A DNA stretch of 64,000 nucleotides, taken from assembly GCA_964291295.2 (NCBI GenBank), contig OZ219754.1, positions 768,001 through 832,000 on the forward strand. Reading direction: 5' to 3'. This document shows, one piece after another, positions 1 to 64,000 of the stretch. The translations under genes and the position numbers were made by a program. The number at the start of each line of letters is the position of its first letter. The first letter of the stretch is position 1. This stretch comes from an uncultured Candidatus Binatia bacterium (GTDB lineage: Bacteria > Desulfobacterota > Binatia > UBA9968 > JAJDTQ01). Below the pieces are notes generated by a model. It was not told the DNA's origin. It saw only the letters and a program-made list of their open reading frames with translations, and did not search any database.

Positions 1-354
1 AAGATCAACTCCGAGGGCGGCGAGAACGCGGTTCACTGCCATCTGGACGAGGACCACTCTTTCGTGGTGCTGGAAGGCCGCATGTCGGTGTTCGACGAGA
101 AGGGCGATGAGTTGCAGATCGAGAAGTACCAGGGAGTGATGATTCCCAAGGGGGCCTACTACCGCTACCTCAACACGGGCGACGGCAATCTCGTGGTGCT
201 GCGCATCGGCTGCGGCATCGACGCCAAGCCGCAGCGGGGCGACGACGCGCGCCTGCGGCCCGACGGCAAGCCGATCCCCTCCGACTCGGAAGAAAACAAG
301 ACGCTGCCGCCCATCGAGATGCCCGGCAGGTTCTTCGCGGAATCCGCGGGGTAG
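1..354 (+). CDS. Cupin domain protein (5'-truncated by window edge)
   Basis: Frame 1 is open from base 1: GGENAVHCHLDEDHSFVVLEG...VMIPKGAYY matches the cupin HxH..E motif 1 and P-G motif 2. Confidence 0.75.
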   Translation, partial: KINSEGGENAVHCHLDEDHSFVVLEGRMSVFDEKGDELQIEKYQGVMIPKGAYYRYLNTGDGNLVVLRIGCGIDAKPQRGDDARLRPDGKPIPSDSEENKTLPPIEMPGRFFAESAG

Positions 355-555
355 CCGCAGGTCGTGCGCATTTCGTAGCATCTTCGCAGCGCCGTCACCC
401 ACCGGCGCTTCGGGGGCCCGCCCCGGCGGGAGCCTCGAAGCGCCGGCTTCTTCCTGCCAACTCGCCGCGGTGGCGCCAGCACGCCGCCGCCACCGCGCGC
501 CGGAAATCCACCCGCAAGCCCGGGACATGGGCCGGATGCATACCGTTCCCGCGTC

Positions 556-1539
556 ATGATGCAACACACCGGCCAGATCCTCCACGACATCCTGCTGCCG
601 CTGCTGGTCACGGTGGGCGTGGGCACGCTGATCCACCGGTACCACCCGCTCAGCGTGGAGACGCTCGCGCGCCTCAGCATGTGGCTGTTGGTGCCGTCGT
701 TCCTGTTGATCAAGATCTACGACAGCGACATTCCCTGGAGCGCGATCTGGCTCATCGCCCTGGTCCTGCTGGTGGTCCTGGCCGTCCTGGGATTGCTGCT
801 GTTCGCCGGCAGCCGCGCCATCGGCGCATCCAACGAGACCATCGCCGCCGCCATCCTCGGCAGCCTCGTCTTCAATGCCGGCAACTTCGGCGTCCCCGTT
901 GCCCATCTGCTCTATATCGAGGGCGGTACGCTGTTCCGGGGCCAGCCGGACGCGGACGCGGGCCTGCAGGTCCAGGCTCTGGTGGTGATGCTGAGCAACC
1001 TGCTGATCTGGATCCTGGGCTACATGGTGCTGGCGGTCGCCAAGGGCGGCCGCACCCGGGCGGCCATGGGTTTCTTCAAGCTTCCCATGCCCTACGCGCT
1101 GGCGGCGGCCTTCGCGCTGAGGGAGACCCGCCTGCGGTGGTTCAAGGGCGTCGATTTCCTGCCGGTGTGGGCCGCCTTTCCGCTGCGTTCACTGGCCGGC
1201 GCCCTGGTGCCGATGATGCTGGTGGCCCTGGGCGCGCAGCTTGCCCGGGGCGCCCGCTGGCGCCGGTGGCGGGAGGTGGTGCCAATCGCCGTCATCAAGC
1301 TCCTGGCCGTGCCCGCGCTCGTCGGCGGCGCGGTCTACGCCTGCGGCCTCTGGCCCTGGCCCGGCGCCCACCTCATCATCGGCGCCGCCGCACCCACCGC
1401 CGTCAACACCCTGATCCTGACACTGGAACTCGACGGCGACGCCGAGCTGACCGGCGACGTGGTATTCTGGACCACGATCTTCTCCGGGGCCACCGTGGCC
1501 GGCGTCATCGCAGTGGTGACTACGCTGGGCGGGGCCTGA
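556..1539 (+). CDS. AEC (auxin efflux carrier/malate permease) family transporter
   Basis: About 10 hydrophobic segments, FNAGNFGVP and AAAPTAVN motifs. Confidence 0.85.
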   Translation: MMQHTGQILHDILLPLLVTVGVGTLIHRYHPLSVETLARLSMWLLVPSFLLIKIYDSDIPWSAIWLIALVLLVVLAVLGLLLFAGSRAIGASNETIAAAILGSLVFNAGNFGVPVAHLLYIEGGTLFRGQPDADAGLQVQALVVMLSNLLIWILGYMVLAVAKGGRTRAAMGFFKLPMPYALAAAFALRETRLRWFKGVDFLPVWAAFPLRSLAGALVPMMLVALGAQLARGARWRRWREVVPIAVIKLLAVPALVGGAVYACGLWPWPGAHLIIGAAAPTAVNTLILTLELDGDAELTGDVVFWTTIFSGATVAGVIAVVTTLGGA

Positions 1540-1622
1540 CGGCGGCGTTTCCGCCCTCACCGCAAACCAACGCCCGCGACCGTTGCCGAGGACCGGGAAA
1601 GACCCGGGCAGGACCGCCGGAT

Positions 1623-1662
1623 GGCGGGGCTTCCCTTGACTCGGCGGGGCTTCCCTTGACTC
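1623..1662. repeat. Perfect 20-bp tandem duplication (ggcggggcttcccttgactc x2) upstream of SDR
   Basis: Read directly; each unit contains TTGACT, a -35-like hexamer. Confidence 0.85.
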
Positions 1663-1825
1663 GACCCGGGAGTTGTGTCGTCAAGAAGACCGGGGGCGGC
1701 GGAAGGGATCCACGCAGGCTGTCTGCCAGGGGGACCGGCAAGGCGGCCCATTGCCCGCGCATGCCGCCGCGCCCGCCGCGAATGCGGGTCCGCGGGACAC
1801 CACCGCGCCATACGGGAGGAATCGC

Positions 1826-2611
1826 ATGAGACTTGCAGAACAGGTCGCCGTCGTCGTCGGCGGCGCCCGCGGCATCGGCGAAGCCATTGCCCATACCTTC
1901 GCCCGCGAGGGTGCAAAGATCATCCTGGTGGACCTGGAGAAGACCAAGCCCGAGCTTGACGGCGTGGTTCGAGCCATCCGGCGGAACGGCGGAGAGGCGA
2001 CCGCACTGACGGCCGACGCCACCGACGCGGCGCAGGTCGAGCGCATGGTGGCCGACGTCGTGAGCCGCTGGGGCCGGCTGGACATCCTCGTCAACAGCGT
2101 CGGCTTCCGCGGCCCCATGGTGCCGGTACACGAGATCACCGAAGAAGATTGGGACGCCGTCCTCGAGGTCAACCTCAAGGCGGCCTTTCTCTGCTGCAAG
2201 GCCGCGCTGAAGGTAATGATGGAGCGGAAGCGCGGCAGCATCGTCAGCATCTCGGGCACCGCCGGGCGCGAAGGCATGGCGCTGCGCGGCTCCCTGTGCG
2301 CCGCCAAGTGGGGCCTTCTGGGACTCACCCAGACCATCGCAAGGGAGGCCGGCCCCTCCGGCGTCCGCGCCAACGTCATCTGCCCCGGCGGCATGGACGA
2401 GGCCGACCTGCGGGACATGTACCGGGAACGGGCGAAAGGACTCGGCGTCTCCTTCGAGGCGCTGGAGAAGAGCGTCCTGGCACAGACCCCGCTGCGGAAA
2501 CACGCCCGGCACCAGGAAGTCGCCAACGCCGCCCTCTTCCTCGCCTCCGACGACTCCTCCCACACCACCGGCGAAGCACTGAACGTCTCGGGCGGCCGGC
2601 TGATGTCATGA
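1826..2611 (+). CDS. SDR family NAD(P)-dependent oxidoreductase
   Basis: GGARGIG, LDILVN and ANVICPGG motifs; GGAGG RBS before ATG 1826. Confidence 0.9.
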   Translation: MRLAEQVAVVVGGARGIGEAIAHTFAREGAKIILVDLEKTKPELDGVVRAIRRNGGEATALTADATDAAQVERMVADVVSRWGRLDILVNSVGFRGPMVPVHEITEEDWDAVLEVNLKAAFLCCKAALKVMMERKRGSIVSISGTAGREGMALRGSLCAAKWGLLGLTQTIAREAGPSGVRANVICPGGMDEADLRDMYRERAKGLGVSFEALEKSVLAQTPLRKHARHQEVANAALFLASDDSSHTTGEALNVSGGRLMS

Positions 2612-2778
2612 GCCGCCCGGGCGGTGACGGACACGCACCGTTGAACCACCAGTGGAAATCTGCGAGACTCGCCCCATGCATGCTGGCATAAGTGTTGCTG
2701 ATACAACCTTATGTGTGGAGTGTATCCCAATTGACCGGAGCGGCAGTGTTGCCGAACGTCTCAGGGTCGGGAAGTCCC

Positions 2779-4026
2779 ATGGGATCGCCTCACAGGCAAC
2801 CTAAGTTGCCGAAATATAATCACAAACTTTCTTCCCCGGGTACTTCGGCGTTCTCGTATCCAGAGCAGGGCATATACCTTGATTATGCTGCGACGACCCC
2901 GGTTGCGCCGGAAGTCGCGCACACGATGGCCAAGTTTCTGACGGCCGACGGCGTCTTTGGAAACCCGCACTCCGTCACCCACCGCTTTGGGCATGCAGCT
3001 TCGGAGGCCGTTGAGGAGGCCCGCGAACATGTCGCGGCGTTGATTGGTGCCGAGGCCGATGACATCTTCTGGACCTCGGGTGCAACAGAGTCGATCAATC
3101 TGGCCATCAAGGGAGCACTGTTATCCCCTGGCGTACACGGCCGGCACCTGCTCGTCTCCTCACTTGAGCATAGAGCGGTACTCGACACCGCACGCTGGCT
3201 CTCCGACAAAGACCTTGACGTGACGTACCTTGCGCCTGATGCGGATGGTTTGATCACACCGGAGGTCGTCCGCGCGGGCCTTCGACCGGACACCGCGCTG
3301 GTCTCTCTCATGCACGTCAACAATGAGGTCGGCACCGTCACCGACATTTCGAGCGTCGCCCGCATGGTGCGGAACAACGGAACACTGCTTCATGTTGACG
3401 CCGCACAAAGTGCCGCACGACTCCCGATCGATGTATCGCTGATGGACGTCGATCTGCTGTCATTGAGCAGCCACAAGATCTACGGCCCGAAAGGAGTGGG
3501 GGCATTGTTTGTGCGGCGGTCTGTTCAGCCGTTGCTTGTGCCTCAAATCCACGGAGGCGGGCAGGAACATGGATTGCGGGCCGGTACGCTGGCGACCCAT
3601 CAGGTCGTTGGCATGGGAGCGGCGGCACGGCTCCTTGACGACTGTCAGAGTAGCGACGCGGAACGAGTGGCAGCCATTGACCGACGCCTCCTTGGCTGGC
3701 TGGTCGGAATTGAGGGGGCAGTCGTCAACGGCAACCGTATCGCACGAGTCCCAGGCATACTGAACATCGCCTTTCCAGGCGTGGAGGCCGAATCGCTGAT
3801 GCTGGCTCTTGACAAAGTGGCGGTCTCGGCAGGCTCCGCGTGCACGGCTTCATCCATTGAGCCCTCACACGTACTGGAAGGACTTGGTGTCACCGACACG
3901 CTGGCACTCTCCTCCGTACGATTCAGCGTGGGTCGCTATACGACGGAGGCGGACGTCGACACCGCTGGACAACGCGTTCATGACGCCGTGGCGGCTCTCC
4001 GGACCATTAGGGGCATTACGGTATGA
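2779..4026 (+). CDS. dndA: Cysteine desulfurase, IscS/DndA-like (start uncertain, 2692-2870)
   Basis: YLDYAATTP, SGATES, HVDAAQ, SSHKIYGPKG (PLP Lys), SAGSAC (catalytic Cys); ATGA-coupled to the dndC-like gene. Confidence 0.85.
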   Translation: MGSPHRQPKLPKYNHKLSSPGTSAFSYPEQGIYLDYAATTPVAPEVAHTMAKFLTADGVFGNPHSVTHRFGHAASEAVEEAREHVAALIGAEADDIFWTSGATESINLAIKGALLSPGVHGRHLLVSSLEHRAVLDTARWLSDKDLDVTYLAPDADGLITPEVVRAGLRPDTALVSLMHVNNEVGTVTDISSVARMVRNNGTLLHVDAAQSAARLPIDVSLMDVDLLSLSSHKIYGPKGVGALFVRRSVQPLLVPQIHGGGQEHGLRAGTLATHQVVGMGAAARLLDDCQSSDAERVAAIDRRLLGWLVGIEGAVVNGNRIARVPGILNIAFPGVEAESLMLALDKVAVSAGSACTASSIEPSHVLEGLGVTDTLALSSVRFSVGRYTTEADVDTAGQRVHDAVAALRTIRGITV

Positions 4027-5195
4027 AGGCATCGACGGATTCCCATACCAGCCGTAGTCGCTTGACGAGTCTACCGACGCGCCTCAACAAGATTGCGGAC
4101 ACGCTTCGAGGCGAGTACGGGCGAAAGCACAGCCATCCCTGGATTGTTGCCTATTCCGGAGGGAAAGACTCTACCCTTCTCCTGCAGATGATTTGGGAAA
4201 CCGTGATGGCGCTGCCGACAGAGCGGCGTCACCGATCCATCCTGGTCGTCGGCAACGACACTCTCGTTGAGTCGCCACTCGTCATTCGACATATGCGAGA
4301 ATCGCTCAAAGTGATCGGAGACGCCGCCGCGGCACAAGAAATGCCCGTCGACATTCGTGTCACCACACCAGCCATCGACCAGACATTCTGGGTCAGTGTG
4401 ATAGGGCGAGGCTACATCCCGCCCACAAGGAATTTTCGGTGGTGCACGGACCGGATGAAAATTCGGCCGACCAGCCAGTTGCTGCGGGACATCGTGAGGG
4501 AGTACGGAGGAGCCTTTCTCCTGATTGGTACCCGCCGGAGCGAATCGCAAAACCGGCAGCGCGGCATGGACCGGCGCAAGGTGTCTGCCGGAAAAGCCAA
4601 TCATCACGACTCTGTAGACGGCTGCCGTATCTTCTCTCCACTTGCCGACCTCGACGATGACGATGTCTGGATGGTCTTGATGCAGCGCCGCCCGCCTTGG
4701 GGTGGCACCCATCGCCACCTAATCACTCTCTATCGTCAGGCTGGCGGGGGCGAATGCCCTCTGGTCATGACCCGGGATGACGCACCATCCTGTGGCACTT
4801 CCTCCCCGCGGTTCGGTTGTTGGACATGCACCGTGGTCGCCAAAGACCGCAGTCTTCGGGGCCTGATCGACTCGGGACACAAGGACGCCACGAAGATGGA
4901 AAGCCTGTCGGACTTCCGCGAGTGGCTCATCGCTCTGCGTGAGGACAACAGCAATCGCCTACCTGTGCGCCGCGACGGTAACCCGCGGAACCGTGCTGAC
5001 GGCTCCCAAGTATTCGGTCCGTTCACCCTAGCCGTTCGTGAAACCATTCTGGAACGACTCCTCGCACTGGAGAAAACGATCGGCGACACCCTCATCAGCC
5101 CGGCCGAGATCGAGTGCATCGAAGATGTCTGGTGGCGTGACAGAATCACCGAAAACGGACGCCTCGCCCTGCTCGAATCCGTAAACGCCCCATGA
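4023..5195 (+). CDS. dndC: DndC-like DNA phosphorothioation sulfurtransferase (PAPS-reductase/PP-loop fold)
   Basis: AYSGGKDS PP-loop, NDTLVESP, GRGYIPP...FRWCTDRMKIRP, GTRRSES, GGECP, RFGCWTCTVV (Fe-S cysteines), GPFTL. Confidence 0.85.
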   Translation: MKASTDSHTSRSRLTSLPTRLNKIADTLRGEYGRKHSHPWIVAYSGGKDSTLLLQMIWETVMALPTERRHRSILVVGNDTLVESPLVIRHMRESLKVIGDAAAAQEMPVDIRVTTPAIDQTFWVSVIGRGYIPPTRNFRWCTDRMKIRPTSQLLRDIVREYGGAFLLIGTRRSESQNRQRGMDRRKVSAGKANHHDSVDGCRIFSPLADLDDDDVWMVLMQRRPPWGGTHRHLITLYRQAGGGECPLVMTRDDAPSCGTSSPRFGCWTCTVVAKDRSLRGLIDSGHKDATKMESLSDFREWLIALREDNSNRLPVRRDGNPRNRADGSQVFGPFTLAVRETILERLLALEKTIGDTLISPAEIECIEDVWWRDRITENGRLALLESVNAP

Positions 5196-6967
5196 CCCGG
5201 GTCACGTCAGAGGTACTGCTTGTGTCCCAACTCTTCCTCAAGGGACGCTTCACCGTGCCATGGCATCAACGGTACTACGACTGGACCCTGGAACAGGTCA
5301 CCGAACTGCTGGTCGACCTGAAGGAGGCTCGCGACGAAGGCCGATCCAGTTATTTTCTCGGGTCCATCATGCTCGTCAAAGGCGAGGATGTCTGGGAAAT
5401 CAACGACGGCCAACAGCGTCTCATCACGCTTTCCCTGCTTTTTGCGGCGTTTGGCCGTCGGTTCGCAAGGAACCGGGAAAGCGACGGTGGCCGCGAGATG
5501 CTCGCATTACGCGTCCTGTTCGACCGTCCTGACACCGCCGTCGATAATTTTGACGATACGACACGCGCAGTACCGCGCATCAAGCCGCCACGTCAGGACC
5601 GATCGCGTTTTACTCAGATTATCCGTGGACTCGATATCGGCACGAACGGCAAACTGACCTCGACCTGGAATGAGGTGGCGCTGTTCGTCAGTGCAATGGG
5701 TTCACCTGAAACCCGAATGTTCTTCGACTTCCTTGTGGAGAAGGTTGAGGTTGGTGTTCTCTACGTCCCGAAGACAGAAGACGCCAACGCCGTCTTCGAG
5801 GCCTTGAACGGGCGTGGCAAACGATTGGACGATGTCGATCTGATCCGGAACCATCTCTACTCATACTTCAGCGATTCTACCGATACACAGCGTCGCCAAG
5901 CTGTCCACACACAGCTTGAAAACGTACTTGCCACCACTCGAAACCCTACTCGGTCGCAAGAGTACTTCCGCTGCTTTTTCCAGTGCAAGTACGGCTATCT
6001 TCAGAAGAAACGATTTTACCGGGATACGCGCGCGAAAATCCGCAGTTCTGTCGGCCGCCAAGATGGAGACCCATACGTCTACTTGCTCATTCATGAACTT
6101 GCCAAACCCGCCAGTGTTGAACTGTTTCGCACCATCAGTGCCACAAACCCGAGCCAGGAACTGCTTGATGCCTTCTGCAAAGCATCCGGGACCACGATGG
6201 CCAAGCGCAACCTGCCCGTTTTCATTCGGGAACTGCGTGGCTACAAGGTCGTTCAACCATTGATGTTCGCGCTACTGCGGCGGTTTGTCGAGGCTGGAGA
6301 TCAGGACCGGCACTCCGTAGCCAAAGCCGCCCATCGGTGCCTCAGCGATCTCTCCTCCTTCGTGATGCGAGTCTCTTTCTGCGAGGTCAAATTCGAACCA
6401 TCCAGACTCGAGCCGGGATTTGCCAATTGCGCCAGGAGAGTCGCCGCCAGCACCAAGGTCACGGATCTCGATATCACGACCGATCTCGAAGAGTGTGACG
6501 ATTTGCCGATAATGGATGACGCGCGATTTATTGCTCGACTCGTCGAAATACAGATGACCGACTCCCGTCGCGCCAAACGCTTGCTGTTCGGAATCATTGC
6601 CGAACAAGAACCGGAAGGCCGTGCCTTCGACTACGAGGGCTGTTCCGTGGAGCATATCTTGCCGCAGTCGAAAACCTATTGGCCCGGTTGGACCGGCTTC
6701 AAGTCGGCCGGACCCGACCTCCGGGACTGGGTTGCCCGGATCGGCAACCTGACACTGCTGGGCGACAACGTCGCCCATGCTCGGCACAGTTTCAACGCCA
6801 ACTTCGCCGCCAAGAAGCCAGATTTTGAACACAGCCCATTTGCAATGACACGCGACATTGCAAAACATGAGGACTGGACGCCAACGGCAGTGGCCGAACG
6901 CTCAAGGGACCTTGCAAAGGCGGCCAGTCAGGTATGGTGCTTTTCCAGATCCGCGGCGCGAGGATGA
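5192..6967 (+). CDS. DUF262 + DUF1524/HNH nuclease (GmrSD/SspE-like)
   Basis: VPWHQRYYDW, FLGSI, DGQQR, FEALNGRG.L..DLIRN (DUF262); C-terminal VEHILPQ...IGNLTLL...N (HNH-type DUF1524). Confidence 0.88.
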   Translation: MTRVTSEVLLVSQLFLKGRFTVPWHQRYYDWTLEQVTELLVDLKEARDEGRSSYFLGSIMLVKGEDVWEINDGQQRLITLSLLFAAFGRRFARNRESDGGREMLALRVLFDRPDTAVDNFDDTTRAVPRIKPPRQDRSRFTQIIRGLDIGTNGKLTSTWNEVALFVSAMGSPETRMFFDFLVEKVEVGVLYVPKTEDANAVFEALNGRGKRLDDVDLIRNHLYSYFSDSTDTQRRQAVHTQLENVLATTRNPTRSQEYFRCFFQCKYGYLQKKRFYRDTRAKIRSSVGRQDGDPYVYLLIHELAKPASVELFRTISATNPSQELLDAFCKASGTTMAKRNLPVFIRELRGYKVVQPLMFALLRRFVEAGDQDRHSVAKAAHRCLSDLSSFVMRVSFCEVKFEPSRLEPGFANCARRVAASTKVTDLDITTDLEECDDLPIMDDARFIARLVEIQMTDSRRAKRLLFGIIAEQEPEGRAFDYEGCSVEHILPQSKTYWPGWTGFKSAGPDLRDWVARIGNLTLLGDNVAHARHSFNANFAAKKPDFEHSPFAMTRDIAKHEDWTPTAVAERSRDLAKAASQVWCFSRSAARG

Positions 6968-7099
6968 TCCACGAAACTGCATGAGCTTGTAGTTCCCGGG
7001 TCGTAGCGCAAATTCGATGACGAAGTGCATTTCACACGCGGCTATCGCGACGTGTCAACGAGATGCGTCCGAAACGACCGTCTCTGCGTGAATCTTCGA

Positions 7100-8518
7100 A
7101 TGACGCACAACGCTCAGGCTCTCCGGCATGCAGGGGAAGATCAACTCAGGCTTCCCGCACCCCTGCACAACTACCAGTGGGAAGGCGTTGCATTCCTGTA
7201 CCAGTCCACCGCTGCCCTCCTTGCTGACGAGATGGGACTGGGGAAGACCGTCCAGGCGGCGGTCGCCTTGGCACTTCTTCTCAATGGTCAGAAGGGGATC
7301 GACCGAGCCCTGATCGTGGCACCGGCTTCGTTGACCCTGAACTGGATGTCCGAACTCGCCACTTGGGCACCGTCACTTGCGGCGCGACGGCTTCAGGGTG
7401 GAGCCGCCAGCCGGAGGGCCTCCTACCTGTTGCCGATACCTGTCCTCGTTTCCTCTTATGAACAGATCCGTCAGGATGGACTGGACCAGATTCCCAGAGA
7501 TACGTTCGATCTCGTGATCCTGGACGAGGCACAACGCATCAAGAACAGGAACTCGGCAACGGCGCTTGCCTGCCGGCTGCTACCGCGAAAACGTGCGTGG
7601 GCACTGTCCGCGACACCGCTCGAAAACGACCGTGAAGACGTCGCATCGATCCTGGCTTTCCTGGATCCCGATGTTCGTCGAGACCCCGATGCAAGGCGTC
7701 TGAAGGACAGGCTTGAGGCGATGATGCTGCGGAGACGCAAACGCGAAGTACGTGCCGAACTGCCACCCGTCATCGTACAGGATCTCAACCTGGAGCTTTC
7801 CACGCCGCAGAGAATTGCCTATGACGATCTGTGGACGGGGAGGGAGACACAAATCGACAAGGAACGATCGAGCGATTTTCACGCCGCCATGCTGGGACTC
7901 ATTACGCGACTCAAGGTGATCTGCAACTACGATGTGGCAAGCGGTGTTTCATCGAAACTGGAGGCCCTCATAGGCATTTGCGAAGGCGCCGGGCCATCGG
8001 CACGGTTGCTGCTGTTTTCGCAGTTCGTTCAGACCTTGCGACGAATCTCCCGTTCGATCGGAATACCTCACGACCTTTTGACCGGCTCCATGTCGACAAC
8101 CGAAAGACAAGTTTCGATCGACCGGTTCAGGACCGGCCAAACCCCGAGAGCCCTGTTGGTTTCCCTTCGCGCCGGCGGCGTCGGCCTTAACCTCGGGGAA
8201 GCCACCCACTCGGTTCTGTTCGACCGATGGTGGAACCCAGCGGTTGAGTTCCAGGCAATCTACAGAGCGCACCGCTTCGATCGGGAAGAGCCCCTGCATG
8301 TCATTCGTTTCGTGGTCCGAGATTCGATCGAAGAGCGAATTGCTTCGGTACTCGACCGGAAAGAGGCCCTGTTCGATGAGATCGTTGAATCTGCAGGAGC
8401 GGCACGGGGCCGACTCACCCAGCGGGAACTGATGGAGATCCTGGAACTCGTGGAGGGCAATCGCCCGCCCCCCACTCATGCAACCAAAGGAGACGAAAAG
8501 GATGGCGAAAATCGTTGA
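7100..8518 (+). CDS. Minimal SNF2/SWI2-family DEAD/DEAH-box ATPase
   Basis: LADEMGLGKT, DEAQRIKN, LSATPLEN, FSQF, AGGVGLNL, WWNPA, RAHR motifs; no accessory N-terminal domain. Confidence 0.9.
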   Translation: MTHNAQALRHAGEDQLRLPAPLHNYQWEGVAFLYQSTAALLADEMGLGKTVQAAVALALLLNGQKGIDRALIVAPASLTLNWMSELATWAPSLAARRLQGGAASRRASYLLPIPVLVSSYEQIRQDGLDQIPRDTFDLVILDEAQRIKNRNSATALACRLLPRKRAWALSATPLENDREDVASILAFLDPDVRRDPDARRLKDRLEAMMLRRRKREVRAELPPVIVQDLNLELSTPQRIAYDDLWTGRETQIDKERSSDFHAAMLGLITRLKVICNYDVASGVSSKLEALIGICEGAGPSARLLLFSQFVQTLRRISRSIGIPHDLLTGSMSTTERQVSIDRFRTGQTPRALLVSLRAGGVGLNLGEATHSVLFDRWWNPAVEFQAIYRAHRFDREEPLHVIRFVVRDSIEERIASVLDRKEALFDEIVESAGAARGRLTQRELMEILELVEGNRPPPTHATKGDEKDGENR

Positions 8519-9326
8519 GTACCGCGACATACCCCTCGACGACCTGGTGATTGGTCTTGGGCAAGTGCGGACGGACAATACCGGTGCCGGGGTTGAGGAA
8601 CTTGCGGCGAGCATCGAATCCCAGGGTCTGCTTCAACCGATCGTCGTCTGCGAGGCGACAAAACCCGAGAAATGGGAGATCCTCACCGGTCAGCGGCGCT
8701 TCCTCGCTCACAAGATGCTGAAACGAGAGACCATTTCGGCTGCGGTCCTTGACGGTCGTGTCGGAGAGGCACAGGCCAAAGCGATCTCGATTACTGAAAA
8801 CCTGATACGGCGCAAGCTCTCGGGCAAGGAACTCAAGGACGGGATCCTTTATCTGTATAACATCTACGGCAGTGTGAAGGATGTGGTCAAGACAACAGGC
8901 CTGCCTAATCGTGAGGTGCGGGACTACGTGAAGTATCCCCGGCTGGCGGAACCACTGAAGGACATGGTCGACGAAGGAAAAGTGGATATCAATGCCGCCC
9001 TTCGTGCCCAGGACTCGGCAACGGACGACGACGGTGTGGTCCATACCGAGGATGCCCTTGCCCTGGCAAAAGAGATGGCGTCGATGTCAGGAGCTCAACG
9101 CAAGAAGGTGGCACAGGACCGGAAAAACAACCCCGACAAACCAGTCGCGGACGTGATAGAGGATGCGAAGTCCGGGGCCAGAGTCATCCAGATAATTGCA
9201 GAAGTGACACTGGATACGCATCAAGCGATTCGGACGGTTGCACGGGAAGAAGGTATGAACCAAGGAGAAGCAACCGTCTGTCTGATCGAGGAGGCGCTGA
9301 ACGGCCGAGGGCTTCTGGAGCGGTAG
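8502..9326 (+). CDS. ParB/Spo0J/Srx-family protein (N-terminal CTPase-like domain, HTH, possible C-terminal RHH-like tail)
   Basis: ELAASI..QGLLQPIVV, ILTGQRRFLA (GxxR box), ENLIRRKLS; AAGGAGA RBS. Confidence 0.85.
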   Translation: MAKIVEYRDIPLDDLVIGLGQVRTDNTGAGVEELAASIESQGLLQPIVVCEATKPEKWEILTGQRRFLAHKMLKRETISAAVLDGRVGEAQAKAISITENLIRRKLSGKELKDGILYLYNIYGSVKDVVKTTGLPNREVRDYVKYPRLAEPLKDMVDEGKVDINAALRAQDSATDDDGVVHTEDALALAKEMASMSGAQRKKVAQDRKNNPDKPVADVIEDAKSGARVIQIIAEVTLDTHQAIRTVAREEGMNQGEATVCLIEEALNGRGLLER

Positions 9327-9331
9327 CTGTC

Positions 9332-10042
9332 ATGTTGCCAGGCCTGAGCCCTCTGGAACTGGGGCGTCTCCGGATGTCTGTCGGTTACGGGCAGCACAAG
9401 AAGGGGCGTCTCCTCTCGCCGACCGAAGTCGGCATATTGCTACAGCGGGCGTGCAACGCGGGCAGTTCGCTTGACGAATGTGCCAGGGAGATACGAATCG
9501 ACGCGACGGGCCTCCGTCGTTTCCTGCGTATTCTTGATCTTCCGGACGACATCCGACACTTGGTCAGTTGGGGTAGCCCTCGAGATGCTGTGTCGTTCTC
9601 CTGTGCCGCAGAGTTGGCCCGAATTCCGGGAGCCGACGACCAGCGCACGGTTGTCGAAGCAATACTCGTCAACGGGATGAACAGCAAGGAGGTCCGACAG
9701 GTCGCGCAACTTCACGAACGTTCGGGACGACCGGTAAGCAAATGTGTGGAAGAAGTCCTCCACATGAGGCCAACGATCGAACGGCGTTACGTTTTCATCG
9801 GCACCATCATCGACGAGAGTGTACAGCAAGCCCTCGCCGGACTCCCACAAAGAGAAAGAGACGCACTGCTGGCGGCGAGCGTGGAGAAAATCGGCCTCGA
9901 GGGGGCATCCGGACGACTTGGGTCCAAATTTTTCACCTTGGTCGGGGAGGACAGATTCGGCGCGTCAATGGAGCGTGTCGGCAAGCAAGAGATTGAGGCT
10001 CGGCTACGCGCCCATGTCGCGGGGTGTATCGAGAGTGTCTGA
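9332..10042 (+). CDS. Hypothetical protein resembling the HTH/helical C-terminal half of ParB, without the CTPase domain
   Basis: LSPTEVG..L......SLDECAREI......LRRFLRILDLPDDIRHLV...VSFSCAAELARI...DQ..V...I...GM follows the ParB HTH pattern; 5 bp after parB and overlapping the next gene. Confidence 0.6.
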   Translation: MLPGLSPLELGRLRMSVGYGQHKKGRLLSPTEVGILLQRACNAGSSLDECAREIRIDATGLRRFLRILDLPDDIRHLVSWGSPRDAVSFSCAAELARIPGADDQRTVVEAILVNGMNSKEVRQVAQLHERSGRPVSKCVEEVLHMRPTIERRYVFIGTIIDESVQQALAGLPQRERDALLAASVEKIGLEGASGRLGSKFFTLVGEDRFGASMERVGKQEIEARLRAHVAGCIESV

Positions 10043-11057
10043 CTCGGTCGTTGACGTCCGGGAGAGCGGGAGCGTCTGCCTTGGCGAAACAGTCGTGTGT
10101 GACGGGTTCGCAAACGGCTACCGGTTTCGTGTTCAGACTCATGTCCATGAAGACCACATGGGTGGATTCAACAAGAGCAAAGGCCTGCAGGAGTTCTTGC
10201 TGAGCCCGGAGACCTACGCGCTGCTCATCGCCGAATACAACGCGGATCTGGAGTACCGCGAGAATTTTCAACCCCTCGAACGCGGCGTAGCGCATGTATT
10301 GGAAGAAGGCTCCACGCTGCGTCTGGTTCCATCAAACCACATGCTCGGATCATGCCAGGTCGCCCTCGAATTGCCCGACGGCCTCCGGATCGGGTATTCC
10401 AGCGACTTCGGCTGGCCCCTTGATGAGGTCATCCAGGTCGATGAACTGGTCGTAGACAGCACCTATGGTAACCCTCACAGCGTCCGCGGTTACACGCAGG
10501 ACCAGGCGGAGGCATGCTTGTCTGAAATAGTGTGTACAAGACTGCGGCACGGTTCGGTCCATATACACGCCCACTCTGGAACCATCGAACGCACCGTACA
10601 GATACTTGGCGACAACGTGGGTGTTCCCCTTCTGGCCACCGAGCAGCTTATCCGGCGCGTCCAGGTATACCAGCAGCATGGTCTCGCACCCGGGGTACTT
10701 GTTCCACTCGATTCAGACGACGGTAGGCATGCCGTCCAACAGCGTTCATATGTGCGGCTCTACTCGAAGGGCGACGGTTTCAAAAACGAAAGGGTCGAGG
10801 GGACAATGGTCACCTGTAGCGCCTACATGGTTGACCGAGATCATCCACTGAAAGTCTTCTCGGATCGGGCCTGCCGAGTGGCACTGTCGAACCACGCTGA
10901 TTTCGAAGAGACCCTTGCCTATGTGGCGGCAACCGGAGCGCGAACGGTCGTCACCGACAACACGCGAAACTATGGCCGTGATCTGGCAATCGCGATCAAC
11001 AATCGCCTGCCCAACGTTCGCGCGCTGCCCTCGACGAACCAATCCGAAAGGGACTGA
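10035..11057 (+). CDS. Metallo-beta-lactamase fold, beta-CASP-type nuclease
   Basis: THVHEDH, NHMLGS, YSSDF, DSTYG, LSNHADF motifs; GTG start overlaps the upstream stop. Confidence 0.8.
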   Translation: MSDSVVDVRESGSVCLGETVVCDGFANGYRFRVQTHVHEDHMGGFNKSKGLQEFLLSPETYALLIAEYNADLEYRENFQPLERGVAHVLEEGSTLRLVPSNHMLGSCQVALELPDGLRIGYSSDFGWPLDEVIQVDELVVDSTYGNPHSVRGYTQDQAEACLSEIVCTRLRHGSVHIHAHSGTIERTVQILGDNVGVPLLATEQLIRRVQVYQQHGLAPGVLVPLDSDDGRHAVQQRSYVRLYSKGDGFKNERVEGTMVTCSAYMVDRDHPLKVFSDRACRVALSNHADFEETLAYVAATGARTVVTDNTRNYGRDLAIAINNRLPNVRALPSTNQSERD

Positions 11058-11083
11058 CGGCGGTCCCACGGCCCACGGCCTTT

Positions 11084-12064
11084 CTACACGTTCACCCGTT
11101 TCATGTCGCGTGTGCGGTTGCCGGCGGCGGCAGCGTAGGGGAAGATGGCGTCGAGCCGTTGCAGGTCTTCGGCGGTGAGTTCGACGTCGATGGCCTTGAC
11201 GTTCTCTTCCAGGTGCGCGCGGCTCTTGCTGCCGGGGATGGGGATGATGTCGGGACCTTGGGCCATGAGCCATGCCAGGGCGAGCTGGGTGGTGGCAATG
11301 CCCTTGTCCCTGGCGACGGCGTCCACTTGGGTCAAGAGATCCAGGTTCCGCTCGATGTTGCCGGGTTGGAGACGGGGCTGGTGGCGGCGGCCGTCGCGTT
11401 CGGAAAGCTGGTCCAGACTGCGCACGGCACCGGCGAAGAAGCCCCGGCCCAGGGGCGAGTAGGCCATGAGCCCCATGCCGAACTCACGGCAGGTCTCGAT
11501 GTTGCCCTGCTCGGGGTCCCGCGACCACAGCGAGTACTCGATCTGGAGCGACACGATGGGGTGGACTTTCCGGGCGCGCCGTATGGAATCGGCGCTGGCC
11601 TCGGACAGGCCGATGTAGCGGCTCTTCCCCTGCTCCACGAGCCGCGCCATGCCGCCCACCGACTCCTCCACCGGAACACCGGGGTCGATGCGGGACATGC
11701 AGTAAACGTCCAGGCAGTCGATGCCCAGCCGCCGGAGGCTCTCCTCGCAGGTCCGGATCAGATATTCGGGCGAGCCGCCGCCGTCGAGGCCGGTTCCGTC
11801 CTGGGCCCGCGGGCTGCCCGATTTGGAGTGGATCACCACCTGGTCGCGCCTGCCCTTGATGGCCTTGCCGATGAGCACGTGGTTGTGTCCGTCGCCGTAG
11901 CTCGCCGAGGTGTCGAGCAGGTTGAGGCCCAACTCGAAGGCCCGGTGCAGCGTGGCGATGGATTCGTCGTCGTCGCGCGCTCCGTACATGCCCGACATGC
12001 TGAGGCAGCCGAGCCCCAGGGGCGCCACCTTGTAGTCGGTGGTGCCGAATTGGCGGTATTCCAT
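11084..12064 (-). CDS. Aldo/keto reductase
   Basis: LGLGCLSMS, LDTSASYG, SLQIEYSLW, AYSPLGRG, IPIPG. Confidence 0.92.
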   Translation of the reverse strand: MEYRQFGTTDYKVAPLGLGCLSMSGMYGARDDDESIATLHRAFELGLNLLDTSASYGDGHNHVLIGKAIKGRRDQVVIHSKSGSPRAQDGTGLDGGGSPEYLIRTCEESLRRLGIDCLDVYCMSRIDPGVPVEESVGGMARLVEQGKSRYIGLSEASADSIRRARKVHPIVSLQIEYSLWSRDPEQGNIETCREFGMGLMAYSPLGRGFFAGAVRSLDQLSERDGRRHQPRLQPGNIERNLDLLTQVDAVARDKGIATTQLALAWLMAQGPDIIPIPGSKSRAHLEENVKAIDVELTAEDLQRLDAIFPYAAAAGNRTRDMKRVNV

Positions 12065-12175
12065 CAGTGATCTCCCCTGTCGCGGCTCAAGCCGGCCGGC
12101 TCCCGGCACTGTCGTGGAGGCCGGGCGTGTGCGCGCCCGTTCCGGCCAAGGTTGTTCTTGCATCCAGGACCATCG

Positions 12176-13771
12176 TTACATGCCTGGCGGCGTTTTCGTA
12201 AGCTCGCCAAGTTGTTCCGGATCTTCCACGACCAGGAACTGTCCCATCATCCCGTTATCTTCATGTTCCACGATGTGGCAGTGGTACATGTAGGGAACCT
12301 GCGGGTCCGCATATCGCTCGAAGGGCATGATGATCCGGACGAGATCATCGGGAAGCACCAGAACCGTGTCTTTCCAGCCAAGTTCGGCACCGGTGGGCGG
12401 CTGGCCGTTGCGATCAAGGATCTGAAACTGCACCAGGTGGACATGGAAGGGGTGCGGCTGACCGCCGCGATTGCTTACTTCCCAGATCTCGATGTCTCCC
12501 CGTCGCACGACCTCGTCAATGCGCGCCATGTCCATCAGCTTGCCGTTGATCGGTGGTCCCGACGGGCCACCCGGTCCCGCCCGTCCTCCCTGCACAGGCC
12601 CTCCCAACACCATCGGACGGCTCCTGGCGGCTTGTGCGGCATGGATGCGGGAGATGGTGTTGAGACGCTCCGGCAGCGGGTGGGACGGGCGGCTCGCCGG
12701 CCGGGGAACGATCTTCAACAACTCAAGGTTCCCCGTGCCGATGCCGCCGAAAAACGACTCGATCGTCTCCGGCAGTCCCGCTTCCGGGTGGCTTTTCATC
12801 ACCACCTCGGCACCATCGCTGAAGTCCACAAGGATCTCGGCCCGCTCGCCGGGAGCGAGGCGCACGCGGTGGGTCGGGAGGGGCGTCTCAAGGAATCCGC
12901 CATCCGTGGCGATCTGATGGAACATGCGGTTGTCGTCGAATCCGATGTGGTAAATTCGCGCATTCGAGCCGTTCAACAGCCTGAACCGAATGCGCCGTGA
13001 CTCGACCTGGAGAAATGGATTCCAGGTGCCGTTGATCAGCATGGTGTCTCCATAAACGGCGCCCTGGCTGACAGCAAAACGAAACGCACCATCGTGCTCG
13101 AACAACCGGTCCTGGATCACGAGTGGAATGTCGTCAACCCCGTAGGTCCCCGGCAGATCCAGCGCATCGCCGTGATCGTCATCGATCCACATGAAGCCGG
13201 CGACGCCACGATACACGTGTCGCCCGGTCTTGCCATGCGGATGAGGGTGATACCACAGCGCAGCCGCCTGTTGATCGACCTGGAAGCTGGCCGTCCACGA
13301 TTCTCCGGGTTCGATCCCTTGATGCGGCGTGCCGTCCATGCGAGCGGGAACGTGCATTCCGTGCCAGTGCATCGTCGTCATTTCATCCAGGTTGTTCCGG
13401 ACGGTCAGATCGACCTGCTCGCCTCGACGCAGTCGCAGCGTCGGTCCCAGAAACGGGCCGTTGACGCCCGCGGTCGGCGTCCGTTTGCCTGGCAGGAACT
13501 CCCGGCTCCCTTCGGCAACATTCAGCTGCCACTGCCGGCGTCCCTCCACGACCGTTCCGAATGACTGATCGGGAATCCGCAGTCTGTTCTCGAAGGTCAA
13601 CCCGCCGTTGGTGACCCGGACGAACAGCAGCCAGTAGCCGGTCACGCCCGACAACAGGACGACCATCAACAATCCCATGGCGACCTGCTTCAACCGCCGG
13701 GGACTGAGCCCCCGGCACCACCGGAGGGCCTTCAGTCGAGCGGGACTCCCCGGCGTTGTCGCTGCGGGCAT
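12176..13771 (-). CDS. Multicopper oxidase (CueO/SufI family)
   Basis: HWHG, WYHPH, HPFHVH, HCHIVEHEDNGMM copper motifs; N-terminal TM anchor. Confidence 0.92.
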   Translation of the reverse strand: MPAATTPGSPARLKALRWCRGLSPRRLKQVAMGLLMVVLLSGVTGYWLLFVRVTNGGLTFENRLRIPDQSFGTVVEGRRQWQLNVAEGSREFLPGKRTPTAGVNGPFLGPTLRLRRGEQVDLTVRNNLDEMTTMHWHGMHVPARMDGTPHQGIEPGESWTASFQVDQQAAALWYHPHPHGKTGRHVYRGVAGFMWIDDDHGDALDLPGTYGVDDIPLVIQDRLFEHDGAFRFAVSQGAVYGDTMLINGTWNPFLQVESRRIRFRLLNGSNARIYHIGFDDNRMFHQIATDGGFLETPLPTHRVRLAPGERAEILVDFSDGAEVVMKSHPEAGLPETIESFFGGIGTGNLELLKIVPRPASRPSHPLPERLNTISRIHAAQAARSRPMVLGGPVQGGRAGPGGPSGPPINGKLMDMARIDEVVRRGDIEIWEVSNRGGQPHPFHVHLVQFQILDRNGQPPTGAELGWKDTVLVLPDDLVRIIMPFERYADPQVPYMYHCHIVEHEDNGMMGQFLVVEDPEQLGELTKTPPGM

Positions 13772-13982
13772 GCTTTATCCTTCCACGGGTGATGGGGCAT
13801 TGAGCGCCCGTGCGGTCAGGCGGGATACCTCCGCCAGCCGCATGCAGGCTCCGTGTTCCTGTTTGACGGCAGGCGGTTCCCGGATGGAACCGGGTCGTGC
13901 GGCTCCCGGGGCGAATCCATGACGCCTTCAGGTGGGCGGTGCCGCCGGGAGGCGGAGCGTGATGACGGGTGTGGTCGTCCCG

Positions 13983-14984
13983 TCACGCCCGACACGCGGC
14001 CAGTTCGGCGTAGTTGTGGAGGCCGAGCGTGCGCTTGCCCGACTCCAGTTCGAGCATCATGGCCAGCAGCTTGTCGCACAGCGGCGTGGACAGTCCGAGC
14101 CGGGCGCTTTCCCGCACGACATGTCCCAGCGTGAACGCCACTTCGAGGCCGGTCCCGTTCAGCAATTGCCGGAGGGGTCCCTTGAGGTCGTCCGACCTCC
14201 AGGACGCCGCGTAGCGGTCGATCACGGCCAGGCGCGCTTCCAGCGGCTTGTCGGGATGCAGTTCCGGCGGATCGTACTCGGCCAGAGGGACGAACCGGGC
14301 GCCGGCGGCCTTGCCCACGGCCACCACCTCGCCGAAGAAATCCACCAGCAGCCGCCGGTCATCGACGCCCGCGCAACTCACCAACATCGATGTGCTCGCC
14401 AGCGAGCCATAGTAGCCGAAACAGGTGTAGGTGAGCTTGCTCCACAGCACCCCGAGGATGTTGTCGGTGACCTCGCTGGGAATGACGGCGTCCAGCGCGG
14501 CATGGAGCTGCGTCAACGCCCCGGTCGTGCGGCCATGGGAATGACCGATGTAGAGATGGCCCCGGGTGGCGGTGTGCACCTGTCCGGGGGCCGTGCGCCG
14601 GCTGCCCATGCGAATGGCCATGCCTACGGATCGGTCCGCGCCCACCGCCTCTTCCAGGAGCGGGACATTGATGCCGTTCTGCATCGACACCACCCGCGCC
14701 TCCGGGCTCAGATGCGGCAGCACCGTCGCCAGCGTGTCCCGGGTGTGGTTGCAGCGAACCGCGATGAAGGCCGTGTCGAACACCCCTTCGATCTCGTCCG
14801 GGAAAACCACGGTTGCCTTCACGCGGAACGGTCCATCGGGCACGTCCACCTGAAGGCCGTGCGCGCGGATGGCGGCAACATGCTCCCGGTCCACGTCCAC
14901 GAAGGTCACGTCCCGCCCGTCCCGGGCCAGACGCCCGCCGATGATGCCGCCGATGGGACCGGCGCCCATGACGATGGCGCGCAT
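13983..14984 (-). CDS. Ketopantoate reductase (PanE/ApbA) family protein
   Basis: MGAGPIGG, SMQNG, LWSKL motifs. Confidence 0.85.
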   Translation of the reverse strand: MRAIVMGAGPIGGIIGGRLARDGRDVTFVDVDREHVAAIRAHGLQVDVPDGPFRVKATVVFPDEIEGVFDTAFIAVRCNHTRDTLATVLPHLSPEARVVSMQNGINVPLLEEAVGADRSVGMAIRMGSRRTAPGQVHTATRGHLYIGHSHGRTTGALTQLHAALDAVIPSEVTDNILGVLWSKLTYTCFGYYGSLASTSMLVSCAGVDDRRLLVDFFGEVVAVGKAAGARFVPLAEYDPPELHPDKPLEARLAVIDRYAASWRSDDLKGPLRQLLNGTGLEVAFTLGHVVRESARLGLSTPLCDKLLAMMLELESGKRTLGLHNYAELAACRA

Positions 14985-15122
14985 GGAAGCTCTCCGTCAG
15001 CTACGAACCCGCAACTCCCCGGGGCGGCCGCGGGATACCGGACCGGCCGCCGGCCAATCCCGCACGATCAACCACCGGGTGCGTCGCTCCCCCTGACCAG
15101 GATCCGACTGCGCCGGTTCCGG

Positions 15123-15313
15123 GGAAGGTCTGAACAAGGCGATGGCGCGACATTGATCTGCTCGCAAACCGTTGATTCAGCCCCAGTGAACCCGGGTCGT
15201 GCGGCCGTTCTCCAGGGAAAGCCTGATCAGGGCGCTGGCGCGATATCAACTGCTCGCGACCTGTTGATTTCATTGATTCAGTCTCAGCAAACTCAGGATT
15301 TTTCGGACCTTCT
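15123..15313 (+). mobile_element. Two tandem copies of a ~100-bp IS5-type MITE
   Basis: Starts GGAAGGTCTGAACAA and ends TTTTCGGACCTTCT; second unit starts ~15216; interior similar to 23354-23457. Confidence 0.65.
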
Positions 15314-15496
15314 CTAAGAGCCTGCGCCACAGAAAGTTTTCGTGGGACAGAGATCCACCAGAGGCCCACTTGGCACCCAATTCATATCCAATAATGGGAC
15401 AAGGCTACACGGTTCTGGCATTTTGGACGAAAGTCTGGTCATGCTCTCCCACCAGTCACCTACCGAAGCGCCCTGCGGCGCAGACTCCTGGTTGAT

Positions 15497-16582
15497 CTAG
15501 TTGAAATGGATCACCCCCTTGACGATCTCGTACCGGGCCATGGCCTGGAGCGCCTCGTTGACCTGCTCCAGGGTGTATTCGGCGCTGATCATCTCCTCGA
15601 ACGGGAAGGTGTCCTTGCGCGAGGAGAGGAACTCGATGGCCTGGAGCCAGTGGCGCGGCTCGCCGGACCGGATGGTGTGCAGGATCATCTCCTGGGGCAG
15701 GTCCTGGACGCCGATGTCGGCCTTGCCGCCGGCGCCGATGTTGACGTAGGTGCCGCCGCCGCGCAGCAGGGTGAGACCCTCGGGCACCGCCATGTTGTTG
15801 GCCACCTGGATCACCACGTCACCGCCGCGCCCGCCGGTGAGGTCCTGCACCCACTGGCGGCGGTCCCGGGGATCGGTGACCTCTTCGAGGTTCAGCACGG
15901 CGTCCGCGCCCATGCGCCGGCTCACTTCCAGACGCGCCGCCGGCGCGCCGATGACCAGCACCTGCCTGGCTCCGTGCTCCCTGGCCACCGCGGTGGCGAA
16001 GTTGCCCAGCGGTCCGCTGCCCTGGATCACCACGGTCTCGTGGCTCTTGATGGCACCGAGGCGGTCAAAGCCGTGCATCACCGTGCGGTAGGCGCAGGCG
16101 GAAGCGGCCGCCGACGCCGAGGTCACGTCTTCCGGCACCTTGATGATCTCGCAGGGCGGAGGAACGTACATGTACTCGGAGACGCTGCCCAGGAGATAGG
16201 GATACCGGTCGCTGCGGTTGTGCCCCCAGGAAGCCCGGCCCGGGCAGATGCACGGTTGCAGCGCCACGGTGCAGTAGTAGCAGTGGCCGCAGGCCACGTA
16301 GCTCCACACGATGCGGTCGCCGCGCTTCACCGGCTTGCCCAGGATGTCCGTGCGCTCGCCGTTGATCTCCTCGATGTAGCCGCAGGGCTCGTGCCCGGTG
16401 ATGATGGGCAGCGAGTCGCCACCGCCCAGGGGACCGTGCCAGCGGTGCACGTCGGTGCCGCAGATGGTGGACGCCCGGATGCGCACCAGGAGCGCGCCCG
16501 GCTCCAGCTCGGGGATCGGCACCTTTTGTATTTCCAGCGGTTCGTTGTGGGAGACCACCACGGCGGCGCGGCATTCGTCCAT
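15497..16582 (-). CDS. Zinc-binding alcohol dehydrogenase (MDR family)
   Basis: ICGTDVH, GHE, CGHCYYC...C structural Zn site, GSGPLG. Confidence 0.92.
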   Translation of the reverse strand: MDECRAAVVVSHNEPLEIQKVPIPELEPGALLVRIRASTICGTDVHRWHGPLGGGDSLPIITGHEPCGYIEEINGERTDILGKPVKRGDRIVWSYVACGHCYYCTVALQPCICPGRASWGHNRSDRYPYLLGSVSEYMYVPPPCEIIKVPEDVTSASAAASACAYRTVMHGFDRLGAIKSHETVVIQGSGPLGNFATAVAREHGARQVLVIGAPAARLEVSRRMGADAVLNLEEVTDPRDRRQWVQDLTGGRGGDVVIQVANNMAVPEGLTLLRGGGTYVNIGAGGKADIGVQDLPQEMILHTIRSGEPRHWLQAIEFLSSRKDTFPFEEMISAEYTLEQVNEALQAMARYEIVKGVIHFN

Positions 16583-16704
16583 GACATTGCTCCTTCCCGG
16601 TACGTCCGGCGTGTCCCTTGTCGAAGGGGCGGGTCGTCAAAACGGCGGAACGCCGCCCACGCGCGTCCCGTCCATCCAGCTTCAGGAAAGCCCCGTGAAC
16701 CCGG

Positions 16705-17817
16705 CTATGCCTTGGCCGCGGCCCGCGTACCCGCGCCTTCCGGCCTGTAGAACCGCTCGGCATTGCGATAGAGCATCGCCGCCTTGTCGTCCCCGGTGAT
16801 CTCGTCGCTCTCCATCAACTCGCCGATGTCGTGCCGGCAGCTCTCGGTGGTGACCTCGTGGGGGAAGTCCGAGGAGTACAGGAACGGCCGGTGCCCCACC
16901 GTCCGGATGGCGAAGGGCAGCGTCAACTCCTCGGTCTCGATACCCAGATAGAAGCGATCTTCCCCGATGAGCCGCTTGATGATCTCGGCGGGGTCCTGGT
17001 CCTCGCCGATGCCGGCCTCGCCGTCGGGGAGGTACTGGAAATGCGTCTCGTGGGACGCATGCAGCCGCTCCAGCAGCATCAGCAGCCAGGCCACGCCGCC
17101 TTCGAGGAAGGCGATGCGCACGTGGGGAAAACGCTCGAAGATGCCGTTGTAGAGGATGTTGGCGCAGTTGAGGGCGATGCCCCAGGGGTGGCCCAGGGCG
17201 TGCACGGGCACGTACATGTTCATCTGGTCGAGTCCGAAGCGGTCGTGGCAACCACCGTGCACCGCCAGACAGCAGCCCAGGCGGTCGGCCTCTTCATAGA
17301 TGGGCCAGTAGACCTTGGCGCCCAGCGGCAACGGCAACCCGTTGGAAGGCATCATGGCGCCCATCATGCCAAGCTCCGTGACCACGCGGCGCAGTTCCTT
17401 GCGCGCCTCTTCGGGATCCTGCATGGGGATCAGGGCCATGGCGTTGAAGCGAGGGTCGCGCTGCAGATAGGTATGGTACGCCCAGTCGTTGTAGGCCTTG
17501 CAGGCGGCGACGGCGTAGTCGAGGCTCACGATCTTCCCGTAGCCCAGCCCCTGGGTCGGATACATCACCGTCCAGTCGATGCCCACGTCCTCCAGGAACT
17601 CAAGCCAACCGTCCGGCCCCACCTTCTCGCGTCCGTCCCGGAGCGGCGGCGTTTCCACCGCGCGGCCATCGTGCAGATGGTCGATGGGCGGGAAGATGAT
17701 GCCCTTCTTGGCGGCAATGTCCCGGTAGGGTCCGTCCATGTGCTCCAGAATTCCCGGGTTGTCTTCCAGGATGTGGCCGTCGCCATCAATGATGCGCGTA
17801 TTGAGTGGACTGGACAT
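16705..17817 (-). CDS. Amidohydrolase_2 family protein
   Basis: IIDGDGH, AYNDW, AVHGG, FLEGGVAW, YSSDFPH, NAERFY. Confidence 0.9.
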   Translation of the reverse strand: MSSPLNTRIIDGDGHILEDNPGILEHMDGPYRDIAAKKGIIFPPIDHLHDGRAVETPPLRDGREKVGPDGWLEFLEDVGIDWTVMYPTQGLGYGKIVSLDYAVAACKAYNDWAYHTYLQRDPRFNAMALIPMQDPEEARKELRRVVTELGMMGAMMPSNGLPLPLGAKVYWPIYEEADRLGCCLAVHGGCHDRFGLDQMNMYVPVHALGHPWGIALNCANILYNGIFERFPHVRIAFLEGGVAWLLMLLERLHASHETHFQYLPDGEAGIGEDQDPAEIIKRLIGEDRFYLGIETEELTLPFAIRTVGHRPFLYSSDFPHEVTTESCRHDIGELMESDEITGDDKAAMLYRNAERFYRPEGAGTRAAAKA

Positions 17818-17898
17818 GATCGTGCTCCTCCTTCGGAAAGACCTCGTATTTCTTTTCCCTGTTCCGCTTTCCCTTATACCGTTCCCGGCCGCCATGCA

Positions 17899-18552
17899 TC
17901 AAGAAGATTCAAGGACCTCCCTGCAGCACCTGCCAGGTCCATATCTGGTGGTGGACATCGGGCTCCCCCGGGGCATGGGCCGGTACGCCTCACCCTCTTC
18001 CACCAGCCGCCATTTTCCCTCGGCCTCCAGCAATGACTGCCGCTCCCTGAAACCGTCCTGCTCACAGGTGTCCGGCCGCAGCGAGAAGACGATGTGGCCT
18101 CCGGGACGGGTTATGCGAACCAGCTCGTCCAACGAACGCGCCGGAGCGTGGCCCACCGTGAACACGCCCACGCTGATGACAGCGTCGAAGAAGCGCGGCG
18201 GGAAGTCCAACGGGAGACCCATCTCCATCCGGTGATACTCCCTGTAGACGCTCTTGCGGGCAGCCTCGTCCAACATCCCCCGGGACAGGTCCATGGCCAC
18301 CAGGTATCTGAAGCCCGCCTCGTGCAGCAACGCCCCCACGATGCCCGTGCCGGCACCGGCGTCCAGGATGCAGCCGTGCCTGGGCACCCGTCTGGCGAAG
18401 GCGTCCACCGCCTTGCGCGGGCTCGACCAGCCGAAGCCGGTGTTCAGGTCCCGATCATGGGAGGCGGCCCACTGGTCGTACCTGGCCTCCAGTTCGGCGT
18501 TGTCTTTCGAGGAATAGATCCACTGGATCAGATTTTCCGGTTCGCCTCTCAT
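17899..18552 (-). CDS. Class I SAM-dependent methyltransferase (possible frameshift near the 3' end)
   Basis: YDQWA, ILDAGAGTG, DLSRGML, FDAVISVGVF, RPGG. Confidence 0.85.
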   Translation of the reverse strand: MRGEPENLIQWIYSSKDNAELEARYDQWAASHDRDLNTGFGWSSPRKAVDAFARRVPRHGCILDAGAGTGIVGALLHEAGFRYLVAMDLSRGMLDEAARKSVYREYHRMEMGLPLDFPPRFFDAVISVGVFTVGHAPARSLDELVRITRPGGHIVFSLRPDTCEQDGFRERQSLLEAEGKWRLVEEGEAYRPMPRGSPMSTTRYGPGRCCREVLESS

Positions 18553-18567
18553 GCGCGGCTCCCTTCC

Positions 18568-20061
18568 CTATGGCGTACTCTCCGGCGGCCGGCGGTGGTG
18601 CGTCGCCTGCTCGTAGGCGTAGGCGAGCCGGATCATGCCACCGTCGTCATAGGGCCGTCCAAGAAAGCTGATGCCGGCCGGCAGGCCACCGGCGGTGAAT
18701 CCCGCGGGCACTGTCACGGTGGGCACGTATACCAGGAACGTGTTCAGGTGCGGCGCGCCCTTGTGGTTCACCCAGGGCGGTTTCACGCCGTCGCTGATGA
18801 GCGTGGGCTGGTGCTCCACGGCCTTGTGGACGATGGCGTCCAGGCGGTGCTCGGCCATGGTCTTGAGCAGATGGATCATGAGGTGGTCCCGGGCCAGCAG
18901 ATACCGGTAGTGGTCCGCGGGTTCGGCAGTGACCTTGAGACGCGCCTTCACCGGATCCGAGAGCCTGGCAAACTCCGGCGAACGCATGGCATCCGCGCGG
19001 GTCCGGTACGGCGGGTTTGCGCTCCGGGCCATGTAGACCCCGAAGGCCGTCTCTCCGGCGGTGGGGCTGGCGCAACGCCTGGCAAGAAGCTCGTTCAGCC
19101 GCACCAGCTCCACCGGGTCCACGATCTCGGCGCCGGCGGCGCGCAATTCCTCGACCGCGCTGTCCAGTATCGCCGTGATGCTTCTGAAATCGTCCGCCTC
19201 GGGGTCGGTGTTGTAGCCCATGGGCTCGCGCATAATGCCGATGCGGGCTCCGCGCAGGCCGCCGGCGTCCAGAAAGTCCGTGTAGCTGGGCGGAACGTGT
19301 CCCACCCCTCTGGAGGTGAGCGGGTCCTCTCCGTCATAGCCCACCATGACGTCCAGCAACACGGCCATGTCGCGCACCGTGCGGGCCATGGGACCCAGCG
19401 ACCCGGCCTCCTGCGGCCAGCCGGAGTAGACGCCGGCACGGCTCACCAGACCGGCCGTCGGGCGCATGCCCGCGATGCAGTTCCAGGTGGCGGGCCGGCG
19501 GATGGACGCCAACCCCTCTTGCCCGATGCCGACGGTGCCGAAGTTGGCGGAAACCGCCGCGCCGGAGCCGCCCGACGAACCGCCCACGGTGCGCTTCAGG
19601 TCGTAGGGGTTTCGGGTGGACCCGAACAGCGAGCCGTGGGTGTCGCCCGCCCCCAGCTCCCCAAGGGTGGTCTTGGCCAGCACGATGGCGCCGGCCTCCT
19701 TGAGCTTTTCCACCACACGACAGTCCCGGTCCGGATAGTAGTTCCTGAACAGCACCGAGCCCAAGGTGGTGGGAGTCCCCTTGAGGTCCGCCTGATCCTT
19801 GATGACCACGGGGATACCGTGGAGCGGCCCGGTCTTCCCGAACCTCCCGAAAGCCTCGTCCAGGCGGTCCGCCTCGTCCAGTGCCGCCGGGTTCACCGTG
19901 ATGATGGAGTTGATCCGGGGGCCGCGCCGGTCATGGGCCTCGATGCGATCGATATACATCTGCGCCAGCCGGCGGGCGGTGAGGCTGCCCCCGGCATAGG
20001 CGGCGTGGACCTCCTCGATGGTGGCCTCCGGCAGCGTGAACGAACCTTCGTCCGGGCTCAT
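18568..20061 (-). CDS. Amidase signature family protein
   Basis: GPLHGIPVVIKD, GGSSGGSG, SIRRPA; GGAGG RBS. Confidence 0.92.
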   Translation of the reverse strand: MSPDEGSFTLPEATIEEVHAAYAGGSLTARRLAQMYIDRIEAHDRRGPRINSIITVNPAALDEADRLDEAFGRFGKTGPLHGIPVVIKDQADLKGTPTTLGSVLFRNYYPDRDCRVVEKLKEAGAIVLAKTTLGELGAGDTHGSLFGSTRNPYDLKRTVGGSSGGSGAAVSANFGTVGIGQEGLASIRRPATWNCIAGMRPTAGLVSRAGVYSGWPQEAGSLGPMARTVRDMAVLLDVMVGYDGEDPLTSRGVGHVPPSYTDFLDAGGLRGARIGIMREPMGYNTDPEADDFRSITAILDSAVEELRAAGAEIVDPVELVRLNELLARRCASPTAGETAFGVYMARSANPPYRTRADAMRSPEFARLSDPVKARLKVTAEPADHYRYLLARDHLMIHLLKTMAEHRLDAIVHKAVEHQPTLISDGVKPPWVNHKGAPHLNTFLVYVPTVTVPAGFTAGGLPAGISFLGRPYDDGGMIRLAYAYEQATHHRRPPESTP

Positions 20062-20508
20062 GCGCACCTCCCTCAATCGCCTGTCGCTTGGTGGCGATTC
20101 CCTGAACGTGTATCACTGTCCGCAGCCATTGCACATGCATGGGCGCGTCGCACGCGGAGGGGCGATCATGGCTGACGAACCCGGAAGCGACTTCACCCGG
20201 GCGCCGGGGCTCCGGATACACCACCCCGAACGGGGCGACCCGGCGGCGCCGGGCCTCCCGCCGGTTCACGGCCAGGCCACGGACAGCGTCGGCCGGGCCG
20301 GCGGCGCCGAGCACTTCGCCGGCCGTTACTTCGTCAGCCGTTGCCACGCGGCGGCGCCGCGGCCCGGTGCCGTCCTCGCCCGGGAACTCGGCCGTGTCCG
20401 GCGCATGGCCTTGCCTCGGGGGCCGGTTCGAGTTCCGGGAAGGCGCCGGACACTCCCGCCCCGGGGCCTGCAACCAACGGTCGTATCCATGGCCGGCGGG
20501 GAACCGAA

Positions 20509-22476
20509 CTGACCGCGCCCGCCGATCCAGCACCGGAGCGCATCTGGTCGCACCCGACCCTGCTCATGGCCGGGTTCGGCGGCCTGCTGGCATCTCTCGA
20601 CACCTCGGTCAACATCGCGTTCCCGGCCATCACCCGGGCGTTCGGCATCAACCTGATGTCCATTCAGTGGGTCGTGATCAGCTACGTGCTGACTTACGCC
20701 AGCCTGCTGCTGGGCTGCGGCCGGCTGGCAGACCTCTTCGGCCACTGGCGCATCCTCCATATCGGGCTTCTGACCAGCGCCGCCGCATTCCTGGTCTGCG
20801 GTTTCGCCCGGACCTTCGCCGGGCTGCTCATGGGGCGCATGCTCCAGGGGCTGGGAGTGGCACTGATATTCGGCTCGGCCCCCGCCCTGGTGACCTTGGC
20901 CGTCAACCCGGCCGAGCGCGGGCGGGCGCTGGGATTCTACCAGATGAACGTGGCGACGGGGTTCGCCCTGGGACCGCTGCTGGGCGGTGTGCTGGTGGAC
21001 GTCTTCGGCTGGCGCGGGGTCTATCTCTACCGGGTGCTGCCGGCACTGCTCATGGCCTGGTTCACCTCCGTCCGTGTCCGGCCCGGGCAACGGCCGGCCT
21101 CCGGCGAGCGGTTCGACCTTGTGGGCGCCGTCACCCTGACCCTGGGCGCCGGCGCACTGCTGCTGGCCCTGAGCCGGAGCCGCGACCTGGGCTGGACCGA
21201 ACCGGAGGTGCTGGTGCTGGCACTGGCGGGGGCAAGCAGCCTGGTGGTCTTCCTCGTGACCGAGAAACGGGTGGCGGCACCGGTCATCAACCTCGACCTG
21301 TTCCGCCGGCCGGCCTTCACCCTCGCCAACCTGCTCACGCTGGCGGCCAACGCCACCCGCTTCCCCATCGGCCTTCTGGTCCCCTACTATGCCGTGAACA
21401 TCCTGGGCTACCGACCCGGCCTGGGCGGACTGCTGCTGTTCCCGGCCGCGGTGATGACCACCTGCGCCGCCGCATTCGCCGGACGGCTGTCCGACCGCAT
21501 GGGCACCGGCAATCTGAGTTCGGTGGGGCTCGGCGTCCAGTCCGCCGGCCTGTGGCTGACCAGCGGACTGGACGCCGGCTCCGACTACTCGGCCGCGGCC
21601 TTGGCCCTGGGCATGGTGGGGCTGGGACTGGGCACGTTCCAGGTGCCCAACATGAGCTTCATCATGGGCGCCGTCCCGCGTGAACACCAGGGGGTGGCCG
21701 GCAGCATCCACCAGATGATGCGCACCTTCGGCATCGTTTTCGGCGTCACCGGAGCGAGCCTGCTGTTCGAACGTTGGCGCGTCTCCCACGCGGACCTCGG
21801 AGAGGCCGGCGCCTTCGTGGCCGCCTTTCAGCTTGTCTTCCTGACCGTCGCGCTGCTGTGCGCGCTGGCCGCGGTGGTGTCGCTTTTTCGCAGCGGGGCA
21901 ATGCGGCAGGGGGCGAGGGAAGCGGGGGAGGCGGCTTCGCAGGGGGCGGGAGTCTCCGACGGACCTGCCCGCGGCCTGTCAACCCGGCTGGCGGGAAAGG
22001 TTGGCGGGAGAGGCGCCGGAGATGTATCCTGCGGCAGGCGCGCCAACGAGGTGCACGACGAAGTATACCAAGAGGTGCGGGGAGCGGGTCCCGAACCCGC
22101 CCGTGCCCGAACACCCTGGAGGTCGCAGTCAATGAGCATCGAACGAATCAGCCCGCAGGTCTGGAACAGCCGTGCCGTGGTGCACGGCGACCTGGTATTC
22201 CTGTCCGGTGTGGTGGCCGACGACAAGTCGCTGTCCATGAAAGGCCAGACGGAACAGGTGCTGGCCAAGATCGACGAGGTTCTCGCCGCCGCCGGCACCG
22301 ACAAATCCCGCATCCTCACCGCCACCGTGCATCTCGCCGACATCGACGCCAAGGACGAGATGAACGAGGCGTGGATGGCCTGGGTTGACAGGGACAACCT
22401 GCCGGCCCGCGCCGCGGTCGGCGCCGCGCTGACGCCGGGCACCCAGGTGGAGATCATGGTCTGCGCGGCCAGGTGA
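20509..22476 (+). CDS. MFS transporter (DHA2/EmrB-like, ~20509-21890); the frame continues without a stop into the RidA gene
   Basis: LASLDTSVNIA, QWVVISYVL, GRLADLFG, GRMLQGLG, GPLLGG; ~14 TM; start uncertain. Confidence 0.8.
   Translation: MTAPADPAPERIWSHPTLLMAGFGGLLASLDTSVNIAFPAITRAFGINLMSIQWVVISYVLTYASLLLGCGRLADLFGHWRILHIGLLTSAAAFLVCGFARTFAGLLMGRMLQGLGVALIFGSAPALVTLAVNPAERGRALGFYQMNVATGFALGPLLGGVLVDVFGWRGVYLYRVLPALLMAWFTSVRVRPGQRPASGERFDLVGAVTLTLGAGALLLALSRSRDLGWTEPEVLVLALAGASSLVVFLVTEKRVAAPVINLDLFRRPAFTLANLLTLAANATRFPIGLLVPYYAVNILGYRPGLGGLLLFPAAVMTTCAAAFAGRLSDRMGTGNLSSVGLGVQSAGLWLTSGLDAGSDYSAAALALGMVGLGLGTFQVPNMSFIMGAVPREHQGVAGSIHQMMRTFGIVFGVTGASLLFERWRVSHADLGEAGAFVAAFQLVFLTVALLCALAAVVSLFRSGAMRQGAREAGEAASQGAGVSDGPARGLSTRLAGKVGGRGAGDVSCGRRANEVHDEVYQEVRGAGPEPARARTPWRSQSMSIERISPQVWNSRAVVHGDLVFLSGVVADDKSLSMKGQTEQVLAKIDEVLAAAGTDKSRILTATVHLADIDAKDEMNEAWMAWVDRDNLPARAAVGAALTPGTQVEIMVCAAR
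22132..22476 (+). CDS. RidA/YjgF/Rid2 family protein
   Basis: SRAVVHGDLVFLSG, QTEQVL..ID, MNEAW.AW, PARA, VEIMV; own GGAGG RBS. Confidence 0.88.
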   Translation: MSIERISPQVWNSRAVVHGDLVFLSGVVADDKSLSMKGQTEQVLAKIDEVLAAAGTDKSRILTATVHLADIDAKDEMNEAWMAWVDRDNLPARAAVGAALTPGTQVEIMVCAAR

Positions 22477-22576
22477 CGCCGCCGTCCCCGCTCCCGGTCA
22501 CGCTCTTCGACGGACCGAACTCGAACGCCGGCGCGGGGACACGGACTTCAAACCGACTTCAAGCCGGGTCCACGTG

Positions 22577-23266
22577 TCAGGGCAGGGCAAGGGACGGTTC
22601 GCCGGGAGCAATGCACTCGGGCGAGTCGTTGACGGGAGAATTGACGACCCGCGAGACCCGGTACCCCTCCATCCGCTGGGTGGGAAAGGGCTTGAGGAGC
22701 GGGGACAAGGTCGCGGGGTCGGCGCTGGCGGGATCGAGCCACCTGGCTTCATCTTCGGGGCGCAGGATGACGGGCATCCGGTTGTGGACCGGCTCCAGCA
22801 GGCTGTTGGGGCTCGTGGTGACGATGGTGAAGGAATAGAGCGGGGTACCGTCGGGCTGAAGCCAGCGGTCCCACAGACCGGCGAAGGCAAACGGCCCGCC
22901 GCCGCGCAGGGTGAAGCGCATGGGGCTTCGGAGACGACCTTCACGACGCCATTCATAGAAACCGTCGGCCGGCACCAGACAGCGGCGTTTCGACAGGAGG
23001 CCCCGGAAGGCCGGCCGCCGGGCGAGGGTCTCGGCGCGCGCATTGATGATGGGCCTGGCACGGTCCCCGGCGTGATGGGGCACGAGCCCCCAGTGCATCA
23101 GACGCAGGGTGCGGGCAGCCGGAGTCTTCGGGTTCACGCCCACCACCGGCGCATCCTGGCTCGGCGCCAGATTGTACCGGGGCGCCAGGGCGATGCCCGG
23201 CTCATCGATACCGAAGCGCTCCACGAGTTCCTGGAGTTCCGCCGTCTGCGTGTAGCGGCCGCACAT
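22577..23266 (-). CDS. yedK: SOS response-associated peptidase (SRAP/YedK/HMCES abasic-site protein)
   Basis: MCGRY N-terminus, RYNLAPSQ, WGLVP, INARAET, GFYEW, HNRMPVIL. Confidence 0.92.
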   Translation of the reverse strand: MCGRYTQTAELQELVERFGIDEPGIALAPRYNLAPSQDAPVVGVNPKTPAARTLRLMHWGLVPHHAGDRARPIINARAETLARRPAFRGLLSKRRCLVPADGFYEWRREGRLRSPMRFTLRGGGPFAFAGLWDRWLQPDGTPLYSFTIVTTSPNSLLEPVHNRMPVILRPEDEARWLDPASADPATLSPLLKPFPTQRMEGYRVSRVVNSPVNDSPECIAPGEPSLALP

Positions 23267-23353
23267 GGACGGAAGTCTACGCCGGGACCCCCGTGGCCAC
23301 AAGCGCCGGCACGAGCAGGCTTGCCAACCCGGGACAACGGCGCTAATAGGCAG

Positions 23354-23457
23354 GGAAGGGCTGAACAAGGCCATGGCGCGACAGGGAACTGCCCGCAGCC
23401 TGTTGATTTGATTCCATTGATTCAGCCCCGGCGAATTCGGGGTTGTTCGGACCTCCC
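23354..23457 (+). mobile_element. ~104-bp IS5-type MITE
   Basis: Terminal inverted repeats GGAAGGGCTGAACAA / TTGTTCGGACCTCCC; interior similar to the copies at 15.1 and 27.0 kb. Confidence 0.7.
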
Positions 23458-23484
23458 CCAAGTTCCGGCCAGGAGGATCCCAGA

Positions 23485-24651
23485 GTGATCATCGACTGCG
23501 ACACTCACATCATGCCCGGCGACGCCTTCAGCGAAATGCCCGAGGAGTTCCGGGCCATGGCGCCGATCCCGCGTTACGGCCAGGACGGACTGCTCGTGGA
23601 CATCGATTTTCCCGGCGGGCCGCCCGAAGTCCCCGGAGTCACGCCGCTGGGCCCGCCGGGGTCCGGCGCCAGCATGAAGGGGCTGGTGGACCTCCAGGTG
23701 CGGCTCGACGAGATGCCCGTGCTCGGCGTGGACCGGCAGTTCATCCTGCCGCAGTTCTCCGGCTGGTGGACCTACATGATCGAGCCGGCGCTGGCGTCGG
23801 CCATCGCCCGCTCGTACAACCTGTCCAACCTGCGCATCATGGAGCACCACGGCGACCGCATCATCGGTGTGGCCCTGGTGCAGCTCCAGGACGTGCCCGC
23901 GGCCATCCGCGAGATGGAATGGGCGCGGCGGGAGGGATTCCGCGCGGTGGTGCTGGACAAGGTCTTCCCGGTCCAGGACCACCCCTACGGCGAAAGCCTC
24001 GGCAGCCACAAGGAGTTGTGGCCCTTCTTCGCCCGGGCGGAGGAGATGGAGATGCCCATCTACCTTCACAACATCCAGCACGGCCACCGCATCAGCAACC
24101 TGCCCAACTTCCAGAAGGACGGCCTCTACCTGTTCGCGCCGCAGGAAGGGCAACTGAGCCTGGTGTCGCTGGTGACCAGCGGCCTGCTGGACGACTTTCC
24201 CGGCCTCCAGTTCATCTTCACCGAGGCCGGAACGGGCTTCATCAAGCCGCTGGTGGAGCGACTGGACGCCGCCTTCAACGGCCCGCCGGTGGACTACGAC
24301 GGGGACGCCGACGCCGATGTCATGCGCGGGGTCAAGACCCGGCTGCGCCGTCACCGGGCGTTCTACGGACCCGAGGTTTTTCTGGAAAAGAACAGGCAGC
24401 CGGCGAGCCACTACTTCCGCAACAACTTCTACTTCACCATCGAGACCGAGGAAGCCGCCCTGCCCGAGGCCATCGAGTTCCTCGGACCCGAGCGCTTCCT
24501 CTTCGCCACCGACTACCCCCACGACGACCCCGGCGGCAGCATGAAGTTCCGGGACGTCCAACTCCTGGCCATGAACCGGCACATCTCCGACGAAAACAAG
24601 GAACTCATCCGCCACGGCAACGCCGAGCGGTTGTTCAAGCTGGACGGGTAA
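23485..24651 (+). CDS. Amidohydrolase_2 family protein
   Basis: IIDCDTH, ARSYN, IYLH, FTEAG, FATDYPHDD, NAERLF; AGGAGG RBS. Confidence 0.88.
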   Translation: MIIDCDTHIMPGDAFSEMPEEFRAMAPIPRYGQDGLLVDIDFPGGPPEVPGVTPLGPPGSGASMKGLVDLQVRLDEMPVLGVDRQFILPQFSGWWTYMIEPALASAIARSYNLSNLRIMEHHGDRIIGVALVQLQDVPAAIREMEWARREGFRAVVLDKVFPVQDHPYGESLGSHKELWPFFARAEEMEMPIYLHNIQHGHRISNLPNFQKDGLYLFAPQEGQLSLVSLVTSGLLDDFPGLQFIFTEAGTGFIKPLVERLDAAFNGPPVDYDGDADADVMRGVKTRLRRHRAFYGPEVFLEKNRQPASHYFRNNFYFTIETEEAALPEAIEFLGPERFLFATDYPHDDPGGSMKFRDVQLLAMNRHISDENKELIRHGNAERLFKLDG

Positions 24652-24847
24652 GGCAGGCCGCGTCACGAAAGGGGACCGGCGCCGACGATCGCGAAGAGCT
24701 TGCGGGCTGACGGGCATATGAAACCGGCGAACACTGCTGGCCAACCGGAGCCTCGAGGCTTTTCTCGTCCGGGCACCCGTGTTAATTTTCAGCTGTGTGG
24801 AGGCAACCATGGTTGAGAAGAGAGCGTCACGAAAGGGCAGTTTGTAC

Positions 24848-25123
24848 ATGACGAAAAACCCGATGGATACCGCCTTTCTCTTTGCAACTCCCTCGCTGTG
24901 GTCGGGGATGGCCAGAGTGCTTGACATTTGCGGCCAGTTCGACAGCTACAACGCAAGCGAAGCAGCGGAAACGGCCGATGCCAAGGCGCTGTATGCCGAC
25001 TTCAGGATGATTGGCCAGGATCTGAAGCTGGCCATGGAGACCTCGTCCACCGGCGCCGATGCTCTGGTGGACCGCCGCCAACTTGCCTTCGCCTTCATGG
25101 ACCTGGCGAGCTCCGGCAAGTGA
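24848..25123 (+). CDS. Small hypothetical protein of the type found upstream of DUF2335 genes
   Basis: FLFATPSLWSGMARVLD...ADAKALYADFRMIGQDL; GTGA overlap with the DUF2335 gene. Confidence 0.6.
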   Translation: MTKNPMDTAFLFATPSLWSGMARVLDICGQFDSYNASEAAETADAKALYADFRMIGQDLKLAMETSSTGADALVDRRQLAFAFMDLASSGK

Positions 25124-25618
25124 CGCCGGACGACAAAAAGAGCACCCCGCCCGATATCAGACCCCAGCCTCCCGAGGCTGCCAACTTCACGATCACCGCA
25201 TCGCGGCAGACCACGGTCGAGTTCCGGGGTCCGCTTCCGCCGCCCGAGGTACTGCAAGCATACAACAAGGCGCTGCCCGACGGCGCCGAACGTATCGTGG
25301 CCATGGCGCGCCGAACGTATCGTGGCCATGGCGGAGAGGCAGTCTGCCCATCGACAGGAGTTGGAGAGAACCGTCATCAAGGGGAACGTTGCGGTTCGGA
25401 AGATGGGTGTTTTGGCATCCCTCTTGCTCACCATGAGTGCGCTGACCTTCGGCTCCTTCCTCATCTAAAACGACAAGGACGTCTCCGGATTGGCTGTGAT
25501 CATCGCCAGCCTCGCCAGCCTCGCCAGCCTCGCTGGCGTGTTCATCTATGGCAGACGTTCCCAGGAACGGGAAAGGACCGAGAAGGAGAAGCCGTTTCAG
25601 GATCAGGCGGCTGATTGA
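25120..25618 (+). pseudogene. DUF2335 membrane protein pseudogene
   Basis: FRGPLPPPEVL..Y....PDGAERI.AMAE.Q..HR motif; frameshifted by a 25-bp tandem duplication (25284-25333) and carrying an in-frame TAA at 25466. Confidence 0.75.
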
Positions 25619-25699
25619 CGCGAACCGTCACCGTACCAACCCGGACACCGGGGCCGCACGGCCACTTACAACCCATCGGATGTCCTCATCCGTGAACTC

Positions 25700-25930
25700 G
25701 CAGGTTCGCGGACCTGCTCCCGCGACACGTGCCCGTCGTCCATGTCCTGCCGGACGCGCTCGGAGGAACGTTCCCCGGGACCACCGCAGCCGCCGCCTGC
25801 GCTGCGGACGACGGTGAGTCCGGCGACGGCCCGCAGCGGGCGGGTCGCCAGCATGTCGACCTGGGCCGGATTCTCGCTGGTCTTGAGGATCCCTGCCGCC
25901 GCCACATCGAGGACGAGCAGGGGCGGCCAA
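25700..25930 (-). pseudogene. Degraded C-terminal fragment of a hydantoinase B/oxoprolinase-like gene
   Basis: VVRSAGGGCGGPGERSSERVRQDMDDGHVSRE resembles the hydantoinase B C-terminal motif GGGGyGdP.ER..e.V..Dv..G.VS. Confidence 0.45.
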
Positions 25931-25957
25931 GCCGGTGCGGGTCGCCGCCTCCGTCGG

Positions 25958-26962
25958 TCAGCGCGACAGGTCCACCACGACGCGGCCGCGCACGCCGCCC
26001 TTGAGGATGTTCTCGATGTGTCCGTCGAGGTCGGGCAGGGTGGCGTCGGTGGTGACGGCATCGAGGTCGGGCAGCTTCCACTTGCCGGCCATCTTTCGCC
26101 ACAGGGCGGCGCGGATGTCTGCCGGACAGTCGGGCGTGGCCACGCCGATGAGACGCACGTCCCGGAGAATGAACGGAAAGACGGTGGTGTCGAGTTCCGC
26201 CGAGGCGACATTGCCGCAACAGGTGACCACGCCGCCGTACCGGGAGGCCTTGAGGGCGGTGGCGAGGATGTTGCCACCCACCGTGTCCACGACCCCGGCC
26301 CACAGGCCCTTGAGCAGCGGGCGCCCTGACCGGTCGTCGGCGTCCTCGCGCGAGATCACGTCGGCCGCGCCCAGGCCCGTGAGGAAATCCCTTTCGGCCT
26401 TCTTGCCGGTGGACGCCACCACCCGATAACCCGCCTGGGACAGGATGGCCACGGCCAGGCAACCGACCCCACCGGTGGCGCCGGTCACCAGCACGTCGCC
26501 CGACTCGGGCGTGACCCCGGACTCCTGCAACCGCCACACCGACAGGGCCGCGGTGAAGCCGGCGGTGCCGTACACCATGCATTCCCTGAGACTCAGCCCG
26601 TCCGGGCGCCTTACCGCCCAAGCGGCCGGCACCCGCACGTATTCGGCAAAGCCGCCGTCGGTGTTGGCACCCAGGTCGAAGCCGGTGAGCACCACATCGT
26701 CACCCTTGGCGAAGTCGCCCACCCCGCTCTCCACCACCGTGCCCGCGGCGTCGATGCCGGGGGTGTGTGGATAGTTGCGGGTGACTCCCCGGTTGCCGGA
26801 CGCCGACAGCGCGTCCTTGTAGTTGAGGGACGAATAGGCCACCGAAACCAGCAGGTCGCCGTCCGGCAGTTCGTCCACCGACCTTTCCGTGATGGTTCGG
26901 GAAAAGGTCTTGTCCTCGTTTTCGCTGACGACCATGGCTCGGAAACGCGTCGGGTCCGACAT
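25958..26962 (-). CDS. YhdH/YhfP (AcuI-like) quinone/acryloyl-CoA oxidoreductase
   Basis: YSSLNYKDAL, PGIDAAG, GTAGFTAAL, VTGATGGVG, VFPFILR, GRVVV. Confidence 0.92.
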   Translation of the reverse strand: MSDPTRFRAMVVSENEDKTFSRTITERSVDELPDGDLLVSVAYSSLNYKDALSASGNRGVTRNYPHTPGIDAAGTVVESGVGDFAKGDDVVLTGFDLGANTDGGFAEYVRVPAAWAVRRPDGLSLRECMVYGTAGFTAALSVWRLQESGVTPESGDVLVTGATGGVGCLAVAILSQAGYRVVASTGKKAERDFLTGLGAADVISREDADDRSGRPLLKGLWAGVVDTVGGNILATALKASRYGGVVTCCGNVASAELDTTVFPFILRDVRLIGVATPDCPADIRAALWRKMAGKWKLPDLDAVTTDATLPDLDGHIENILKGGVRGRVVVDLSR

Positions 26963-27046
26963 GAGAGGCTCCCCGGCCCTGTATTCAACAGAGCGAGATC
27001 AACAGAGCGAGACAATCCAACCGATCTCCTGCGGCGCAGGCTCCCG

Positions 27047-27166
27047 GGAAAGTTCTGAACAGCCGGGCTGAACAGCCCCGCGTTGGCAGGGGCTGAATCA
27101 ATGGAATCAAGCTCGCGCGGTTCAAACTCGCGCCACGGTCGCGCCACGGCCTTGTTCAACCCTTCC
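27047..27166 (-). mobile_element. IS5-type MITE, reverse orientation
   Basis: Ends CCTTGTTCAACCCTTCC (reverse complement of the left end of the 23354 copy); contains GGGGCTGAATCAATGGAATCAA, the reverse complement of the 23354 interior. Confidence 0.65.
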
Positions 27167-27321
27167 CGGGTGGTGTGTCTTCGCAATGGCTTTACCGTGC
27201 CGGCGCTGGCCGCCAAGGCTGCGAAAACCCCTGCGAGAACCGCAATTCCAGGCACTTGCCGAGGGCCGCCCCGTCAAGGCCCACGGAAGCTGAACCGAAA
27301 AACCGTTACCGGGGCATGCCG

Positions 27322-29619
27322 TCAGCCGGTGCGCTTCCCCGCCTGCATCCGCTGCCATATCTTGGGCGGCGACAGCGGCAGGTCGCAGATGCGGACGCCC
27401 ACGGCATCCTCCACGGCCGCGGCAATGGCGGACGCGGCCGGCAGCACGCCGCCTTCACCCATGCCCTTGGCACCGAAGGGGCCGGGGCCGTTGCCGCTCT
27501 CCACCAGCTCGGAGATGAAGTGTTGCGGCAAATCGTGAAACGCCGGCACGCGGTAGTCGATCAGGTTCGGGTTCAGCAGCTGGCCGTCCTCGTACACCAT
27601 GTCTTCCAGCAGCGTGTGCCCGATGGCGAAGACCACGCCGCCCTCATCCTGGCCCTCGCACTGCAACGGGTTGATGGCACGTCCCACATCGGCCAGGGAC
27701 ACGTACCTGAGAATGCGGACCACCCCGGTCTCCGGGTCCACCTCCAGCTCGACGCCGCCCCAGCCCACCTCCCAGAAAGTGGTGGGGGAACCCAGCACCG
27801 CGGTCTTGCTCTTTTTGTCCTGGTACAAACCGCGGCCGACGATCTCGGTGGCGGAACTGCCGAAGTATCCGGCGATGACATCGCCGTACGGCACCCCGCG
27901 CCCCCTGGCACCGCGCACCCGGCCCGCCCTGAGCACGAGGTCGGCGGCCTTTTCGCCCATGACCTTGGCCGCGGCCTTGAGCAACTGTTTCTTCACGTCC
28001 CGGGCGGCCCGCTGGGTGGCGAGGCCCATGACCGTCATGGAGCTGCTGGCGCTGGTGGAGACGTCGAAGGGGGTGACGTCGGTATCCAGTTGGGCCACGG
28101 ACACCTGCTCGAGGGTGAGGCCCAGTTCTTCCGCCACCACCTGGCTCAGCGCGGTGCGGCATCCCTGCCCCACCTCCACGGTGCCGGCAAGCAGCACGGC
28201 GCTGCCGTCGGAAGACATCTTCACGGTGGCGCCGGCCACCTTGTAGGTGCCGCCGGCATCCTTCAGGCACACGCTCAGTCCCTTGCCCACATTGGGCGCG
28301 GAGGGCTTCTTCCAGTCCAGCGCCCGGGCCACCTTGCGCAGCCCCTGCTTCAGGTCGCAGTCCACCGGGGTATCGCCCGGGGTGTAGGCCTCGCCCTTCT
28401 CCAGCAGGTTCTTGAGTCGGAAGTCCAGCGGGTCCATGCCAAGCCGCCGGGCGATCATGTCCATCTGCGACTCGTAGGCCCAGGCCACCTGCACCGCGCC
28501 GAAGCCCCGGAACGCTCCCGCCGGCACCGTGTTGGTGTAGACGCCGTGGGCGTCGATCTTCACATTGGCGACGCGGTACGGACCCACCGCGCGGTAGCCG
28601 GCCTTCTGGGTCACACGGGGTCCGGCGTCCGCGTAGGCGCCGGTGTCCATGTAGATTTCCAGTTCCCGGGCGACCAGCGCGCCCTTCCTGCTGACGCCGG
28701 TCTTGATGCGGATGCGCGCCGGATGGCGCGTGACGGTCTTGAAGCTCTCGTTGGCGCTCATGGCCAGCTTGACCGGGCGGCGGTTCCGCACCGACAGCGC
28801 CGCCGCAATCGGATCGGCCTTGACGTAGAGCTTGCCGCCGTAGCCCCCGCCGACGTAGGGCACCACCACCCGCACGCGGTTCAGCGGCAGATGAAAGATC
28901 TCCGCCAGGTGACCGCGCAGCGTGAACGGATCCTGGCACGAACTCCACATCGTCAGGCGCTCGCCGTCGTGGAAGGCGACGCAGATGTGCGGCTCGAGCG
29001 AGTAGTGCTGCACCCTGGAGAAGCGAAAGACATCCTCGAAGACATGGTCGGACCTGGCGAAGCCGTCCTCCACATCACCCCGGGCATAACCGAAGTGGTA
29101 GCACACGTTGGTGCCCTTGAAGCGCGCCGGCGCGCCGTATTTCGAGCCCCGCAACTCGGCCTTGGCCACGTCGCCCTCGTGCACCTGCGGCGCCCCCGGC
29201 GCCAGGGCGTCGTCCACGTTGTCCACGAACGGCAACTCCTCGTACTCCACATCGATGAGCGCCAAGGCCTCCTCGGCCACCCGTTCGTCCGTGGACAGCG
29301 CCGCAGCCACCGGGTCGCCGACATAGCGGACCTTGTCCACCGCCACCACGGACTGATCCTTGTAGGTGGCGCCGTACCGGTAGTTGAGGCCGGCGAGCTC
29401 GTCCCGGGTCAGCACATCGATGACCCCGGGCAGCGCCCTCGCCCGGCTCGCGTCGACGCTGGCGATCCGGGCATGGGGCAACGGGCTTCTCAGGATCCTG
29501 GCATGCGCCATCCCCGGAAGCTCCAGGTCTCCGGTGTAGAACGCCTTGCCCGAAACCTTCTCCACCCCGTCGACGCGCAGCGCGTCGCGTCCGGCCACCG
29601 ACAGTCTCTGCTTTTTCAT
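27322..29619 (-). CDS. Xanthine dehydrogenase family molybdopterin-binding subunit
   Basis: RVDGVEKVSG, LRSPLPHARI, VGGGYGGK, AFRGFG, GQG, GAKGMGE. Confidence 0.92.
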   Translation of the reverse strand: MKKQRLSVAGRDALRVDGVEKVSGKAFYTGDLELPGMAHARILRSPLPHARIASVDASRARALPGVIDVLTRDELAGLNYRYGATYKDQSVVAVDKVRYVGDPVAAALSTDERVAEEALALIDVEYEELPFVDNVDDALAPGAPQVHEGDVAKAELRGSKYGAPARFKGTNVCYHFGYARGDVEDGFARSDHVFEDVFRFSRVQHYSLEPHICVAFHDGERLTMWSSCQDPFTLRGHLAEIFHLPLNRVRVVVPYVGGGYGGKLYVKADPIAAALSVRNRRPVKLAMSANESFKTVTRHPARIRIKTGVSRKGALVARELEIYMDTGAYADAGPRVTQKAGYRAVGPYRVANVKIDAHGVYTNTVPAGAFRGFGAVQVAWAYESQMDMIARRLGMDPLDFRLKNLLEKGEAYTPGDTPVDCDLKQGLRKVARALDWKKPSAPNVGKGLSVCLKDAGGTYKVAGATVKMSSDGSAVLLAGTVEVGQGCRTALSQVVAEELGLTLEQVSVAQLDTDVTPFDVSTSASSSMTVMGLATQRAARDVKKQLLKAAAKVMGEKAADLVLRAGRVRGARGRGVPYGDVIAGYFGSSATEIVGRGLYQDKKSKTAVLGSPTTFWEVGWGGVELEVDPETGVVRILRYVSLADVGRAINPLQCEGQDEGGVVFAIGHTLLEDMVYEDGQLLNPNLIDYRVPAFHDLPQHFISELVESGNGPGPFGAKGMGEGGVLPAASAIAAAVEDAVGVRICDLPLSPPKIWQRMQAGKRTG

Positions 29620-29740
29620 GGCGTCTCCGAAGCCGGCACCTGCAAGGCGGCCGCGGCGATGATGCGGCGGGCGGCGGGCCTTCGGGCGGCGGGCGGCAAC
29701 GGGATGATCCCGGCACTGGACGGCTGAAGTGCGGTGGCGG

Positions 29741-30088
29741 TCATGGATTCGTCTCCCCCGGGGCTTGACCGGGCCAGGGCCGCCCCCTGGTTTCCGTCAG
29801 CAAGGCTTCGAGAACGCGGCCGTGTTGTTCCAGCGCGACGCCCTGCTGTTCCAGCGCACGGCCCTGTCGTTCCAGCGCGACGCCCTGTCGTTCCATGCCC
29901 TGGACCACGGACCGCAGCGCGGTCATGGCTTCGGTGTGGCGGGCCGTCTCGCGCACCTCGCGCTGGTCTCCGGCCCGGCGCATCTGCTGGAGGCCCCGCC
30001 AGACGAGGAGGACGCCGATGGCTCCGATGGCGAGCTGACCTGCGCCGACCGCGAGATGACCGGCCGCGAACCATTCCATCAGCGTCAT
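29741..30088 (-). CDS. Small membrane-anchored coiled-coil hypothetical protein with 21-bp heptad repeats
   Basis: N-terminal TM segment, then (M/L)E(R/Q)QGxA repeats; GAAGGAAG RBS. Confidence 0.5.
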   Translation of the reverse strand: MTLMEWFAAGHLAVGAGQLAIGAIGVLLVWRGLQQMRRAGDQREVRETARHTEAMTALRSVVQGMERQGVALERQGRALEQQGVALEQHGRVLEALLTETRGRPWPGQAPGETNP

Positions 30089-30342
30089 GGCGTCTTCCTT
30101 CCCTCAGCCTGCAGGCGGCCCCACGCGCCGATGGGAGAGCGTTGCGGCTTCGCGGCTGTCCTGAACGACTGTCATGCACCCTTCTTATCGGAAGTTCCGA
30201 GGACCGGCAATGCGGACCCGGAGTCCACCCCGCCTCGACGCGATACCGCCGGACCAAGCCGCAGCGCATCCGGTCCGCACACCGTCCCGAGGGTCCCAGG
30301 GGGCCTCGACAACGGCCGAACCGTTTCCGCACCGGCACGACC

Positions 30343-32256
30343 TCAACAGGGCGGGCGGCGCGCCGATTCCTCCCTCAGGGTCTCCAGTTCGGCCCAGCGC
30401 TCCACGGTATCGTTCAAGGTCGCCTTGGCGGCCGTGAGCTCGTCAAGGACGGGCTGGACCGCGGCGAAGGGCTGTGCGTAGAAATCCGGCTGCCGGATCT
30501 TCTCTTCCAGTGCGGCAACGGCCTGTTCCATGGCCTCGATGCGTTCCGGCAACTGGTCGAGTTCCCGTTGCAGCTTGTAGCCGAGCCTGGCGGGACGGGA
30601 CTTCGATTCCCGCCGGTTCCGCCCGGGCTCCCGCGCACCCTGGCGGCCGGGGTCGTCGGTGACGGCCAGGGCCGCGCCGCGCCGGAGCCAGTCGCTGTAG
30701 CCGCCGGCATGGCGCCGGACCAGACCGGTGTCCTCGAACACCAGCGTGCTGGTCACGCAGTTGTCGAGGAAGCTCCGGTCGTGGCTCACCACCAGCAGCG
30801 TGCCCCGGTACGCCGCGAGCTGCTCCTCCAGCACTTCCAGCGTTTCGATGTCGAGGTCGTTGGTGGGCTCGTCCAGCACCAGCAGATTGGCCGGCTGCGT
30901 GAGCAGCCGGGCCAGGATGACACGGTTGCACTCGCCGCCAGACAGTGCCGCCACCGGGCTCAGGGCGCGTTTGGGGTTGAAGAGAAAGCCCTTGAGATAG
31001 CCCACCACATGGCGCGCCTTGCCGTTGACGAACACGTGGTCGCGCCCGTCCGCCACGGTCTCGGCCACGGTCCGTTCGGGGTCGAGCTCGCGCCGCAACT
31101 GGTCGAAGTAACCGATCTCAAGATTGGCGCCCAACTCCACGGTCCCGGAATTTGGCGTGATCTCGCCCACCAGCAGGCGCAACAGCGTACTCTTGCCCAC
31201 ACCGTTGTTGCCGATGAGGCCGATGCGTTCGCCGCGCATGATGCGCAGCGACAGGTTCCGGACCAGCGGCTCGCCGCCGTAGCCGTGGGTCACGTTGCGG
31301 AGCTCCACCACCTTGCGGCCCGACGGCTCCCCGTGCTGCACATGGATGCGCGCCTGACTCAAGGGCTTGAGCCGCCGCGCAGCCTGTTCCCGCATGGCCA
31401 TGAGGGCGCGCACCCGGCCTTCGTTGCGCGTGCGGCGGGCCTTGATGCCCTGCCGGATCCACGCCTCCTCCTGCCCCAGCCGCTTGTCGAACAGAGCGTC
31501 GCGGCGGGCGTCTTCCGCCAGGGACTTCTCCTTGAGGCCCAGATAGTTGTCGTAACTTCCGGGCCAGCTCACGAGGCGGGTGCGGTCCAGTTCCACGATA
31601 CGGGTGGCAAGGCGCTGCAGGAAGGCGCGGTCGTGGGTGACGAACAGCACGCTGCCGGCGTAGTGACAGATTCGATCTTCGAGCCACTGGATGGTGTTCA
31701 GGTCGAGATGGTTGGTGGGCTCGTCGAGCAGCAGCAAGTCGGCGTTTCCGACGATGGCGCGGGCCAGCCCGACCCGCCGCTGCCAACCGCCGGACAGCTC
31801 AGCCAGCCGCCGGTCGGCCGGAAGGTCCAGTTCGCTCAGCACCGTCTCCACCCGCTGGTCCACGTGCCAGCCGCCGTGAGCGTCGATTTCCCGGTGCATC
31901 GCTTCCAGCTCCAGGAGTCCCTTGCGGTCCAGGGCTTCCCGGGATTGCCGCTGGTAGCGGTGGATGAGCGCCTGCAGGTCGGCCAGGCCGGTGGTGACGT
32001 ACTCCCGCACCGTCTGCCCGAACTCCTCGGGCAGCGCCTGCTCCAGTTCGCTGATGCGGATGCGGCTCTGGTAGCGGATCTCGCCGCGGTCCGGCTCGAG
32101 CCGCCCGGCGATGAGTCGGAGCATGGAGGTCTTGCCCGCGCCATTGCGGCCGATCAGGCAGACCCGCTCTCCCGGTTCGATGGCGAACTCGGCATGCGCC
32201 AGCAACCGCTGTTCGCCCAATTCGAGCGAGACGTCCTCAAAGCTGACGAGGGGCAT
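30343..32256 (-). CDS. uup: ABC-F family ATP-binding protein Uup
   Basis: Two ABC domains (GRNGAGKT, LSGGW, GNNGVGKS, LSGGE), WIRQGIKARRTRNEGRVRAL linker, C-terminal coiled coil. Confidence 0.92.
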   Translation of the reverse strand: MPLVSFEDVSLELGEQRLLAHAEFAIEPGERVCLIGRNGAGKTSMLRLIAGRLEPDRGEIRYQSRIRISELEQALPEEFGQTVREYVTTGLADLQALIHRYQRQSREALDRKGLLELEAMHREIDAHGGWHVDQRVETVLSELDLPADRRLAELSGGWQRRVGLARAIVGNADLLLLDEPTNHLDLNTIQWLEDRICHYAGSVLFVTHDRAFLQRLATRIVELDRTRLVSWPGSYDNYLGLKEKSLAEDARRDALFDKRLGQEEAWIRQGIKARRTRNEGRVRALMAMREQAARRLKPLSQARIHVQHGEPSGRKVVELRNVTHGYGGEPLVRNLSLRIMRGERIGLIGNNGVGKSTLLRLLVGEITPNSGTVELGANLEIGYFDQLRRELDPERTVAETVADGRDHVFVNGKARHVVGYLKGFLFNPKRALSPVAALSGGECNRVILARLLTQPANLLVLDEPTNDLDIETLEVLEEQLAAYRGTLLVVSHDRSFLDNCVTSTLVFEDTGLVRRHAGGYSDWLRRGAALAVTDDPGRQGAREPGRNRRESKSRPARLGYKLQRELDQLPERIEAMEQAVAALEEKIRQPDFYAQPFAAVQPVLDELTAAKATLNDTVERWAELETLREESARRPPC

Positions 32257-32308
32257 GGTTCGGGGAGGGGCACCGGCGCCCGCTCAAGCCGGTGCCGCCG
32301 CGGCGGCC

Positions 32309-32650
32309 CTACTTGCGACCGCGAGTCGCCCGTGCCCCGGGGGGCCGGTAGGAAACTTTCTTCTTGACCGCCTGGTCCACCGTCTCGGGCGTGATCAGCA
32401 CGGTGGCCTTGATATCGAGGGCGCCGGCGTTGGCGATGTGGAGCGAGACGGCGGTCGCCGCGGCATCGTCGGGAAGGTCGGCGATAACGTAAAGATCCGT
32501 GTCGCCGAAAGCGTAGTAGAATCCCTCCACGCTGCCGCCCATGGACTTGATGGTGTCGGTCAACGCTGTCCGCCGCCGGCTGCCGCCCTCCTTGAGCAGG
32601 CCCGCAAGCCCGCTTGCCGTGTACTTCGAGTGGAACATGTATTTGCTCAT
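32309..32650 (-). CDS. GYD domain protein
   Basis: YTASGLAGL..EG, GGSVEGFYYAFGDTD, YRPPG; GGAGG RBS. Confidence 0.8.
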   Translation of the reverse strand: MSKYMFHSKYTASGLAGLLKEGGSRRRTALTDTIKSMGGSVEGFYYAFGDTDLYVIADLPDDAAATAVSLHIANAGALDIKATVLITPETVDQAVKKKVSYRPPGARATRGRK

Positions 32651-32931
32651 GGCTGACCTCCAGGAATGATTCTCCGAATGATGGGTGATGTGCGGCGTTT
32701 TTTCAAGCTGGCAACTACCGCCGGCGAAAACACCCGACCTTGATGCCCGCAATGCCGCGTCGCTGTGTCGCGTCGTTGCCGGATGCCATCGGACGCCCAT
32801 GAGGGACATCGAGCCGGTGCCTGTCCTTGCCCACAGGGAGTTGCCGGACGCCGCCCGCGGTCGGACGCCCATGTGCGGGACAACCGGTTGCAGGGGCAGC
32901 GCGGCCGCCCGGGCCGGGACCGGCCTTGCTG

Positions 32932-33819
32932 CTATCCGTGTTGCTGGCCGGCGACAAAGGCGCGCAGCACCTCGTTGAACTCCCGGGGATGCTCCCGATA
33001 CGAGAAATGGCCGGCCTCGTTGATGATGTGCATCTGGGTGCGGCGCTCGCTTCCGGCCATGAGCTCCATCAGGCGCATGCCCTGGTCCAGGGTGGCGGTG
33101 GGATCGTTGAAGCCCCACACCAGCAGCGTGGGCCGTTGCAAGCCGCGGTCGCGTATCCAGCCCAGGGTCTCCTCCTTCTGGCGCGCGTGTCGGGCCAGGA
33201 ACAGATTGGTCTTGAGCCCCTGGACTTCCATCTTCTCCACCGCCTCCCGATACTTGGGCAGTTGGGCGAGGGCGGTGCAGGCGTCGAGCCAGTCATCGGT
33301 GATGTGGTCGTGGCGGTAGGAATAGCGTTCGTACACCCAGCGCTGGCTTTCCCGGCCCAGGCGCGGACGTGGAGCGTTGGCAAACACGATATCGTTTCGC
33401 CCGACGCCGGGAGCCAGGGTGTTGGTGTCCACGGGGATGACGGATTTGACCAGGTCCGCCCGTTCCAGCGTCATGCGCGCCACCAGATAGGCGCCGCGGG
33501 AATGGCCTACGAGGTGAACGTTGCCGAGCTTCAGGGTCTCCAGGAAGGCCAGGGCGTGCCGCACCACCGCGGCCATGGTGTAATCCTCGTCGCGCCCGGG
33601 GTTGTCGGTCATGCCCTGCCCGAGCTTGTCCACCGCGAAGACGTGGAACCACTGCGCCAGCCCGGCGAAGTTGAGGCTCCAGTCGAGACTGCAGTCGGCC
33701 GCGTCGTTGGAGCCGAAGTTGCCGCCGTGGAACAGCACCAGAGGCTCGCCGCTGCCCTTCTCGAAGTAGCGGGTGCGAATTCCGTCGACGTCCACGAATT
33801 TCTCGTCCGCCTGGTTCAT
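32932..33819 (-). CDS. Alpha/beta hydrolase (meta-cleavage product hydrolase-like)
   Basis: LVLFHGG, DKLGQG, GHSRG nucleophile elbow, WGFNDP, AGHF. Confidence 0.88.
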   Translation of the reverse strand: MNQADEKFVDVDGIRTRYFEKGSGEPLVLFHGGNFGSNDAADCSLDWSLNFAGLAQWFHVFAVDKLGQGMTDNPGRDEDYTMAAVVRHALAFLETLKLGNVHLVGHSRGAYLVARMTLERADLVKSVIPVDTNTLAPGVGRNDIVFANAPRPRLGRESQRWVYERYSYRHDHITDDWLDACTALAQLPKYREAVEKMEVQGLKTNLFLARHARQKEETLGWIRDRGLQRPTLLVWGFNDPTATLDQGMRLMELMAGSERRTQMHIINEAGHFSYREHPREFNEVLRAFVAGQQHG

Positions 33820-34060
33820 GCGATTCCTCCTCGGTTTCGGTCCCGGCACCGGCCGCCGTGGTCTTCGGCGCCTCCCGCGCGCCGCCGGTGTGGCCGCGGG
33901 AACCGATCCACTGTAGCGGATTGTGCCGCCGGGGGTAACACGCCGCACCGGGCCGCCGACAAGGCACGGGCAGCTTGGCAATCCACCGGCAATCGGATAA
34001 GGAGAGTGAGCCGAAAGACCGCGAGTGAGCCGGAATACGTACGATCCAGGGAGGCGAGCC

Positions 34061-34885
34061 ATGGCGAAACCGGACGGCGACGAGCATCCCATGATGGGAG
34101 AGGGGCGGGAGCGGCTGCGAGGCAGGGCAGCCGTCATCACCGGGGCCAACAGCGGCATCGGACGCGCCACCGCCCGTCTGTTCGCGCGCGAGGGGGCCAA
34201 CGTCCTGTGTTGCGACATCCAGGAGACCACGACGCCGCGGGTGGACGAGCTAATCGTCCAGGAGGGCGGCAAGGCCGCGTTCCTGAACGTGGACGTGACC
34301 TCCGACGGCGGTCCCGAGGAGATGGTGCAGGCCGCCATCGCCCGGTACGGCGGCGTGGACATCCTCTACAACAACGCGGGGGGCGGGATACGCAAGCAGG
34401 TTCATGAATTCACGGACGAGGAATGGAACTTCATCATGGACCTCAATCTGAACGCCATCCAGAGGAGCGTCCGCGCGGTGATCCCCCACATGTTGGCGAA
34501 GGGCAGCGGCAACATCGTCAGCACCGCATCCACCTTCGGGCTGCTGGCCTCGGCCAACTATCCGGCCTACTGCGCCACCAAGGCGGCGGTCATCAGCCTG
34601 ACCCGCCAGATGGCACTGGACTACGGCCCCAAGGGCATTCGCGTGAACTGCATCTGCCCCGGCGCCACCGAGACTCCGCGCTTCCGCGGCCACCCGCCGG
34701 TACCCTCGCTCCCGGCCGCCACCCCCGAGCAGCGCAAGCGCATGGCCGACAGCAACAAGGCCCTGCTGCGGATGGCGCGTCCGGAGGAGATGGCCTACGG
34801 CGTTCTCTTTCTGGCCTCCGACGAAGCCTCCTTCGTCACCGGCCATGCCCTGGTGGTGGACGGCGGCCAGACCATCGCGGTGTGA
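34061..34885 (+). CDS. SDR family oxidoreductase
   Basis: TGANSGIG, NNAG, YCATK, VDGG. Confidence 0.92.
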   Translation: MAKPDGDEHPMMGEGRERLRGRAAVITGANSGIGRATARLFAREGANVLCCDIQETTTPRVDELIVQEGGKAAFLNVDVTSDGGPEEMVQAAIARYGGVDILYNNAGGGIRKQVHEFTDEEWNFIMDLNLNAIQRSVRAVIPHMLAKGSGNIVSTASTFGLLASANYPAYCATKAAVISLTRQMALDYGPKGIRVNCICPGATETPRFRGHPPVPSLPAATPEQRKRMADSNKALLRMARPEEMAYGVLFLASDEASFVTGHALVVDGGQTIAV

Positions 34886-34938
34886 GGCCGGCGCCGGCGG
34901 CCTGCCGGAGGTTCCCGAAACGAAGCCGGGGGACGGAC

Positions 34939-36018
34939 ATGGGAGAGATACTCGGCCTGGGCATCACGCACTACCCCGGACTCGGGTTCCAGGGGAACAT
35001 GACCAGGCGCATCAGGATGTGCCTGGAAGACCCCTGCCTGCCGGAACGGCTGCGCCACGTGGACGAATGGCCGGCGCCCATGCGCGAACAGTGGGGCACG
35101 GATGACGGCCTGAGCCATTCGGAAGCGCACCGGCAGGATCTGATCGACCGCTTCCGTATCGCCCGGCGCACGCTGGACGAGTTCCGGCCCGACCTCTGCC
35201 TGATCTGGGGCGACGACCAGTACGAGAACTACAAGGAAGACTGCGTGCCGGCCTTTTCCATCCTCGCCTACGAGTCGGTGGAGGCGCAACCGTGGCGGCA
35301 CAGCCGCCGGGGCGCCAACGTCTGGGACGAGGCGGAACACAAGACCTTCACCGTCAAGGGCCACCAGGAGGGCGGCAAGTATCTGGCGTCGAGCCTGCTG
35401 GATCACGGCTTCGACGCGGCCTACTCCTACAAGCCGCTCCACCGGGGACTGGGCCACGCTTTCGTGAACTCCGTCCTCTACCTCGACTGGGACCGCCAGG
35501 GCTTTCCGTATCCGGTGGTGCCGTTCACCGTGAACGCCTACGGCCGCAAGCTCGTGGGCAGCCAGGGCATCCCGCTGACCCCTTCGGCCGCCCGCGCCAT
35601 CAAGGACCGGCTCGACCCGCCCGGTCCCCAGCCCTGGCGCTGCTTCGACATCGGCGCCGCCACCGCCCGCGCCTTCGCGGAGAGTCCGTGGCGCGTTGCC
35701 CTCATCGCCTCCTCAAGCTGGTCCCACTCGTTCCTCACCGCCAAGCACTCCTTCATGTACCCGGACGTGGAATCCGACAAGCGCTACTTCGAGGCGCTGC
35801 GGGACGGCGACTGGGAGACCTGGCGGAAGACCAGCCTGACCGAGGCTGAAGACCGCGGGCACCACGAACTGCTCAACTGGTTCGCCCTGGCCGGGGCCAT
35901 GGCCGAGATCGGCCGCAAGCCCGACGACATCGTCTTCCTGGAATCGTGGATATCCAATTCCGACAAGGTGTTCGCGATCTTCCGCCCGCCGGAGAAGACC
36001 GTCCACCCGCCAGCCTGA
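34939..36018 (+). CDS. LigB-like extradiol ring-cleavage dioxygenase family protein
   Basis: GITHYP, WGDDQYEN, LGHAF, ASSSWSH, ELLNW. Confidence 0.8.
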   Translation: MGEILGLGITHYPGLGFQGNMTRRIRMCLEDPCLPERLRHVDEWPAPMREQWGTDDGLSHSEAHRQDLIDRFRIARRTLDEFRPDLCLIWGDDQYENYKEDCVPAFSILAYESVEAQPWRHSRRGANVWDEAEHKTFTVKGHQEGGKYLASSLLDHGFDAAYSYKPLHRGLGHAFVNSVLYLDWDRQGFPYPVVPFTVNAYGRKLVGSQGIPLTPSAARAIKDRLDPPGPQPWRCFDIGAATARAFAESPWRVALIASSSWSHSFLTAKHSFMYPDVESDKRYFEALRDGDWETWRKTSLTEAEDRGHHELLNWFALAGAMAEIGRKPDDIVFLESWISNSDKVFAIFRPPEKTVHPPA

Positions 36019-36054
36019 CCGGCCGGCGCCACCACGCCGGGACGGCCTGCCGGC

Positions 36055-36134
36055 AGCGTTACCGGACAGGGATCGTTACCGGCTTGGGTCGTGACCGGAC
36101 GAGGTCGTGACCGGACGGGGTCGTGACCGGACCG
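36055..36134. repeat. 16-bp tandem repeat (ggtcgtgaccggacg., 3 good and 2 degenerate units)
   Basis: Read directly. Confidence 0.75.
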
Positions 36135-36247
36135 AGGCGCGGAGACCGGGGGCATCCCCTCCATGGCCAGACCCCGCCCTCCCGCCGGAATCCTGCCTGC
36201 TTCGAGCCACGGGCACACGTCTCCGACACGCCACCCCCAAGGTACGT

Positions 36248-36322
36248 ATCCTGTCCCCGGGATTCCTGTCCTTGGTAATCCTTTCCCGGACATCCTGTCC
36301 TTGGTAATCCTGCCCCCGGGAC
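36248..36322. repeat. ~15-bp degenerate tandem repeat (atcctgtcc... x5)
   Basis: Read directly; tcctgtccttggtaatcct occurs twice. Confidence 0.7.
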
Positions 36323-36323
36323 C

Positions 36324-37217
36324 TTATCCCTGCGACTGAAAGAGAAAGTAGACGCCGGCCACCACCAGCAGCGCGGCCAGACCATCCTTGAGAGTGACGG
36401 CCTCGTCCCCCTGCAGAAGCAGCCGCGCCAGCGAGAAGGTCACCAGCGGTTGCAGATTCCAGACCGGCGCCACGATGATCGCCGGGGCATGGGCCACCGC
36501 CAGGTAGGTGAAGATCGACCCCACCCCCTGGAAGAATCCGGACAGGAGCAGGACAAGGCAGCTGCCCCCGGTGAGCCGGATGCCTTCCCGCCAGTCGATG
36601 CGCAGGAACCGGCCGAAGGACATGACAAGGGCGAGCCCGGTGACGTGGGTGATCAGCGCCCCGGGGATGGGCGTTCCTCCGGCCAGGATCGCGATCTTCT
36701 TGAGTATCGGGCCGAAGCCGAAGCACACGATGGCCAGCAAGGGGTTGAGGAACGCCCGCAGGCTCGGGAGCCCCCGCAGGTCGCCCGCTTCGGGAGTGCG
36801 GCGGGTGATGATCAGAAGCCCGGCGACGATCAGCACCACGCCGACGAGGATCACCGGAGACGCCGTCTCCCCCAGCAGGACGATGGCATAGACGGCGGTG
36901 AGCAGCGGTGCCGAGTTGACGATGGACTGGGCCCGGGAGGCCCCCACCTCGTCGATGCCCTTGAGCGTGAAGGTGCGCCCCAGAAAGCTGCCCACCAAGC
37001 CGACGGCAACGAACACCGCCGCCGCGCTCCAGGGCATCACGGCTCGCACCCCGCCGAACGGGAGCCCCATGATCAGCGCCAGGGTCAAGACCGACCCCAC
37101 CTGCTGCTGCAACACCGCCGCGCTGACGTTGGAGTGCCTGAGGCCGCGCTTGACCAGCACCGGCGACGTCCCCCAGCACAGCGCCGCCGCCAACGCCCAG
37201 GCGATGCCGGTTTCCAT
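36324..37217 (-). CDS. DMT/EamA family transporter
   Basis: Ten TM segments in two EamA repeats, ALAAALCWG, LLGET. Confidence 0.85.
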   Translation of the reverse strand: METGIAWALAAALCWGTSPVLVKRGLRHSNVSAAVLQQQVGSVLTLALIMGLPFGGVRAVMPWSAAAVFVAVGLVGSFLGRTFTLKGIDEVGASRAQSIVNSAPLLTAVYAIVLLGETASPVILVGVVLIVAGLLIITRRTPEAGDLRGLPSLRAFLNPLLAIVCFGFGPILKKIAILAGGTPIPGALITHVTGLALVMSFGRFLRIDWREGIRLTGGSCLVLLLSGFFQGVGSIFTYLAVAHAPAIIVAPVWNLQPLVTFSLARLLLQGDEAVTLKDGLAALLVVAGVYFLFQSQG

Positions 37218-37509
37218 GATTACGGGATAGATAGCACCGGCCGGGGCGGGCCGGAAGCAGCGTCGAGGTCAGGTCTGGACCGAGCGGCGCCAGACGCCGG
37301 CCACATGCTTGAATCGAGCGATGGGGACTTGCTACAAGAACTCCCGTGCACGCTCACAATCGAAATGGACGAAATGCATATAAAGCACGATGGTTCGGCC
37401 GATGACAGTCTGTCCCGCGAACTTGAGGTGAAATGAGCGGCGCACTCAAGGTCCAACCAGCATTGGAGCGGCAGGGCCGCAGGCCTCCGGCCACCCCGAC
37501 GAGGTTCGC

Positions 37510-40500
37510 ATGAGCATCCCTCCTGGCACATTTGTCCGTCTCAAGAGCGACCCCGATCGCGCCGGCGTTCTGGAGCAGGGCGAAAAACGGATAAGTGGCT
37601 CGCGGTTTGCCCCGGTAAGGTTCCCGAACGGGCAGATAGAGTGGTTGCCGCTCTCGGCACTGGAGCCCGTTCCCTCTGCATCCGAAAGCCCTTCCGACCT
37701 CTTTGCCGCAGGGCAGTTCGTTGGACCGAACTGGCTGCGCCGCAAGCTGACCCAACTGCGCGTCACCGGTAGGCTGAGCGATGTGGTCTACAGCATGGAG
37801 GCGACCGAAACAGACTTCTACGCCTACCAGTTCAAGCCGGTCATCAAGATGATGAATTCGCCCACCGATGCCCTGCTGATCGCGGACGAGGTCGGCCTCG
37901 GCAAGACGATCGAGGCCGGCCTCGTCTGGACAGAACTTCGCGCCCGGCTCGACTGCGACCGTTTGCTGGTGATCTGTCCCAAAACCCTGTGCCAGAAGTG
38001 GCAGGACGAACTCGACCGGCGGTTCGGCATCAAGGCGGAGATCGCAGGCCCCCAAGAGCTTCTTCGGGCTCTCAAGCGCAACGGCGAGGGCAAGAGGAAG
38101 GCCTATTCGTTGGTATGCAGCATGGGACTGCGCCCGCCGCGTCATTGGAACCACGACGAGTCGCAGACGGAAGGCGGGTACGGCTCCACTCGACGCGAGT
38201 TGGCGCGGTTCCTCGACGAGGCAAGCGATGGCGAGCCTTTGATCGATCTCCTGGTGGTCGACGAGGCGCACCACATGCGCAACCCCGAGACCTTGCTCAA
38301 CGATTTCGGGAAACTGGCCAACTCCGTCGCAAGCCATCGTCTGTTCCTGTCGGCCACCCCCATCCACCTTCAGAACCGCGACCTTCATTCGATTCTGACC
38401 ATGGTGGATCCGGATACTTTCGAGTTCGAGAATACCCTGCACGAACTGATCGAAACCAACGCGCCCATCATCGCCGCCCGGGATCGACTGCTGCAGGGGG
38501 CTTCGCCAGCCGAGGTGCTGGAGATGTTGGCCGAAGCGCAGGGGCACGAAATCCTGAGGGAGAGCAAAGCCTTGGCCCAGCTTCGTGAGGAACTCGCCAG
38601 GACGAACGGCGTGGACTTCGATCGCACGAAGCGGTCGGAGTTGGCCGCCCGCCTGGAACAAGTCAACCAACTCGCGAACTACGTCACTCGGACACGCGCG
38701 CGTGATGTGCAGACGGCCAAGGTCATCCGCGAACCCAAGGACCCCGTGCTGGAGATGAGCGACGCCGAGCGCTTCTTTTACGATGAGATATCCGCGGTGG
38801 TGCGGGACTATGCCTTGGACCGGGATGTGAACGCGCCCTTTCTGCTGGCTACACCGCAACGACTGCTGTCATCAAGCCCGGCCGCAGCCTCCGCCTACTG
38901 GGCCGGCATGCCAGGCGACGACGAAAACGAAGAACTCGACTACGACATGTCGGACCATTCGGATGAAGAACGCCCCCTGACCGCGCAGATCGCCGAAAAG
39001 ACACGCTCTCTTGACATGACGGGGCAACTCACCGAAGCGGACACCAAATACCGGCTACTGATCGCCGAACTGCGACAACACTGGCGCGCCGAGGCCGCCG
39101 CCAAGATCATCGTTTTCTCCAGCTTCAAGTCGACCTTGCACTACCTGCGGGATCGACTTCGCATGGATGGCATCAAGACCGAGCTCCTGCACGGCAGCGT
39201 GAAGGGGCCACGCGCGGAAATCCTCGCGCGGTTCAGGGAGAAACACGATATCCGCGTATTGCTCTCCTCCGAGGTCGGAAGCGAGGGTGTGGATCTGCAA
39301 TTCAGCTCCATCGTGGTGAACTACGACCTGCCATGGAATCCCATGCGCCTTGAGCAGCGTATCGGCCGAGTCGACAGATTGGGCCAGCAAAAGGACAAGG
39401 TGACCATCCTCAACCTGATCTACGGCGACACCATCGACAAGCGAATATACGAGCGCCTGTTCAAACGCCTCCAGACCGCACGGATCGCCTTGGGCGAACT
39501 GGAATCGGTTCTCGGTGAGCCGATTCGCCAGATGACGGCAAAGCTGCTGGATCCCAGGCTGACCGTTGAACAGAAGGATCAGGCCATTGCTCAGACAGCC
39601 CAGGCACTGGAGAACCAGGAACAGGAACAGAGTCGCCTGGAGTCCGAGGCTGGATCGCTCGTCCAGCACGGTGACTACATCATCGAACGCATCGCGGAGA
39701 GCCGGGATCGGCAACGTTGGCTCAGTGCCGAGGATATATTGATATACATGCGTGATAGCATATTGACAAATTTTCCGGGCAGTGTCATCGAGTCAAGCCC
39801 GACCGGTTCGGACACCTATCGGATCCAGCTCTCATCCAAAGGCACTCTTGAATTCAATCGATTTCTTCAGGATCGCCGTCTCAGAGGTACGACTCGAATC
39901 TCGAGCGGCGACATGCGACAGCGGTTCCGGTTCACGCCGTCGGTGGTGCAGAAGGACAGGAGTGTAGAGAGCATCTCGCATTTGCACCCGCTGGTACGGT
40001 TCGCCACCGAACTGGACCGCCGGGACGATACCGTCCGGGATGCAAGGGCCGTGGCGGCAAAGATTCAACTTAAGGACGTTGACGGGCTGAAGGACGAGTG
40101 TGCATCCGGGCTGTATGTGCTTGCTGCGCACCGCTGGATCATCGGCAGTGCCGGCCACAGGACGGCGAACGTTCGCATCGGATACACCGGTGCCTGCATC
40201 CTTACCGGCACCCTGATTGAAGCCGACCTCGCCGAGAGGATGATGGCGGCCGCAGCCGCGCATGGCTACCCTGTACCGAACGCGGGCAGTCACAGCGGTT
40301 TGGCCAAGGCAAGCACGACACTGAAGACCGTGGTTGAACCGGAACTCGACCGGCGCTTCGAGGAATTCATCCGTCAAACGCAGGACGCGACCGAGGACCG
40401 TTTCGCCATTCGATCCCAGGCTTTGACGCGACACTTCGAAAAGAAAATCGATAGTTTGGAGCAAACGAGAAGCGAGCTTAACGATGACGCGTCACGGGCG

Positions 40501-40680
40501 AAGAACGAGGGGAAAGCCCAAAGGGCGGCCCAATTAAGCAACCTGGCGATCGCTCGGGAGACCAGGATCGAGAAGTTGAAGATGACTTGGCGATCGAAGG
40601 AAGAAGAGATGAGCAACGCGCGTAAGACCGTGCCAGATAGATCGGACGTTGGCTGCCTCCTGCTTCAGGTGGAGGAATAG
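37510..40680 (+). CDS. Large SNF2-family helicase (RapA/DrmD-like)
   Basis: [60 protein letters not shown]; C-terminal coiled coil. Confidence 0.9.
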   Translation: [1056 protein letters not shown]

Positions 40681-40685
40681 ACTCA

Positions 40686-42068
40686 ATGGGGTTCGAGTAC
40701 TGGGACTTTCCTGCCGAAGCGGCCGTGCGCGAACCCCCGCCTGCCTCCATTGCGGACAACGACCGGCTGCGGCTTGAGAAAATGCTTCATGAGGGCGAGG
40801 GGCCGCCAACCGGCAGCGACGATCTGTTCCTCTGGCTCGGCCTCGATTTCGGCACCAGCTCCACCAAAATGATTGTTCGGCTTCCCTTTGAAGCGGGGGA
40901 ACCGACCATCGCCATCCCCGCCCCTTCTTTCTGCCGCGGGGAAGGCAATCCCTATCTCTGGAAGACCGTGCTCTGGCTGCGAAATGACGGTGGCTTTCGT
41001 CCCTATCCGGAAGCTGGAACAAAAGTCCTGAATACGCTGAAACAGGGAATCATCCGCCGCCCTGGCGACACGACCCTTGCCGAGACCATCGTCGCATCAA
41101 GCCGAGCCCAGGCAGTCGTCGCCTACCTCGCCCTTGCCATCCGGTACGCCCGAGGCTGGTTGTTGCTCAATCGAAAGAGCCTCTTTCGAAGGGGCCTCTT
41201 TCGGAGACGCAAGCCTGTCTGGTTCGTGAACATCGGCATGCCAGCGGCAAGCTACAACGAGCCTGATCTTGCAGTTCGCTACCGGCACATCGGGGCTGCC
41301 GCACTGCAACTGGCGAACTCCAGGCAGGCCATCACCACCGACACGACGCAGAGCTTTCTCGGAGACCACAAAGTAGCAGAGGCGGGGGAATCGGAGCAGG
41401 TTGCGGCAGATCTCGGCGTCGCCGTAGTACCCGAAACGGCGGCCGAAATGATGGGCTTCACCAAGTCGACCCGCAGCGCCCCCGGCCTCTACCTTACGTT
41501 GGACGTCGGGGCGATGACCCTCGACGCCTGCATGTTCCGGCTCACGCACCGGTTGGATCAGGAGGGGGTGGGGATGGACCACTACCTCTTCATGGCGACG
41601 CAAGTCCGGCCGCTCGGGGTGGAATCATTCCATTGGTTCCTGAGCGAGGGCAAGACCGAACCCGACTTCATTCACCAATGCGAACGTATGCTCTGGTATG
41701 TCGTATGGCACACCAAGCAGGACCGCGATCCTCACGCCGACGAATGGAAGCCCGGAAACAGCCTGCCCGTTTTCCTGACAGGTGGCGGAGCAGAGAATCG
41801 TCTGCATCTGGACATCGTAAAATCTCTCGACCCCTGGCTGAGGCAGTTTCTTCCTGAGAGCGGCGTCCGGCTCATCGACCCGCCAGTGCCAATGCCGCAA
41901 ACGCTTGATCTGCCGGAGCCAATTCAGCATCCCCGCAGAATAAACACTGCTTGGGGCCTGAGCTATCCGGAAATCGGCCGTATCCACCCAACCCACTCCA
42001 TCACCGACATCAAGCCTCCGACCCGGAGAGACTATGGCGATGCCTTTGTCTCCAAGGACCAGATCTGA
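40686..42068 (+). CDS. Hypothetical Hsp70/actin-like (ASKHA) ATPase-fold protein
   Basis: GLDFGTSSTK (phosphate 1), VVPETAA (connect 1), LDVGAMTLD (phosphate 2), FLTGGG (adenosine); no substrate-binding domain. Confidence 0.7.
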   Translation: MGFEYWDFPAEAAVREPPPASIADNDRLRLEKMLHEGEGPPTGSDDLFLWLGLDFGTSSTKMIVRLPFEAGEPTIAIPAPSFCRGEGNPYLWKTVLWLRNDGGFRPYPEAGTKVLNTLKQGIIRRPGDTTLAETIVASSRAQAVVAYLALAIRYARGWLLLNRKSLFRRGLFRRRKPVWFVNIGMPAASYNEPDLAVRYRHIGAAALQLANSRQAITTDTTQSFLGDHKVAEAGESEQVAADLGVAVVPETAAEMMGFTKSTRSAPGLYLTLDVGAMTLDACMFRLTHRLDQEGVGMDHYLFMATQVRPLGVESFHWFLSEGKTEPDFIHQCERMLWYVVWHTKQDRDPHADEWKPGNSLPVFLTGGGAENRLHLDIVKSLDPWLRQFLPESGVRLIDPPVPMPQTLDLPEPIQHPRRINTAWGLSYPEIGRIHPTHSITDIKPPTRRDYGDAFVSKDQI

Positions 42069-42345
42069 CTACGGCCAACCGCCGGACCGGCGCCCCGCTT
42101 GCAACAACTCTTAACATCCTTGGCCCGACACCCATCGATCCTGTACTCAAGGCCCTCCGCCGCCGACGCCAGCGAGTCATCCCACGGACTTCGCCGACCC
42201 ATGTCCTTCAATGACCTCGACCCGACAGGCGCGGTTCCGCTTTCGTTCGGTCTGCGTTCTCCAGCTTGCAACTCGCCGGCAACGTGGCATGGTGGGGAGA
42301 TGGAGGAGTCGTGACGCGCACGGTGTCACGGGAAAGGAGACCCGC

Positions 42346-42990
<645 letters not shown>

Positions 42991-42997
42991 CGCGGCG

Positions 42998-43525
42998 CTA
43001 CTCCGCCAGGAGCCGCTGGATGATCTCTTCCATCTCGTCGTAGCCGCCCTCGCCGAAACGGGTGTACCGGACCACGCCCTTTCTGTCGATGATGTGCAGC
43101 GTGGGCCAGTAGCGCGTGCGGTAGCGCTTCCAGGTCGCGAAATCGTTGTCCTGCGCCACGGGAAACCTGATTCCCAACTCCCGGCAGGCATTCCGGACGT
43201 TTTCCAGCGCGTGTTCCCAGGCAAACTCCGGCGAGTGGATACCCACCACGACGAGGCCCTCGGAACCATATCTTTCGTGCCACTCCGTCAACGACGGCAT
43301 GGTGTTGAGACAGTTGATTCAGCCGTAGGTCCAGAACTCGACGAGAACCACCTTCCCCTTGAGATCCTTCAGCCTGAGCGGCTCCGAGTTGATCCAGGTG
43401 TCGTTGGCGAACTCCGGCGCCGGCCGGCCCACCAGCGAAGCCGCGGCGCTGCCGGACGCCGCCAGGATCATGAAGCCCAGAAGAACCGCGAGCCCCGGCG
43501 CACGCCATCTTGATGAACGCTGCAT
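42998..43525 (-). CDS. Exported TlpA/DipZ-like redoxin, probable selenoprotein (UxxC; TGA at 43321-43319)
   Basis: Two ORFs join in frame across TGA: VVLVEFWTYG-U-INCLNTMP...VGIHSPEF...YWPT; signal peptide; hairpin after UGA. Confidence 0.85.
43285..43297 (-). promoter_or_regulatory. Candidate bacterial SECIS hairpin
   Basis: CCGTC-GTT-GACGG stem-loop; the apical loop starts with G, 27 nt after the UGA. Confidence 0.6.
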
Positions 43526-43629
43526 GCGAGTCACACCTCCAGAATCAATTTGCCTTTCGGCCAGTTTCTACCTTGATTTTTTGTTTGCCGGAAATCGCAT
43601 GGATCTCGGGATCCACGAAAGGGAATTGG

Positions 43630-44137
43630 TCAGAAGGCGCCTTTCCTGACACGGTTGGCGACGACCCATTCTTGCACAATGCGAGGCATCTCCTCGACCA
43701 CTTCGCGCCCGAACAGAACCTCATCGACGTAGCCCATGTGAAGCATGTCGAATATCCGACAGAGATAAGCCTTGCCGCAGTTCCACCAGGTAAACCAGGA
43801 ATCGACCATCAAATAGTGCCTGATGTTGATGGACTCGCGTCCCCGAAGCTCTTCAAGTTCCATCCCGTCAAGCAGTGTCTCGTACACCCCGTCGGCGACA
43901 CGGCTCCCGAACGTCGTTGTGTAGTAGTATTCCTTGATCTCCCGGATGGCGATTGGGTTGATTGCGGAAGGGAACGCACCGTCCACCCTCCTTCAGCTTG
44001 TCGAAGGCAGACACCATCTGCTTCGCCGTGGGCACGATGATCGTCTCACCCCCACTATAGCCAACGGTCTGGCTGAGAGACCGCACGCATGCCCAGAAGG
44101 ACTTCGGCTTCCTGAGGAATTTCTCATTCGGTTTCAT
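43630..44137 (-). pseudogene. Putative type II restriction endonuclease, frameshifted or internally deleted
   Basis: N-terminal FWACVRSLSQTVGY and C-terminal RVDGAFPS..NPIA.REIKEYYYTTTFGSRVADGVYETLLDG (PD-(D/E)xK-like) are in different frames, junction ~43990; lies next to controller and MTase. Confidence 0.65.
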
Positions 44138-44381
44138 TGGGGCGGTCCAGTTGCGCCTCCAACTTGCGGACAAAGTCGGTCAGAGAAACGCCAAGGGCGG
44201 CGCAGACTTCGCGCAGTTCAAGCACGTCGAGACGACGCTCGCCCAATTCGTATTTGCTGATCATCGACTGTGGGACGCCCATCCGCTCAGCAATATCGAC
44301 CTGCCGTACCCCCGCCCGTGTACGGGTCTCCTTGAGCAAGGTCACGAAGACCCGATGCTCCCGAGTGCCAATCTTCGCCAC
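44124..44381 (-). CDS. XRE-family HTH regulator (R-M controller-like)
   Basis: RAGVRQVDIAERMGVPQSMISKYELGERRLDVLEL; overlaps the REase start. Confidence 0.85.
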   Translation of the reverse strand: MAKIGTREHRVFVTLLKETRTRAGVRQVDIAERMGVPQSMISKYELGERRLDVLELREVCAALGVSLTDFVRKLEAQLDRPNETE

Positions 44382-44482
44382 GGTGCCCCTATGATTCCCT
44401 TGCGGTATAGTCACCGTGCCCTTATACATGCCCTTGCGGAATATCCCATCTTCCTGTATTTTATGATCATCGGGAGGGCACG

Positions 44483-45385
44483 ATGCAGGCAGTCTTGAAT
44501 TTCGACGAGGTGGTTCTGGCGGTTGACGAGAACACAACCTCGGGCGTCGTTCCGTTCAAATCGCAGCTCCTGAAATGGATCGGGAACAAACAGCGCTTCG
44601 CGCATGAGATCATTTCATTTTTCTCCAGCCGTTTCCGGATGTATCATGAGCCGTTTCTCGGCTCTGGAGCCGTACTCGGGGTACTGGCGCCCCGTAGGGC
44701 CGTAGCAGCGGATAGCTTCAAGCCGCTCATCGACATCTGGAAGACATTGCGGAGCGATCCCGAAATGGTCAAGGATTGGTATCGAAGCCGCTGGCTGGAA
44801 GCCCAAGAGGGCGACAAGGTCTCTCAGTATGAGAAGATAAAAGCGCGATACAACGAGAGAGCCAACGCGGCGGATTTCTTGTTCCTGACACGCGCAGCCT
44901 ACGGTGGGGTGGTCCGTTTCCGCAAGGCGGACGGCTACATGTCGACACCTTGCGGGATACATGAACCGATCCACCACGGTTCGTTCAGCCGTCGGGTGGA
45001 CGAGTGGTGGAAACGGGTTCGTGGGACCGAATTTCATCATCGGGAATATGAAGAGTCGCTAAAGTGCGCGAAAGATGGAGACATCGTGTACTGCGACCCC
45101 CCATACAGTCACAGCCAGGCAATCCTGTACGGAGCCCAAGGGTTCTCTCCCGACGACATGTTCCGCCAGATTGATGCGGCAAAACGGCGGGGAGTGTTTG
45201 TCGCCCTAAGCCTCGATGCGTCGAAAAAGTCCGGAGGCACGAGCTGCGATTACGATATTCCACCTGGCCTCTTTGCGCGCGAGGCGGCCGTGAACTGCGG
45301 GCGATCCATGCTCAAGCGTTTTCAGATGGTTGGAAAAACACTGGAGCATGAAGTCGTAACCGATCGTTTGCTGCTTACACACTAA
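44483..45385 (+). CDS. Dam/D12-class N6-adenine DNA methyltransferase
   Basis: LKWIGNK, YHEPFLGSGAV, VYCDPPY. Confidence 0.92.
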   Translation: MQAVLNFDEVVLAVDENTTSGVVPFKSQLLKWIGNKQRFAHEIISFFSSRFRMYHEPFLGSGAVLGVLAPRRAVAADSFKPLIDIWKTLRSDPEMVKDWYRSRWLEAQEGDKVSQYEKIKARYNERANAADFLFLTRAAYGGVVRFRKADGYMSTPCGIHEPIHHGSFSRRVDEWWKRVRGTEFHHREYEESLKCAKDGDIVYCDPPYSHSQAILYGAQGFSPDDMFRQIDAAKRRGVFVALSLDASKKSGGTSCDYDIPPGLFAREAAVNCGRSMLKRFQMVGKTLEHEVVTDRLLLTH

Positions 45386-45554
45386 GGATAGTCTGAGCAA
45401 GTCCTGTAGGGTACATGGGGCAGCATGAGGGAAGGAGGGGAAAGAATGAAGCAGGCGACGTTGGGGAGGTGGAGCATGATGCGAAGAAGCGAGTGACGCG
45501 GCGGGAAGTATTTCTTGCGAAGATGGAGAATTGGACCTTTTGTTCAGACCTTCC
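45386..45554 (+). mobile_element. Internally deleted IS5-family element (169 bp)
   Basis: Inverted repeats GGATAGTCTGAGCAA / TTGTTCAGACCTTCC; interior encodes MKQAT...AKKRVTRREVFLAKME, like the IS5 transposase N-terminus; preceded by CTAA. Confidence 0.75.
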
Positions 45555-45588
45555 TCAGGACTCGTCCGTGCAGCGTCAGGACTCATTC

Positions 45589-46479
45589 ATGCTCTATGAC
45601 TATGTCGCCTTTCCCGACCGACCGCCGCTGCACTGGCCCCACGGTGCCCGGGTGGCGCTGATCTTCACCATCAACATCGAATACTGGGAGATGACCCGGG
45701 ACAACGACGCGCCCCTCTACCCCGGCGGCCCGGCCACCATCCCCCACGTGCTGCCGGGCAACGTCCCCGACTACGCCAACTGGACTTGGCGCGAGTATGG
45801 CCAGCGCGTGGGCGTGTGGCGCATCATCGACGTGTTCGACCGGGCCGGGGTGCCCGCCACCTGCACCATGAACGCCCTCACCGGCATCGAGCGGCGCCGC
45901 ATCATCGACGCCGTCAACGAGCGCGGCTGGGAGATCCTGGCCCACAACTACGCCCAGAACGATGTGCTCACCGACTACGCGAACCAGCCGGACCGGGAGC
46001 GCCAGGTAATCCGCCGGACCCTGGACGCCTACGCCGAGGCGGTGGGCCGTCCCGCCCGGGGCTGGCTGTCCTCGTCGCTGCGGAGCACCCACGAGACGCC
46101 CCACATCCTGAAGGAGCTGGGGCTGCTGTTCCAGGCGGACTACCTGAACGACGACCAACCCTATCGGCTCAACACCCGCCACGGCCCGCTGGTGTGCATT
46201 CCGTACTCCAACGACGTCAACGACTTCGCGGTATTCTCCCGCGGCGGCAGGACCACGTCCCAGGCCCTGGAGCTGTTCCGGGAACAGTTCGATCAGCTCT
46301 ACCTGGAGGGCGCCGCCAGCGGGCGCATCATGAACGTCGGCATGCACCCCCACGTCATGGGCCAGGCCTACGCCATCCGCGCCCTGCGGGAGTTCGTGGA
46401 CTACGTGAAGACCTTTGACCGAGTGTGGTATCCCCAGCGCCAGGAAATGGCCGAGTGGTTCCTGGAGAACCATCCGTAG
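45589..46479 (+). CDS. Polysaccharide deacetylase family protein (PuuE-like)
   Basis: WPHGARVAL, NWTWREYGQRVGVWRI, LAHNY, NDDQPY, HPHVMGQ. Confidence 0.88.
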   Translation: MLYDYVAFPDRPPLHWPHGARVALIFTINIEYWEMTRDNDAPLYPGGPATIPHVLPGNVPDYANWTWREYGQRVGVWRIIDVFDRAGVPATCTMNALTGIERRRIIDAVNERGWEILAHNYAQNDVLTDYANQPDRERQVIRRTLDAYAEAVGRPARGWLSSSLRSTHETPHILKELGLLFQADYLNDDQPYRLNTRHGPLVCIPYSNDVNDFAVFSRGGRTTSQALELFREQFDQLYLEGAASGRIMNVGMHPHVMGQAYAIRALREFVDYVKTFDRVWYPQRQEMAEWFLENHP

Positions 46480-46488
46480 GGAGGTCTC

Positions 46489-47538
46489 GTGAAACCGTAT
46501 CGAGTCGCCTTGATTCAGCAGCAGACCCGGGTCATCGTCGAGCCGGGGGAGCGTGACGCCATCATCGACGAAAACCTCGGGCGCATCTTCGAGTTGCTGG
46601 ACTGGACCGCGCTGCGCCTCGGGGACGTGAAGCTCGCCGTGTTCTCGGAGTACGGCATCATCGGACAGTACCGGCCGCGGTCGGTGGACGAATGGCTGGC
46701 GCTGGCGGAGACCATCCCCGGCGACGTCACCGAGCGGATCGGCCGCAAGGCCCGGGAACGGGGCTGCTACATCGCGGGCAATCTCTACGAACGGGACGAC
46801 GACTGGCCCGGACGGCTCTTCAACACCAGCTTCATCGTCGATCCGGACGGCGTCGTCGTCCTCAAGTACCGGAAGAACAACGGTCCCAACAACCTCAACA
46901 CCACCTACACCGGCCCCGGCGACGTCTATTCCGAATATACCGAACGCTACGGCGAGGACTCCATGTTTCCAGTGGCCGAAACCGAAATCGGCCGGCTGGG
47001 GTGCCTGACCTGCACCGACGTGGTGTTCCCGGAAATGGCCCGCTGCCTGGCGCTGCGCGGCGCCGAGGTGCTGATCCACCCCACGGCCGAGCCCTACGCC
47101 CCGGAAGGCGAGGCCTGGGATGTGCTCCGGCGCGCCCGCGCCTACGAGAATCTGTGCTACTTCCTCTCGGTCAACTGCGGCGCCTTCGTGGGCTCCAACC
47201 GTCCCACCGGCGGCTACCGCGGCATGACCCAGGTCATCGACTACATGGGACACGTCCAGTCCGCGGCCACCGCTCCCGGCGAGGCGGTGGTCACCGGCAT
47301 GGTGGATATCGACAACCTCCGTTGGGAACGCACGCGCATGGCCGACTCGGGCCACGTGTGGAACTTCCTGGTGGAGTTGCGGAGCGACCTCTACGCCCCG
47401 GTGTACGCCAAGGCGAAGCGCTGGCCCAACGACGGCTGGCGCCACCGCAAGCTGCAGGACACCGCGGAGACCCGCGCCGAGGCCCGCAGGATCATTGATC
47501 GGCTGGTGCGGGAGGGACACCTGGTCAAGCCGGAATGA
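46489..47538 (+). CDS. Nitrilase/carbon-nitrogen hydrolase family protein
   Basis: Catalytic triad contexts FSEY, YRK, TCTD; RARAYEN. Confidence 0.88.
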   Translation: MKPYRVALIQQQTRVIVEPGERDAIIDENLGRIFELLDWTALRLGDVKLAVFSEYGIIGQYRPRSVDEWLALAETIPGDVTERIGRKARERGCYIAGNLYERDDDWPGRLFNTSFIVDPDGVVVLKYRKNNGPNNLNTTYTGPGDVYSEYTERYGEDSMFPVAETEIGRLGCLTCTDVVFPEMARCLALRGAEVLIHPTAEPYAPEGEAWDVLRRARAYENLCYFLSVNCGAFVGSNRPTGGYRGMTQVIDYMGHVQSAATAPGEAVVTGMVDIDNLRWERTRMADSGHVWNFLVELRSDLYAPVYAKAKRWPNDGWRHRKLQDTAETRAEARRIIDRLVREGHLVKPE

Positions 47539-49016
47539 GGAGCCCGCCGCCGGTGTCATCGCGCGAAACCGATGTGGCCGTGGTGGGCTACGGCGGCGCC
47601 GGCGCCACCGCCGCCATCACCGCGGCGGACCTCGGGGCCAAGGTGCTGGTGGTGGAGAAGGAGTCCTCGGGCGGGGGCAACACGAAGCTCTCCGCAGGCT
47701 CCGTGCGGACCTTCGGCGACTTCCACCGGGCGGTGGCACACATCGCCTTCCTGTGCGGCGGAACCACCGATACGGCCGTGATCGAGGCGCTGGTGCGCGA
47801 GAGCCACCAGAACGAGCCGTGGCTCCGCGCTCTCGGCGGGGCGGTGGTCGTCGATCCGATCCAATCCGTCCCCACCCGTTATCCGATCTATCCGACGGGC
47901 GCCGCCTCGCCGGAGCAGCCCGGCGCGGACGGCGTCGGGCCGCGGCTCCGGGTCAAGGGTGCCACCACGGCCAACGGACGCGACCTGTGGGAGCTGCTGG
48001 CCGGCAATGTGGCCGCGCGGAGCATCCCGGTGCTGTTGGACTGCCCGGCAATCCGGCTGCTGCGCGACGGAGACGGCACGATCAACGGCCTGACCGCGAG
48101 GCGGGGCAGGGAAGAGATCGTCATCCGGGCGCGCAAGGCGGTGATCCTCGCCTGCGGCGGCTATGAACGGGACCCGGACATGCAGCTTCAGTTCCTGGGG
48201 CAGCGCTACGAGTCCCTGGGCGCCTCCAGTCACACCGGCGACGGCATCCGTCTGGCCGCCGACGCGGGCGCATCCCTGTGGCACATGAACGCGGTCGCCG
48301 CGGGCTTCGGCTATCGCGTGGAGGGATTCGACTGCGCCGTCCTCCACGCCATGCCGGCACCGGGGTTCATCTACGTGGACCGGCGCGCGCACCGTTTCGT
48401 GAACGAGACGGCCATGGACGCCCACGCGGTGGGGTCCATGGTGACGGAGCTGGATCTGGAGACCATGGAGCAGCCCCGGGTGCCGTGCTTCGTGGTGTTC
48501 GACGAAAAGACCCGCACGGCCGGTCCCGTGGCCGACACCGGCCGCGGCGCGGTGGCCGGGCGCTACCGGTGGAGCGGCGACAATGCCGCCGAGGTGGCCG
48601 CGGGCTGGATCAGGACGGGGGACACGGCCGCGGCCCTGGGCGCGGCGCTCGGCCTGAACCCGGCGTTGCTGGAGCGCACCGTCGGCGAATACAACCGTGC
48701 CTGCACCGAGGGCCGGGACGAAAGGTTCGGGCGCTCCCCCGGCACGCTGAGGGCGCTGGACCGTCCCCCGTTCTACGGCGCGGCGCTGTGGCCGAGCCTG
48801 TTCAACACCCAGGGCGGCCCGCGGCGAAACGCCCGCGCCCAGGTGCTGGACGCCTGGAGCCGTCCCATCCGGGGACTGTACGGCGCCGGCGAACTGGGCT
48901 CCATGTGGTCCCGGAACTACCCCGGTGCCGGCAATCTCACCGAGGTGCTGGCCTTCGGCCGCATCGCCGGTCGCAACGCCGCGGGCGAGACGCGCCGCGA
49001 CCCGCGGTCCGGGTGA
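47535..49016 (+). CDS. FAD-binding oxidoreductase (fumarate reductase/3-ketosteroid dehydrogenase flavoprotein family)
   Basis: VVGYGGAG, VILACGG, TGDGI, RFVNE, TQGG, GLYGAGE, FGRIAG. Confidence 0.88.
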   Translation: MRSPPPVSSRETDVAVVGYGGAGATAAITAADLGAKVLVVEKESSGGGNTKLSAGSVRTFGDFHRAVAHIAFLCGGTTDTAVIEALVRESHQNEPWLRALGGAVVVDPIQSVPTRYPIYPTGAASPEQPGADGVGPRLRVKGATTANGRDLWELLAGNVAARSIPVLLDCPAIRLLRDGDGTINGLTARRGREEIVIRARKAVILACGGYERDPDMQLQFLGQRYESLGASSHTGDGIRLAADAGASLWHMNAVAAGFGYRVEGFDCAVLHAMPAPGFIYVDRRAHRFVNETAMDAHAVGSMVTELDLETMEQPRVPCFVVFDEKTRTAGPVADTGRGAVAGRYRWSGDNAAEVAAGWIRTGDTAAALGAALGLNPALLERTVGEYNRACTEGRDERFGRSPGTLRALDRPPFYGAALWPSLFNTQGGPRRNARAQVLDAWSRPIRGLYGAGELGSMWSRNYPGAGNLTEVLAFGRIAGRNAAGETRRDPRSG

Positions 49017-49061
49017 ACGCCGCGCGAAGCGACGCAGGGAAACAGGGAGGAGGCGACCCCT

Positions 49062-50621
49062 TTGGAACCCATCGAGTTCGTGGACACGACATTGCGGGAT
49101 GGACACCAGAGCCTGTGGGCCGAGTCCATGCGCACGGGCATGATGCTGGCGGTGGGCGAGCGCATGGACCGGGCCGGCTTCAAGGGCATGGAGCTGATGT
49201 CGAGCTCCCACATCAAGAAATGCGTGCGGGAACTGCACGAAGACCCTTGGGAGCGCATACGGCTGGTGGCCGGACGCATCCGGGAAACGCCGTTGCGGGT
49301 CATCATCGGGGGCCGCAACGGCTTCGAGCTGACGCCGGAGTCCATCCAGCGGATCTTCCTGGAACGGATGGCGGCCAACGGCGTGCGCCAGGGGCGCATC
49401 TCCGACGAGTGGAACGATCCCGCGGGGTGGCGCCGGACCTTGCGCCTGGCCACGGCGGCGGGGCTTGAGCCGATCCTGAACATCATCTACTCGGTGTCGC
49501 CCAGGCACACCGATGTCTACTTCGCGGAGCGGGCCCGGCAGGCGGCCGCACTTCCGGTGGCGCGGCTGTGCCTCAAGGACCCCGGCGGCCTGCTGACGCC
49601 GGACCGCACCCGCGTGCTGGTGCCTCTCATCAAGGAGAACAGCGGCGGCCTGCCGCTGGAGTTCCACACCCATTGCACCACCGGTCTGGGACCGCTGTGC
49701 GCCCTGGAAGCCATCCGGCAGGGCATCCGCATCATCAACACCGCGCTGCCGCCGCTGGCCAACGGCTCGTCCAACCCGTCGCTGTTCAACGTCGCCGCCA
49801 ACGCCCGCAGCCTGGGCTTCGAGACCGCGGTGGACGAAGAGATGCTGCGGCCGGTGTCCGCGTACTTCACCGCGGTGGCGCGGCGGGAGGGGTTCCCCAT
49901 CGGCGCGCCGGTGGAATACGATTGCAACCAGTACCGGCATCAGGTACCGGGCGGCATGATCTCGAATCTGCGCCACCAGCTCGCCCGGGTGGGCCTCGGC
50001 GACCACATGGAGCGGGCGCTGGAGGAGGTGGTGCGGGTGCGCGAGGAGCTGGGCTACCCCATCATGGTGACGCCGCTGTCGCAGTTCGTGGGCAGCCAGG
50101 CGGCCATCAACATCATCGTCGGGGAGCGCTACGGGCAGGTCACCGACCAGGTGATCCTCTACGCGCTGGGGCGCTGGGGCCGGGAAGGCAGCGAAGGCAT
50201 GGACGCCGGCGTCAAGGACCGTATCCTGGCCTGCCCGCGGGCCCGGGAGCTGGCCGCGTGGGAACCGCCGGAGCCCACCCTCCGGGAACTGCGCGCCAAG
50301 TACGGCGGTGCCGGTGTCCCGGACGAGGAACTGCTGCTGCGCTATTTCCTGACCCGCGAGGAGATCGACACCATGCGCGCGGCCGGCCCGCCCCGGGACT
50401 ACCCCTTCGACAGGAATCGCGTGACGCGGCGGCTGGCGGGTTTCACGCGGCGGCGGGACTACGACGACATTCGCGTGCGCCGCGGGGGATTCGCCCTGCA
50501 TCTTTCACGGAACGCATCCTCCCGCGGAGGTGGGCGGCGTCCCGCAATTGACCCCAACGCTCCCCTCGACCATTCGGCGGCTACGATACCGGAGGAGGCA
50601 TCCGGAAGTGGCGGTGGATGA
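49062..50621 (+). CDS. Pyruvate/oxaloacetate carboxyltransferase (PycB/OadA-like) without a biotinyl domain
   Basis: DTTLRDGHQSLWA, LKDPGGLL, HTHC, HQVPGGMISNL, GYPIMVTPLSQFVG. Confidence 0.88.
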   Translation: MEPIEFVDTTLRDGHQSLWAESMRTGMMLAVGERMDRAGFKGMELMSSSHIKKCVRELHEDPWERIRLVAGRIRETPLRVIIGGRNGFELTPESIQRIFLERMAANGVRQGRISDEWNDPAGWRRTLRLATAAGLEPILNIIYSVSPRHTDVYFAERARQAAALPVARLCLKDPGGLLTPDRTRVLVPLIKENSGGLPLEFHTHCTTGLGPLCALEAIRQGIRIINTALPPLANGSSNPSLFNVAANARSLGFETAVDEEMLRPVSAYFTAVARREGFPIGAPVEYDCNQYRHQVPGGMISNLRHQLARVGLGDHMERALEEVVRVREELGYPIMVTPLSQFVGSQAAINIIVGERYGQVTDQVILYALGRWGREGSEGMDAGVKDRILACPRARELAAWEPPEPTLRELRAKYGGAGVPDEELLLRYFLTREEIDTMRAAGPPRDYPFDRNRVTRRLAGFTRRRDYDDIRVRRGGFALHLSRNASSRGGGRRPAIDPNAPLDHSAATIPEEASGSGGG

Positions 50622-51402
50622 AGTGCGCCAGCAGGGTGACGAAGAACAGCGCCACCGCCACCAGCACGATGGAGCCGCCGGAGGCAATGTCGAAAGTATA
50701 CGCCAGCACCAGACCCGCGGCGCCTGACAGCGATCCGATGGCGGCCGCCAGCAGCACCTGCCAGCGGAAGTTCGACGCCCAGAGCGCCGCGACGGCGGCG
50801 GGCACCACCAGCAGCGCCTGGATGAGCAACAGGCCCACGAGCCTCACGCCCAGGACCACGGTGAGGGCCAGCACCACCAGCAGCAGCACGTTGAGCCCCA
50901 GGACCTTGTGGCCGTAGGCCGCCGCCACCTCCTCGTCGAAAGCCACCAGCAGATGTTCCTTGAAGGTCAGCAGCATGACCGCCATGAGCACTGCGCTCAC
51001 GCAGCCGAGTGCCACCAGTTCCGCGGTGGAGATGGCCAGCACGTTGCCGAAGAGGTAACTGAAGAGGTCCTGCTGGTAGCCGCTCTTCATGCTGAAGAGA
51101 ACCACGCCCAGGGCCATGGAGCCGGAGAAGAAGACGCCGATGACCGTGTCTTCGCTGATCCTGTCGCTGCGGCTCACCAGCGCGATACCCAGCGCCACGG
51201 CAATGGCGAAAAAGGCCCCGGTCAGCAGGGGACTCCACCCCGCCAGGATGCCGATGGCCACCCCGCCGATGGCCGAGTGGGAAATTCCGACGCCGATGAA
51301 CGCCAGGCGGCGCTGCACCACGAAGAAACCCAGGACGCCGCACAGAAGCCCCACCAGGACCGCGGCCGCCAGGGCTCGCTGCATGAAGGCGAACTCGAAC
51401 AT
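50581..51402 (-). CDS. znuB: Zn/Mn ABC transporter permease
   Basis: FMQRAL, ISHSA, SYLFG, VGLLLI. Confidence 0.88.
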   Translation of the reverse strand: MFEFAFMQRALAAAVLVGLLCGVLGFFVVQRRLAFIGVGISHSAIGGVAIGILAGWSPLLTGAFFAIAVALGIALVSRSDRISEDTVIGVFFSGSMALGVVLFSMKSGYQQDLFSYLFGNVLAISTAELVALGCVSAVLMAVMLLTFKEHLLVAFDEEVAAAYGHKVLGLNVLLLVVLALTVVLGVRLVGLLLIQALLVVPAAVAALWASNFRWQVLLAAAIGSLSGAAGLVLAYTFDIASGGSIVLVAVALFFVTLLAHFIHRHFRMPPPVS

Positions 51403-51459
51403 CAGGAGATCTTCCCTCCCCGGCGGGGAGGAGAGTTTTCCCGGCCTGCGACCGGCGTG

Positions 51460-52245
51460 TCAACCCTCATGTGGATGGCCGGGCGCTTCGTGACGGGCGA
51501 GTTCGCCACCCAGGAAGTCGAACTCACAGCAGTAGGCTTCGCGAATGGCGTGGCTGTGGATCACATCCCTGGCGTTCCCGTGGATATGCATGCGCTGGTT
51601 GATGCAGATCAGCTCGTCGCTCTGCCCGGCCATGGCCACGAGGTCGTGGGACACCGCCACGATGGTCAGGGTGAGATCGCGAACAAGCCGGCGCAACAGC
51701 GCGTAGAATTCGTGCTCCGCGGGCAGGTCGAGGCCCACCGTGGGCTCGTCGAGCACCAGCAAGCGGGTGCTGGCGCACAGCGCCTGGGCCAGCATGACGC
51801 GGCGCTGCTCGCCGCCGGAAATCCGGCCCACGGGACGATCCCTGCGGTCCTGAATGCCCACCAGCGCCAGGCTTTCGTCCACCCGCTGCCAGTCCCTGCG
51901 TCCGGAGAAGCCCAACAGGCCAAGCTGCCGCAATCGCCCCATCAGCACCACGTCGCCGACGGTGGCCGGAAACTCGACGGGGATACTCTGGCGTTGCGGC
52001 ACGTAGCCGATGGTTTGCGAGCGCTTCCCGCCGGGGGGAGCGCCGAACACTTCGACGCGGCCGCTCACCACCGGCACGAGACCCATGATGGTGCGCAGGA
52101 GTGTCGTCTTGCCGGCGCCATTGGGTCCGACGATGCCCAGGAATCCGCCCTCGCGCACATCGAAGTTGATGTCGTGCAAGACGGAACGGCCGTCGAGTTC
52201 CACCGCCACGTCGCTCACGTGGACGGCGACCGGGTCTCCGTTCAA
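51460..52245 (-). CDS. znuC: Zn/Mn ABC transporter ATP-binding protein
   Basis: GPNGAGKT, GYVPQ, ISGGE, LDEPT, VSHD. Confidence 0.88.
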   Translation of the reverse strand: MNGDPVAVHVSDVAVELDGRSVLHDINFDVREGGFLGIVGPNGAGKTTLLRTIMGLVPVVSGRVEVFGAPPGGKRSQTIGYVPQRQSIPVEFPATVGDVVLMGRLRQLGLLGFSGRRDWQRVDESLALVGIQDRRDRPVGRISGGEQRRVMLAQALCASTRLLVLDEPTVGLDLPAEHEFYALLRRLVRDLTLTIVAVSHDLVAMAGQSDELICINQRMHIHGNARDVIHSHAIREAYCCEFDFLGGELARHEAPGHPHEG

Positions 52246-53402
52246 TTGCCCTTCCCCTTCATCGCCTGCCGGAAAGCGCGGGCGTTGAACAGCATCAACT
52301 CCTCGTAGGTGTCGCGCGCCGGGTCGCCGGGGTCGCCCAGCGGATCCACCATCACCGTTCCGGCGTCGAACTCCGCGGCGAGGGTCCGCGCCACCCGCGA
52401 ATCCAGTTGCGGCTCCACCAGTATGGCACCGACCCCCAGAGCGCGGGCGGAGCGCACGAGGTTGGCGACTTCCCGGGGGGTCGGCTCCTCGCCGGCGAAC
52501 TCCTGAACCACCGCGACCTTCTCCAGGCCGTAGCGTTCGGCGAAATAGGGCCACGCCGCGTGAAAGGCAATGTACCGGCGCGTCTTCGCCCTGTCCATCT
52601 CCGCTGCGATCCGCTGGTGCAGAGCCGTCAACCGCTCATGGAAGTCCTGCCGGCGCCTCTCGTACCAAGCCTTGCCGGCCGGATCCGCCGCCGTCAACCG
52701 CTCGACCAGTACCGGAACGACCGCGTCTCTCACACGGATGGGGTCCAGCCAGAAATGCGGGTCGAGCCCTTCGCCTTCCTCGCCGTGGTGCTCCTCCTTC
52801 CCGGCCATCTTCTCTTCACCGTGATCATGGTGCTCTTTCTCCGCCGCCACTTTATCGTCGTGGTGGTGATGGTGTTCTTTCTCCGCCTGGTGGTGGTGCT
52901 CCTTTTCCGCCACCTTCTCCTTGTGGTGGTGCTCGCCGTGATGCCCCTCACCGTGGTGGTGATCTTTCTCCGTCACCTTCGCTTCGTCGTGGTGATGCTC
53001 CTTCTCCGCCGCCGGCTCCTCGCCGTGGTGGTGGTCGTGGTGCTCGCCTTCAAGGGGTTTCAGATTCGGGGCCTCGATCAGACGCACGATCTCGATATCT
53101 TGGGAGGCCGCCCCGAGAAGCTGTTCGGACCAGGCATCAAGGCCTCCACCGACGACCACCAGTTGCCGCGCCCGAGCCAGTTTCCTCATGTCACTCGGTA
53201 CGGGCTCGAACGTATGGGGGCTCGCACCCGGCGGCACCAGCACGTCCACCTTGACCCGCTCGCCTGCCAACTCCTCAACGATATACGCCAACGGAATCAC
53301 GCTGGTGACGACGTTCAACGATGGCCCGCTGGCAAAGGCTGGCAGCACGCTGATCCAGCAGCTTGCCAAAGTCAGGACAAAAAAGCTCCACGGTCTTCTC
53401 AT
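52242..53402 (-). CDS. znuA: Zn/Mn ABC transporter substrate-binding protein with a long His-rich loop
   Basis: Signal peptide, PPGASPHTFEP, DPHFWLDP, FHAAWPYF; repeated EKEHHH units. Confidence 0.9.
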   Translation of the reverse strand: MRRPWSFFVLTLASCWISVLPAFASGPSLNVVTSVIPLAYIVEELAGERVKVDVLVPPGASPHTFEPVPSDMRKLARARQLVVVGGGLDAWSEQLLGAASQDIEIVRLIEAPNLKPLEGEHHDHHHGEEPAAEKEHHHDEAKVTEKDHHHGEGHHGEHHHKEKVAEKEHHHQAEKEHHHHHDDKVAAEKEHHDHGEEKMAGKEEHHGEEGEGLDPHFWLDPIRVRDAVVPVLVERLTAADPAGKAWYERRRQDFHERLTALHQRIAAEMDRAKTRRYIAFHAAWPYFAERYGLEKVAVVQEFAGEEPTPREVANLVRSARALGVGAILVEPQLDSRVARTLAAEFDAGTVMVDPLGDPGDPARDTYEELMLFNARAFRQAMKGKGN

Positions 53403-53456
53403 TGCATGCTCCTGTCGGTTCGGAAAAGAATCGTCGGTTCGAAATAGAATCAAATC

Positions 53457-53476
53457 ATTGAGAACAATATCTCAAT
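53457..53476. promoter_or_regulatory. Fur/Zur-family operator-like palindrome
   Basis: ATTGAGA-acaata-TCTCAAT in the AT-rich region upstream of znuA. Confidence 0.55.
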
Positions 53477-53544
53477 ATCATCTGATTCACAAGTGCATTG
53501 TCAACTTCGATTCCACCGGCGACCCGGGCGCCGTCCGAAGACCC

Positions 53545-54669
53545 TCAGCCGCCAGCCCGCGGGAAGGCGCTGTTGCGCAGCTTCCGCCCCTGGCGCCCGA
53601 AGCCCTTTCTGGCGAAACTCCGGAGCAACAGGAAAACCAGGGCCACCGCCGACAGCGCCTTGAGCGCGAACAGCGCGCCGGCACCCTGCCCAAGCTCGCC
53701 AAAGGAGACCACCCGGATGGCGTCGGCCAGGGTCGCATCCACCAGCAGGCCCGAGGCCAGGCTCACCACCACGATGGCGCCAAGGTAGACGCCGAGATGG
53801 CGGCGCCCCAGGAGCTGACCCACCACGGCCATGGTGGCAAGGTTGGTGGCCGGCCCCACCAGCAGGAACACCAGCGCCGCGCCCGGAGAGAGGCCCTTGG
53901 CCATGAGCGTGGCGGCGACGGGTGTGGAAGCACTGGCGCAGAGATACAATGGCAGACCCACCACGATCATGGCCAGCATGGGCACGAGTCCCGAGCCCCA
54001 GCCGAGCACCTCGCTGAAGAAGTCGTCGGGCAGAAGTCCCGCCAGGATCCCGGTCAGCAACAGGCCGGCGAAGAGCGACAGCGCGATGTCGTCCAGCACC
54101 AAGTTGAAGCCGTATTCCAGGGACCGAAAGAAACGGCGCGCCCGGGAGGTAGCCTCCACGGGCGCGCAGGTCTCACCGCACGCCTCGCCGTCCACGCCCT
54201 CGCACGCACAGGCGTCGTCGCAGCAAGCGTGGTCCGGCGGCGCACCGGCCGATTCCTCCCGGACGCCCATGGAGGCAATGCCGGCAACCAGCGCGGTCAC
54301 CACCGCCACCACGGGACGGACCACGGCCATGACCGGACCCATCAGCCCGTAGGTCAGCGCCACCGAATCCGGCCCGGTCTCGGGGGTCGAGATCAGGAAC
54401 GAAACCAGCGGCGCCCGGCCGGCCCCTTGCCGCTGGAAGGACGCCGCCGCCGGCAGGACGCCGCACGAGCACAGGGGTATCGGCGCACCGAAGAGCGCGG
54501 CGAGGGCCACCGAGCGCACGTCGTTCCGGCCCAGGTGGCGCCCGATGAGGTTCGCCGGCAGATACACGTACAGCAGTCCGGCGACGAAGAATCCGACCAG
54601 GAGATACACCGAGGCTTCGCAAAAGACCCCCAGGGTTTCCCGGGCGACAGCGCTCCACAGCGATTCCAC
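53545..54669 (-). CDS. SO_0444/DUF318-family (ArsP-like) metal permease
   Basis: GAPIPLCSCGVLP, FLISTPETG.DS, PLYLCASASTP, LLVGPATN; Cys-rich linker. Confidence 0.88.
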   Translation of the reverse strand: MESLWSAVARETLGVFCEASVYLLVGFFVAGLLYVYLPANLIGRHLGRNDVRSVALAALFGAPIPLCSCGVLPAAASFQRQGAGRAPLVSFLISTPETGPDSVALTYGLMGPVMAVVRPVVAVVTALVAGIASMGVREESAGAPPDHACCDDACACEGVDGEACGETCAPVEATSRARRFFRSLEYGFNLVLDDIALSLFAGLLLTGILAGLLPDDFFSEVLGWGSGLVPMLAMIVVGLPLYLCASASTPVAATLMAKGLSPGAALVFLLVGPATNLATMAVVGQLLGRRHLGVYLGAIVVVSLASGLLVDATLADAIRVVSFGELGQGAGALFALKALSAVALVFLLLRSFARKGFGRQGRKLRNSAFPRAGG

Positions 54670-54720
54670 GGCTCAGACCTCCCGCTCCGGCAGGTGACGC
54701 CATTGCGATGACCGGAGTCG

Positions 54721-55344
54721 CTAAGTCGACGGCGAGGTTTCGAGTGTTCTCAGATCCTTCAGCAGCACGTCGGGGTCGGGAGCGGAACCGAAATAGGCGA
54801 AGCGCATCACCCCCTCCGCGTCCGCCACCACGGTGAGGGTCGTATGCTCGATGAGTCCCCGGGCGAGCCGCCGCACGCTCACGCCGAAACCCTGCCACAC
54901 CCGACTCAGCTTCCGGGCCTCGCCGGTCAGCCACGACCAGTTGGGGGCATCGGCCTCGTGCCGCCGGCTGTAGGCCTTGAGCACCTCGGGCGTATCCACT
55001 TCCGGATCCGTGGTGATGGACAGGAAGCGGATGTCCCGGGCCTCCGCCGGGTTCATGTGATCCCGGACGATCTTGAGACTCGCCGTCAGCAGCGGACAGA
55101 CGTCCGGGCACGACGTGTACATGAAGTTGATGACCATCGGCTTGCCCCGGAGGCTTGCGAACTCCACTTGGCTGCCGTCCTGGTCGGTGAGAGTGAAGTT
55201 GTCGATGAGGACGTCCAGTTCGCGGCGCTCCGCGAACTCGACCTTGAGGATGGATTTGTGGGCCAACGCCTCCGTGCCCGCTGCGAGCACGAACGCCAGC
55301 GCCAGCGCGGCGGACCCGAGCGTTCCGAGGATGATCGACCTCAT
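54721..55344 (-). CDS. SCO family copper-binding protein
   Basis: FTLTDQDG, FMYTSCPDVCP (CxxxC), DPEVDTP, conserved His in IEHT. Confidence 0.88.
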   Translation of the reverse strand: MRSIILGTLGSAALALAFVLAAGTEALAHKSILKVEFAERRELDVLIDNFTLTDQDGSQVEFASLRGKPMVINFMYTSCPDVCPLLTASLKIVRDHMNPAEARDIRFLSITTDPEVDTPEVLKAYSRRHEADAPNWSWLTGEARKLSRVWQGFGVSVRRLARGLIEHTTLTVVADAEGVMRFAYFGSAPDPDVLLKDLRTLETSPST

Positions 55345-56774
55345 ACCCCCCATTTTCTGGCGACCTTTTCCTTGTACTGCGGCTCGAACGCGTTCACCGG
55401 CGGAAACCGGTCGATCCACTGGTACGGCCGGCAGGCGTCGATGAGCACGCGGTCGGTGACGTAGCCCCGGGTGTCCCGGTCCATGGGCGAGATGACCGGC
55501 TCGCACACCGAGGCCCACACGTTCTTCACGATATCGATGCCCTCGCGCGGGTCGCAGCGGGTGGACATGGCCCAGATCACCTCGCCGGGATTGGTGATGT
55601 CCACGTCGTCGTCCACCACCACCACCATCTTGCCGCCGTAGGCGCCGGCCCGGGCGCCCGCGGCCACCAGCAGCGCCTGCTTGGCATGGCCGGTGTAGCG
55701 CTGCTTGATGGAGATGACGGTGAACGGTCCCGGCTGGCCGCCGTAGACGAAGCCCCAGACGCCCTTCACGTCCGGAATCCCGGCCTTCTCCAGCTGTTCC
55801 CAGAGCGTGATGGCACCCAGGGGGATGGGCAGATAGCTGTTGGGCGGCCGCACGGGCGGTGCGCCGAGCATGATGGGATCGTCGCGGTAATAGACCCGCT
55901 TCACGGTCATGAGCGGGACGTCGCCCTCGGTGGCCTCGGTGTAGTAGCCCGGCCATTCGCCGAAGGGGCCTTCCTTGGGAAGCTGCTCCGGCGGCAGCGG
56001 CGGGATCTCGCCTTCCAGCACCACCTCGCCGTTGGCGGGGAGGGGCAGGCCGGTGACGGCGCCCCGGACCACCGGGATGGGGCTGCCCTGAATCCAGCCG
56101 GCGAACTCGTACTCGCTCACCGACGGCGGCAACGGCATCTGCGACGCCAGCATGACGCTGGGCTCCTGTCCCAGCGAGATGGCCACGGGCAGCGCCTCGC
56201 CCCGGGCATGGGCCCGCTCCATGGCCAGCCGCCCGTGCTTGCCCTTGTTCATCTTGACCGAGACCTTGTTCTTCTCCTGGACCATCACCCGATAAGTGCC
56301 GATGTTGATGCCGCCGGACTCCGGGTCTCTGGTGATGACGCCGCATCCGGTGCCGATGTAGCGGCCGCCGTCGAGGTCGTGCCACAGCGGCGTCGGAAAC
56401 CGGGTCAGGTCCACCTCGTCCTCGTCCATCTGGTTGTCGAACACCGGCCCGCCCTCCACCTGCTCGCAGGGCAGCGGCTGGAACTCCAGCGACCGCTTGC
56501 GCCAGGCGTGGAGAAAGCCCACCCCCTTGACGTCCGTGGGCAGCCCCATGGCCACCGCCGAACGCCGGCAGGTGCGAAACAGATTCGAGACGATGCGAAA
56601 CCCCTTGGGAAACCCGTCGAATCCGTCGAACAGCAGCGCCGACGACTCAATGTCGCCCATATGCTCCGTGAGCGCGCCCACGTCGGTGTCGAGGTCTGCG
56701 CCCTCGATGCGTTTCACCTCGCCCATGGCATCCAGGCGTTCGATGAAGCTCCGCATGTCGGTTACCGGCTGCAT
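55341..56774 (-). CDS. UbiD family decarboxylase
   Basis: DGGRYIGT, NIGTYR, EVVLEG, EGPFGEWPGYY, VVVDDDVD, IDACRPY. Confidence 0.92.
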   Translation of the reverse strand: MQPVTDMRSFIERLDAMGEVKRIEGADLDTDVGALTEHMGDIESSALLFDGFDGFPKGFRIVSNLFRTCRRSAVAMGLPTDVKGVGFLHAWRKRSLEFQPLPCEQVEGGPVFDNQMDEDEVDLTRFPTPLWHDLDGGRYIGTGCGVITRDPESGGINIGTYRVMVQEKNKVSVKMNKGKHGRLAMERAHARGEALPVAISLGQEPSVMLASQMPLPPSVSEYEFAGWIQGSPIPVVRGAVTGLPLPANGEVVLEGEIPPLPPEQLPKEGPFGEWPGYYTEATEGDVPLMTVKRVYYRDDPIMLGAPPVRPPNSYLPIPLGAITLWEQLEKAGIPDVKGVWGFVYGGQPGPFTVISIKQRYTGHAKQALLVAAGARAGAYGGKMVVVVDDDVDITNPGEVIWAMSTRCDPREGIDIVKNVWASVCEPVISPMDRDTRGYVTDRVLIDACRPYQWIDRFPPVNAFEPQYKEKVARKWGV

Positions 56775-57080
56775 TCCATTCTCCCTTCTCTCTCCTCCCG
56801 CTGGCCTCAAAGGGGCGCTGGCTCAGGGTGCCTCGGGTTCTCAGCGGCGCTTTCGGATTCGCGGCCCGTCCGACTGCGTCGAACCGGGATGGTCTCGTTG
56901 CGCGAGTCCCGTGCTTGATCTCCTTGCGTGACCTTTGGCGCATGCGCGACGCGACGATTCTCGCCGATTCCATTTGAGCCGTACCACAGTATGCGGAGGA
57001 TTTCGAATAGTTTTCGAGGAGTCCGGGCGCGCCGCCAACTCGGTTTGCGGCTCCATCGAGGCATCACCTATGGTGACGCC

Positions 57081-57950
57081 ATGGGCGGACTGATATGGGG
57101 CTTGTGCGGCGCCAGCCTGATCGGCGTTTCCGACTGCGTGGCGCGGGTGACGGCGAACCGTGTCTCCCTGTCCGTGATCATCACGGTTGTCATGGCCATC
57201 CCCTTTGCCGGCATGACGGTCTGGTTCGCGTTCACCGGCGGTTGGCCCGGCTGGGAGGCGTCGGGCTGGGGCGCCTCGGCCTTGTCCGGCCTTCTGAACG
57301 TGGCGGTGCTGGCGCTGCTGTTCCGAGCGCTCGCGCGGGGACCGGTAACGGTGGCGTCCCCCGCCGTGTCGAGCTTCTCGGTGATTCTCGTGGCGCTGAA
57401 CGTGCTGGCCGGCCAGCCCTTTCACCGGCTGCACGGGATCGCGGTGCTGACGGTCTTTATCGGCGTCGCCATGCTGGCCCGACCCGACCGGCCGGGAAAG
57501 GAGCGCTACGACCGCGTCTGGTTGCGCGTCACTGCGCTGCTGGGGCTTGGTGCGGCGGTGGCGACGGCGCTTCGCATGTTCTTCGCACAGGAGGCCGGCG
57601 CCGTGCTCGGCCCGTTTCCCGCGGTCTATCTGAACCGCCTCTTCGCCCTGGCCAGCGCACTGGGCTTCCTGACCCTGGAACGGCAGCGGCAAAGCCGGCT
57701 CTCCTGGCCCGACCGGACCACATGGCCGCTCGTCATCGCCCAGGCATTGCTGGAATCGGCGGCGCTGTTCGCCTTCCTGACCGGCTCCGCCAGCGGCGGG
57801 CGTGTCGCCGCGACCATCGGCTTCTCCGCCTTCTCCGCAGTCACGGCCTTCACCGCATGGCTGTGGCTCGGAGACCGGGTCGGACTCCGACGGCTGTTCT
57901 GGATGACCGTGGTCGCGATGGGCGTGGCGGTGGGTTCGTTGGGCAAGTGA
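57081..57950 (+). CDS. DMT/EamA family transporter
   Basis: About 10 TM segments, GPVTVASP, WLGDR. Confidence 0.8.
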   Translation: MGGLIWGLCGASLIGVSDCVARVTANRVSLSVIITVVMAIPFAGMTVWFAFTGGWPGWEASGWGASALSGLLNVAVLALLFRALARGPVTVASPAVSSFSVILVALNVLAGQPFHRLHGIAVLTVFIGVAMLARPDRPGKERYDRVWLRVTALLGLGAAVATALRMFFAQEAGAVLGPFPAVYLNRLFALASALGFLTLERQRQSRLSWPDRTTWPLVIAQALLESAALFAFLTGSASGGRVAATIGFSAFSAVTAFTAWLWLGDRVGLRRLFWMTVVAMGVAVGSLGK

Positions 57951-57961
57951 GGGCTCATCCC

Positions 57962-58955
57962 TATCCAGGCTTCACGCCGCCCGACCGGTGGAAGGCCGGG
58001 CGTCCGGCGCACTTGAAGCCGAAGGCGGCTGCGGGACAGCGGTATTTGAGTGTGCCGCAGACACCGCACCCGGCCTCGAACCCCTGGAACGCCATCGCAC
58101 GGACCTCGCCGGTCTGCGGGCAGACGCAGGACACCCGACCGCGCTCGTCATGAACGACGACGTCAGCGCGCTCGGGGAACAGCGGTCACGTGATCGGCCG
58201 GGCCGGGTCATGGCTCGGCTCCTGCTTCTCGACCCGCCACATGAGCCGCGTGTCGATCAGCGGGCGGATATGCCACCTGTCCTATAGCCGCGCCTTCATG
58301 CGGGCGTTGTCGAGACCGCGGTCGGCGCTGAAGTCGGCACAGCGCCCGGCCATCTCGGGCGCCCCGGCGAACAACTCCTCCAGCATCCCGGACAGCACCC
58401 TGGGTTCGGACGCCGATACCCGTGTCACCTCGAAAGCCACAGGGATCTCGTAGTCCGTGTCGGCGATCAGGTGCAGCCCGTAGCCGAACCACGACTTCAC
58501 CTTCTTCCAAGCCGCGCCGGTCTTCGCGTTCACCCCACTCGTCTCGTGCTTCCCCCAGTCGGCATCGGGGTCCGAGGTCTTCCCTCTGTCACCGGCAATC
58601 CGGCCCGTCGAGTGGCTCGCCACCGCCTTGCCGTCGTAGCCGAGATGGCGCCCGAACCCGGGCAGCTCCTCGAACAGCGAGGCGCGCAGGCGCCCGATCA
58701 TCCCCGACACAAGGCCCCACTTGTCCTCAAGCCGCACCACGCGCCCCAGGAACCGCGAGAAGTTCCAGGAGCCCGGCGCCGTCGAGCGCAACGGCGCCGG
58801 ATGCCTCACCGCGCGCCCCGCGCGAAGCGCCGTCAACGGCGCACCCTGCCATGGCAGCGCCTCGAGCCCGCAAACCTCCAAAAGCGCCGGGTTGCGGCCC
58901 AACTCCCGCAGAAGCGACTGCATCGAGGCGTGCTGGAACACGGTCCCCGCAATTA
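57962..58955 (-). pseudogene. DDE transposase pseudogene (IS4/IS5/IS1182-like)
   Basis: GYDGKA, SDPDADWG, WFGYGLHLIAD, ADRGLD; in-frame TAG at 58282 and TGA at ~58190, with a C-terminal Cys cluster continuing in frame; 5' end missing. Confidence 0.75.
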
Positions 58956-59030
58956 AGGAGTTCGCCGAGGCGGCTCTGCGGGATGTTGGCAATGCGGGCG
59001 AGCACGTCGGCGAGCGGGTCAACTCCAAGC
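58955..59030 (-). mobile_element. IS66 transposase C-terminal fragment
   Basis: GVDPLADVLARIANIPQSRLGELL resembles the IS66 TnpC C-terminal motif GvdP.aYL.DVL.RI..hp.sRl.ELLP. Confidence 0.55.
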
Positions 59031-59216
59031 GAAAGGGGCGTTGCGCTGCTCGAATTCGGCGCGGTAGCGGCGGATAATCTCGTGGGAGCCGGTCCCTTGG
59101 GGGTTGACCAGGAACAGGACCATAGCCGGGAAATCACTGGCGGCGGGCGCAGAGCGGAGGTCGTCGCGCCAACGGACCAGTCTGTCGTGGTCGTGCGCGT
59201 CGTAGCGGTAGGACAT
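59030..59216 (-). pseudogene. 3'-truncated hypothetical gene interrupted by IS remnants
   Basis: ATG 5 bp after the VOC gene stop, with GGAGG RBS; the reading frame runs into the IS66 fragment. Confidence 0.4.
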
Positions 59217-59221
59217 ATCGG

Positions 59222-59689
59222 CTATCCTCCCTGGGCGGCTTGGCGGAGCTGCCGGATGTCGAGTTTTTTCATTTGGAGGACAGCATCCATAACGCGGTTG
59301 GCGTTGGGGCCTGACATGAGCAAGGCGGGCAAGTCGGAGGGGATTATCTGCCAGGATACGCCGAAGCGGTCTTGCAGCCAGCCGCACTGAACTTCTGCGC
59401 CCCCGTCGGTGAGTTTTTCCCAAAGGTGGTCAATTTCGGCTTGGGTGTCGCAGGAGACCATGAAGGATATGGCGGGGGTGAACTCGAAGGCGGGACGGCC
59501 GTCGAAGGCTACGAATTGCACGCCGTCCAGTTCAAAAGCTACGGTGGAGCTGCCGGCGGCGGGGCCATCTCCGAAGGTATCGCTGGATACTATGCGGGAG
59601 TTTGAGAAGATTGAGACGTAAAAATCGGCAGCTTCGCGGGCGGTTCCGTCCAGCCAGAGGAACGGGGTGATTTTCTGAAACTCGGACAT
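59222..59689 (-). CDS. VOC family protein (PhnB/3-demethylubiquinone-9 3-methyltransferase-like)
   Basis: KITPFLW, FTPAISF, CGWLQDRFGVSWQI, MKKLDI. Confidence 0.92.
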   Translation of the reverse strand: MSEFQKITPFLWLDGTAREAADFYVSIFSNSRIVSSDTFGDGPAAGSSTVAFELDGVQFVAFDGRPAFEFTPAISFMVSCDTQAEIDHLWEKLTDGGAEVQCGWLQDRFGVSWQIIPSDLPALLMSGPNANRVMDAVLQMKKLDIRQLRQAAQGG

Positions 59690-60028
59690 GGGGTGCGCTC
59701 CGTTGATTGCCGGCTAATCGCCGGCGTCGAACTGGACCAGGATCACCTGAAGGAGGATCGACCGGCGCGGCCGCGGGCCGCGTCAGTTTCGAGGTAGCGG
59801 CGCCCCGTACCGGGCGGTCTCCCAGACCGCGCGACCGCCTCGATGTTGTCGCTCCAGCTACCCATGCCCGCAAGTTGACGCCGCCCCGGCGAACCCTGCA
59901 AGCCGCCCGTCAACTCCCGCCCGGCCGCCCCAGCCGGAACCACCACTCCCACCGTTGCCCGCCGCACCGCCGGGGGTCGCGCGCCGGTGATTCGCCCTGC
60001 AGCTGTCATACATATAGAGCAGGCCACG

Positions 60029-62838
60029 TCATACTCGAAACACCTTCATGGCCTCGTCGCCGAGGTGATTGATGACCTTGACGGCGATGCGGCCGGAGGC
60101 TGGGCGCGGGAACGGGCGTGAGACGTCGCTGTTGAGCGTGGCCCAGGCGTCGGCGTCGATCTCTGCCTTCAGTGTCGTCTTCAGCGCCTTGTAGGGGTTG
60201 TTCGCTCCCAGGAAGTAGGCGTGGCGGACGAAAAAACTCTCCTCGTTGTAGTTGGTGTCCACGAACCAGCAGGCGATGCCGTCGGCGCCATCGCTCCGGA
60301 TCTCTCCGGTGTTGGGGTGGAAGACATCCACTCCCTTGATCCGCACCCGGATGTTGTCGGCGTCGTCTTCCAGGATATCGATATCGGGCTCGCCGAAGAT
60401 GACGAACAGGTTGCCGTTGCCGGTTTTCCTGAGGTCGTCGGCCATGTGCAGGTCGGCGTTCATGCGCGCCTTCAGCACCGGGATGGGTCCCAGTTTATCG
60501 AACTCGGCGGCGTGGGCTTCGTAGCTGAAGGCGCAGGCGATCAATACGTCGAAGCCGGCGTCGGCGGCTTCACGTGCGGCGGCCACCAGGTCGGGCCGCG
60601 TCACGGTGCCGAACTCCGGGCCGATGAAGACACCGGCCCGGCGCGTGGCGGCGTTCTCGCCGCCACCCTCCACATAATGTCCCTTGGCGCAGACGTAGTG
60701 GCCGGGCCAGGGCGTCAGCGACGAGAAGGCGATGCGGTCCTCCTTGTGCGCCTGCTGCAGGCCGGCGGTCTTGAGATTCTCCAGGATCATTTCGACAAAT
60801 TTCGGCGCCTCGTCGTAGCCGGGCTCCTGGTCAGCGACTCCGGTGACGAGTTCGTCATACTCGTCCAGCACCAGCGTCCGGTGCGGCGCCAGGCTTTCGA
60901 CCGTGAAAGGACCGGCGACGCGGATGCGCGCGTTGTCAACATGGGGCTTGTCGTAAAGGTATTCGTATTCCGCCTTGGCGGCGATGGAGGCGTCGATTTC
61001 CTTCTGCCGGGCGATGCGCGCCTGCCAGAAGGCGGCGTGCGCGTCCACGGCATCGCCCGGCCAGTCCTCCCCGGTTTCGCGCGCGTTGGGGGGGGGGGGG
61101 GGGGGGGGGGTACTTCCCACTCCTCCCACGTCTTTTCGAGAATGCCGTTGAGCCGGGCGCGGAGAGGCTCCAGAATCTTCTGCCATTTCTCCCAGATCAC
61201 GTCGATCTCGGCGTTGTCGGCAATGGACTTGAGGGTGATGTGAGGCACACGCTCGTAGACGAAACCCTGGCGGATATCGCCTCCCGTTGGCGCTGTCGAC
61301 GGCGCCCGTCCTGCGATCTTCGCCTCTTCTTGTTGCCCCTCGGGGCTGTCGGCAAGCAGATACCAAGGATAGCGCGCGCCCATGATGCGGGCACGGGCCA
61401 AGGCCAGAGCAACACGGGAGGTATCGATGGTGATCCAGCGCCGGCCCCACTGCTCGGCGACGTAAGCGGTGGTGCCGGAGCCGCAGGTGGGGTCCAGCAC
61501 CAAGTCGCCGGGGTCGGTGGTCATGAGGATGCAGCGTGATACCGGATTTGTCGATGTCTGTACAATGTAGGACTTTTCAATCTCCGGTCCGGTGTCGCCC
61601 CAGGAATTGGAAATCTCAAAAGCCGGATAGTCATCGTGGTAATACTTTGCACGAAGGGCCGTTCTGTCAGGATGGATCCTGGATGCCTTGCAGAGCCTTT
61701 CAAATCCGACTGGCGAATACCGCCAACTTCTCATTGGCGGTATTCGCCAGTCGGATTTGAAAACCCTTCTCGGCTCATGATCCCCGGAAGCCATCGAATG
61801 CACTGGAAGTTTCTGATAAGGCCGGGACATTTCCGGGCATTTGGACGGATCCCTGCGTTCTTCTTTGGTCATGGGGCGTCTGGTCACGCCATCTTCCATC
61901 TCCAATTGATTGTACATGGTCGTGTCCAATACCTTGTCTTCCAGCAATCTCCGGAACTTGATTGCATCCGAACTCCTGCAGTACCAGACAATGAAGTCCG
62001 ATATGCGCTTGACAGAGTTCTGCTGTGTGGTACCGCTGCTCGTTCGATAAGTGATGAGGCTTACAAAATTCTCCGCCCCGAACACTTCATCCATCAACAA
62101 CCGCACCCGGTGGACGTTTTCATCGCCGATCTGAACAAATACTGATCCGCTTTCCGACAGCAATTCCCGTGCCGCCGTGAGCCGATCGCGCAGATAGCCA
62201 AGGTACGAGTGGACGCCGTCGCGCCAAGTGTCGCGAAAGGCCTTCACCTGCTCGGGTTCGCGGGTGATGTGGGCGGCATTGCCGTCCTTCACGTCGCGGC
62301 TGGTGGTGGACCACTGGAAGTTGGAGTTGAACTTGATGCCGTAGGGCGGGTCGATATAGATGCATTGCACCTTGCCGCGCAGGCCTTCGCGTTCCGCCAG
62401 CGACGCCATCACCCGCAGGCTGTCGCCCAGGATCATGCGGTTCGACCAGTTGGCGTCGTGCTGGTAGAATTCGGTGCGCGCATCTTCGTTCGGCAGGCCG
62501 TTGAAAGCGGCAAAGAGATCGGGCTGGATTGGCGGTTCCTCCCCCCGCCGTTGCTTCGTCTGCCGCAGCAGGTCGTCGATCACGACCTTGGGGTGCACCT
62601 TCTCCTGGATGTAGAGCGGCGGCGCCTGCACCACGAGGTCGGCCGCATCCTGCGCTTCCTTGCCGCGCCAGACGAGTTGCGGATCGAGGTCGCGGTTGCG
62701 GCGCTCATAGGCTACTCGGACCGGCACCTTTTCATCTTCGGACAGGATCGTATGGTACTCCGCGGTCGGGATGTTGCGCCGCGCAGCATCGCCGTGGATC
62801 AGCGTTTCGACCGCCTTGGACTTCTTGCCGCTCGCCAT
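60029..62838 (-). CDS. mod: Type III R-M methyltransferase Mod (beta class), frameshifted at a C23 tract
   Basis: YIDPPYGIKFNSN, DPTCGSGTT, YERVPHITLKSIA, RVAGPFTVES, IAVKVINHLGDE; ORFs 60787-62838 and 60029-61450 join at the homopolymer. Confidence 0.88.
61088..61110. repeat. G23 homopolymer (C23 on the mod coding strand)
   Basis: Read directly. Confidence 0.9.
61698..61762. repeat. Perfect 29-bp inverted repeat with a 7-nt loop inside mod
   Basis: tttcaaatccgactggcgaataccgccaa-cttctca-ttggcggtattcgccagtcggatttgaaa. Confidence 0.9.
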
Positions 62839-62853
62839 GCCGCTCCCTCGCCC

Positions 62854-64000
62854 TCAGACCGCCTGTGGTGACACGAAGGCATTGATGAGTCTGTCGAACT
62901 CCGACTCGATTTCGTGCACGTCCGTGAATTCCGCAAAAGCCCAGCGGCCGTAGTCACCGCGATTGTTCACGCCCGGCACCCAGTAAGTGTCCATGGTCTT
63001 TTTCTTGTCCTTCGCATCCTCTCCACGGTAGCCCTTGATCTCGACGATCAGGTGAAGCGGATGGTCCTTGCCCTTCCCGTCGTCCACCAGAACGATGAAG
63101 TCGGGGATGTAAGTCCGGGCCTCGCCGCCATGGCGGTAGGGAACTTCAAGGCCGAGTCGGTGGTTCTTGACATAGGCGCGCACGCTGGGATGCGTCTCCG
63201 CAACGCGACAGAATTCGGTTTCCCAGGTGCTGTCGCATACAATCCAGTTGAGATGACAGCGATTGAATGCAGCCTGCCAGAGTTCCTTCTTCGAGGTCAT
63301 GAAGTTGACATGGAACGTGGAGCCGTCCGGGTTGTAAGGATCGAGCACGGCCTTGACCCGGTGCTCACCCACATGACGGGCGACAATGCCCTGCGTGATG
63401 CGCTCGCAAGCCATGTCCGCGAGCTTCTGATACATGAGCTGTGCCGGGTAAGTATCGCCTTTGCAGACGAGATGATTGTCGAGCCAGTACCGTGCGACCC
63501 GCTTGAGTTGACCGAACAAGTGAAGCTTCGGACTTTCGTTTGGATCGCGCCACTTCGTCTCCAGCAGCCGCCGGGTCAGGTGGAACAGCAAGGTCGAGCG
63601 GCGCAGACCGCCGGTGTGACCCAGGTCGAGGTCCACTCCCTTGCCGATGATACCCTCATTGCGGGTAATCGAGGGGCCGACAAGGTCGGGGGTCAACTCA
63701 AGCGTCGAATCATCATCGAACCTTGCCCGCAGACGCTCCTCCGGAAGGTCGACGCGGTAGCCGGCGACGCGCGGGAAGCGGATTTCACAGGCATCCCGTT
63801 CCGGCGTAACGGCCTTGACCTGAACGGTCTTGCGGGGCGGCTGCGCCGGTGCAACCACGGGCCGCGCCGTGAAGTCGAAGGGAATGCCGAGTACATCGGC
63901 ATACTCGACAGGAAGCACGCCCGCGTCGTTCAATTCGTAAGATTGCCGGCGCAGCGCCCGGCCTACCGCCTGTTCGCACAGAAGCTGGGTGCCGAAGGCG
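62854..64000 (-). CDS. res: Type III restriction endonuclease Res (C-terminal part; continues beyond the window)
   Basis: AFGTQLLCEQAVGRALRR (helicase motif VI), YADVLGIPF, YIPDFIV...VEIKG (PD-(D/E)xK). Confidence 0.9.
   Translation of the reverse strand, partial: AFGTQLLCEQAVGRALRRQSYELNDAGVLPVEYADVLGIPFDFTARPVVAPAQPPRKTVQVKAVTPERDACEIRFPRVAGYRVDLPEERLRARFDDDSTLELTPDLVGPSITRNEGIIGKGVDLDLGHTGGLRRSTLLFHLTRRLLETKWRDPNESPKLHLFGQLKRVARYWLDNHLVCKGDTYPAQLMYQKLADMACERITQGIVARHVGEHRVKAVLDPYNPDGSTFHVNFMTSKKELWQAAFNRCHLNWIVCDSTWETEFCRVAETHPSVRAYVKNHRLGLEVPYRHGGEARTYIPDFIVLVDDGKGKDHPLHLIVEIKGYRGEDAKDKKKTMDTYWVPGVNNRGDYGRWAFAEFTDVHEIESEFDRLINAFVSPQAV

Follow-up and report, generated by a model that had tools for sequence, protein, structure and literature searches.

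A gene island without DndD and DndE, probably a so far undescribed form of phosphorothioate-based defence against phages

The window, a 64,000-nucleotide stretch of DNA from an uncultured Candidatus Binatia bacterium, carries an island of about 8.4 kb that resembles a so far undescribed form of phosphorothioate (PT)-based defence against phages, one recurring across many bacterial phyla. A sulfur-transfer pair, a desulfurase (A) and a shortened DndC (C), is coupled here to two different nuclease modules, while DndD and DndE, the helpers thought indispensable for the sulfur-marking of DNA, are lacking. The island falls into two modules, A-C-G and S-P1-P2-M, which are separable and each of which co-evolves as a block of its own. 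We hold with moderate confidence that it is a composite, horizontally mobile PT restriction-modification-type defence locus whose two modules work as proposed below.

Results

Gene layout of the island

The island comprises seven co-directional open reading frames on the + strand, all at the positions and with the junctions given beforehand in a first-pass annotation of the sequence. They lie between a short-chain dehydrogenase gene (SDR; 1826..2611, + strand) and an aldo-keto reductase gene (AKR; 11084..12163, - strand). These two core-genome genes are outside the island and adjoin each other, conserved, in genomes of the same genus that lack it. Gene A (2779..4026) has an uncertain start, with its frame opening at 2692. 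The A/C and C/G junctions are ATGA overlaps, as read from the sequence letters, with C at 4023..5195 and G at 5192..6967. By coordinates, a 132-bp gap (6968..7099) separates G from S (7100..8518; frame open from 7025), S overlaps P1 (8502..9326; frame open from 8478) by 17 bp, 5 bp lie between P1 and P2 (9332..10042), and P2 overlaps M (10035..11057; GTG start, frame open from 9819) by 8 bp. The bias toward A/T-ending codons noted earlier is borne out by a GC3 of 0.65–0.685 in the seven genes versus 0.87 in the SDR, 0.87 in the AKR and 0.92 in an upstream ORF; GC content is 0.584 for the island versus 0.662 for the genome. A promoter scan upstream of A gave no more than chance, and in the island no signal of a promoter or terminator rose above chance to delimit operons. 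The earlier domain assignments of the seven genes match the profile results that follow.

The sulfur-transfer pair and the missing helpers

A is an IscS/DndA/SspA-type cysteine desulfurase (Aminotran_5, 3e-82); conservation across 77 sequences covers both its PLP-lysine HK and its catalytic AC motif. It reaches 478 bits on the PADLOC model for SspA, 466 on that for DndA, and 375 on TIGR03235 (DndA), below the cut-off of 480. C is a short DndC-family PP-loop sulfurtransferase of 390 aa that scores 337.9 bits on TIGR03183 (DndC; cut-off 290.4), over profile positions 11–341 of 447 only; on PADLOC it scores 363.5 bits for DndC versus 24.5 for SspD. The C-terminal extension of about 100 aa that belongs to the canonical DndC of about 500 aa is missing. 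SGGKDS, RWCTDR and Cys141/245/257/266/269 are invariant in the family alignment, and the predicted structure (pLDDT 79) is similar to those of PAPS/APS reductases and [4Fe-4S] thiolases. We infer that the DndA-type desulfurase and the short DndC phosphorothioate DNA.

NCBIfam models detected neither DndD nor DndE anywhere in the 99%-complete genome. Our own HMMs for both also found none there, while recovering each of the two proteins in 30 metagenome loci, and DndD was over the cut-off in none of five other genomes carrying all seven genes. DndB, DUF4007 (SspB), an SspC-like ATPase and Ssp-like proteins were not found across the genome either. The absence of dndD, dndE, sspB and sspC first claimed for the locus thus holds genome-wide, with no dndDE elsewhere, and extends to dndB. 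The available portion of a comparative study (PMC10853773) argues that DndD and DndE form an obligatory core of Dnd modification, and that of a 2025 review (PMC12707154) counts an ATPase and a DNA-recognising component among the core writer activities. TdpC alone is stated to suffice for PT synthesis in the part of PMC12914056 available to us, and to that extent a helper-free PT writer has precedent.

G and its predicted partnership with C

G (591 aa) is a GmrSD-type protein joining a DUF262 NTPase to a DUF1524 HNH domain (GmrSD_N + GmrSD_C). PADLOC labels it HEC-06 and 'Orf5', the best label being the single-gene candidate HEC-06. Although G had been annotated as SspE-like, its family profile aligns with both domains of DndI (PDB 9JFL; E 2.6e-27) and also matches SspE (6JIV; E 1e-15), so that G is closer to DndI. 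VPWHQRxYDW, INDGQQR and the HNH motif EHxLP are conserved in 64 G sequences. At the position of the PT-sensing Tyr25 of DndI, 60 of the 64 homologues have His and 3 have Tyr, so G may sense PT in a different way or recognise something other than PT.

The central part of G (profile positions 264–468) does not align with DndI, and it is at this central region that the C-G complex model places C. Three runs gave ipSAE values of 0.70, 0.70 and 0.67 (best of three controls, 0.00), with at least 93% of contacts in common and a partner pLDDT of at least 81. The calibration mark for this score, which 58 of 80 solved complexes and 2 of 110 mismatched pairs attain, holds only roughly for these models, which were built from our own unpaired alignments. 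Solved structures yielded no DndC-like chain, so the score is unlikely to reflect memorised structures. The modelling supports binding of C to G.

The S-P1-P2-M proteins

S (472 aa) is an SNF2-family ATPase reduced to its core (SNF2-rel_dom at 1e-43, and Helicase_C) with GLGKT, DEAQ and QA..RAHR conserved in 72 sequences; it matches the C-terminal halves of the PADLOC DpdE/ZorD models, best DpdE at 186.6 bits. P1 is a ParB-type protein with a ParB_N NTPase fold (3e-13) and an HTH, reaching 62.4 bits on TIGR00180 (cut-off 58.45), and its GQRRFLA and TENLxR motifs are conserved in 94 sequences. P2 is a ParB paralogue with the HTH/DNA-binding part only. Its HTH_ParB match is weak (20 bits; 27 bits in the homologue of locus L036), and an alignment of 24 sequences shows that few residues are invariant and that a catalytic motif is lacking. 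M is a compact protein (340 aa) of the beta-CASP metallo-beta-lactamase nuclease type with a weak Lactamase_B_2 match and a TIGR04122 match; HxHxDH, H102, D124 and H287 do not vary across 19 sequences. Its family profile matches aCPSF1/FttA and SNM1A, and a structural model (pLDDT 86.6) bears out the predicted beta-CASP fold, matching CPSF3, Artemis, Apollo and SNM1A at TM 0.6–0.75. The M family holds at least 1251 protein clusters, either without a name or called 'putative mRNA 3-end processing factor'.

Two modules, their exchange and their link to PT writers

Identity correlations (Spearman), computed from identities to one reference among loci that are kin, are 0.73 for C-G, 0.65–0.79 within S/P1/P2/M and 0.15–0.41 between the blocks. 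C and G are found together in 70 of 74 informative related loci, all having 6.5 kb or more downstream; in 41 of the 74 the full S-P1-P2-M cassette follows C-G in the same order, and in 27 it is missing beside C-G. In some related loci the cassette is inverted. The 132-bp G/S gap marks both the boundary of the two blocks and the point of inversion or exchange in other loci. The repeated order places the cluster far beyond chance. The first-pass annotation was accordingly right that the cluster is conserved in other genomes, but its single seven-gene system divides into two blocks by identity correlation and exchange.

A DndB-like gene is present in 28 of the 38 related loci without M, 25 of which also carry a GIY-YIG gene (Pfam check), whereas among the 42 loci with M just 4 have a DndB-like match, even a distant one. 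After C-G, the cassette and the DndB-like pair nearly exclude each other. With DndB-like plus GIY-YIG as the alternative accessory, both accessory modules consist of a ParB-superfamily protein and a nuclease.

A metagenome scan centred on the nuclease yielded 29 loci with enough flank, in which the cassette order is kept. Canonical dndC with dndD adjoins it in 20 of them, in the operon form dndC-dndD-dndE(-dndA), and the identity of dndD/dndE was confirmed by NCBIfam in those tested. Short C plus G is found in two, other PAPS reductases in L100 and L130, and DUF4007 with a large AAA ATPase and a PAPS reductase in L135/L136; DndE and DndA lie at the contig edges of L084, and no PT writer genes were seen in L140 and L147. 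A PAPS-reductase-type writer thus accompanies the cassette in 26 of the 29 loci, plus the one with DndE/DndA at its edges. Its place beside dndCDE(A), Ssp-like writers and other PAPS reductases indicates a general partner of PT writers. The earlier proposal that S-P1-P2-M replaces the usual scanning module is contradicted by its position next to complete dnd operons and Ssp-like writers elsewhere; the cassette is an add-on partner and not a replacement for DndD/DndE. If anything here replaces DndD/DndE, it is G.

Insertion site and distribution

The island is horizontally acquired and mobile. Alignment with the empty site of a genome of the same genus (G017) diverges directly after the SDR stop, and in the left junction upstream of A (2612..2778) no repeat, tRNA or integrase was noticed. 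In six same-genus genomes read as empty sites, the SDR-AKR spacing is about 23–200 bp. The island occupies the same SDR|AKR site in G016, G012 keeps a remnant made up of A and 224 of 390 residues of C, and divergent copies lie at other sites in G007, G008, G010, G014 and in G041. DndC-like genes are present in 8 of 27 genomes of the genus and 16 of 123 of the order. The DndDE-less gene order recurs in dozens of loci whose record titles cover at least nine phylum-level taxa. Relative to the nearest relative, all seven genes have a dN/dS of 0.06–0.22.

Comparison with known systems

As anticipated in the first-pass annotation, the cluster matches no named system in full by PADLOC, NCBIfam and literature comparison, and in the literature we found no paper describing either module. 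Among the nearest likenesses is IscS-DndBCDE-DndI of Salmonella enterica Cerro 87, which, in the available text of PMC11662687 (PDB 9JFL), combines a desulfurase, DndC and a nuclease of about 590 aa with DUF262 (DGQQR NTPase) and DUF1524 HNH domains that senses PT. The island shares the desulfurase, DndC and the DUF262/DUF1524 HNH protein; it differs in having no DndB, DndD or DndE, in the missing extension of C, in the His of G at the Tyr25 position and its unalignable centre, and in the second effector cassette attached. Like SspABCD-SspE, it joins a desulfurase (A scoring best on PADLOC SspA) and a PAPS-reductase-type writer to a DUF262/HNH effector, but the genome has no SspB (DUF4007) or SspC-like ATPase, C is a DndC by its bit scores, and G is nearer DndI. 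Tdp systems are described from thermophiles, where a hexameric ATPase and a nuclease are the partners. According to the available part of PMC12914056, TdpABC (An et al. 2025, Nat Chem Biol) also needs only a single DndC-like gene for PT writing, without DndD/E; compared by description only, its partner genes differ in name and number.

S-P1-P2-M differs from DndFGH, PbeABCD and SspE. DndFGH, SspFGH and PbeABCD are likewise multi-gene cassettes beside PT writers, exchangeable between writers and equipped with a translocase or helicase (DndFGH also with a nuclease), but their protein families are entirely unlike those of S-P1-P2-M. PbeABCD consists of a PLD-helicase, a 66-aa protein, an SMC-like ATPase and a 152-aa protein (PMC6459918, as far as available), and no DndF/G/H or SspF/G/H model is among the PADLOC matches listed for the seven proteins (best 25 for S and G). 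The available sections of the 2025 review (PMC12707154) give only dndFGH/sspFGH, sspE and pbeABCD as restriction branches. The Dpd 7-deazaguanine system also places a ParB-superfamily protein (DpdB) and an SNF2-type ATPase (DpdE) in a DNA-modification-based defence locus. However, S covers only the C-terminal ATPase half of the DpdE models, the island writer is a sulfurtransferase, and no Dpd family besides DpdE is among the matches listed for the seven proteins.

Discussion

In the proposed pathway, A would mobilise sulfur from cysteine, and C, an ATP-pyrophosphatase with Fe-S-type cysteines, would transfer it to the DNA backbone without DndD/DndE while bound to G through its C-terminal helix. 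G, a putative DndI-like NTPase/HNH nickase, would tell marked self from unmarked invader DNA and nick the latter; it may also provide the NTPase, nicking and DNA-recognition activities given elsewhere by DndD/DndE or SspB/SspC. S-P1-P2-M would be a second, exchangeable effector cassette accompanying several kinds of PT writer. P1, together with its HTH-only paralogue P2, would act as an NTP-dependent DNA clamp of the ParB type; these two, S as an SNF2 dsDNA translocase and M as a beta-CASP DNase would jointly scan and degrade unmarked DNA. The same four proteins could regulate or assist modification instead of restricting.

Among the alternatives, we give most weight to A and C installing a mark other than backbone PT (another thio- or adenylyl-modification of DNA, or of another nucleic acid) that G and the cassette read, and we still consider this unlikely. 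It would agree with the absence of DndD/E or SspB/C, the His in place of the PT-sensing Tyr, the missing C-terminal domain of C, and a fold that C has in common with many PP-loop thiolases/adenylyltransferases acting on other substrates. However, C lies above the cut-off curated for the DndC equivalog and has lost none of the conserved DndC cysteines, TdpC alone is stated to be sufficient (available part of PMC12914056), and the accessories of the core are either DndB-like proteins or a cassette that flanks bona fide dndCDE or Ssp-like writers elsewhere. Quite unlikely in our view are two or three independent defence systems side by side, with G as a stand-alone type IV (modification-dependent) nuclease and the cassette independent of PT. 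GmrSD-type proteins often act alone and defence genes are known to gather in clusters without being functionally coupled; the HEC-06 label and the separate co-evolution of the blocks, the second being optional or inverted, would be expected. Against this stand the joint occurrence of G and short C in 70 of 74 loci (their genes overlapping by ATGA in this island), their correlated identities and modelled binding, the PT writers in nearly all nuclease-centred loci, and the near-complete mutual exclusion of the cassette and the DndB-like pair.

The PT-based two-module reading also has to be weighed against one that keeps G as sole effector and makes S-P1-P2-M a helper or regulator of modification, loading or targeting the writer like DpdB or DndB. 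This seems distinctly improbable: ParB-superfamily regulators and ATPase helpers are known from Dnd (DndB) and Dpd (DpdB) in the available parts of PMC10853773 and PMC12839542, S resembles DpdE models and the alternative accessory contains a DndB-like protein, but the cassette always carries a nuclease whose metal-binding motifs are intact, the core does without this cassette in 27 of 74 loci, and the cassette also occurs next to dndB-containing and complete dndCDE(A) operons, which have no need of another helper. That the cluster is a classical dnd locus in decay after losing dndD/dndE, the possibility raised by the first-pass annotation, is barely credible. The two genes are missing and G012 holds a true remnant, but none of the five other carrier genomes has DndD, the same order recurs across phyla, dN/dS is low in all seven genes, and the catalytic motifs are conserved.

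Organization of the seven-gene island

An ORF check of the window bore out the seven plus-strand genes that the first-pass annotation had placed between an SDR gene and an aldo-keto reductase (AKR) gene, together with each junction that it had described, and family scans upheld the domain call of every gene. The first block consists of A (2779-4026, +), an IscS/DndA/SspA-type cysteine desulfurase; C (4023-5195, +), a short DndC of 390 aa that passes the curated model TIGR03183 with 337.9 bits (cut-off 290.4); and G (5192-6967, +), a DndI-like DUF262/HNH protein of 591 aa with GmrSD_N and GmrSD_C domains. ATGA overlaps link A to C and C to G, and a 132-bp gap separates G from the second block. 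This block comprises S (7100-8518, +), which carries an SNF2 ATPase core; P1 (8502-9326, +), a ParB_N protein overlapping S by 17 bp; P2 (9332-10042, +), which follows after a 5-bp gap and gives a weak ParB-HTH match; and M (10035-11057, +), a metallo-beta-lactamase protein overlapping P2 by 8 bp. The low GC3 noticed at the same time also stood, with values of 0.65-0.685 in the seven genes versus 0.87-0.92 in the flanks. A promoter and terminator scan gave 2 promoter-like and 8 terminator-like sites, a count not above that of shuffles. The locus is probably a phosphorothioation (PT)-type restriction-modification system with two apparently undescribed components.

A desulfurase and a short DndC without DndD or DndE

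A is an Aminotran_5 protein matched by the PADLOC models of DndA (466 bits) and SspA (478 bits), and it scores below the equivalog cut-off of TIGR03235 (375 vs 480). As in Dnd modules, a dedicated cysteine desulfurase adjoins dndC. C aligns over its whole length with DndC proteins of about 500 aa and keeps the SGGKDS and RWCTDR motifs as well as Cys 141, 245, 257, 266 and 269. The PP-loop sulfurtransferase of the Dnd module is thus present with its conserved cysteines, but it stops where canonical DndC runs on for about 100 residues and lacks this C-terminal extension. The predicted structure of C (pLDDT 79) is similar to PAPS/APS reductases and to [4Fe-4S] tRNA thiolases. C is not the SspD-type PAPS reductase of Ssp systems, as the PADLOC SspD model gives 24.5 bits and the DndC model 363.5 bits. 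Short DndC forms (364-388 aa) are also found with DndD and the TIGR04096 'DNA phosphorothioation-associated putative methyltransferase' in the metagenome loci L126 (4868-10817) and L142 (1379-6816); in L126 one fusion protein has a DndE-like N-terminus and a RuvB-like C-terminal part. IbrA and IbrB of E. coli are a pair of a DndC-like protein and a ParB-like regulator, and a reading of the locus on their pattern was considered.

The genome containing the window (3.7 Mb in 3 contigs, 99.13% complete) encodes one DndC according to family searches. The first-pass annotation saw none of dndD, dndE, sspB or sspC in the locus, and a search of the whole genome with HMMs and single Ssp-like queries likewise found none. 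TIGR03185 (DndD) gave no match. TIGR03184 (DndE) and PF13182 (DUF4007, SspB) were also without a match, and the positive controls of both were silent; we therefore relied on our own HMM and phmmer searches with positive controls. HMMs for DndD and DndE were built from metagenome loci, and each recovered 30 metagenome loci as a positive control. In the genome containing the window, the DndD HMM reached at most 18.9 bits, and the DndE HMM matched none of the ORFs of 40 aa or more in any of the six frames. The DndD ABC ATPase and the DNA-binding partner DndE of the Dnd module are thus both absent from this genome, and DndD was over the cut-off in 0 of 5 other genomes carrying all seven genes. The DUF4007 protein and the large AAA protein of the metagenome locus L135, used as one phmmer query each, gave self-matches in the controls and no match in this genome, so that by single queries SspB and the SspC ATPase were not found there. 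DndB was without a family-search match in the same genome, and single DndB and DndB-like/GIY-YIG queries were also empty.

G as a DndI-like nuclease and its predicted complex with C

G combines GmrSD_N (91.8 bits) and GmrSD_C (66.8 bits), and its INDGQQR and EHxLP motifs are kept in 64 homologues. The N-terminal DUF262 (DGQQR) and C-terminal DUF1524 HNH (EHxxP) of DndI/SspE-type nucleases are hence both present. A profile of G matches DndI (9JFL) at E 2.6e-27 over these two parts and SspE at 1e-15, and its central 200 positions show no alignment with DndI. According to the available text of PMC11662687, DndI senses PT through Tyr25 in a P-x-Y-Q-R patch. P23, Q26 and R27 of G are invariant among the 64 homologues, whereas position 25 is His in 60, Tyr in 3 and Arg in 1. 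Judged from the sequences, the exchange of Tyr for His may mean that another mark is read or that recognition works in another way.

Complex prediction supports the binding of C to G. Three runs gave ipSAE scores of 0.70, 0.70 and 0.67, and none of 3 controls exceeded 0.00; the runs had at least 93% of their contacts in common, and the partner pLDDT was 81 or more. Of 80 solved complexes, 58 reach this score mark, as do 2 of 110 mismatched pairs, a calibration that is only rough because the alignments were self-made. Since no DndC- or TdpC-like chain was found by a sequence search of solved structures or among the fold matches listed, the score is unlikely to be the memory of a solved complex. 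In the model, the last helix of C (~360-388) would pack against the central, family-specific part of G (~124-168, 244-250, 305-331 and 365-367).

Conservation of the C-G core and two accessory modules

A scan centred on C with one genome per species returned 567 relatives, the best 80 of which were kept (60-87% identity). Their record titles name Candidatus Binatia, Acidobacteriota, Gammaproteobacteria, Gemmatimonadota, Thermodesulfobacteriota, Bacteroidota/Rhodothermales, Latescibacterota, Chloroflexota and Dadabacteria. Among these 80, 74 loci were informative, each with 6.5 kb or more of sequence downstream of C, and G adjoins C in 70 of the 74. All seven genes, with A in the flank, occur in 35 of the 74 related loci. 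Another 6 carry S-P1-P2-M without A in the flank (41 of 74 with the complete cassette), 27 carry C-G alone, with or without A, and the arrangement of the remaining 6 is partial or of another kind. In L006, L007 and L043, the second block lies inverted or relocated.

Where M is missing, the genes after G usually encode a GIY-YIG protein of ~110 aa and a DndB-family (PF14072) protein of ~425 aa. This module lies directly after the DndI-like gene in L009 (12940-14584), and 27 more loci, L017, L020, L064 and L073 among them, have it in the same place. Pfam checks of 4 such pairs confirmed DndB in all 4 and GIY-YIG in 3. By tblastn, a DndB-like gene occurs in 28 of 38 loci without M, 25 of these 28 also having a GIY-YIG gene, whereas a distant DndB-like match was obtained in only 4 of 42 loci with M. 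The GIY-YIG/DndB module and S-P1-P2-M are nearly mutually exclusive, and it follows from this distribution that the C-G core takes either of two accessory modules. Each of the two combines a ParB-superfamily protein with a nuclease.

Purifying selection acts on each of the seven genes, whose dN/dS versus the nearest relative is 0.06-0.22. Across 31 kin loci, identities to the window correlate at 0.73 between C and G, at 0.65-0.79 among S, P1, P2 and M, and at 0.15-0.41 between the blocks, values that are descriptive only. In the Dehalococcoidia locus L037 (11163-14156), a short DndC is followed by a fusion of an N6/N4 DNA methylase with an Mrr-type nuclease and by a DndB-like protein, which replace the DndI-like gene.

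The S-P1-P2-M cassette accompanies several kinds of PT writer

S contains SNF2-rel_dom (1e-43) and Helicase_C, and the elements of SNF2 ATPases, namely Walker A (GLGKT), the DExx box (DEAQ) and the motif VI arginines (QA..RAHR), are all kept in 72 sequences. The ParB_N match of P1 scores 49.9 bits, and 94 sequences keep GQRRFLA and TENLxR. We take the GxRR and ENLxR within them to be ParB boxes II and III, which are motifs of the NTP pocket. P1 thus has the signature of the ParB-CTPase fold, and NTP binding and clamping by P1 are putative. P2 is a paralogue with the HTH only and few invariant residues. In M, H36, H38, D40, H41, H102, D124 and H287, which include the HxHxDH motif and further metal ligands, are invariant. 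The AlphaFold model of M (pLDDT 86.6) matches CPSF3, Artemis, Apollo and SNM1A in Foldseek over the full length (E 1e-14 to 1e-12, TM 0.6-0.75), so the label of beta-CASP nuclease given in the first-pass annotation is right; the metal ligands and the MBL fold with an inserted beta-CASP domain are both there. At least 1251 protein clusters belong to the family of M, either without a name or annotated as 'putative mRNA 3-end processing factor'.

With M as the centre, a scan of metagenomes gave 113 relatives, the best 80 of which were kept (36-66% identity). The order S-P1-P2-M holds throughout these loci, or P1-P2-M in a few (L121, L140 and L141). Among the 29 with enough flank, 20 have a dndC of ~500 aa with dndD, and several have dndB; 2 have the short C with G, 2 have other PAPS reductases (L100 and L130), and no writer was seen in L140 and L147. 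NCBIfam confirmed dndD in the nine loci tested, and dndE was over the cut-off in two (L114 and L117) and weaker in L121, L128 and L126. Our DndE HMM has matches in 30 of the 80 loci, and in L084, another of the 29, DndE and DndA lie at contig edges. In L135 (646-11026) and L136, the last two of the 29, the cassette is preceded by a DUF4007 (SspB-like) protein, an AAA protein of 1152 aa and a PAPS reductase of 282 aa, and L134 is similar; by its domains, the writer of L135 and L136 appears to be Ssp-like and not of the Dnd type. With dnd, Ssp-like, short-C and other PAPS-reductase neighbours, the cassette can be regarded as a partner of several kinds of PT writer. In L106 (4899-5801), an NF045808 'phosphorothioated DNA-binding restriction endonuclease' (327 bits) is located between the cassette and a dndBCDE(A) operon, so two putative PT readers are stacked there.

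We considered whether the cassette might be a known restriction module. PbeABCD consists, in the published description available, of the PLD-helicase PbeA, the 66-aa PbeB, the SMC-like PbeC and the 152-aa PbeD (PMC6459918), and an identity of S-P1-P2-M with it is excluded by these described domains, set against SNF2, ParB, ParB-HTH and beta-CASP. No DndFGH or SspFGH model was among the PADLOC matches listed for the seven proteins.

Proposed mechanism and its standing

We infer the following mechanism, PT chemistry included. A would persulfurate C, and C would act on the DNA backbone by adenylation or thiolation. The mark would be read by G in its complex with C, and G would nick DNA that is unmarked, in the manner of DndI. 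G may also supply the NTPase, nicking and site choice that DndD and DndE provide elsewhere. P1 and P2 would form an NTP-dependent clamp loaded on DNA, S would translocate, and M would degrade mark-free DNA. A writer free of helpers has a precedent, as TdpC alone is described as enough for PT synthesis in the text available of PMC12914056. What counts against the mechanism is the view of Rakesh, Aravind and Krishnan, whose article, in the portion available, treats DndD-DndE as an obligate core (PMC10853773); the exchange of Tyr for His in G also speaks against it.

A broader reading would join these observations. The complex of short DndC and G would be a self-sufficient three-gene PT restriction-modification unit, in which the NTPase, the HNH nickase and the variable central domain of G replace the ATPase, nicking and site recognition of DndD/DndE (or SspB/SspC). 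S-P1-P2-M would be a restriction cassette, universal and as yet without a name, that senses PT; as an SNF2/beta-CASP machine guided by a ParB clamp, it would serve Dnd, Ssp and short-DndC writers, and the combination would have spread laterally through at least 9 phylum-level taxa of one community type. We advance this joint reading tentatively and consider it rather unlikely to hold as a whole. The community behind the spread is probably that of marine sponge symbionts, judging from record titles such as Candidatus Poriferihabitaceae and Porisulfidus. Horn et al. (2016) described, in the text available, a PT system enriched in sponge metagenomes as 'not functionally complete' (PMC5099237), a description that the joint reading, if true, would explain.

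Current accounts, in the passages available, build the PT writer from three components (sulfurtransferase, ATPase and DNA-recognising partner) and count three restriction branches, DndFGH/SspFGH, SspE and PbeABCD (PMC10853773, PMC12707154). The locus family poses a challenge on each of these points. One is a DndC lineage, widely conserved and held by purifying selection, for which neither DndD/DndE nor SspB/SspC was found, and whose partner is a DndI-like nuclease that lies beside C in 70 of 74 loci and is modelled as C-binding. The other is a four-gene SNF2-ParB-ParB-nuclease cassette that accompanies at least three kinds of PT writer. Among open-access papers and bioRxiv preprints, we found no description of DndA-short DndC-DUF262/HNH without DndDE, nor of an SNF2-ParB-ParB-beta-CASP cassette linked to dnd or ssp. 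The available sections of a 2025 review name only dndFGH/sspFGH, sspE and pbeABCD as PT restriction branches (PMC12707154). The accessible part of PMC12914056 mentions some dndC clusters that are small and unvalidated; they include a P-loop NTPase, one also has a DUF262 gene, and they may overlap with the short-C family. If the function is confirmed, the locus would offer a compact, reconstitutable PT system and a new class of PT-dependent effector, a defence role for a ParB clamp together with a beta-CASP DNase, and a handle on the cross-phylum spread of defence genes within one microbial community.

Mobility of the island

The island is mobile. In a comparison of a 14-kb query with 30 relatives, six genomes of the same genus (G017, G008, G015, G014, G007 and G018) lack the island and have SDR and AKR ~23-200 bp apart; at the empty site of G017, the alignment ends on the SDR stop codon itself and, on the other side, shortly ahead of the AKR stop. 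G016, also of this genus, carries the whole island at the same SDR/AKR site with 81% nucleotide identity. At this site G012 retains only A and the first 224 of 390 codons of C (C43:17015-21846, locus L165), which is a decayed form of the island. Divergent copies lie elsewhere in the chromosome in G007, G008, G010, G014 and G041 (C 64-72% identity). Within the genus, 8 of the 27 other genomes have DndC-like genes; within the order, 16 of 123 genomes do, the genome containing the window counted.

A tblastn search of a plasmid collection gave no match to M, and a phage collection held only distant DndC-like PAPS reductases of 26-40% identity. In three further genomes of the genus, SDR and AKR are 8-19 kb apart with no match to the island between them (G019, C1:2564500-2574661; G009, C1:3522048-3543027; G006, C5:1660-11440), and the SDR/AKR site may be a hotspot for other insertions.

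Follow-up and report, generated by a model that had tools for sequence, protein, structure and literature searches.

Near the start of the window (the whole stretch of 64,000 nucleotides that was analysed), a cysteine desulfurase gene, a dndC gene and a nuclease gene form a triplet, followed by a module of four further genes:

2779..4026, + strand, dndA/iscS-like class-V cysteine desulfurase (415 aa from the ATG at 2779)
4023..5195, + strand, short DndC, a PP-loop ATP pyrophosphatase / [4Fe-4S] sulfurtransferase (390 aa)
5192..6967, + strand, DndI/HEC-06-like protein with DUF262 (ParB-like NTPase) and DUF1524 (HNH) domains (591 aa)
7025..8518, + strand, SNF2-family helicase core, first gene of the four-gene module (497-aa ORF; the start may be 7100)
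8478..9326, + strand, ParB N-terminal-domain protein (274-282 aa)
9332..10042, + strand, HTH protein with weak likeness to ParB-HTH/DUF7119 (236 aa)
9819..11057, + strand, metallo-beta-lactamase (MBL)-fold putative nuclease (ORF from 9819; start probably 10014-10095)

GC content is 0.55-0.62 in segments inside this island versus 0.65-0.71 in segments wholly outside it. The window also carries other restriction-modification genes.

Consecutive genes of the triplet overlap as ATGA exactly at 4023-4026 (dndA/dndC) and 5192-5195 (dndC/nuclease). The family comprises 5716 protein-cluster representatives at E ≤ 1e-3, and 572 related loci were confirmed in species-representative genomes; our locus set consists of the best 80 of these 572 with 10 kb per side, and counts out of 81 add the window. 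Among the best 80, a DUF262 gene lies directly 3' of dndC in 75 loci and dndA directly 5' of it in 66. The four-base overlap, measured from the nearest in-frame start to the upstream stop, recurs at 50 of 73 dndC-nuclease junctions and at 44 of 66 dndA-dndC junctions in this set, and the triplet gene order appears under at least 11 phylum labels. Since both overlaps and gene order recur across loci and phylum labels, the ATGA junctions exceed chance, and the coupled triplet that the earlier note had read from the letters alone is confirmed. Pairwise distances correlate with Spearman coefficients of 0.64-0.66 among the triplet genes versus 0.23-0.52 between the triplet and the four-gene module. 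From sequence comparison we conclude that the triplet is a conserved, co-inherited unit that is probably co-translated, and that the downstream module is inherited separately from it.

The first module gene matches Pfam SNF2-rel_dom (1.5e-43) and Helicase_C (9e-18) as well as the C-terminal regions of DpdE and ZorD in PADLOC; the second matches ParB_N (3e-13) and TIGR00180 (62 bits, cutoff 58). Both occur in 43 of the best 80 loci. Likeness of the HTH protein to HTH_ParB (7e-4) and DUF7119 (5e-4) remains under the Pfam cutoffs (44/80), as do the matches of the MBL protein to Lactamase_B_2 (2e-4) and the ligase-associated exonuclease TIGR04122 (2e-12); the latter gene is found in 42/80 loci, mostly with about 77% of the ORF covered. 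The four-gene SNF2-ParB-HTH-MBL module (7025-11057) is joined to the triplet in 43/81 loci, the window included, and a DndB-family gene in 31/81, six loci having both. Other loci carry alternative modules of the GIY-YIG+DndB or Pbe type. The notion of a minimal three-gene unit therefore holds for the evolutionary core, but not for loci that add the four-gene module, such as the window, or a DndB-family gene.

The dndA start is uncertain, with candidates from 2692 to 2806; the ORF is open from a GTG at 2692 and the first ATG is 2779. The product is a class-V cysteine desulfurase by Pfam (Aminotran_5, 4e-82) and scores about equally against SspA (1e-143) and DndA (3e-140) in PADLOC. In NCBIfam it reaches 374.6 bits against DndA TIGR03235 (cutoff 480) and 469.3 bits against IscS NF010611 (cutoff 548). 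Because the TIGR03235 score is below cutoff, the name dndA follows solely from gene context.

The DndC protein scores 337.9 bits against TIGR03183 (cutoff 290.4) over model positions 11-341 of 447, and in PADLOC it matches DndC (5e-109, positions 11-375 of 481) far better than BrxP (5e-10) or SspD (5e-6, 24.5 bits). Across 68 diverse DndC sequences S45, G47, D49 and S50 of the PP-loop SGGKDS (residues 45-50), C141 and the DndC-specific CxxC dyad C266/C269 are invariant, and C245 and C257 nearly so. We take the [4Fe-4S] ligands to be among these cysteines, following PMC10853773 and PMC11662687. Retention of the PP-loop and Fe-S cysteines, as the earlier note had it, is thus borne out. The protein is also compact relative to both models; yet this is no distinctive trait, since an annotated 355-aa DndC occurs in a canonical DndC-DndD-DndE cluster. 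The closest DndC outside the family with a placeable context (49.7% identity) sits beside DndD and DndE.

No operonic partnership with DndD and DndE was found within 10 kb per side. A tblastn search of these flanks with single Mesorhizobium queries (E ≤ 1e-3) returned DndE in 0/81 loci, a search that is insensitive for so small a protein. DndD-like matches were weak and confined to three of the 81 loci; those in L001 and L059 fall inside strong CxC/Pbe-type ATPase query matches (L001 is PbeC by PADLOC), and apart from these two PbeC-type ATPases DndD was absent within 10 kb per side by tblastn. Without linked DndD/E, the short DndC could make another thio-modification (of a base, nucleotide or RNA) or be an inactive remnant. 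Its AF2 model (pLDDT 88.5) has APS/PAPS reductase, TtuA, NcsA and LarE as nearest folds, which puts it as close to tRNA thiolases and LarE as to PAPS reductases, and the available text of PMC5099237 calls PT genes in sponge metagenomes enriched 'even though not functionally complete'. However, the score above the equivalog cutoff, the invariant CxxC dyad and PP-loop, and the linked DndB-family genes all argue for backbone PT, and dndC is an intact ORF in all 81 copies (57-87% identity). We consider a non-PT role highly improbable.

The third protein matches Pfam GmrSD_N (8e-26) and GmrSD_C (2.5e-18). DGQQR and EHxxP, already recognised in the earlier note, stand at residues 72-76 and 487-491 (EHILP), and both are invariant in 53 family members. 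Searched against the PDB, the family profile found DndI (9JFL) at 8e-30 over both domains and SspE at 2.5e-17, with no match to BrxU at E ≤ 1. Foldseek ranked the relatives likewise (DndI, E 1.4e-16, TM 0.65; SspE, TM 0.46/0.36; BrxU, 6e-5, TM 0.33). The protein shares with DndI, its nearest solved relative, a length of about 590 aa, DGQQR and the HNH motif, at about 17-18% identity. The PT-sensing Y25 of DndI aligns with a near-invariant H25; W24 is also near-invariant. The best PADLOC family is HEC-06 (PDLC04155, 3e-65; PDLC04157, 6e-64), an assignment by best score, as PADLOC models carry no curated cutoff. HEC-06 reaches 219 bits, compared with 157 bits for 'Orf5' (3e-46) and 37 for SspE, and the PDLC04157 match joins residues 3-582 to model positions 6-555 of 558; mREase_IV scores 3e-12. 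The SspE models align only with residues 20-88, the N-terminal ~70-80 residues (E 2e-10).

By sequence profile and modelled fold, the nuclease is DndI-like, with SspE and BrxU further away. An identity as SspE was rejected (no full-length model match, weaker profile and fold scores than DndI, no SspB/SspC), as was one as a GmrSD/BrxU type IV enzyme (no BrxU profile match at E ≤ 1, TM 0.33). The proposal that an SspE-type effector here crosses the Dnd/Ssp classes is consequently not upheld: the triplet does not cross them, and Dnd systems already have a described DUF262-DUF1524 effector of their own, in IscS-DndBCDE-DndI (PMC11662687, in the parts available). What persists of the proposal is that a sulfur writer of Dnd type is paired with a DUF262-HNH protein, with no DndD/E linked within 10 kb, a pairing supported by linkage, overlaps and distance correlations.

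Could the nuclease be a PT-independent, GmrSD-like or HEC-06-type enzyme that merely neighbours an orphan DndA-DndC epigenetic writer? Defence genes cluster, other restriction-modification genes lie in this very window, and HEC-06 defends alone according to the accessible part of its report. Grouping with stand-alone GmrSD enzymes, which the earlier note had held against its own proposal, is found in part, since the best PADLOC family is such a stand-alone defence. Profile and fold place the protein closer to the two PT-sensing enzymes DndI and SspE than to BrxU. The conserved adjacency to dndC, the frequent four-base overlap, the co-inheritance of the triplet genes and a passing complex prediction also speak against independence, which we regard as improbable; a typical stand-alone HEC-06 gene was rejected on the adjacency in 75 of the best 80 loci.

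That prediction, for DndC with the nuclease, scored 0.74 (best of three controls, 0.00). Among 157 solved complexes 116 attain that mark, and among 215 mismatched pairs 2 do. Runs shared at least 96% of their contacts, and partner pLDDT was at least 82. A sequence search found no similar complex among solved structures. Predicted interface residues show lower conservation than the remaining ones (majority fraction 0.56 vs 0.74 in DndC, 0.46 vs 0.56 in the nuclease), so conservation gives the complex no independent support; the model itself supports binding of DndC to the nuclease.

Such a complex also suits a reading in which the DUF262-HNH protein is a part of the writer that replaces DndD/DndE (or SspC/SspB) and brings DndC to DNA, while the exchangeable downstream modules restrict. 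The lack of DndD/E within 10 kb would fit, as would the finding that 68/81 loci (four further partial) carry either an accessory module with a nuclease or a gene of the DndB family and, in the portion of PMC10853773 at hand, the recurrence of ParB-superfamily proteins beside PAPS-reductase-type enzymes (DndB with DndC). On the other hand, the core stands without a recognised module in 9/81 loci, some on cut contigs, and five of the best 80 loci keep an intact dndC, four of them with dndA, but have no nuclease match. The characterised relatives DndI, SspE, HEC-06 and BrxU are all effectors in the source texts as available. Because three of the five loci with no nuclease match, L013, L035 and L049, hold other nuclease genes after dndC (respectively a methyltransferase fused to HNH, a DNA methylase fused to Mrr, and HNH together with an ABC-type ATPase), this position behaves as an effector slot. 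A pure writer part thus seems unlikely to us.

We favour, with a probability of roughly 55%, the interpretation that the triplet couples a PT writer working independently of DndD/E to a DndI-like reader-nuclease, forming a pared-down unit for self-marking and restriction. The desulfurase, judging by its family, would take sulfur from cysteine as a persulfide. The short DndC would activate a backbone phosphate of host DNA with ATP and exchange a non-bridging oxygen for sulfur, needing neither DndD nor DndE, as has been reported of TdpC. By analogy with DndI, the DUF262 NTPase may scan DNA and the HNH domain nick or cut it; PT marks would protect self DNA, and incoming DNA that lacks them would be attacked. 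Start/stop overlaps and conserved order indicate that writer and nuclease come from one coupled message, and they probably form one complex, as predicted. The SNF2-ParB-HTH-MBL genes may be an exchangeable accessory module, probably a second nuclease/translocase layer. The triplet has probably spread by transfer among many phyla, and the whole ~8.4-kb block is a lower-GC island that would be shared in this way.

As a more tentative extension, which we hold possible but doubtful, DndC and the DndI-like protein could be one writer-reader holoenzyme, whose ParB-like NTPase/HNH subunit both guides DndC (replacing DndD/E) and restricts unmarked DNA: a selfish, addictive cassette found across at least 11 phylum labels and pluggable into interchangeable second-layer nuclease modules. 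Such a holoenzyme would correspond, for modification of the backbone, to the combined restriction-modification enzymes.

If the favoured reading is true, the triplet would give PT a second route that needs no DndD/E, after Tdp, and be the first PT system with a writer and a reader predicted to bind each other; as a two- or three-gene cassette it is easily tested in E. coli. The variant is mentioned in print only in passing. Genes listed as 'dndA, dndB-like (DUF262, DUF1524), dndC' were noted in sponge Thaumarchaeota (PMC6790972). The PT systems of that paper and of the sponge metagenomes, as described in the accessible text of PMC5099237, may be complete and only of a different type. Carrier names and the literature, as far as available, point to a sponge-associated consortium. 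The cross-phylum spread may serve to trace gene flow inside a single consortium.

In the available parts of PMC12914056 and PMC12707154, PT systems are sorted as Dnd, Ssp, Tdp and BREX type 4, and the sulfurtransferase needs an ATPase and a DNA-binding partner in all but Tdp. GmrSD/BrxU type IV enzymes share the DUF262+DUF1524 architecture but are the most distant relatives of the triplet nuclease by profile and fold, and since they cut modified DNA, their activity would be self-defeating beside a writer. HEC-06 is the best full-length PADLOC match and shares both motifs, which, in the portion seen of Payne et al. (bioRxiv 10.1101/2024.01.29.577857), are required for its defence; it protects E. 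coli alone, is defined there as embedded in Hma systems and has no PT writer, whereas the triplet gene is fixed beside dndC. SspABCD-SspE likewise combines a PT writer with a DUF262-DUF1524 PT-sensing nickase, and the triplet desulfurase scores SspA about as DndA; however, the triplet writer is DndC-type, SspB/SspC are absent, and SspE (771 aa) is more distant.

TdpABC (An et al. 2025, Nat Chem Biol, as described in PMC12914056), compared by description, offers a DndC homologue able to make PT with no partners of the DndD/E type, with tdpC alone needed for synthesis; there restriction falls to TdpA/TdpB, and in the triplet it would fall to the DndI-like protein. The closest system is IscS-DndBCDE-DndI of Salmonella enterica Cerro 87 (PDB 9JFL). 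The triplet operon differs by the absence of DndB, DndD and DndE, by a nuclease gene that overlaps dndC, whereas dndI sits with dndFGH, by the low identity and the histidine in place of Tyr25, and by a predicted writer-nuclease complex, none being reported for DndI. What the two share is a Dnd-type writer with a DUF262+DUF1524 protein of about 590 aa bearing DGQQR and HNH, and according to the accessible text of PMC11662687, DndI is a defence protein whose ATPase is stimulated by PT and which becomes toxic when PT is missing.

The seven genes of the island in the window form a triplet (2779-6967) and, directly after it, a four-gene module (7025-11057).

Genes of the island (window coordinates, strand, assignment)
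2779 (or 2692)-4026, +, class-V cysteine desulfurase gene (dndA-like), Pfam 4e-82
4023-5195, +, short dndC, 390 aa, passing the NCBIfam DndC equivalog cutoff
5192-6967, +, DndI/HEC-06-like nuclease gene, 591 aa, GmrSD_N (DUF262) and GmrSD_C (DUF1524)
7025-8518, +, SNF2 helicase core
8478-9326, +, ParB_N protein
9332-10042, +, weakly ParB-HTH-like protein
ORF 9819-11057 (true start probably about 10014-10095), +, metallo-beta-lactamase-fold (MBL) protein

At both triplet junctions the start codon overlaps the previous stop in an ATGA (4023-4026 and 5192-5195), exactly where the earlier note had placed its translational coupling, and such 4-base overlaps recur in related loci at 50 of 73 dndC-nuclease and 44 of 66 dndA-dndC junctions. 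The longer SNF2/ParB (8478-8518, 41 nt) and HTH/MBL (9819-10042, 224 nt) overlaps are probably artefacts of over-long ORF calls, because later in-frame starts occur at 8502 and 10014-10095. The desulfurase scores about equally with PADLOC SspA and DndA and falls under the NCBIfam cutoffs for IscS and DndA. The island lies between genes for a short-chain dehydrogenase (1673-2611) and an aldo-keto reductase (11084-12163). Since the window contains no tRNA and no convincing flanking direct repeats, the island borders are marked by the GC shift alone (0.55-0.62 in intervals within the island versus 0.65-0.71 in intervals wholly outside). No integrase was found in the window, and a promoter and terminator scan of 2400-11400 did not exceed shuffled sequences (2 vs mean 2.4; 8 vs 7.8).

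Elsewhere in the window we noted a second, larger SNF2-family helicase ORF (1056 aa, 37510-40680, +) at a position unrelated to the island. A D12-class adenine methyltransferase (44483-45385, +) and an N6_N4 DNA methylase adjoining an ORF whose match to a restriction-endonuclease domain is weak (60787-62838, -; 62854-63933, -) indicate more restriction-modification genes. By greedy long-ORF calling, which leaves the annotation incomplete, 19 of 31 ORFs in the rest of the window lack a Pfam match; these are probably wrong-frame ORFs in high-GC DNA.

Scanning one genome per species, we confirmed 572 related loci and studied the best 80 (L001-L080, each with 10 kb on either side). In tblastn searches (E<=1e-5), 75 of these 80 have the nuclease gene directly 3' of dndC and 66 have dndA directly 5' of it; the 75 include a contig end (L012), a 5% remnant (L047), a match with 57% coverage (L054) and a displaced gene (L079). 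After clustering of ORFs, 73 of the 81 loci (the window included) show a full-length nuclease ORF and 66 show dndA. Pairwise distances of the triplet genes correlate with one another (Spearman 0.64-0.66), as do those of the four-gene module (0.63-0.82); across the two sets the correlation is lower (0.23-0.52), which identifies them as two co-inherited blocks. The earlier interpretation as a Dnd writer joined to an SspE-type effector thus stands for the dndA-dndC-nuclease unit; its effector half does not, since the nuclease is nearer to DndI and HEC-06.

The 390-aa protein was described from sequence as a compact DndC that keeps the PP-loop and cysteines, and the alignments agree: across 68 sequences, 24 of them distant representatives at 35-47% identity, the PP-loop, C141, C266 and C269 never vary and C245 and C257 hardly ever do. 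It scores 337.9 bits against the NCBIfam DndC cutoff of 290.4, covering model positions 11-341 of 447, and PADLOC ranks DndC (5e-109) above BrxP (5e-10) and SspD (5e-6). That this protein makes something other than backbone phosphorothioate (PT) is very unlikely given the equivalog score and the invariant PP-loop and C266/C269. The AF2 model (pLDDT 88.5) shows structural similarity to APS/PAPS reductases and to the [4Fe-4S] thiolases TtuA, NcsA and LarE; searching PDB sequences with protein and profile returned nothing meaningful (best E 0.12), with no DndC/TdpC structure for comparison. There are 5716 cluster-level homologues at E<=1e-3; the top 120 all measure 359-399 aa, with 66-87% identity. 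The same query against another collection, a 50%-identity representative library, found no full-length DndC above 49%; only fragments of 165-327 aa reach 53-69%. DndC representatives range from <200 aa (fragments) to 1248 aa, mostly about 350-670. We rejected short length as the mark of a new DndC class, because a Mesorhizobium plasmid encodes an annotated DndC of 355 aa (49.7% identity) in a cysteine desulfurase-DndC-AAA ATPase-DndE cluster, where the AAA ATPase occupies the place of DndD.

The DGQQR and EHxxP motifs reported for the downstream protein are present at 72-76 and, as EHILP, at 487-491. In an alignment of 53 family members VPWHQRYYDW (22-31), NDGQQR, EH..P, N519 and N535 are invariant or nearly so. 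Against PDB sequences, the family profile matches both domains of DndI (9JFL) at 8e-30, SspE at 2.5e-17 and an 818-aa DUF262 protein at 8e-17, with no match to BrxU at E<=1. Comparison of the AF2 model (pLDDT 91.2) by Foldseek likewise places DndI first (E 1.4e-16, TM 0.65), followed by SspE (7e-13, TM 0.46/0.36) and BrxU (6e-5, TM 0.33). PADLOC prefers HEC-06 (219 bits) over "Orf5" (157), a label that we suspect to denote DndI, and SspE (37). An SspE-type effector is therefore rejected, as SspE trails DndI or HEC-06 by every measure. On the question of whether the nuclease groups with SspE or with stand-alone GmrSD-like proteins, the answer is divided: the best PADLOC family is stand-alone HEC-06, and profile and fold are nearest to DndI.

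Complex prediction with both family alignments gave a score of 0.74 for DndC and the nuclease, and 0.00 for the best of three controls. Of 157 solved complexes 116 come up to this mark, as do 2 of 215 mismatched pairs. At least 96% of contacts are shared between runs, with a partner pLDDT of at least 82. The predicted interface involves the C-terminal helix (about 359-389) and residues 115-120 and 148-160 of DndC, and residues 124-151, 305-328 and 365-373 of the nuclease. In both proteins conservation is lower at the interface than elsewhere, and so adds nothing to the case. The model supports, but does not prove, binding of DndC to the nuclease. We consider it unlikely that the nuclease is itself a subunit of the writer. 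A neighbour acting independently of PT would fit the assignment to HEC-06, which protects E. coli unaided (bioRxiv 10.1101/2024.01.29.577857), but the predicted complex and the closer profile and fold match to PT-sensing DndI make this quite improbable.

The genes following the triplet vary.

Accessory genes at 81 loci
Four-gene module alone: 37
Four-gene module and DndB-family gene: 6
GIY-YIG nuclease (~110 aa) and DndB-family protein (~430 aa): 21
DndB-family gene alone: 4
Four-gene module in part: 4
Neither module: 9

The GIY-YIG gene thus occurs in 21 of 81 loci and a DndB-family gene (Pfam DndB 1e-22 to 1e-29, PADLOC DndB 3e-16) in 31. Their pair, with DGQHR in the DndB-family protein, takes the position after the triplet in loci that lack the four-gene module (for example L008:12940-14584; also L014, L017, L018, L021, L023, L031, L037, L039, L051, L053, L061, L063, L065, L066, L068, L077, L080 and others). 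A third kind of accessory module is a Pbe/CxC-type ABC ATPase with a homologue of "DNA modification system-associated small protein", found beside the triplet at two of the 81 loci, both with neither module (L001:9734-11934, -; L059:13082-15279); in L001 the ATPase is PbeC by PADLOC (3e-174). Single Mesorhizobium queries, searched against the loci with their 10-kb flanks, gave no DndE match in any of the 81 and nothing but weak DndD-like matches in three, two of them inside Pbe/CxC-type ATPase matches. Five of the best 80 of 572 loci have no match to the DndI-like gene.

Slot after dndC
L035, 11240-13006: methyltransferase-HNH fusion
L049, 11163-12845: DNA-methylase-Mrr fusion
L013, 12040-14256: HTH protein, HNH protein and ABC-type ATPase (AAA_21)
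L075: DndB directly

In L047 unrelated metabolic genes fill this slot, and the L058 sequence stops short of it. By tblastn against plasmids, the ParB_N protein matched generic partition ParB alone (25-33% identity). Ten loci have an AAA_14+DUF4143 ATPase (PADLOC candidate PDC-S01, 3e-98) in the neighbourhood of the island, with neither position nor strand fixed (for example L002:18247-19458, -). A protein of ~460-690 aa that weakly matches Methyltransf_23 is encoded no more than 10 kb from the triplet, also in 10 loci (for example L005:13504-14880).

On a DndC tree built by a quick method with MAG bins as rows, accessory state changes 25 times, so that modules are often swapped. The tree also mixes phyla: phylum labels need 23 changes (minimum 10, shuffled mean 46.4), and well-supported branches force at least six for Pseudomonadota and at least five for Acidobacteriota. 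The DndC of the window groups with three Binatia MAGs and one Bryobacterales contig. In these three MAGs (L002-L004) all seven island genes are present, flanked as in the window by the dehydrogenase and reductase genes (83-85% aa identity), with about 600 extra bases ahead of the reductase in L003 and L004; the shared site implies that the island predates the split of these genomes. The lineage names Poriferihabitaceae and Porisulfidus point to a sponge-associated consortium. This agrees with reports of PT-gene enrichment in sponge metagenomes, "even though not functionally complete" (PMC5099237), and of "dndA, B and C"-like genes in sponge Thaumarchaeota, the "dndB-like" one with DUF262 and DUF1524 (PMC6790972; PMC7848895).

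We favour, at a probability of roughly 0.55, a reading in which DndA and the short DndC form a DndD/E-independent PT writer whose partner, an NTPase-nuclease like DndI and HEC-06, distinguishes DNA with the mark from DNA without it. Writer and nuclease would be coupled translationally and probably physically, and this core would take exchangeable accessory modules. We found no paper characterising the triplet in main texts, although supplements may list such loci. One survey demanded a neighbouring P-loop NTPase (PMC12914056), and a Dnd reappraisal focuses on DndD/E, with the word GmrSD absent from it (PMC10853773). DndI is described as a PT-sensing nuclease partnered with IscS-DndBCDE, with PT-stimulated ATPase activity and toxicity to PT-less cells (PMC11662687). 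Where DndI has its PT-sensing Tyr25, the triplet nuclease has a near-invariant histidine; this difference and HEC-06 as best PADLOC family both point away from DndI.
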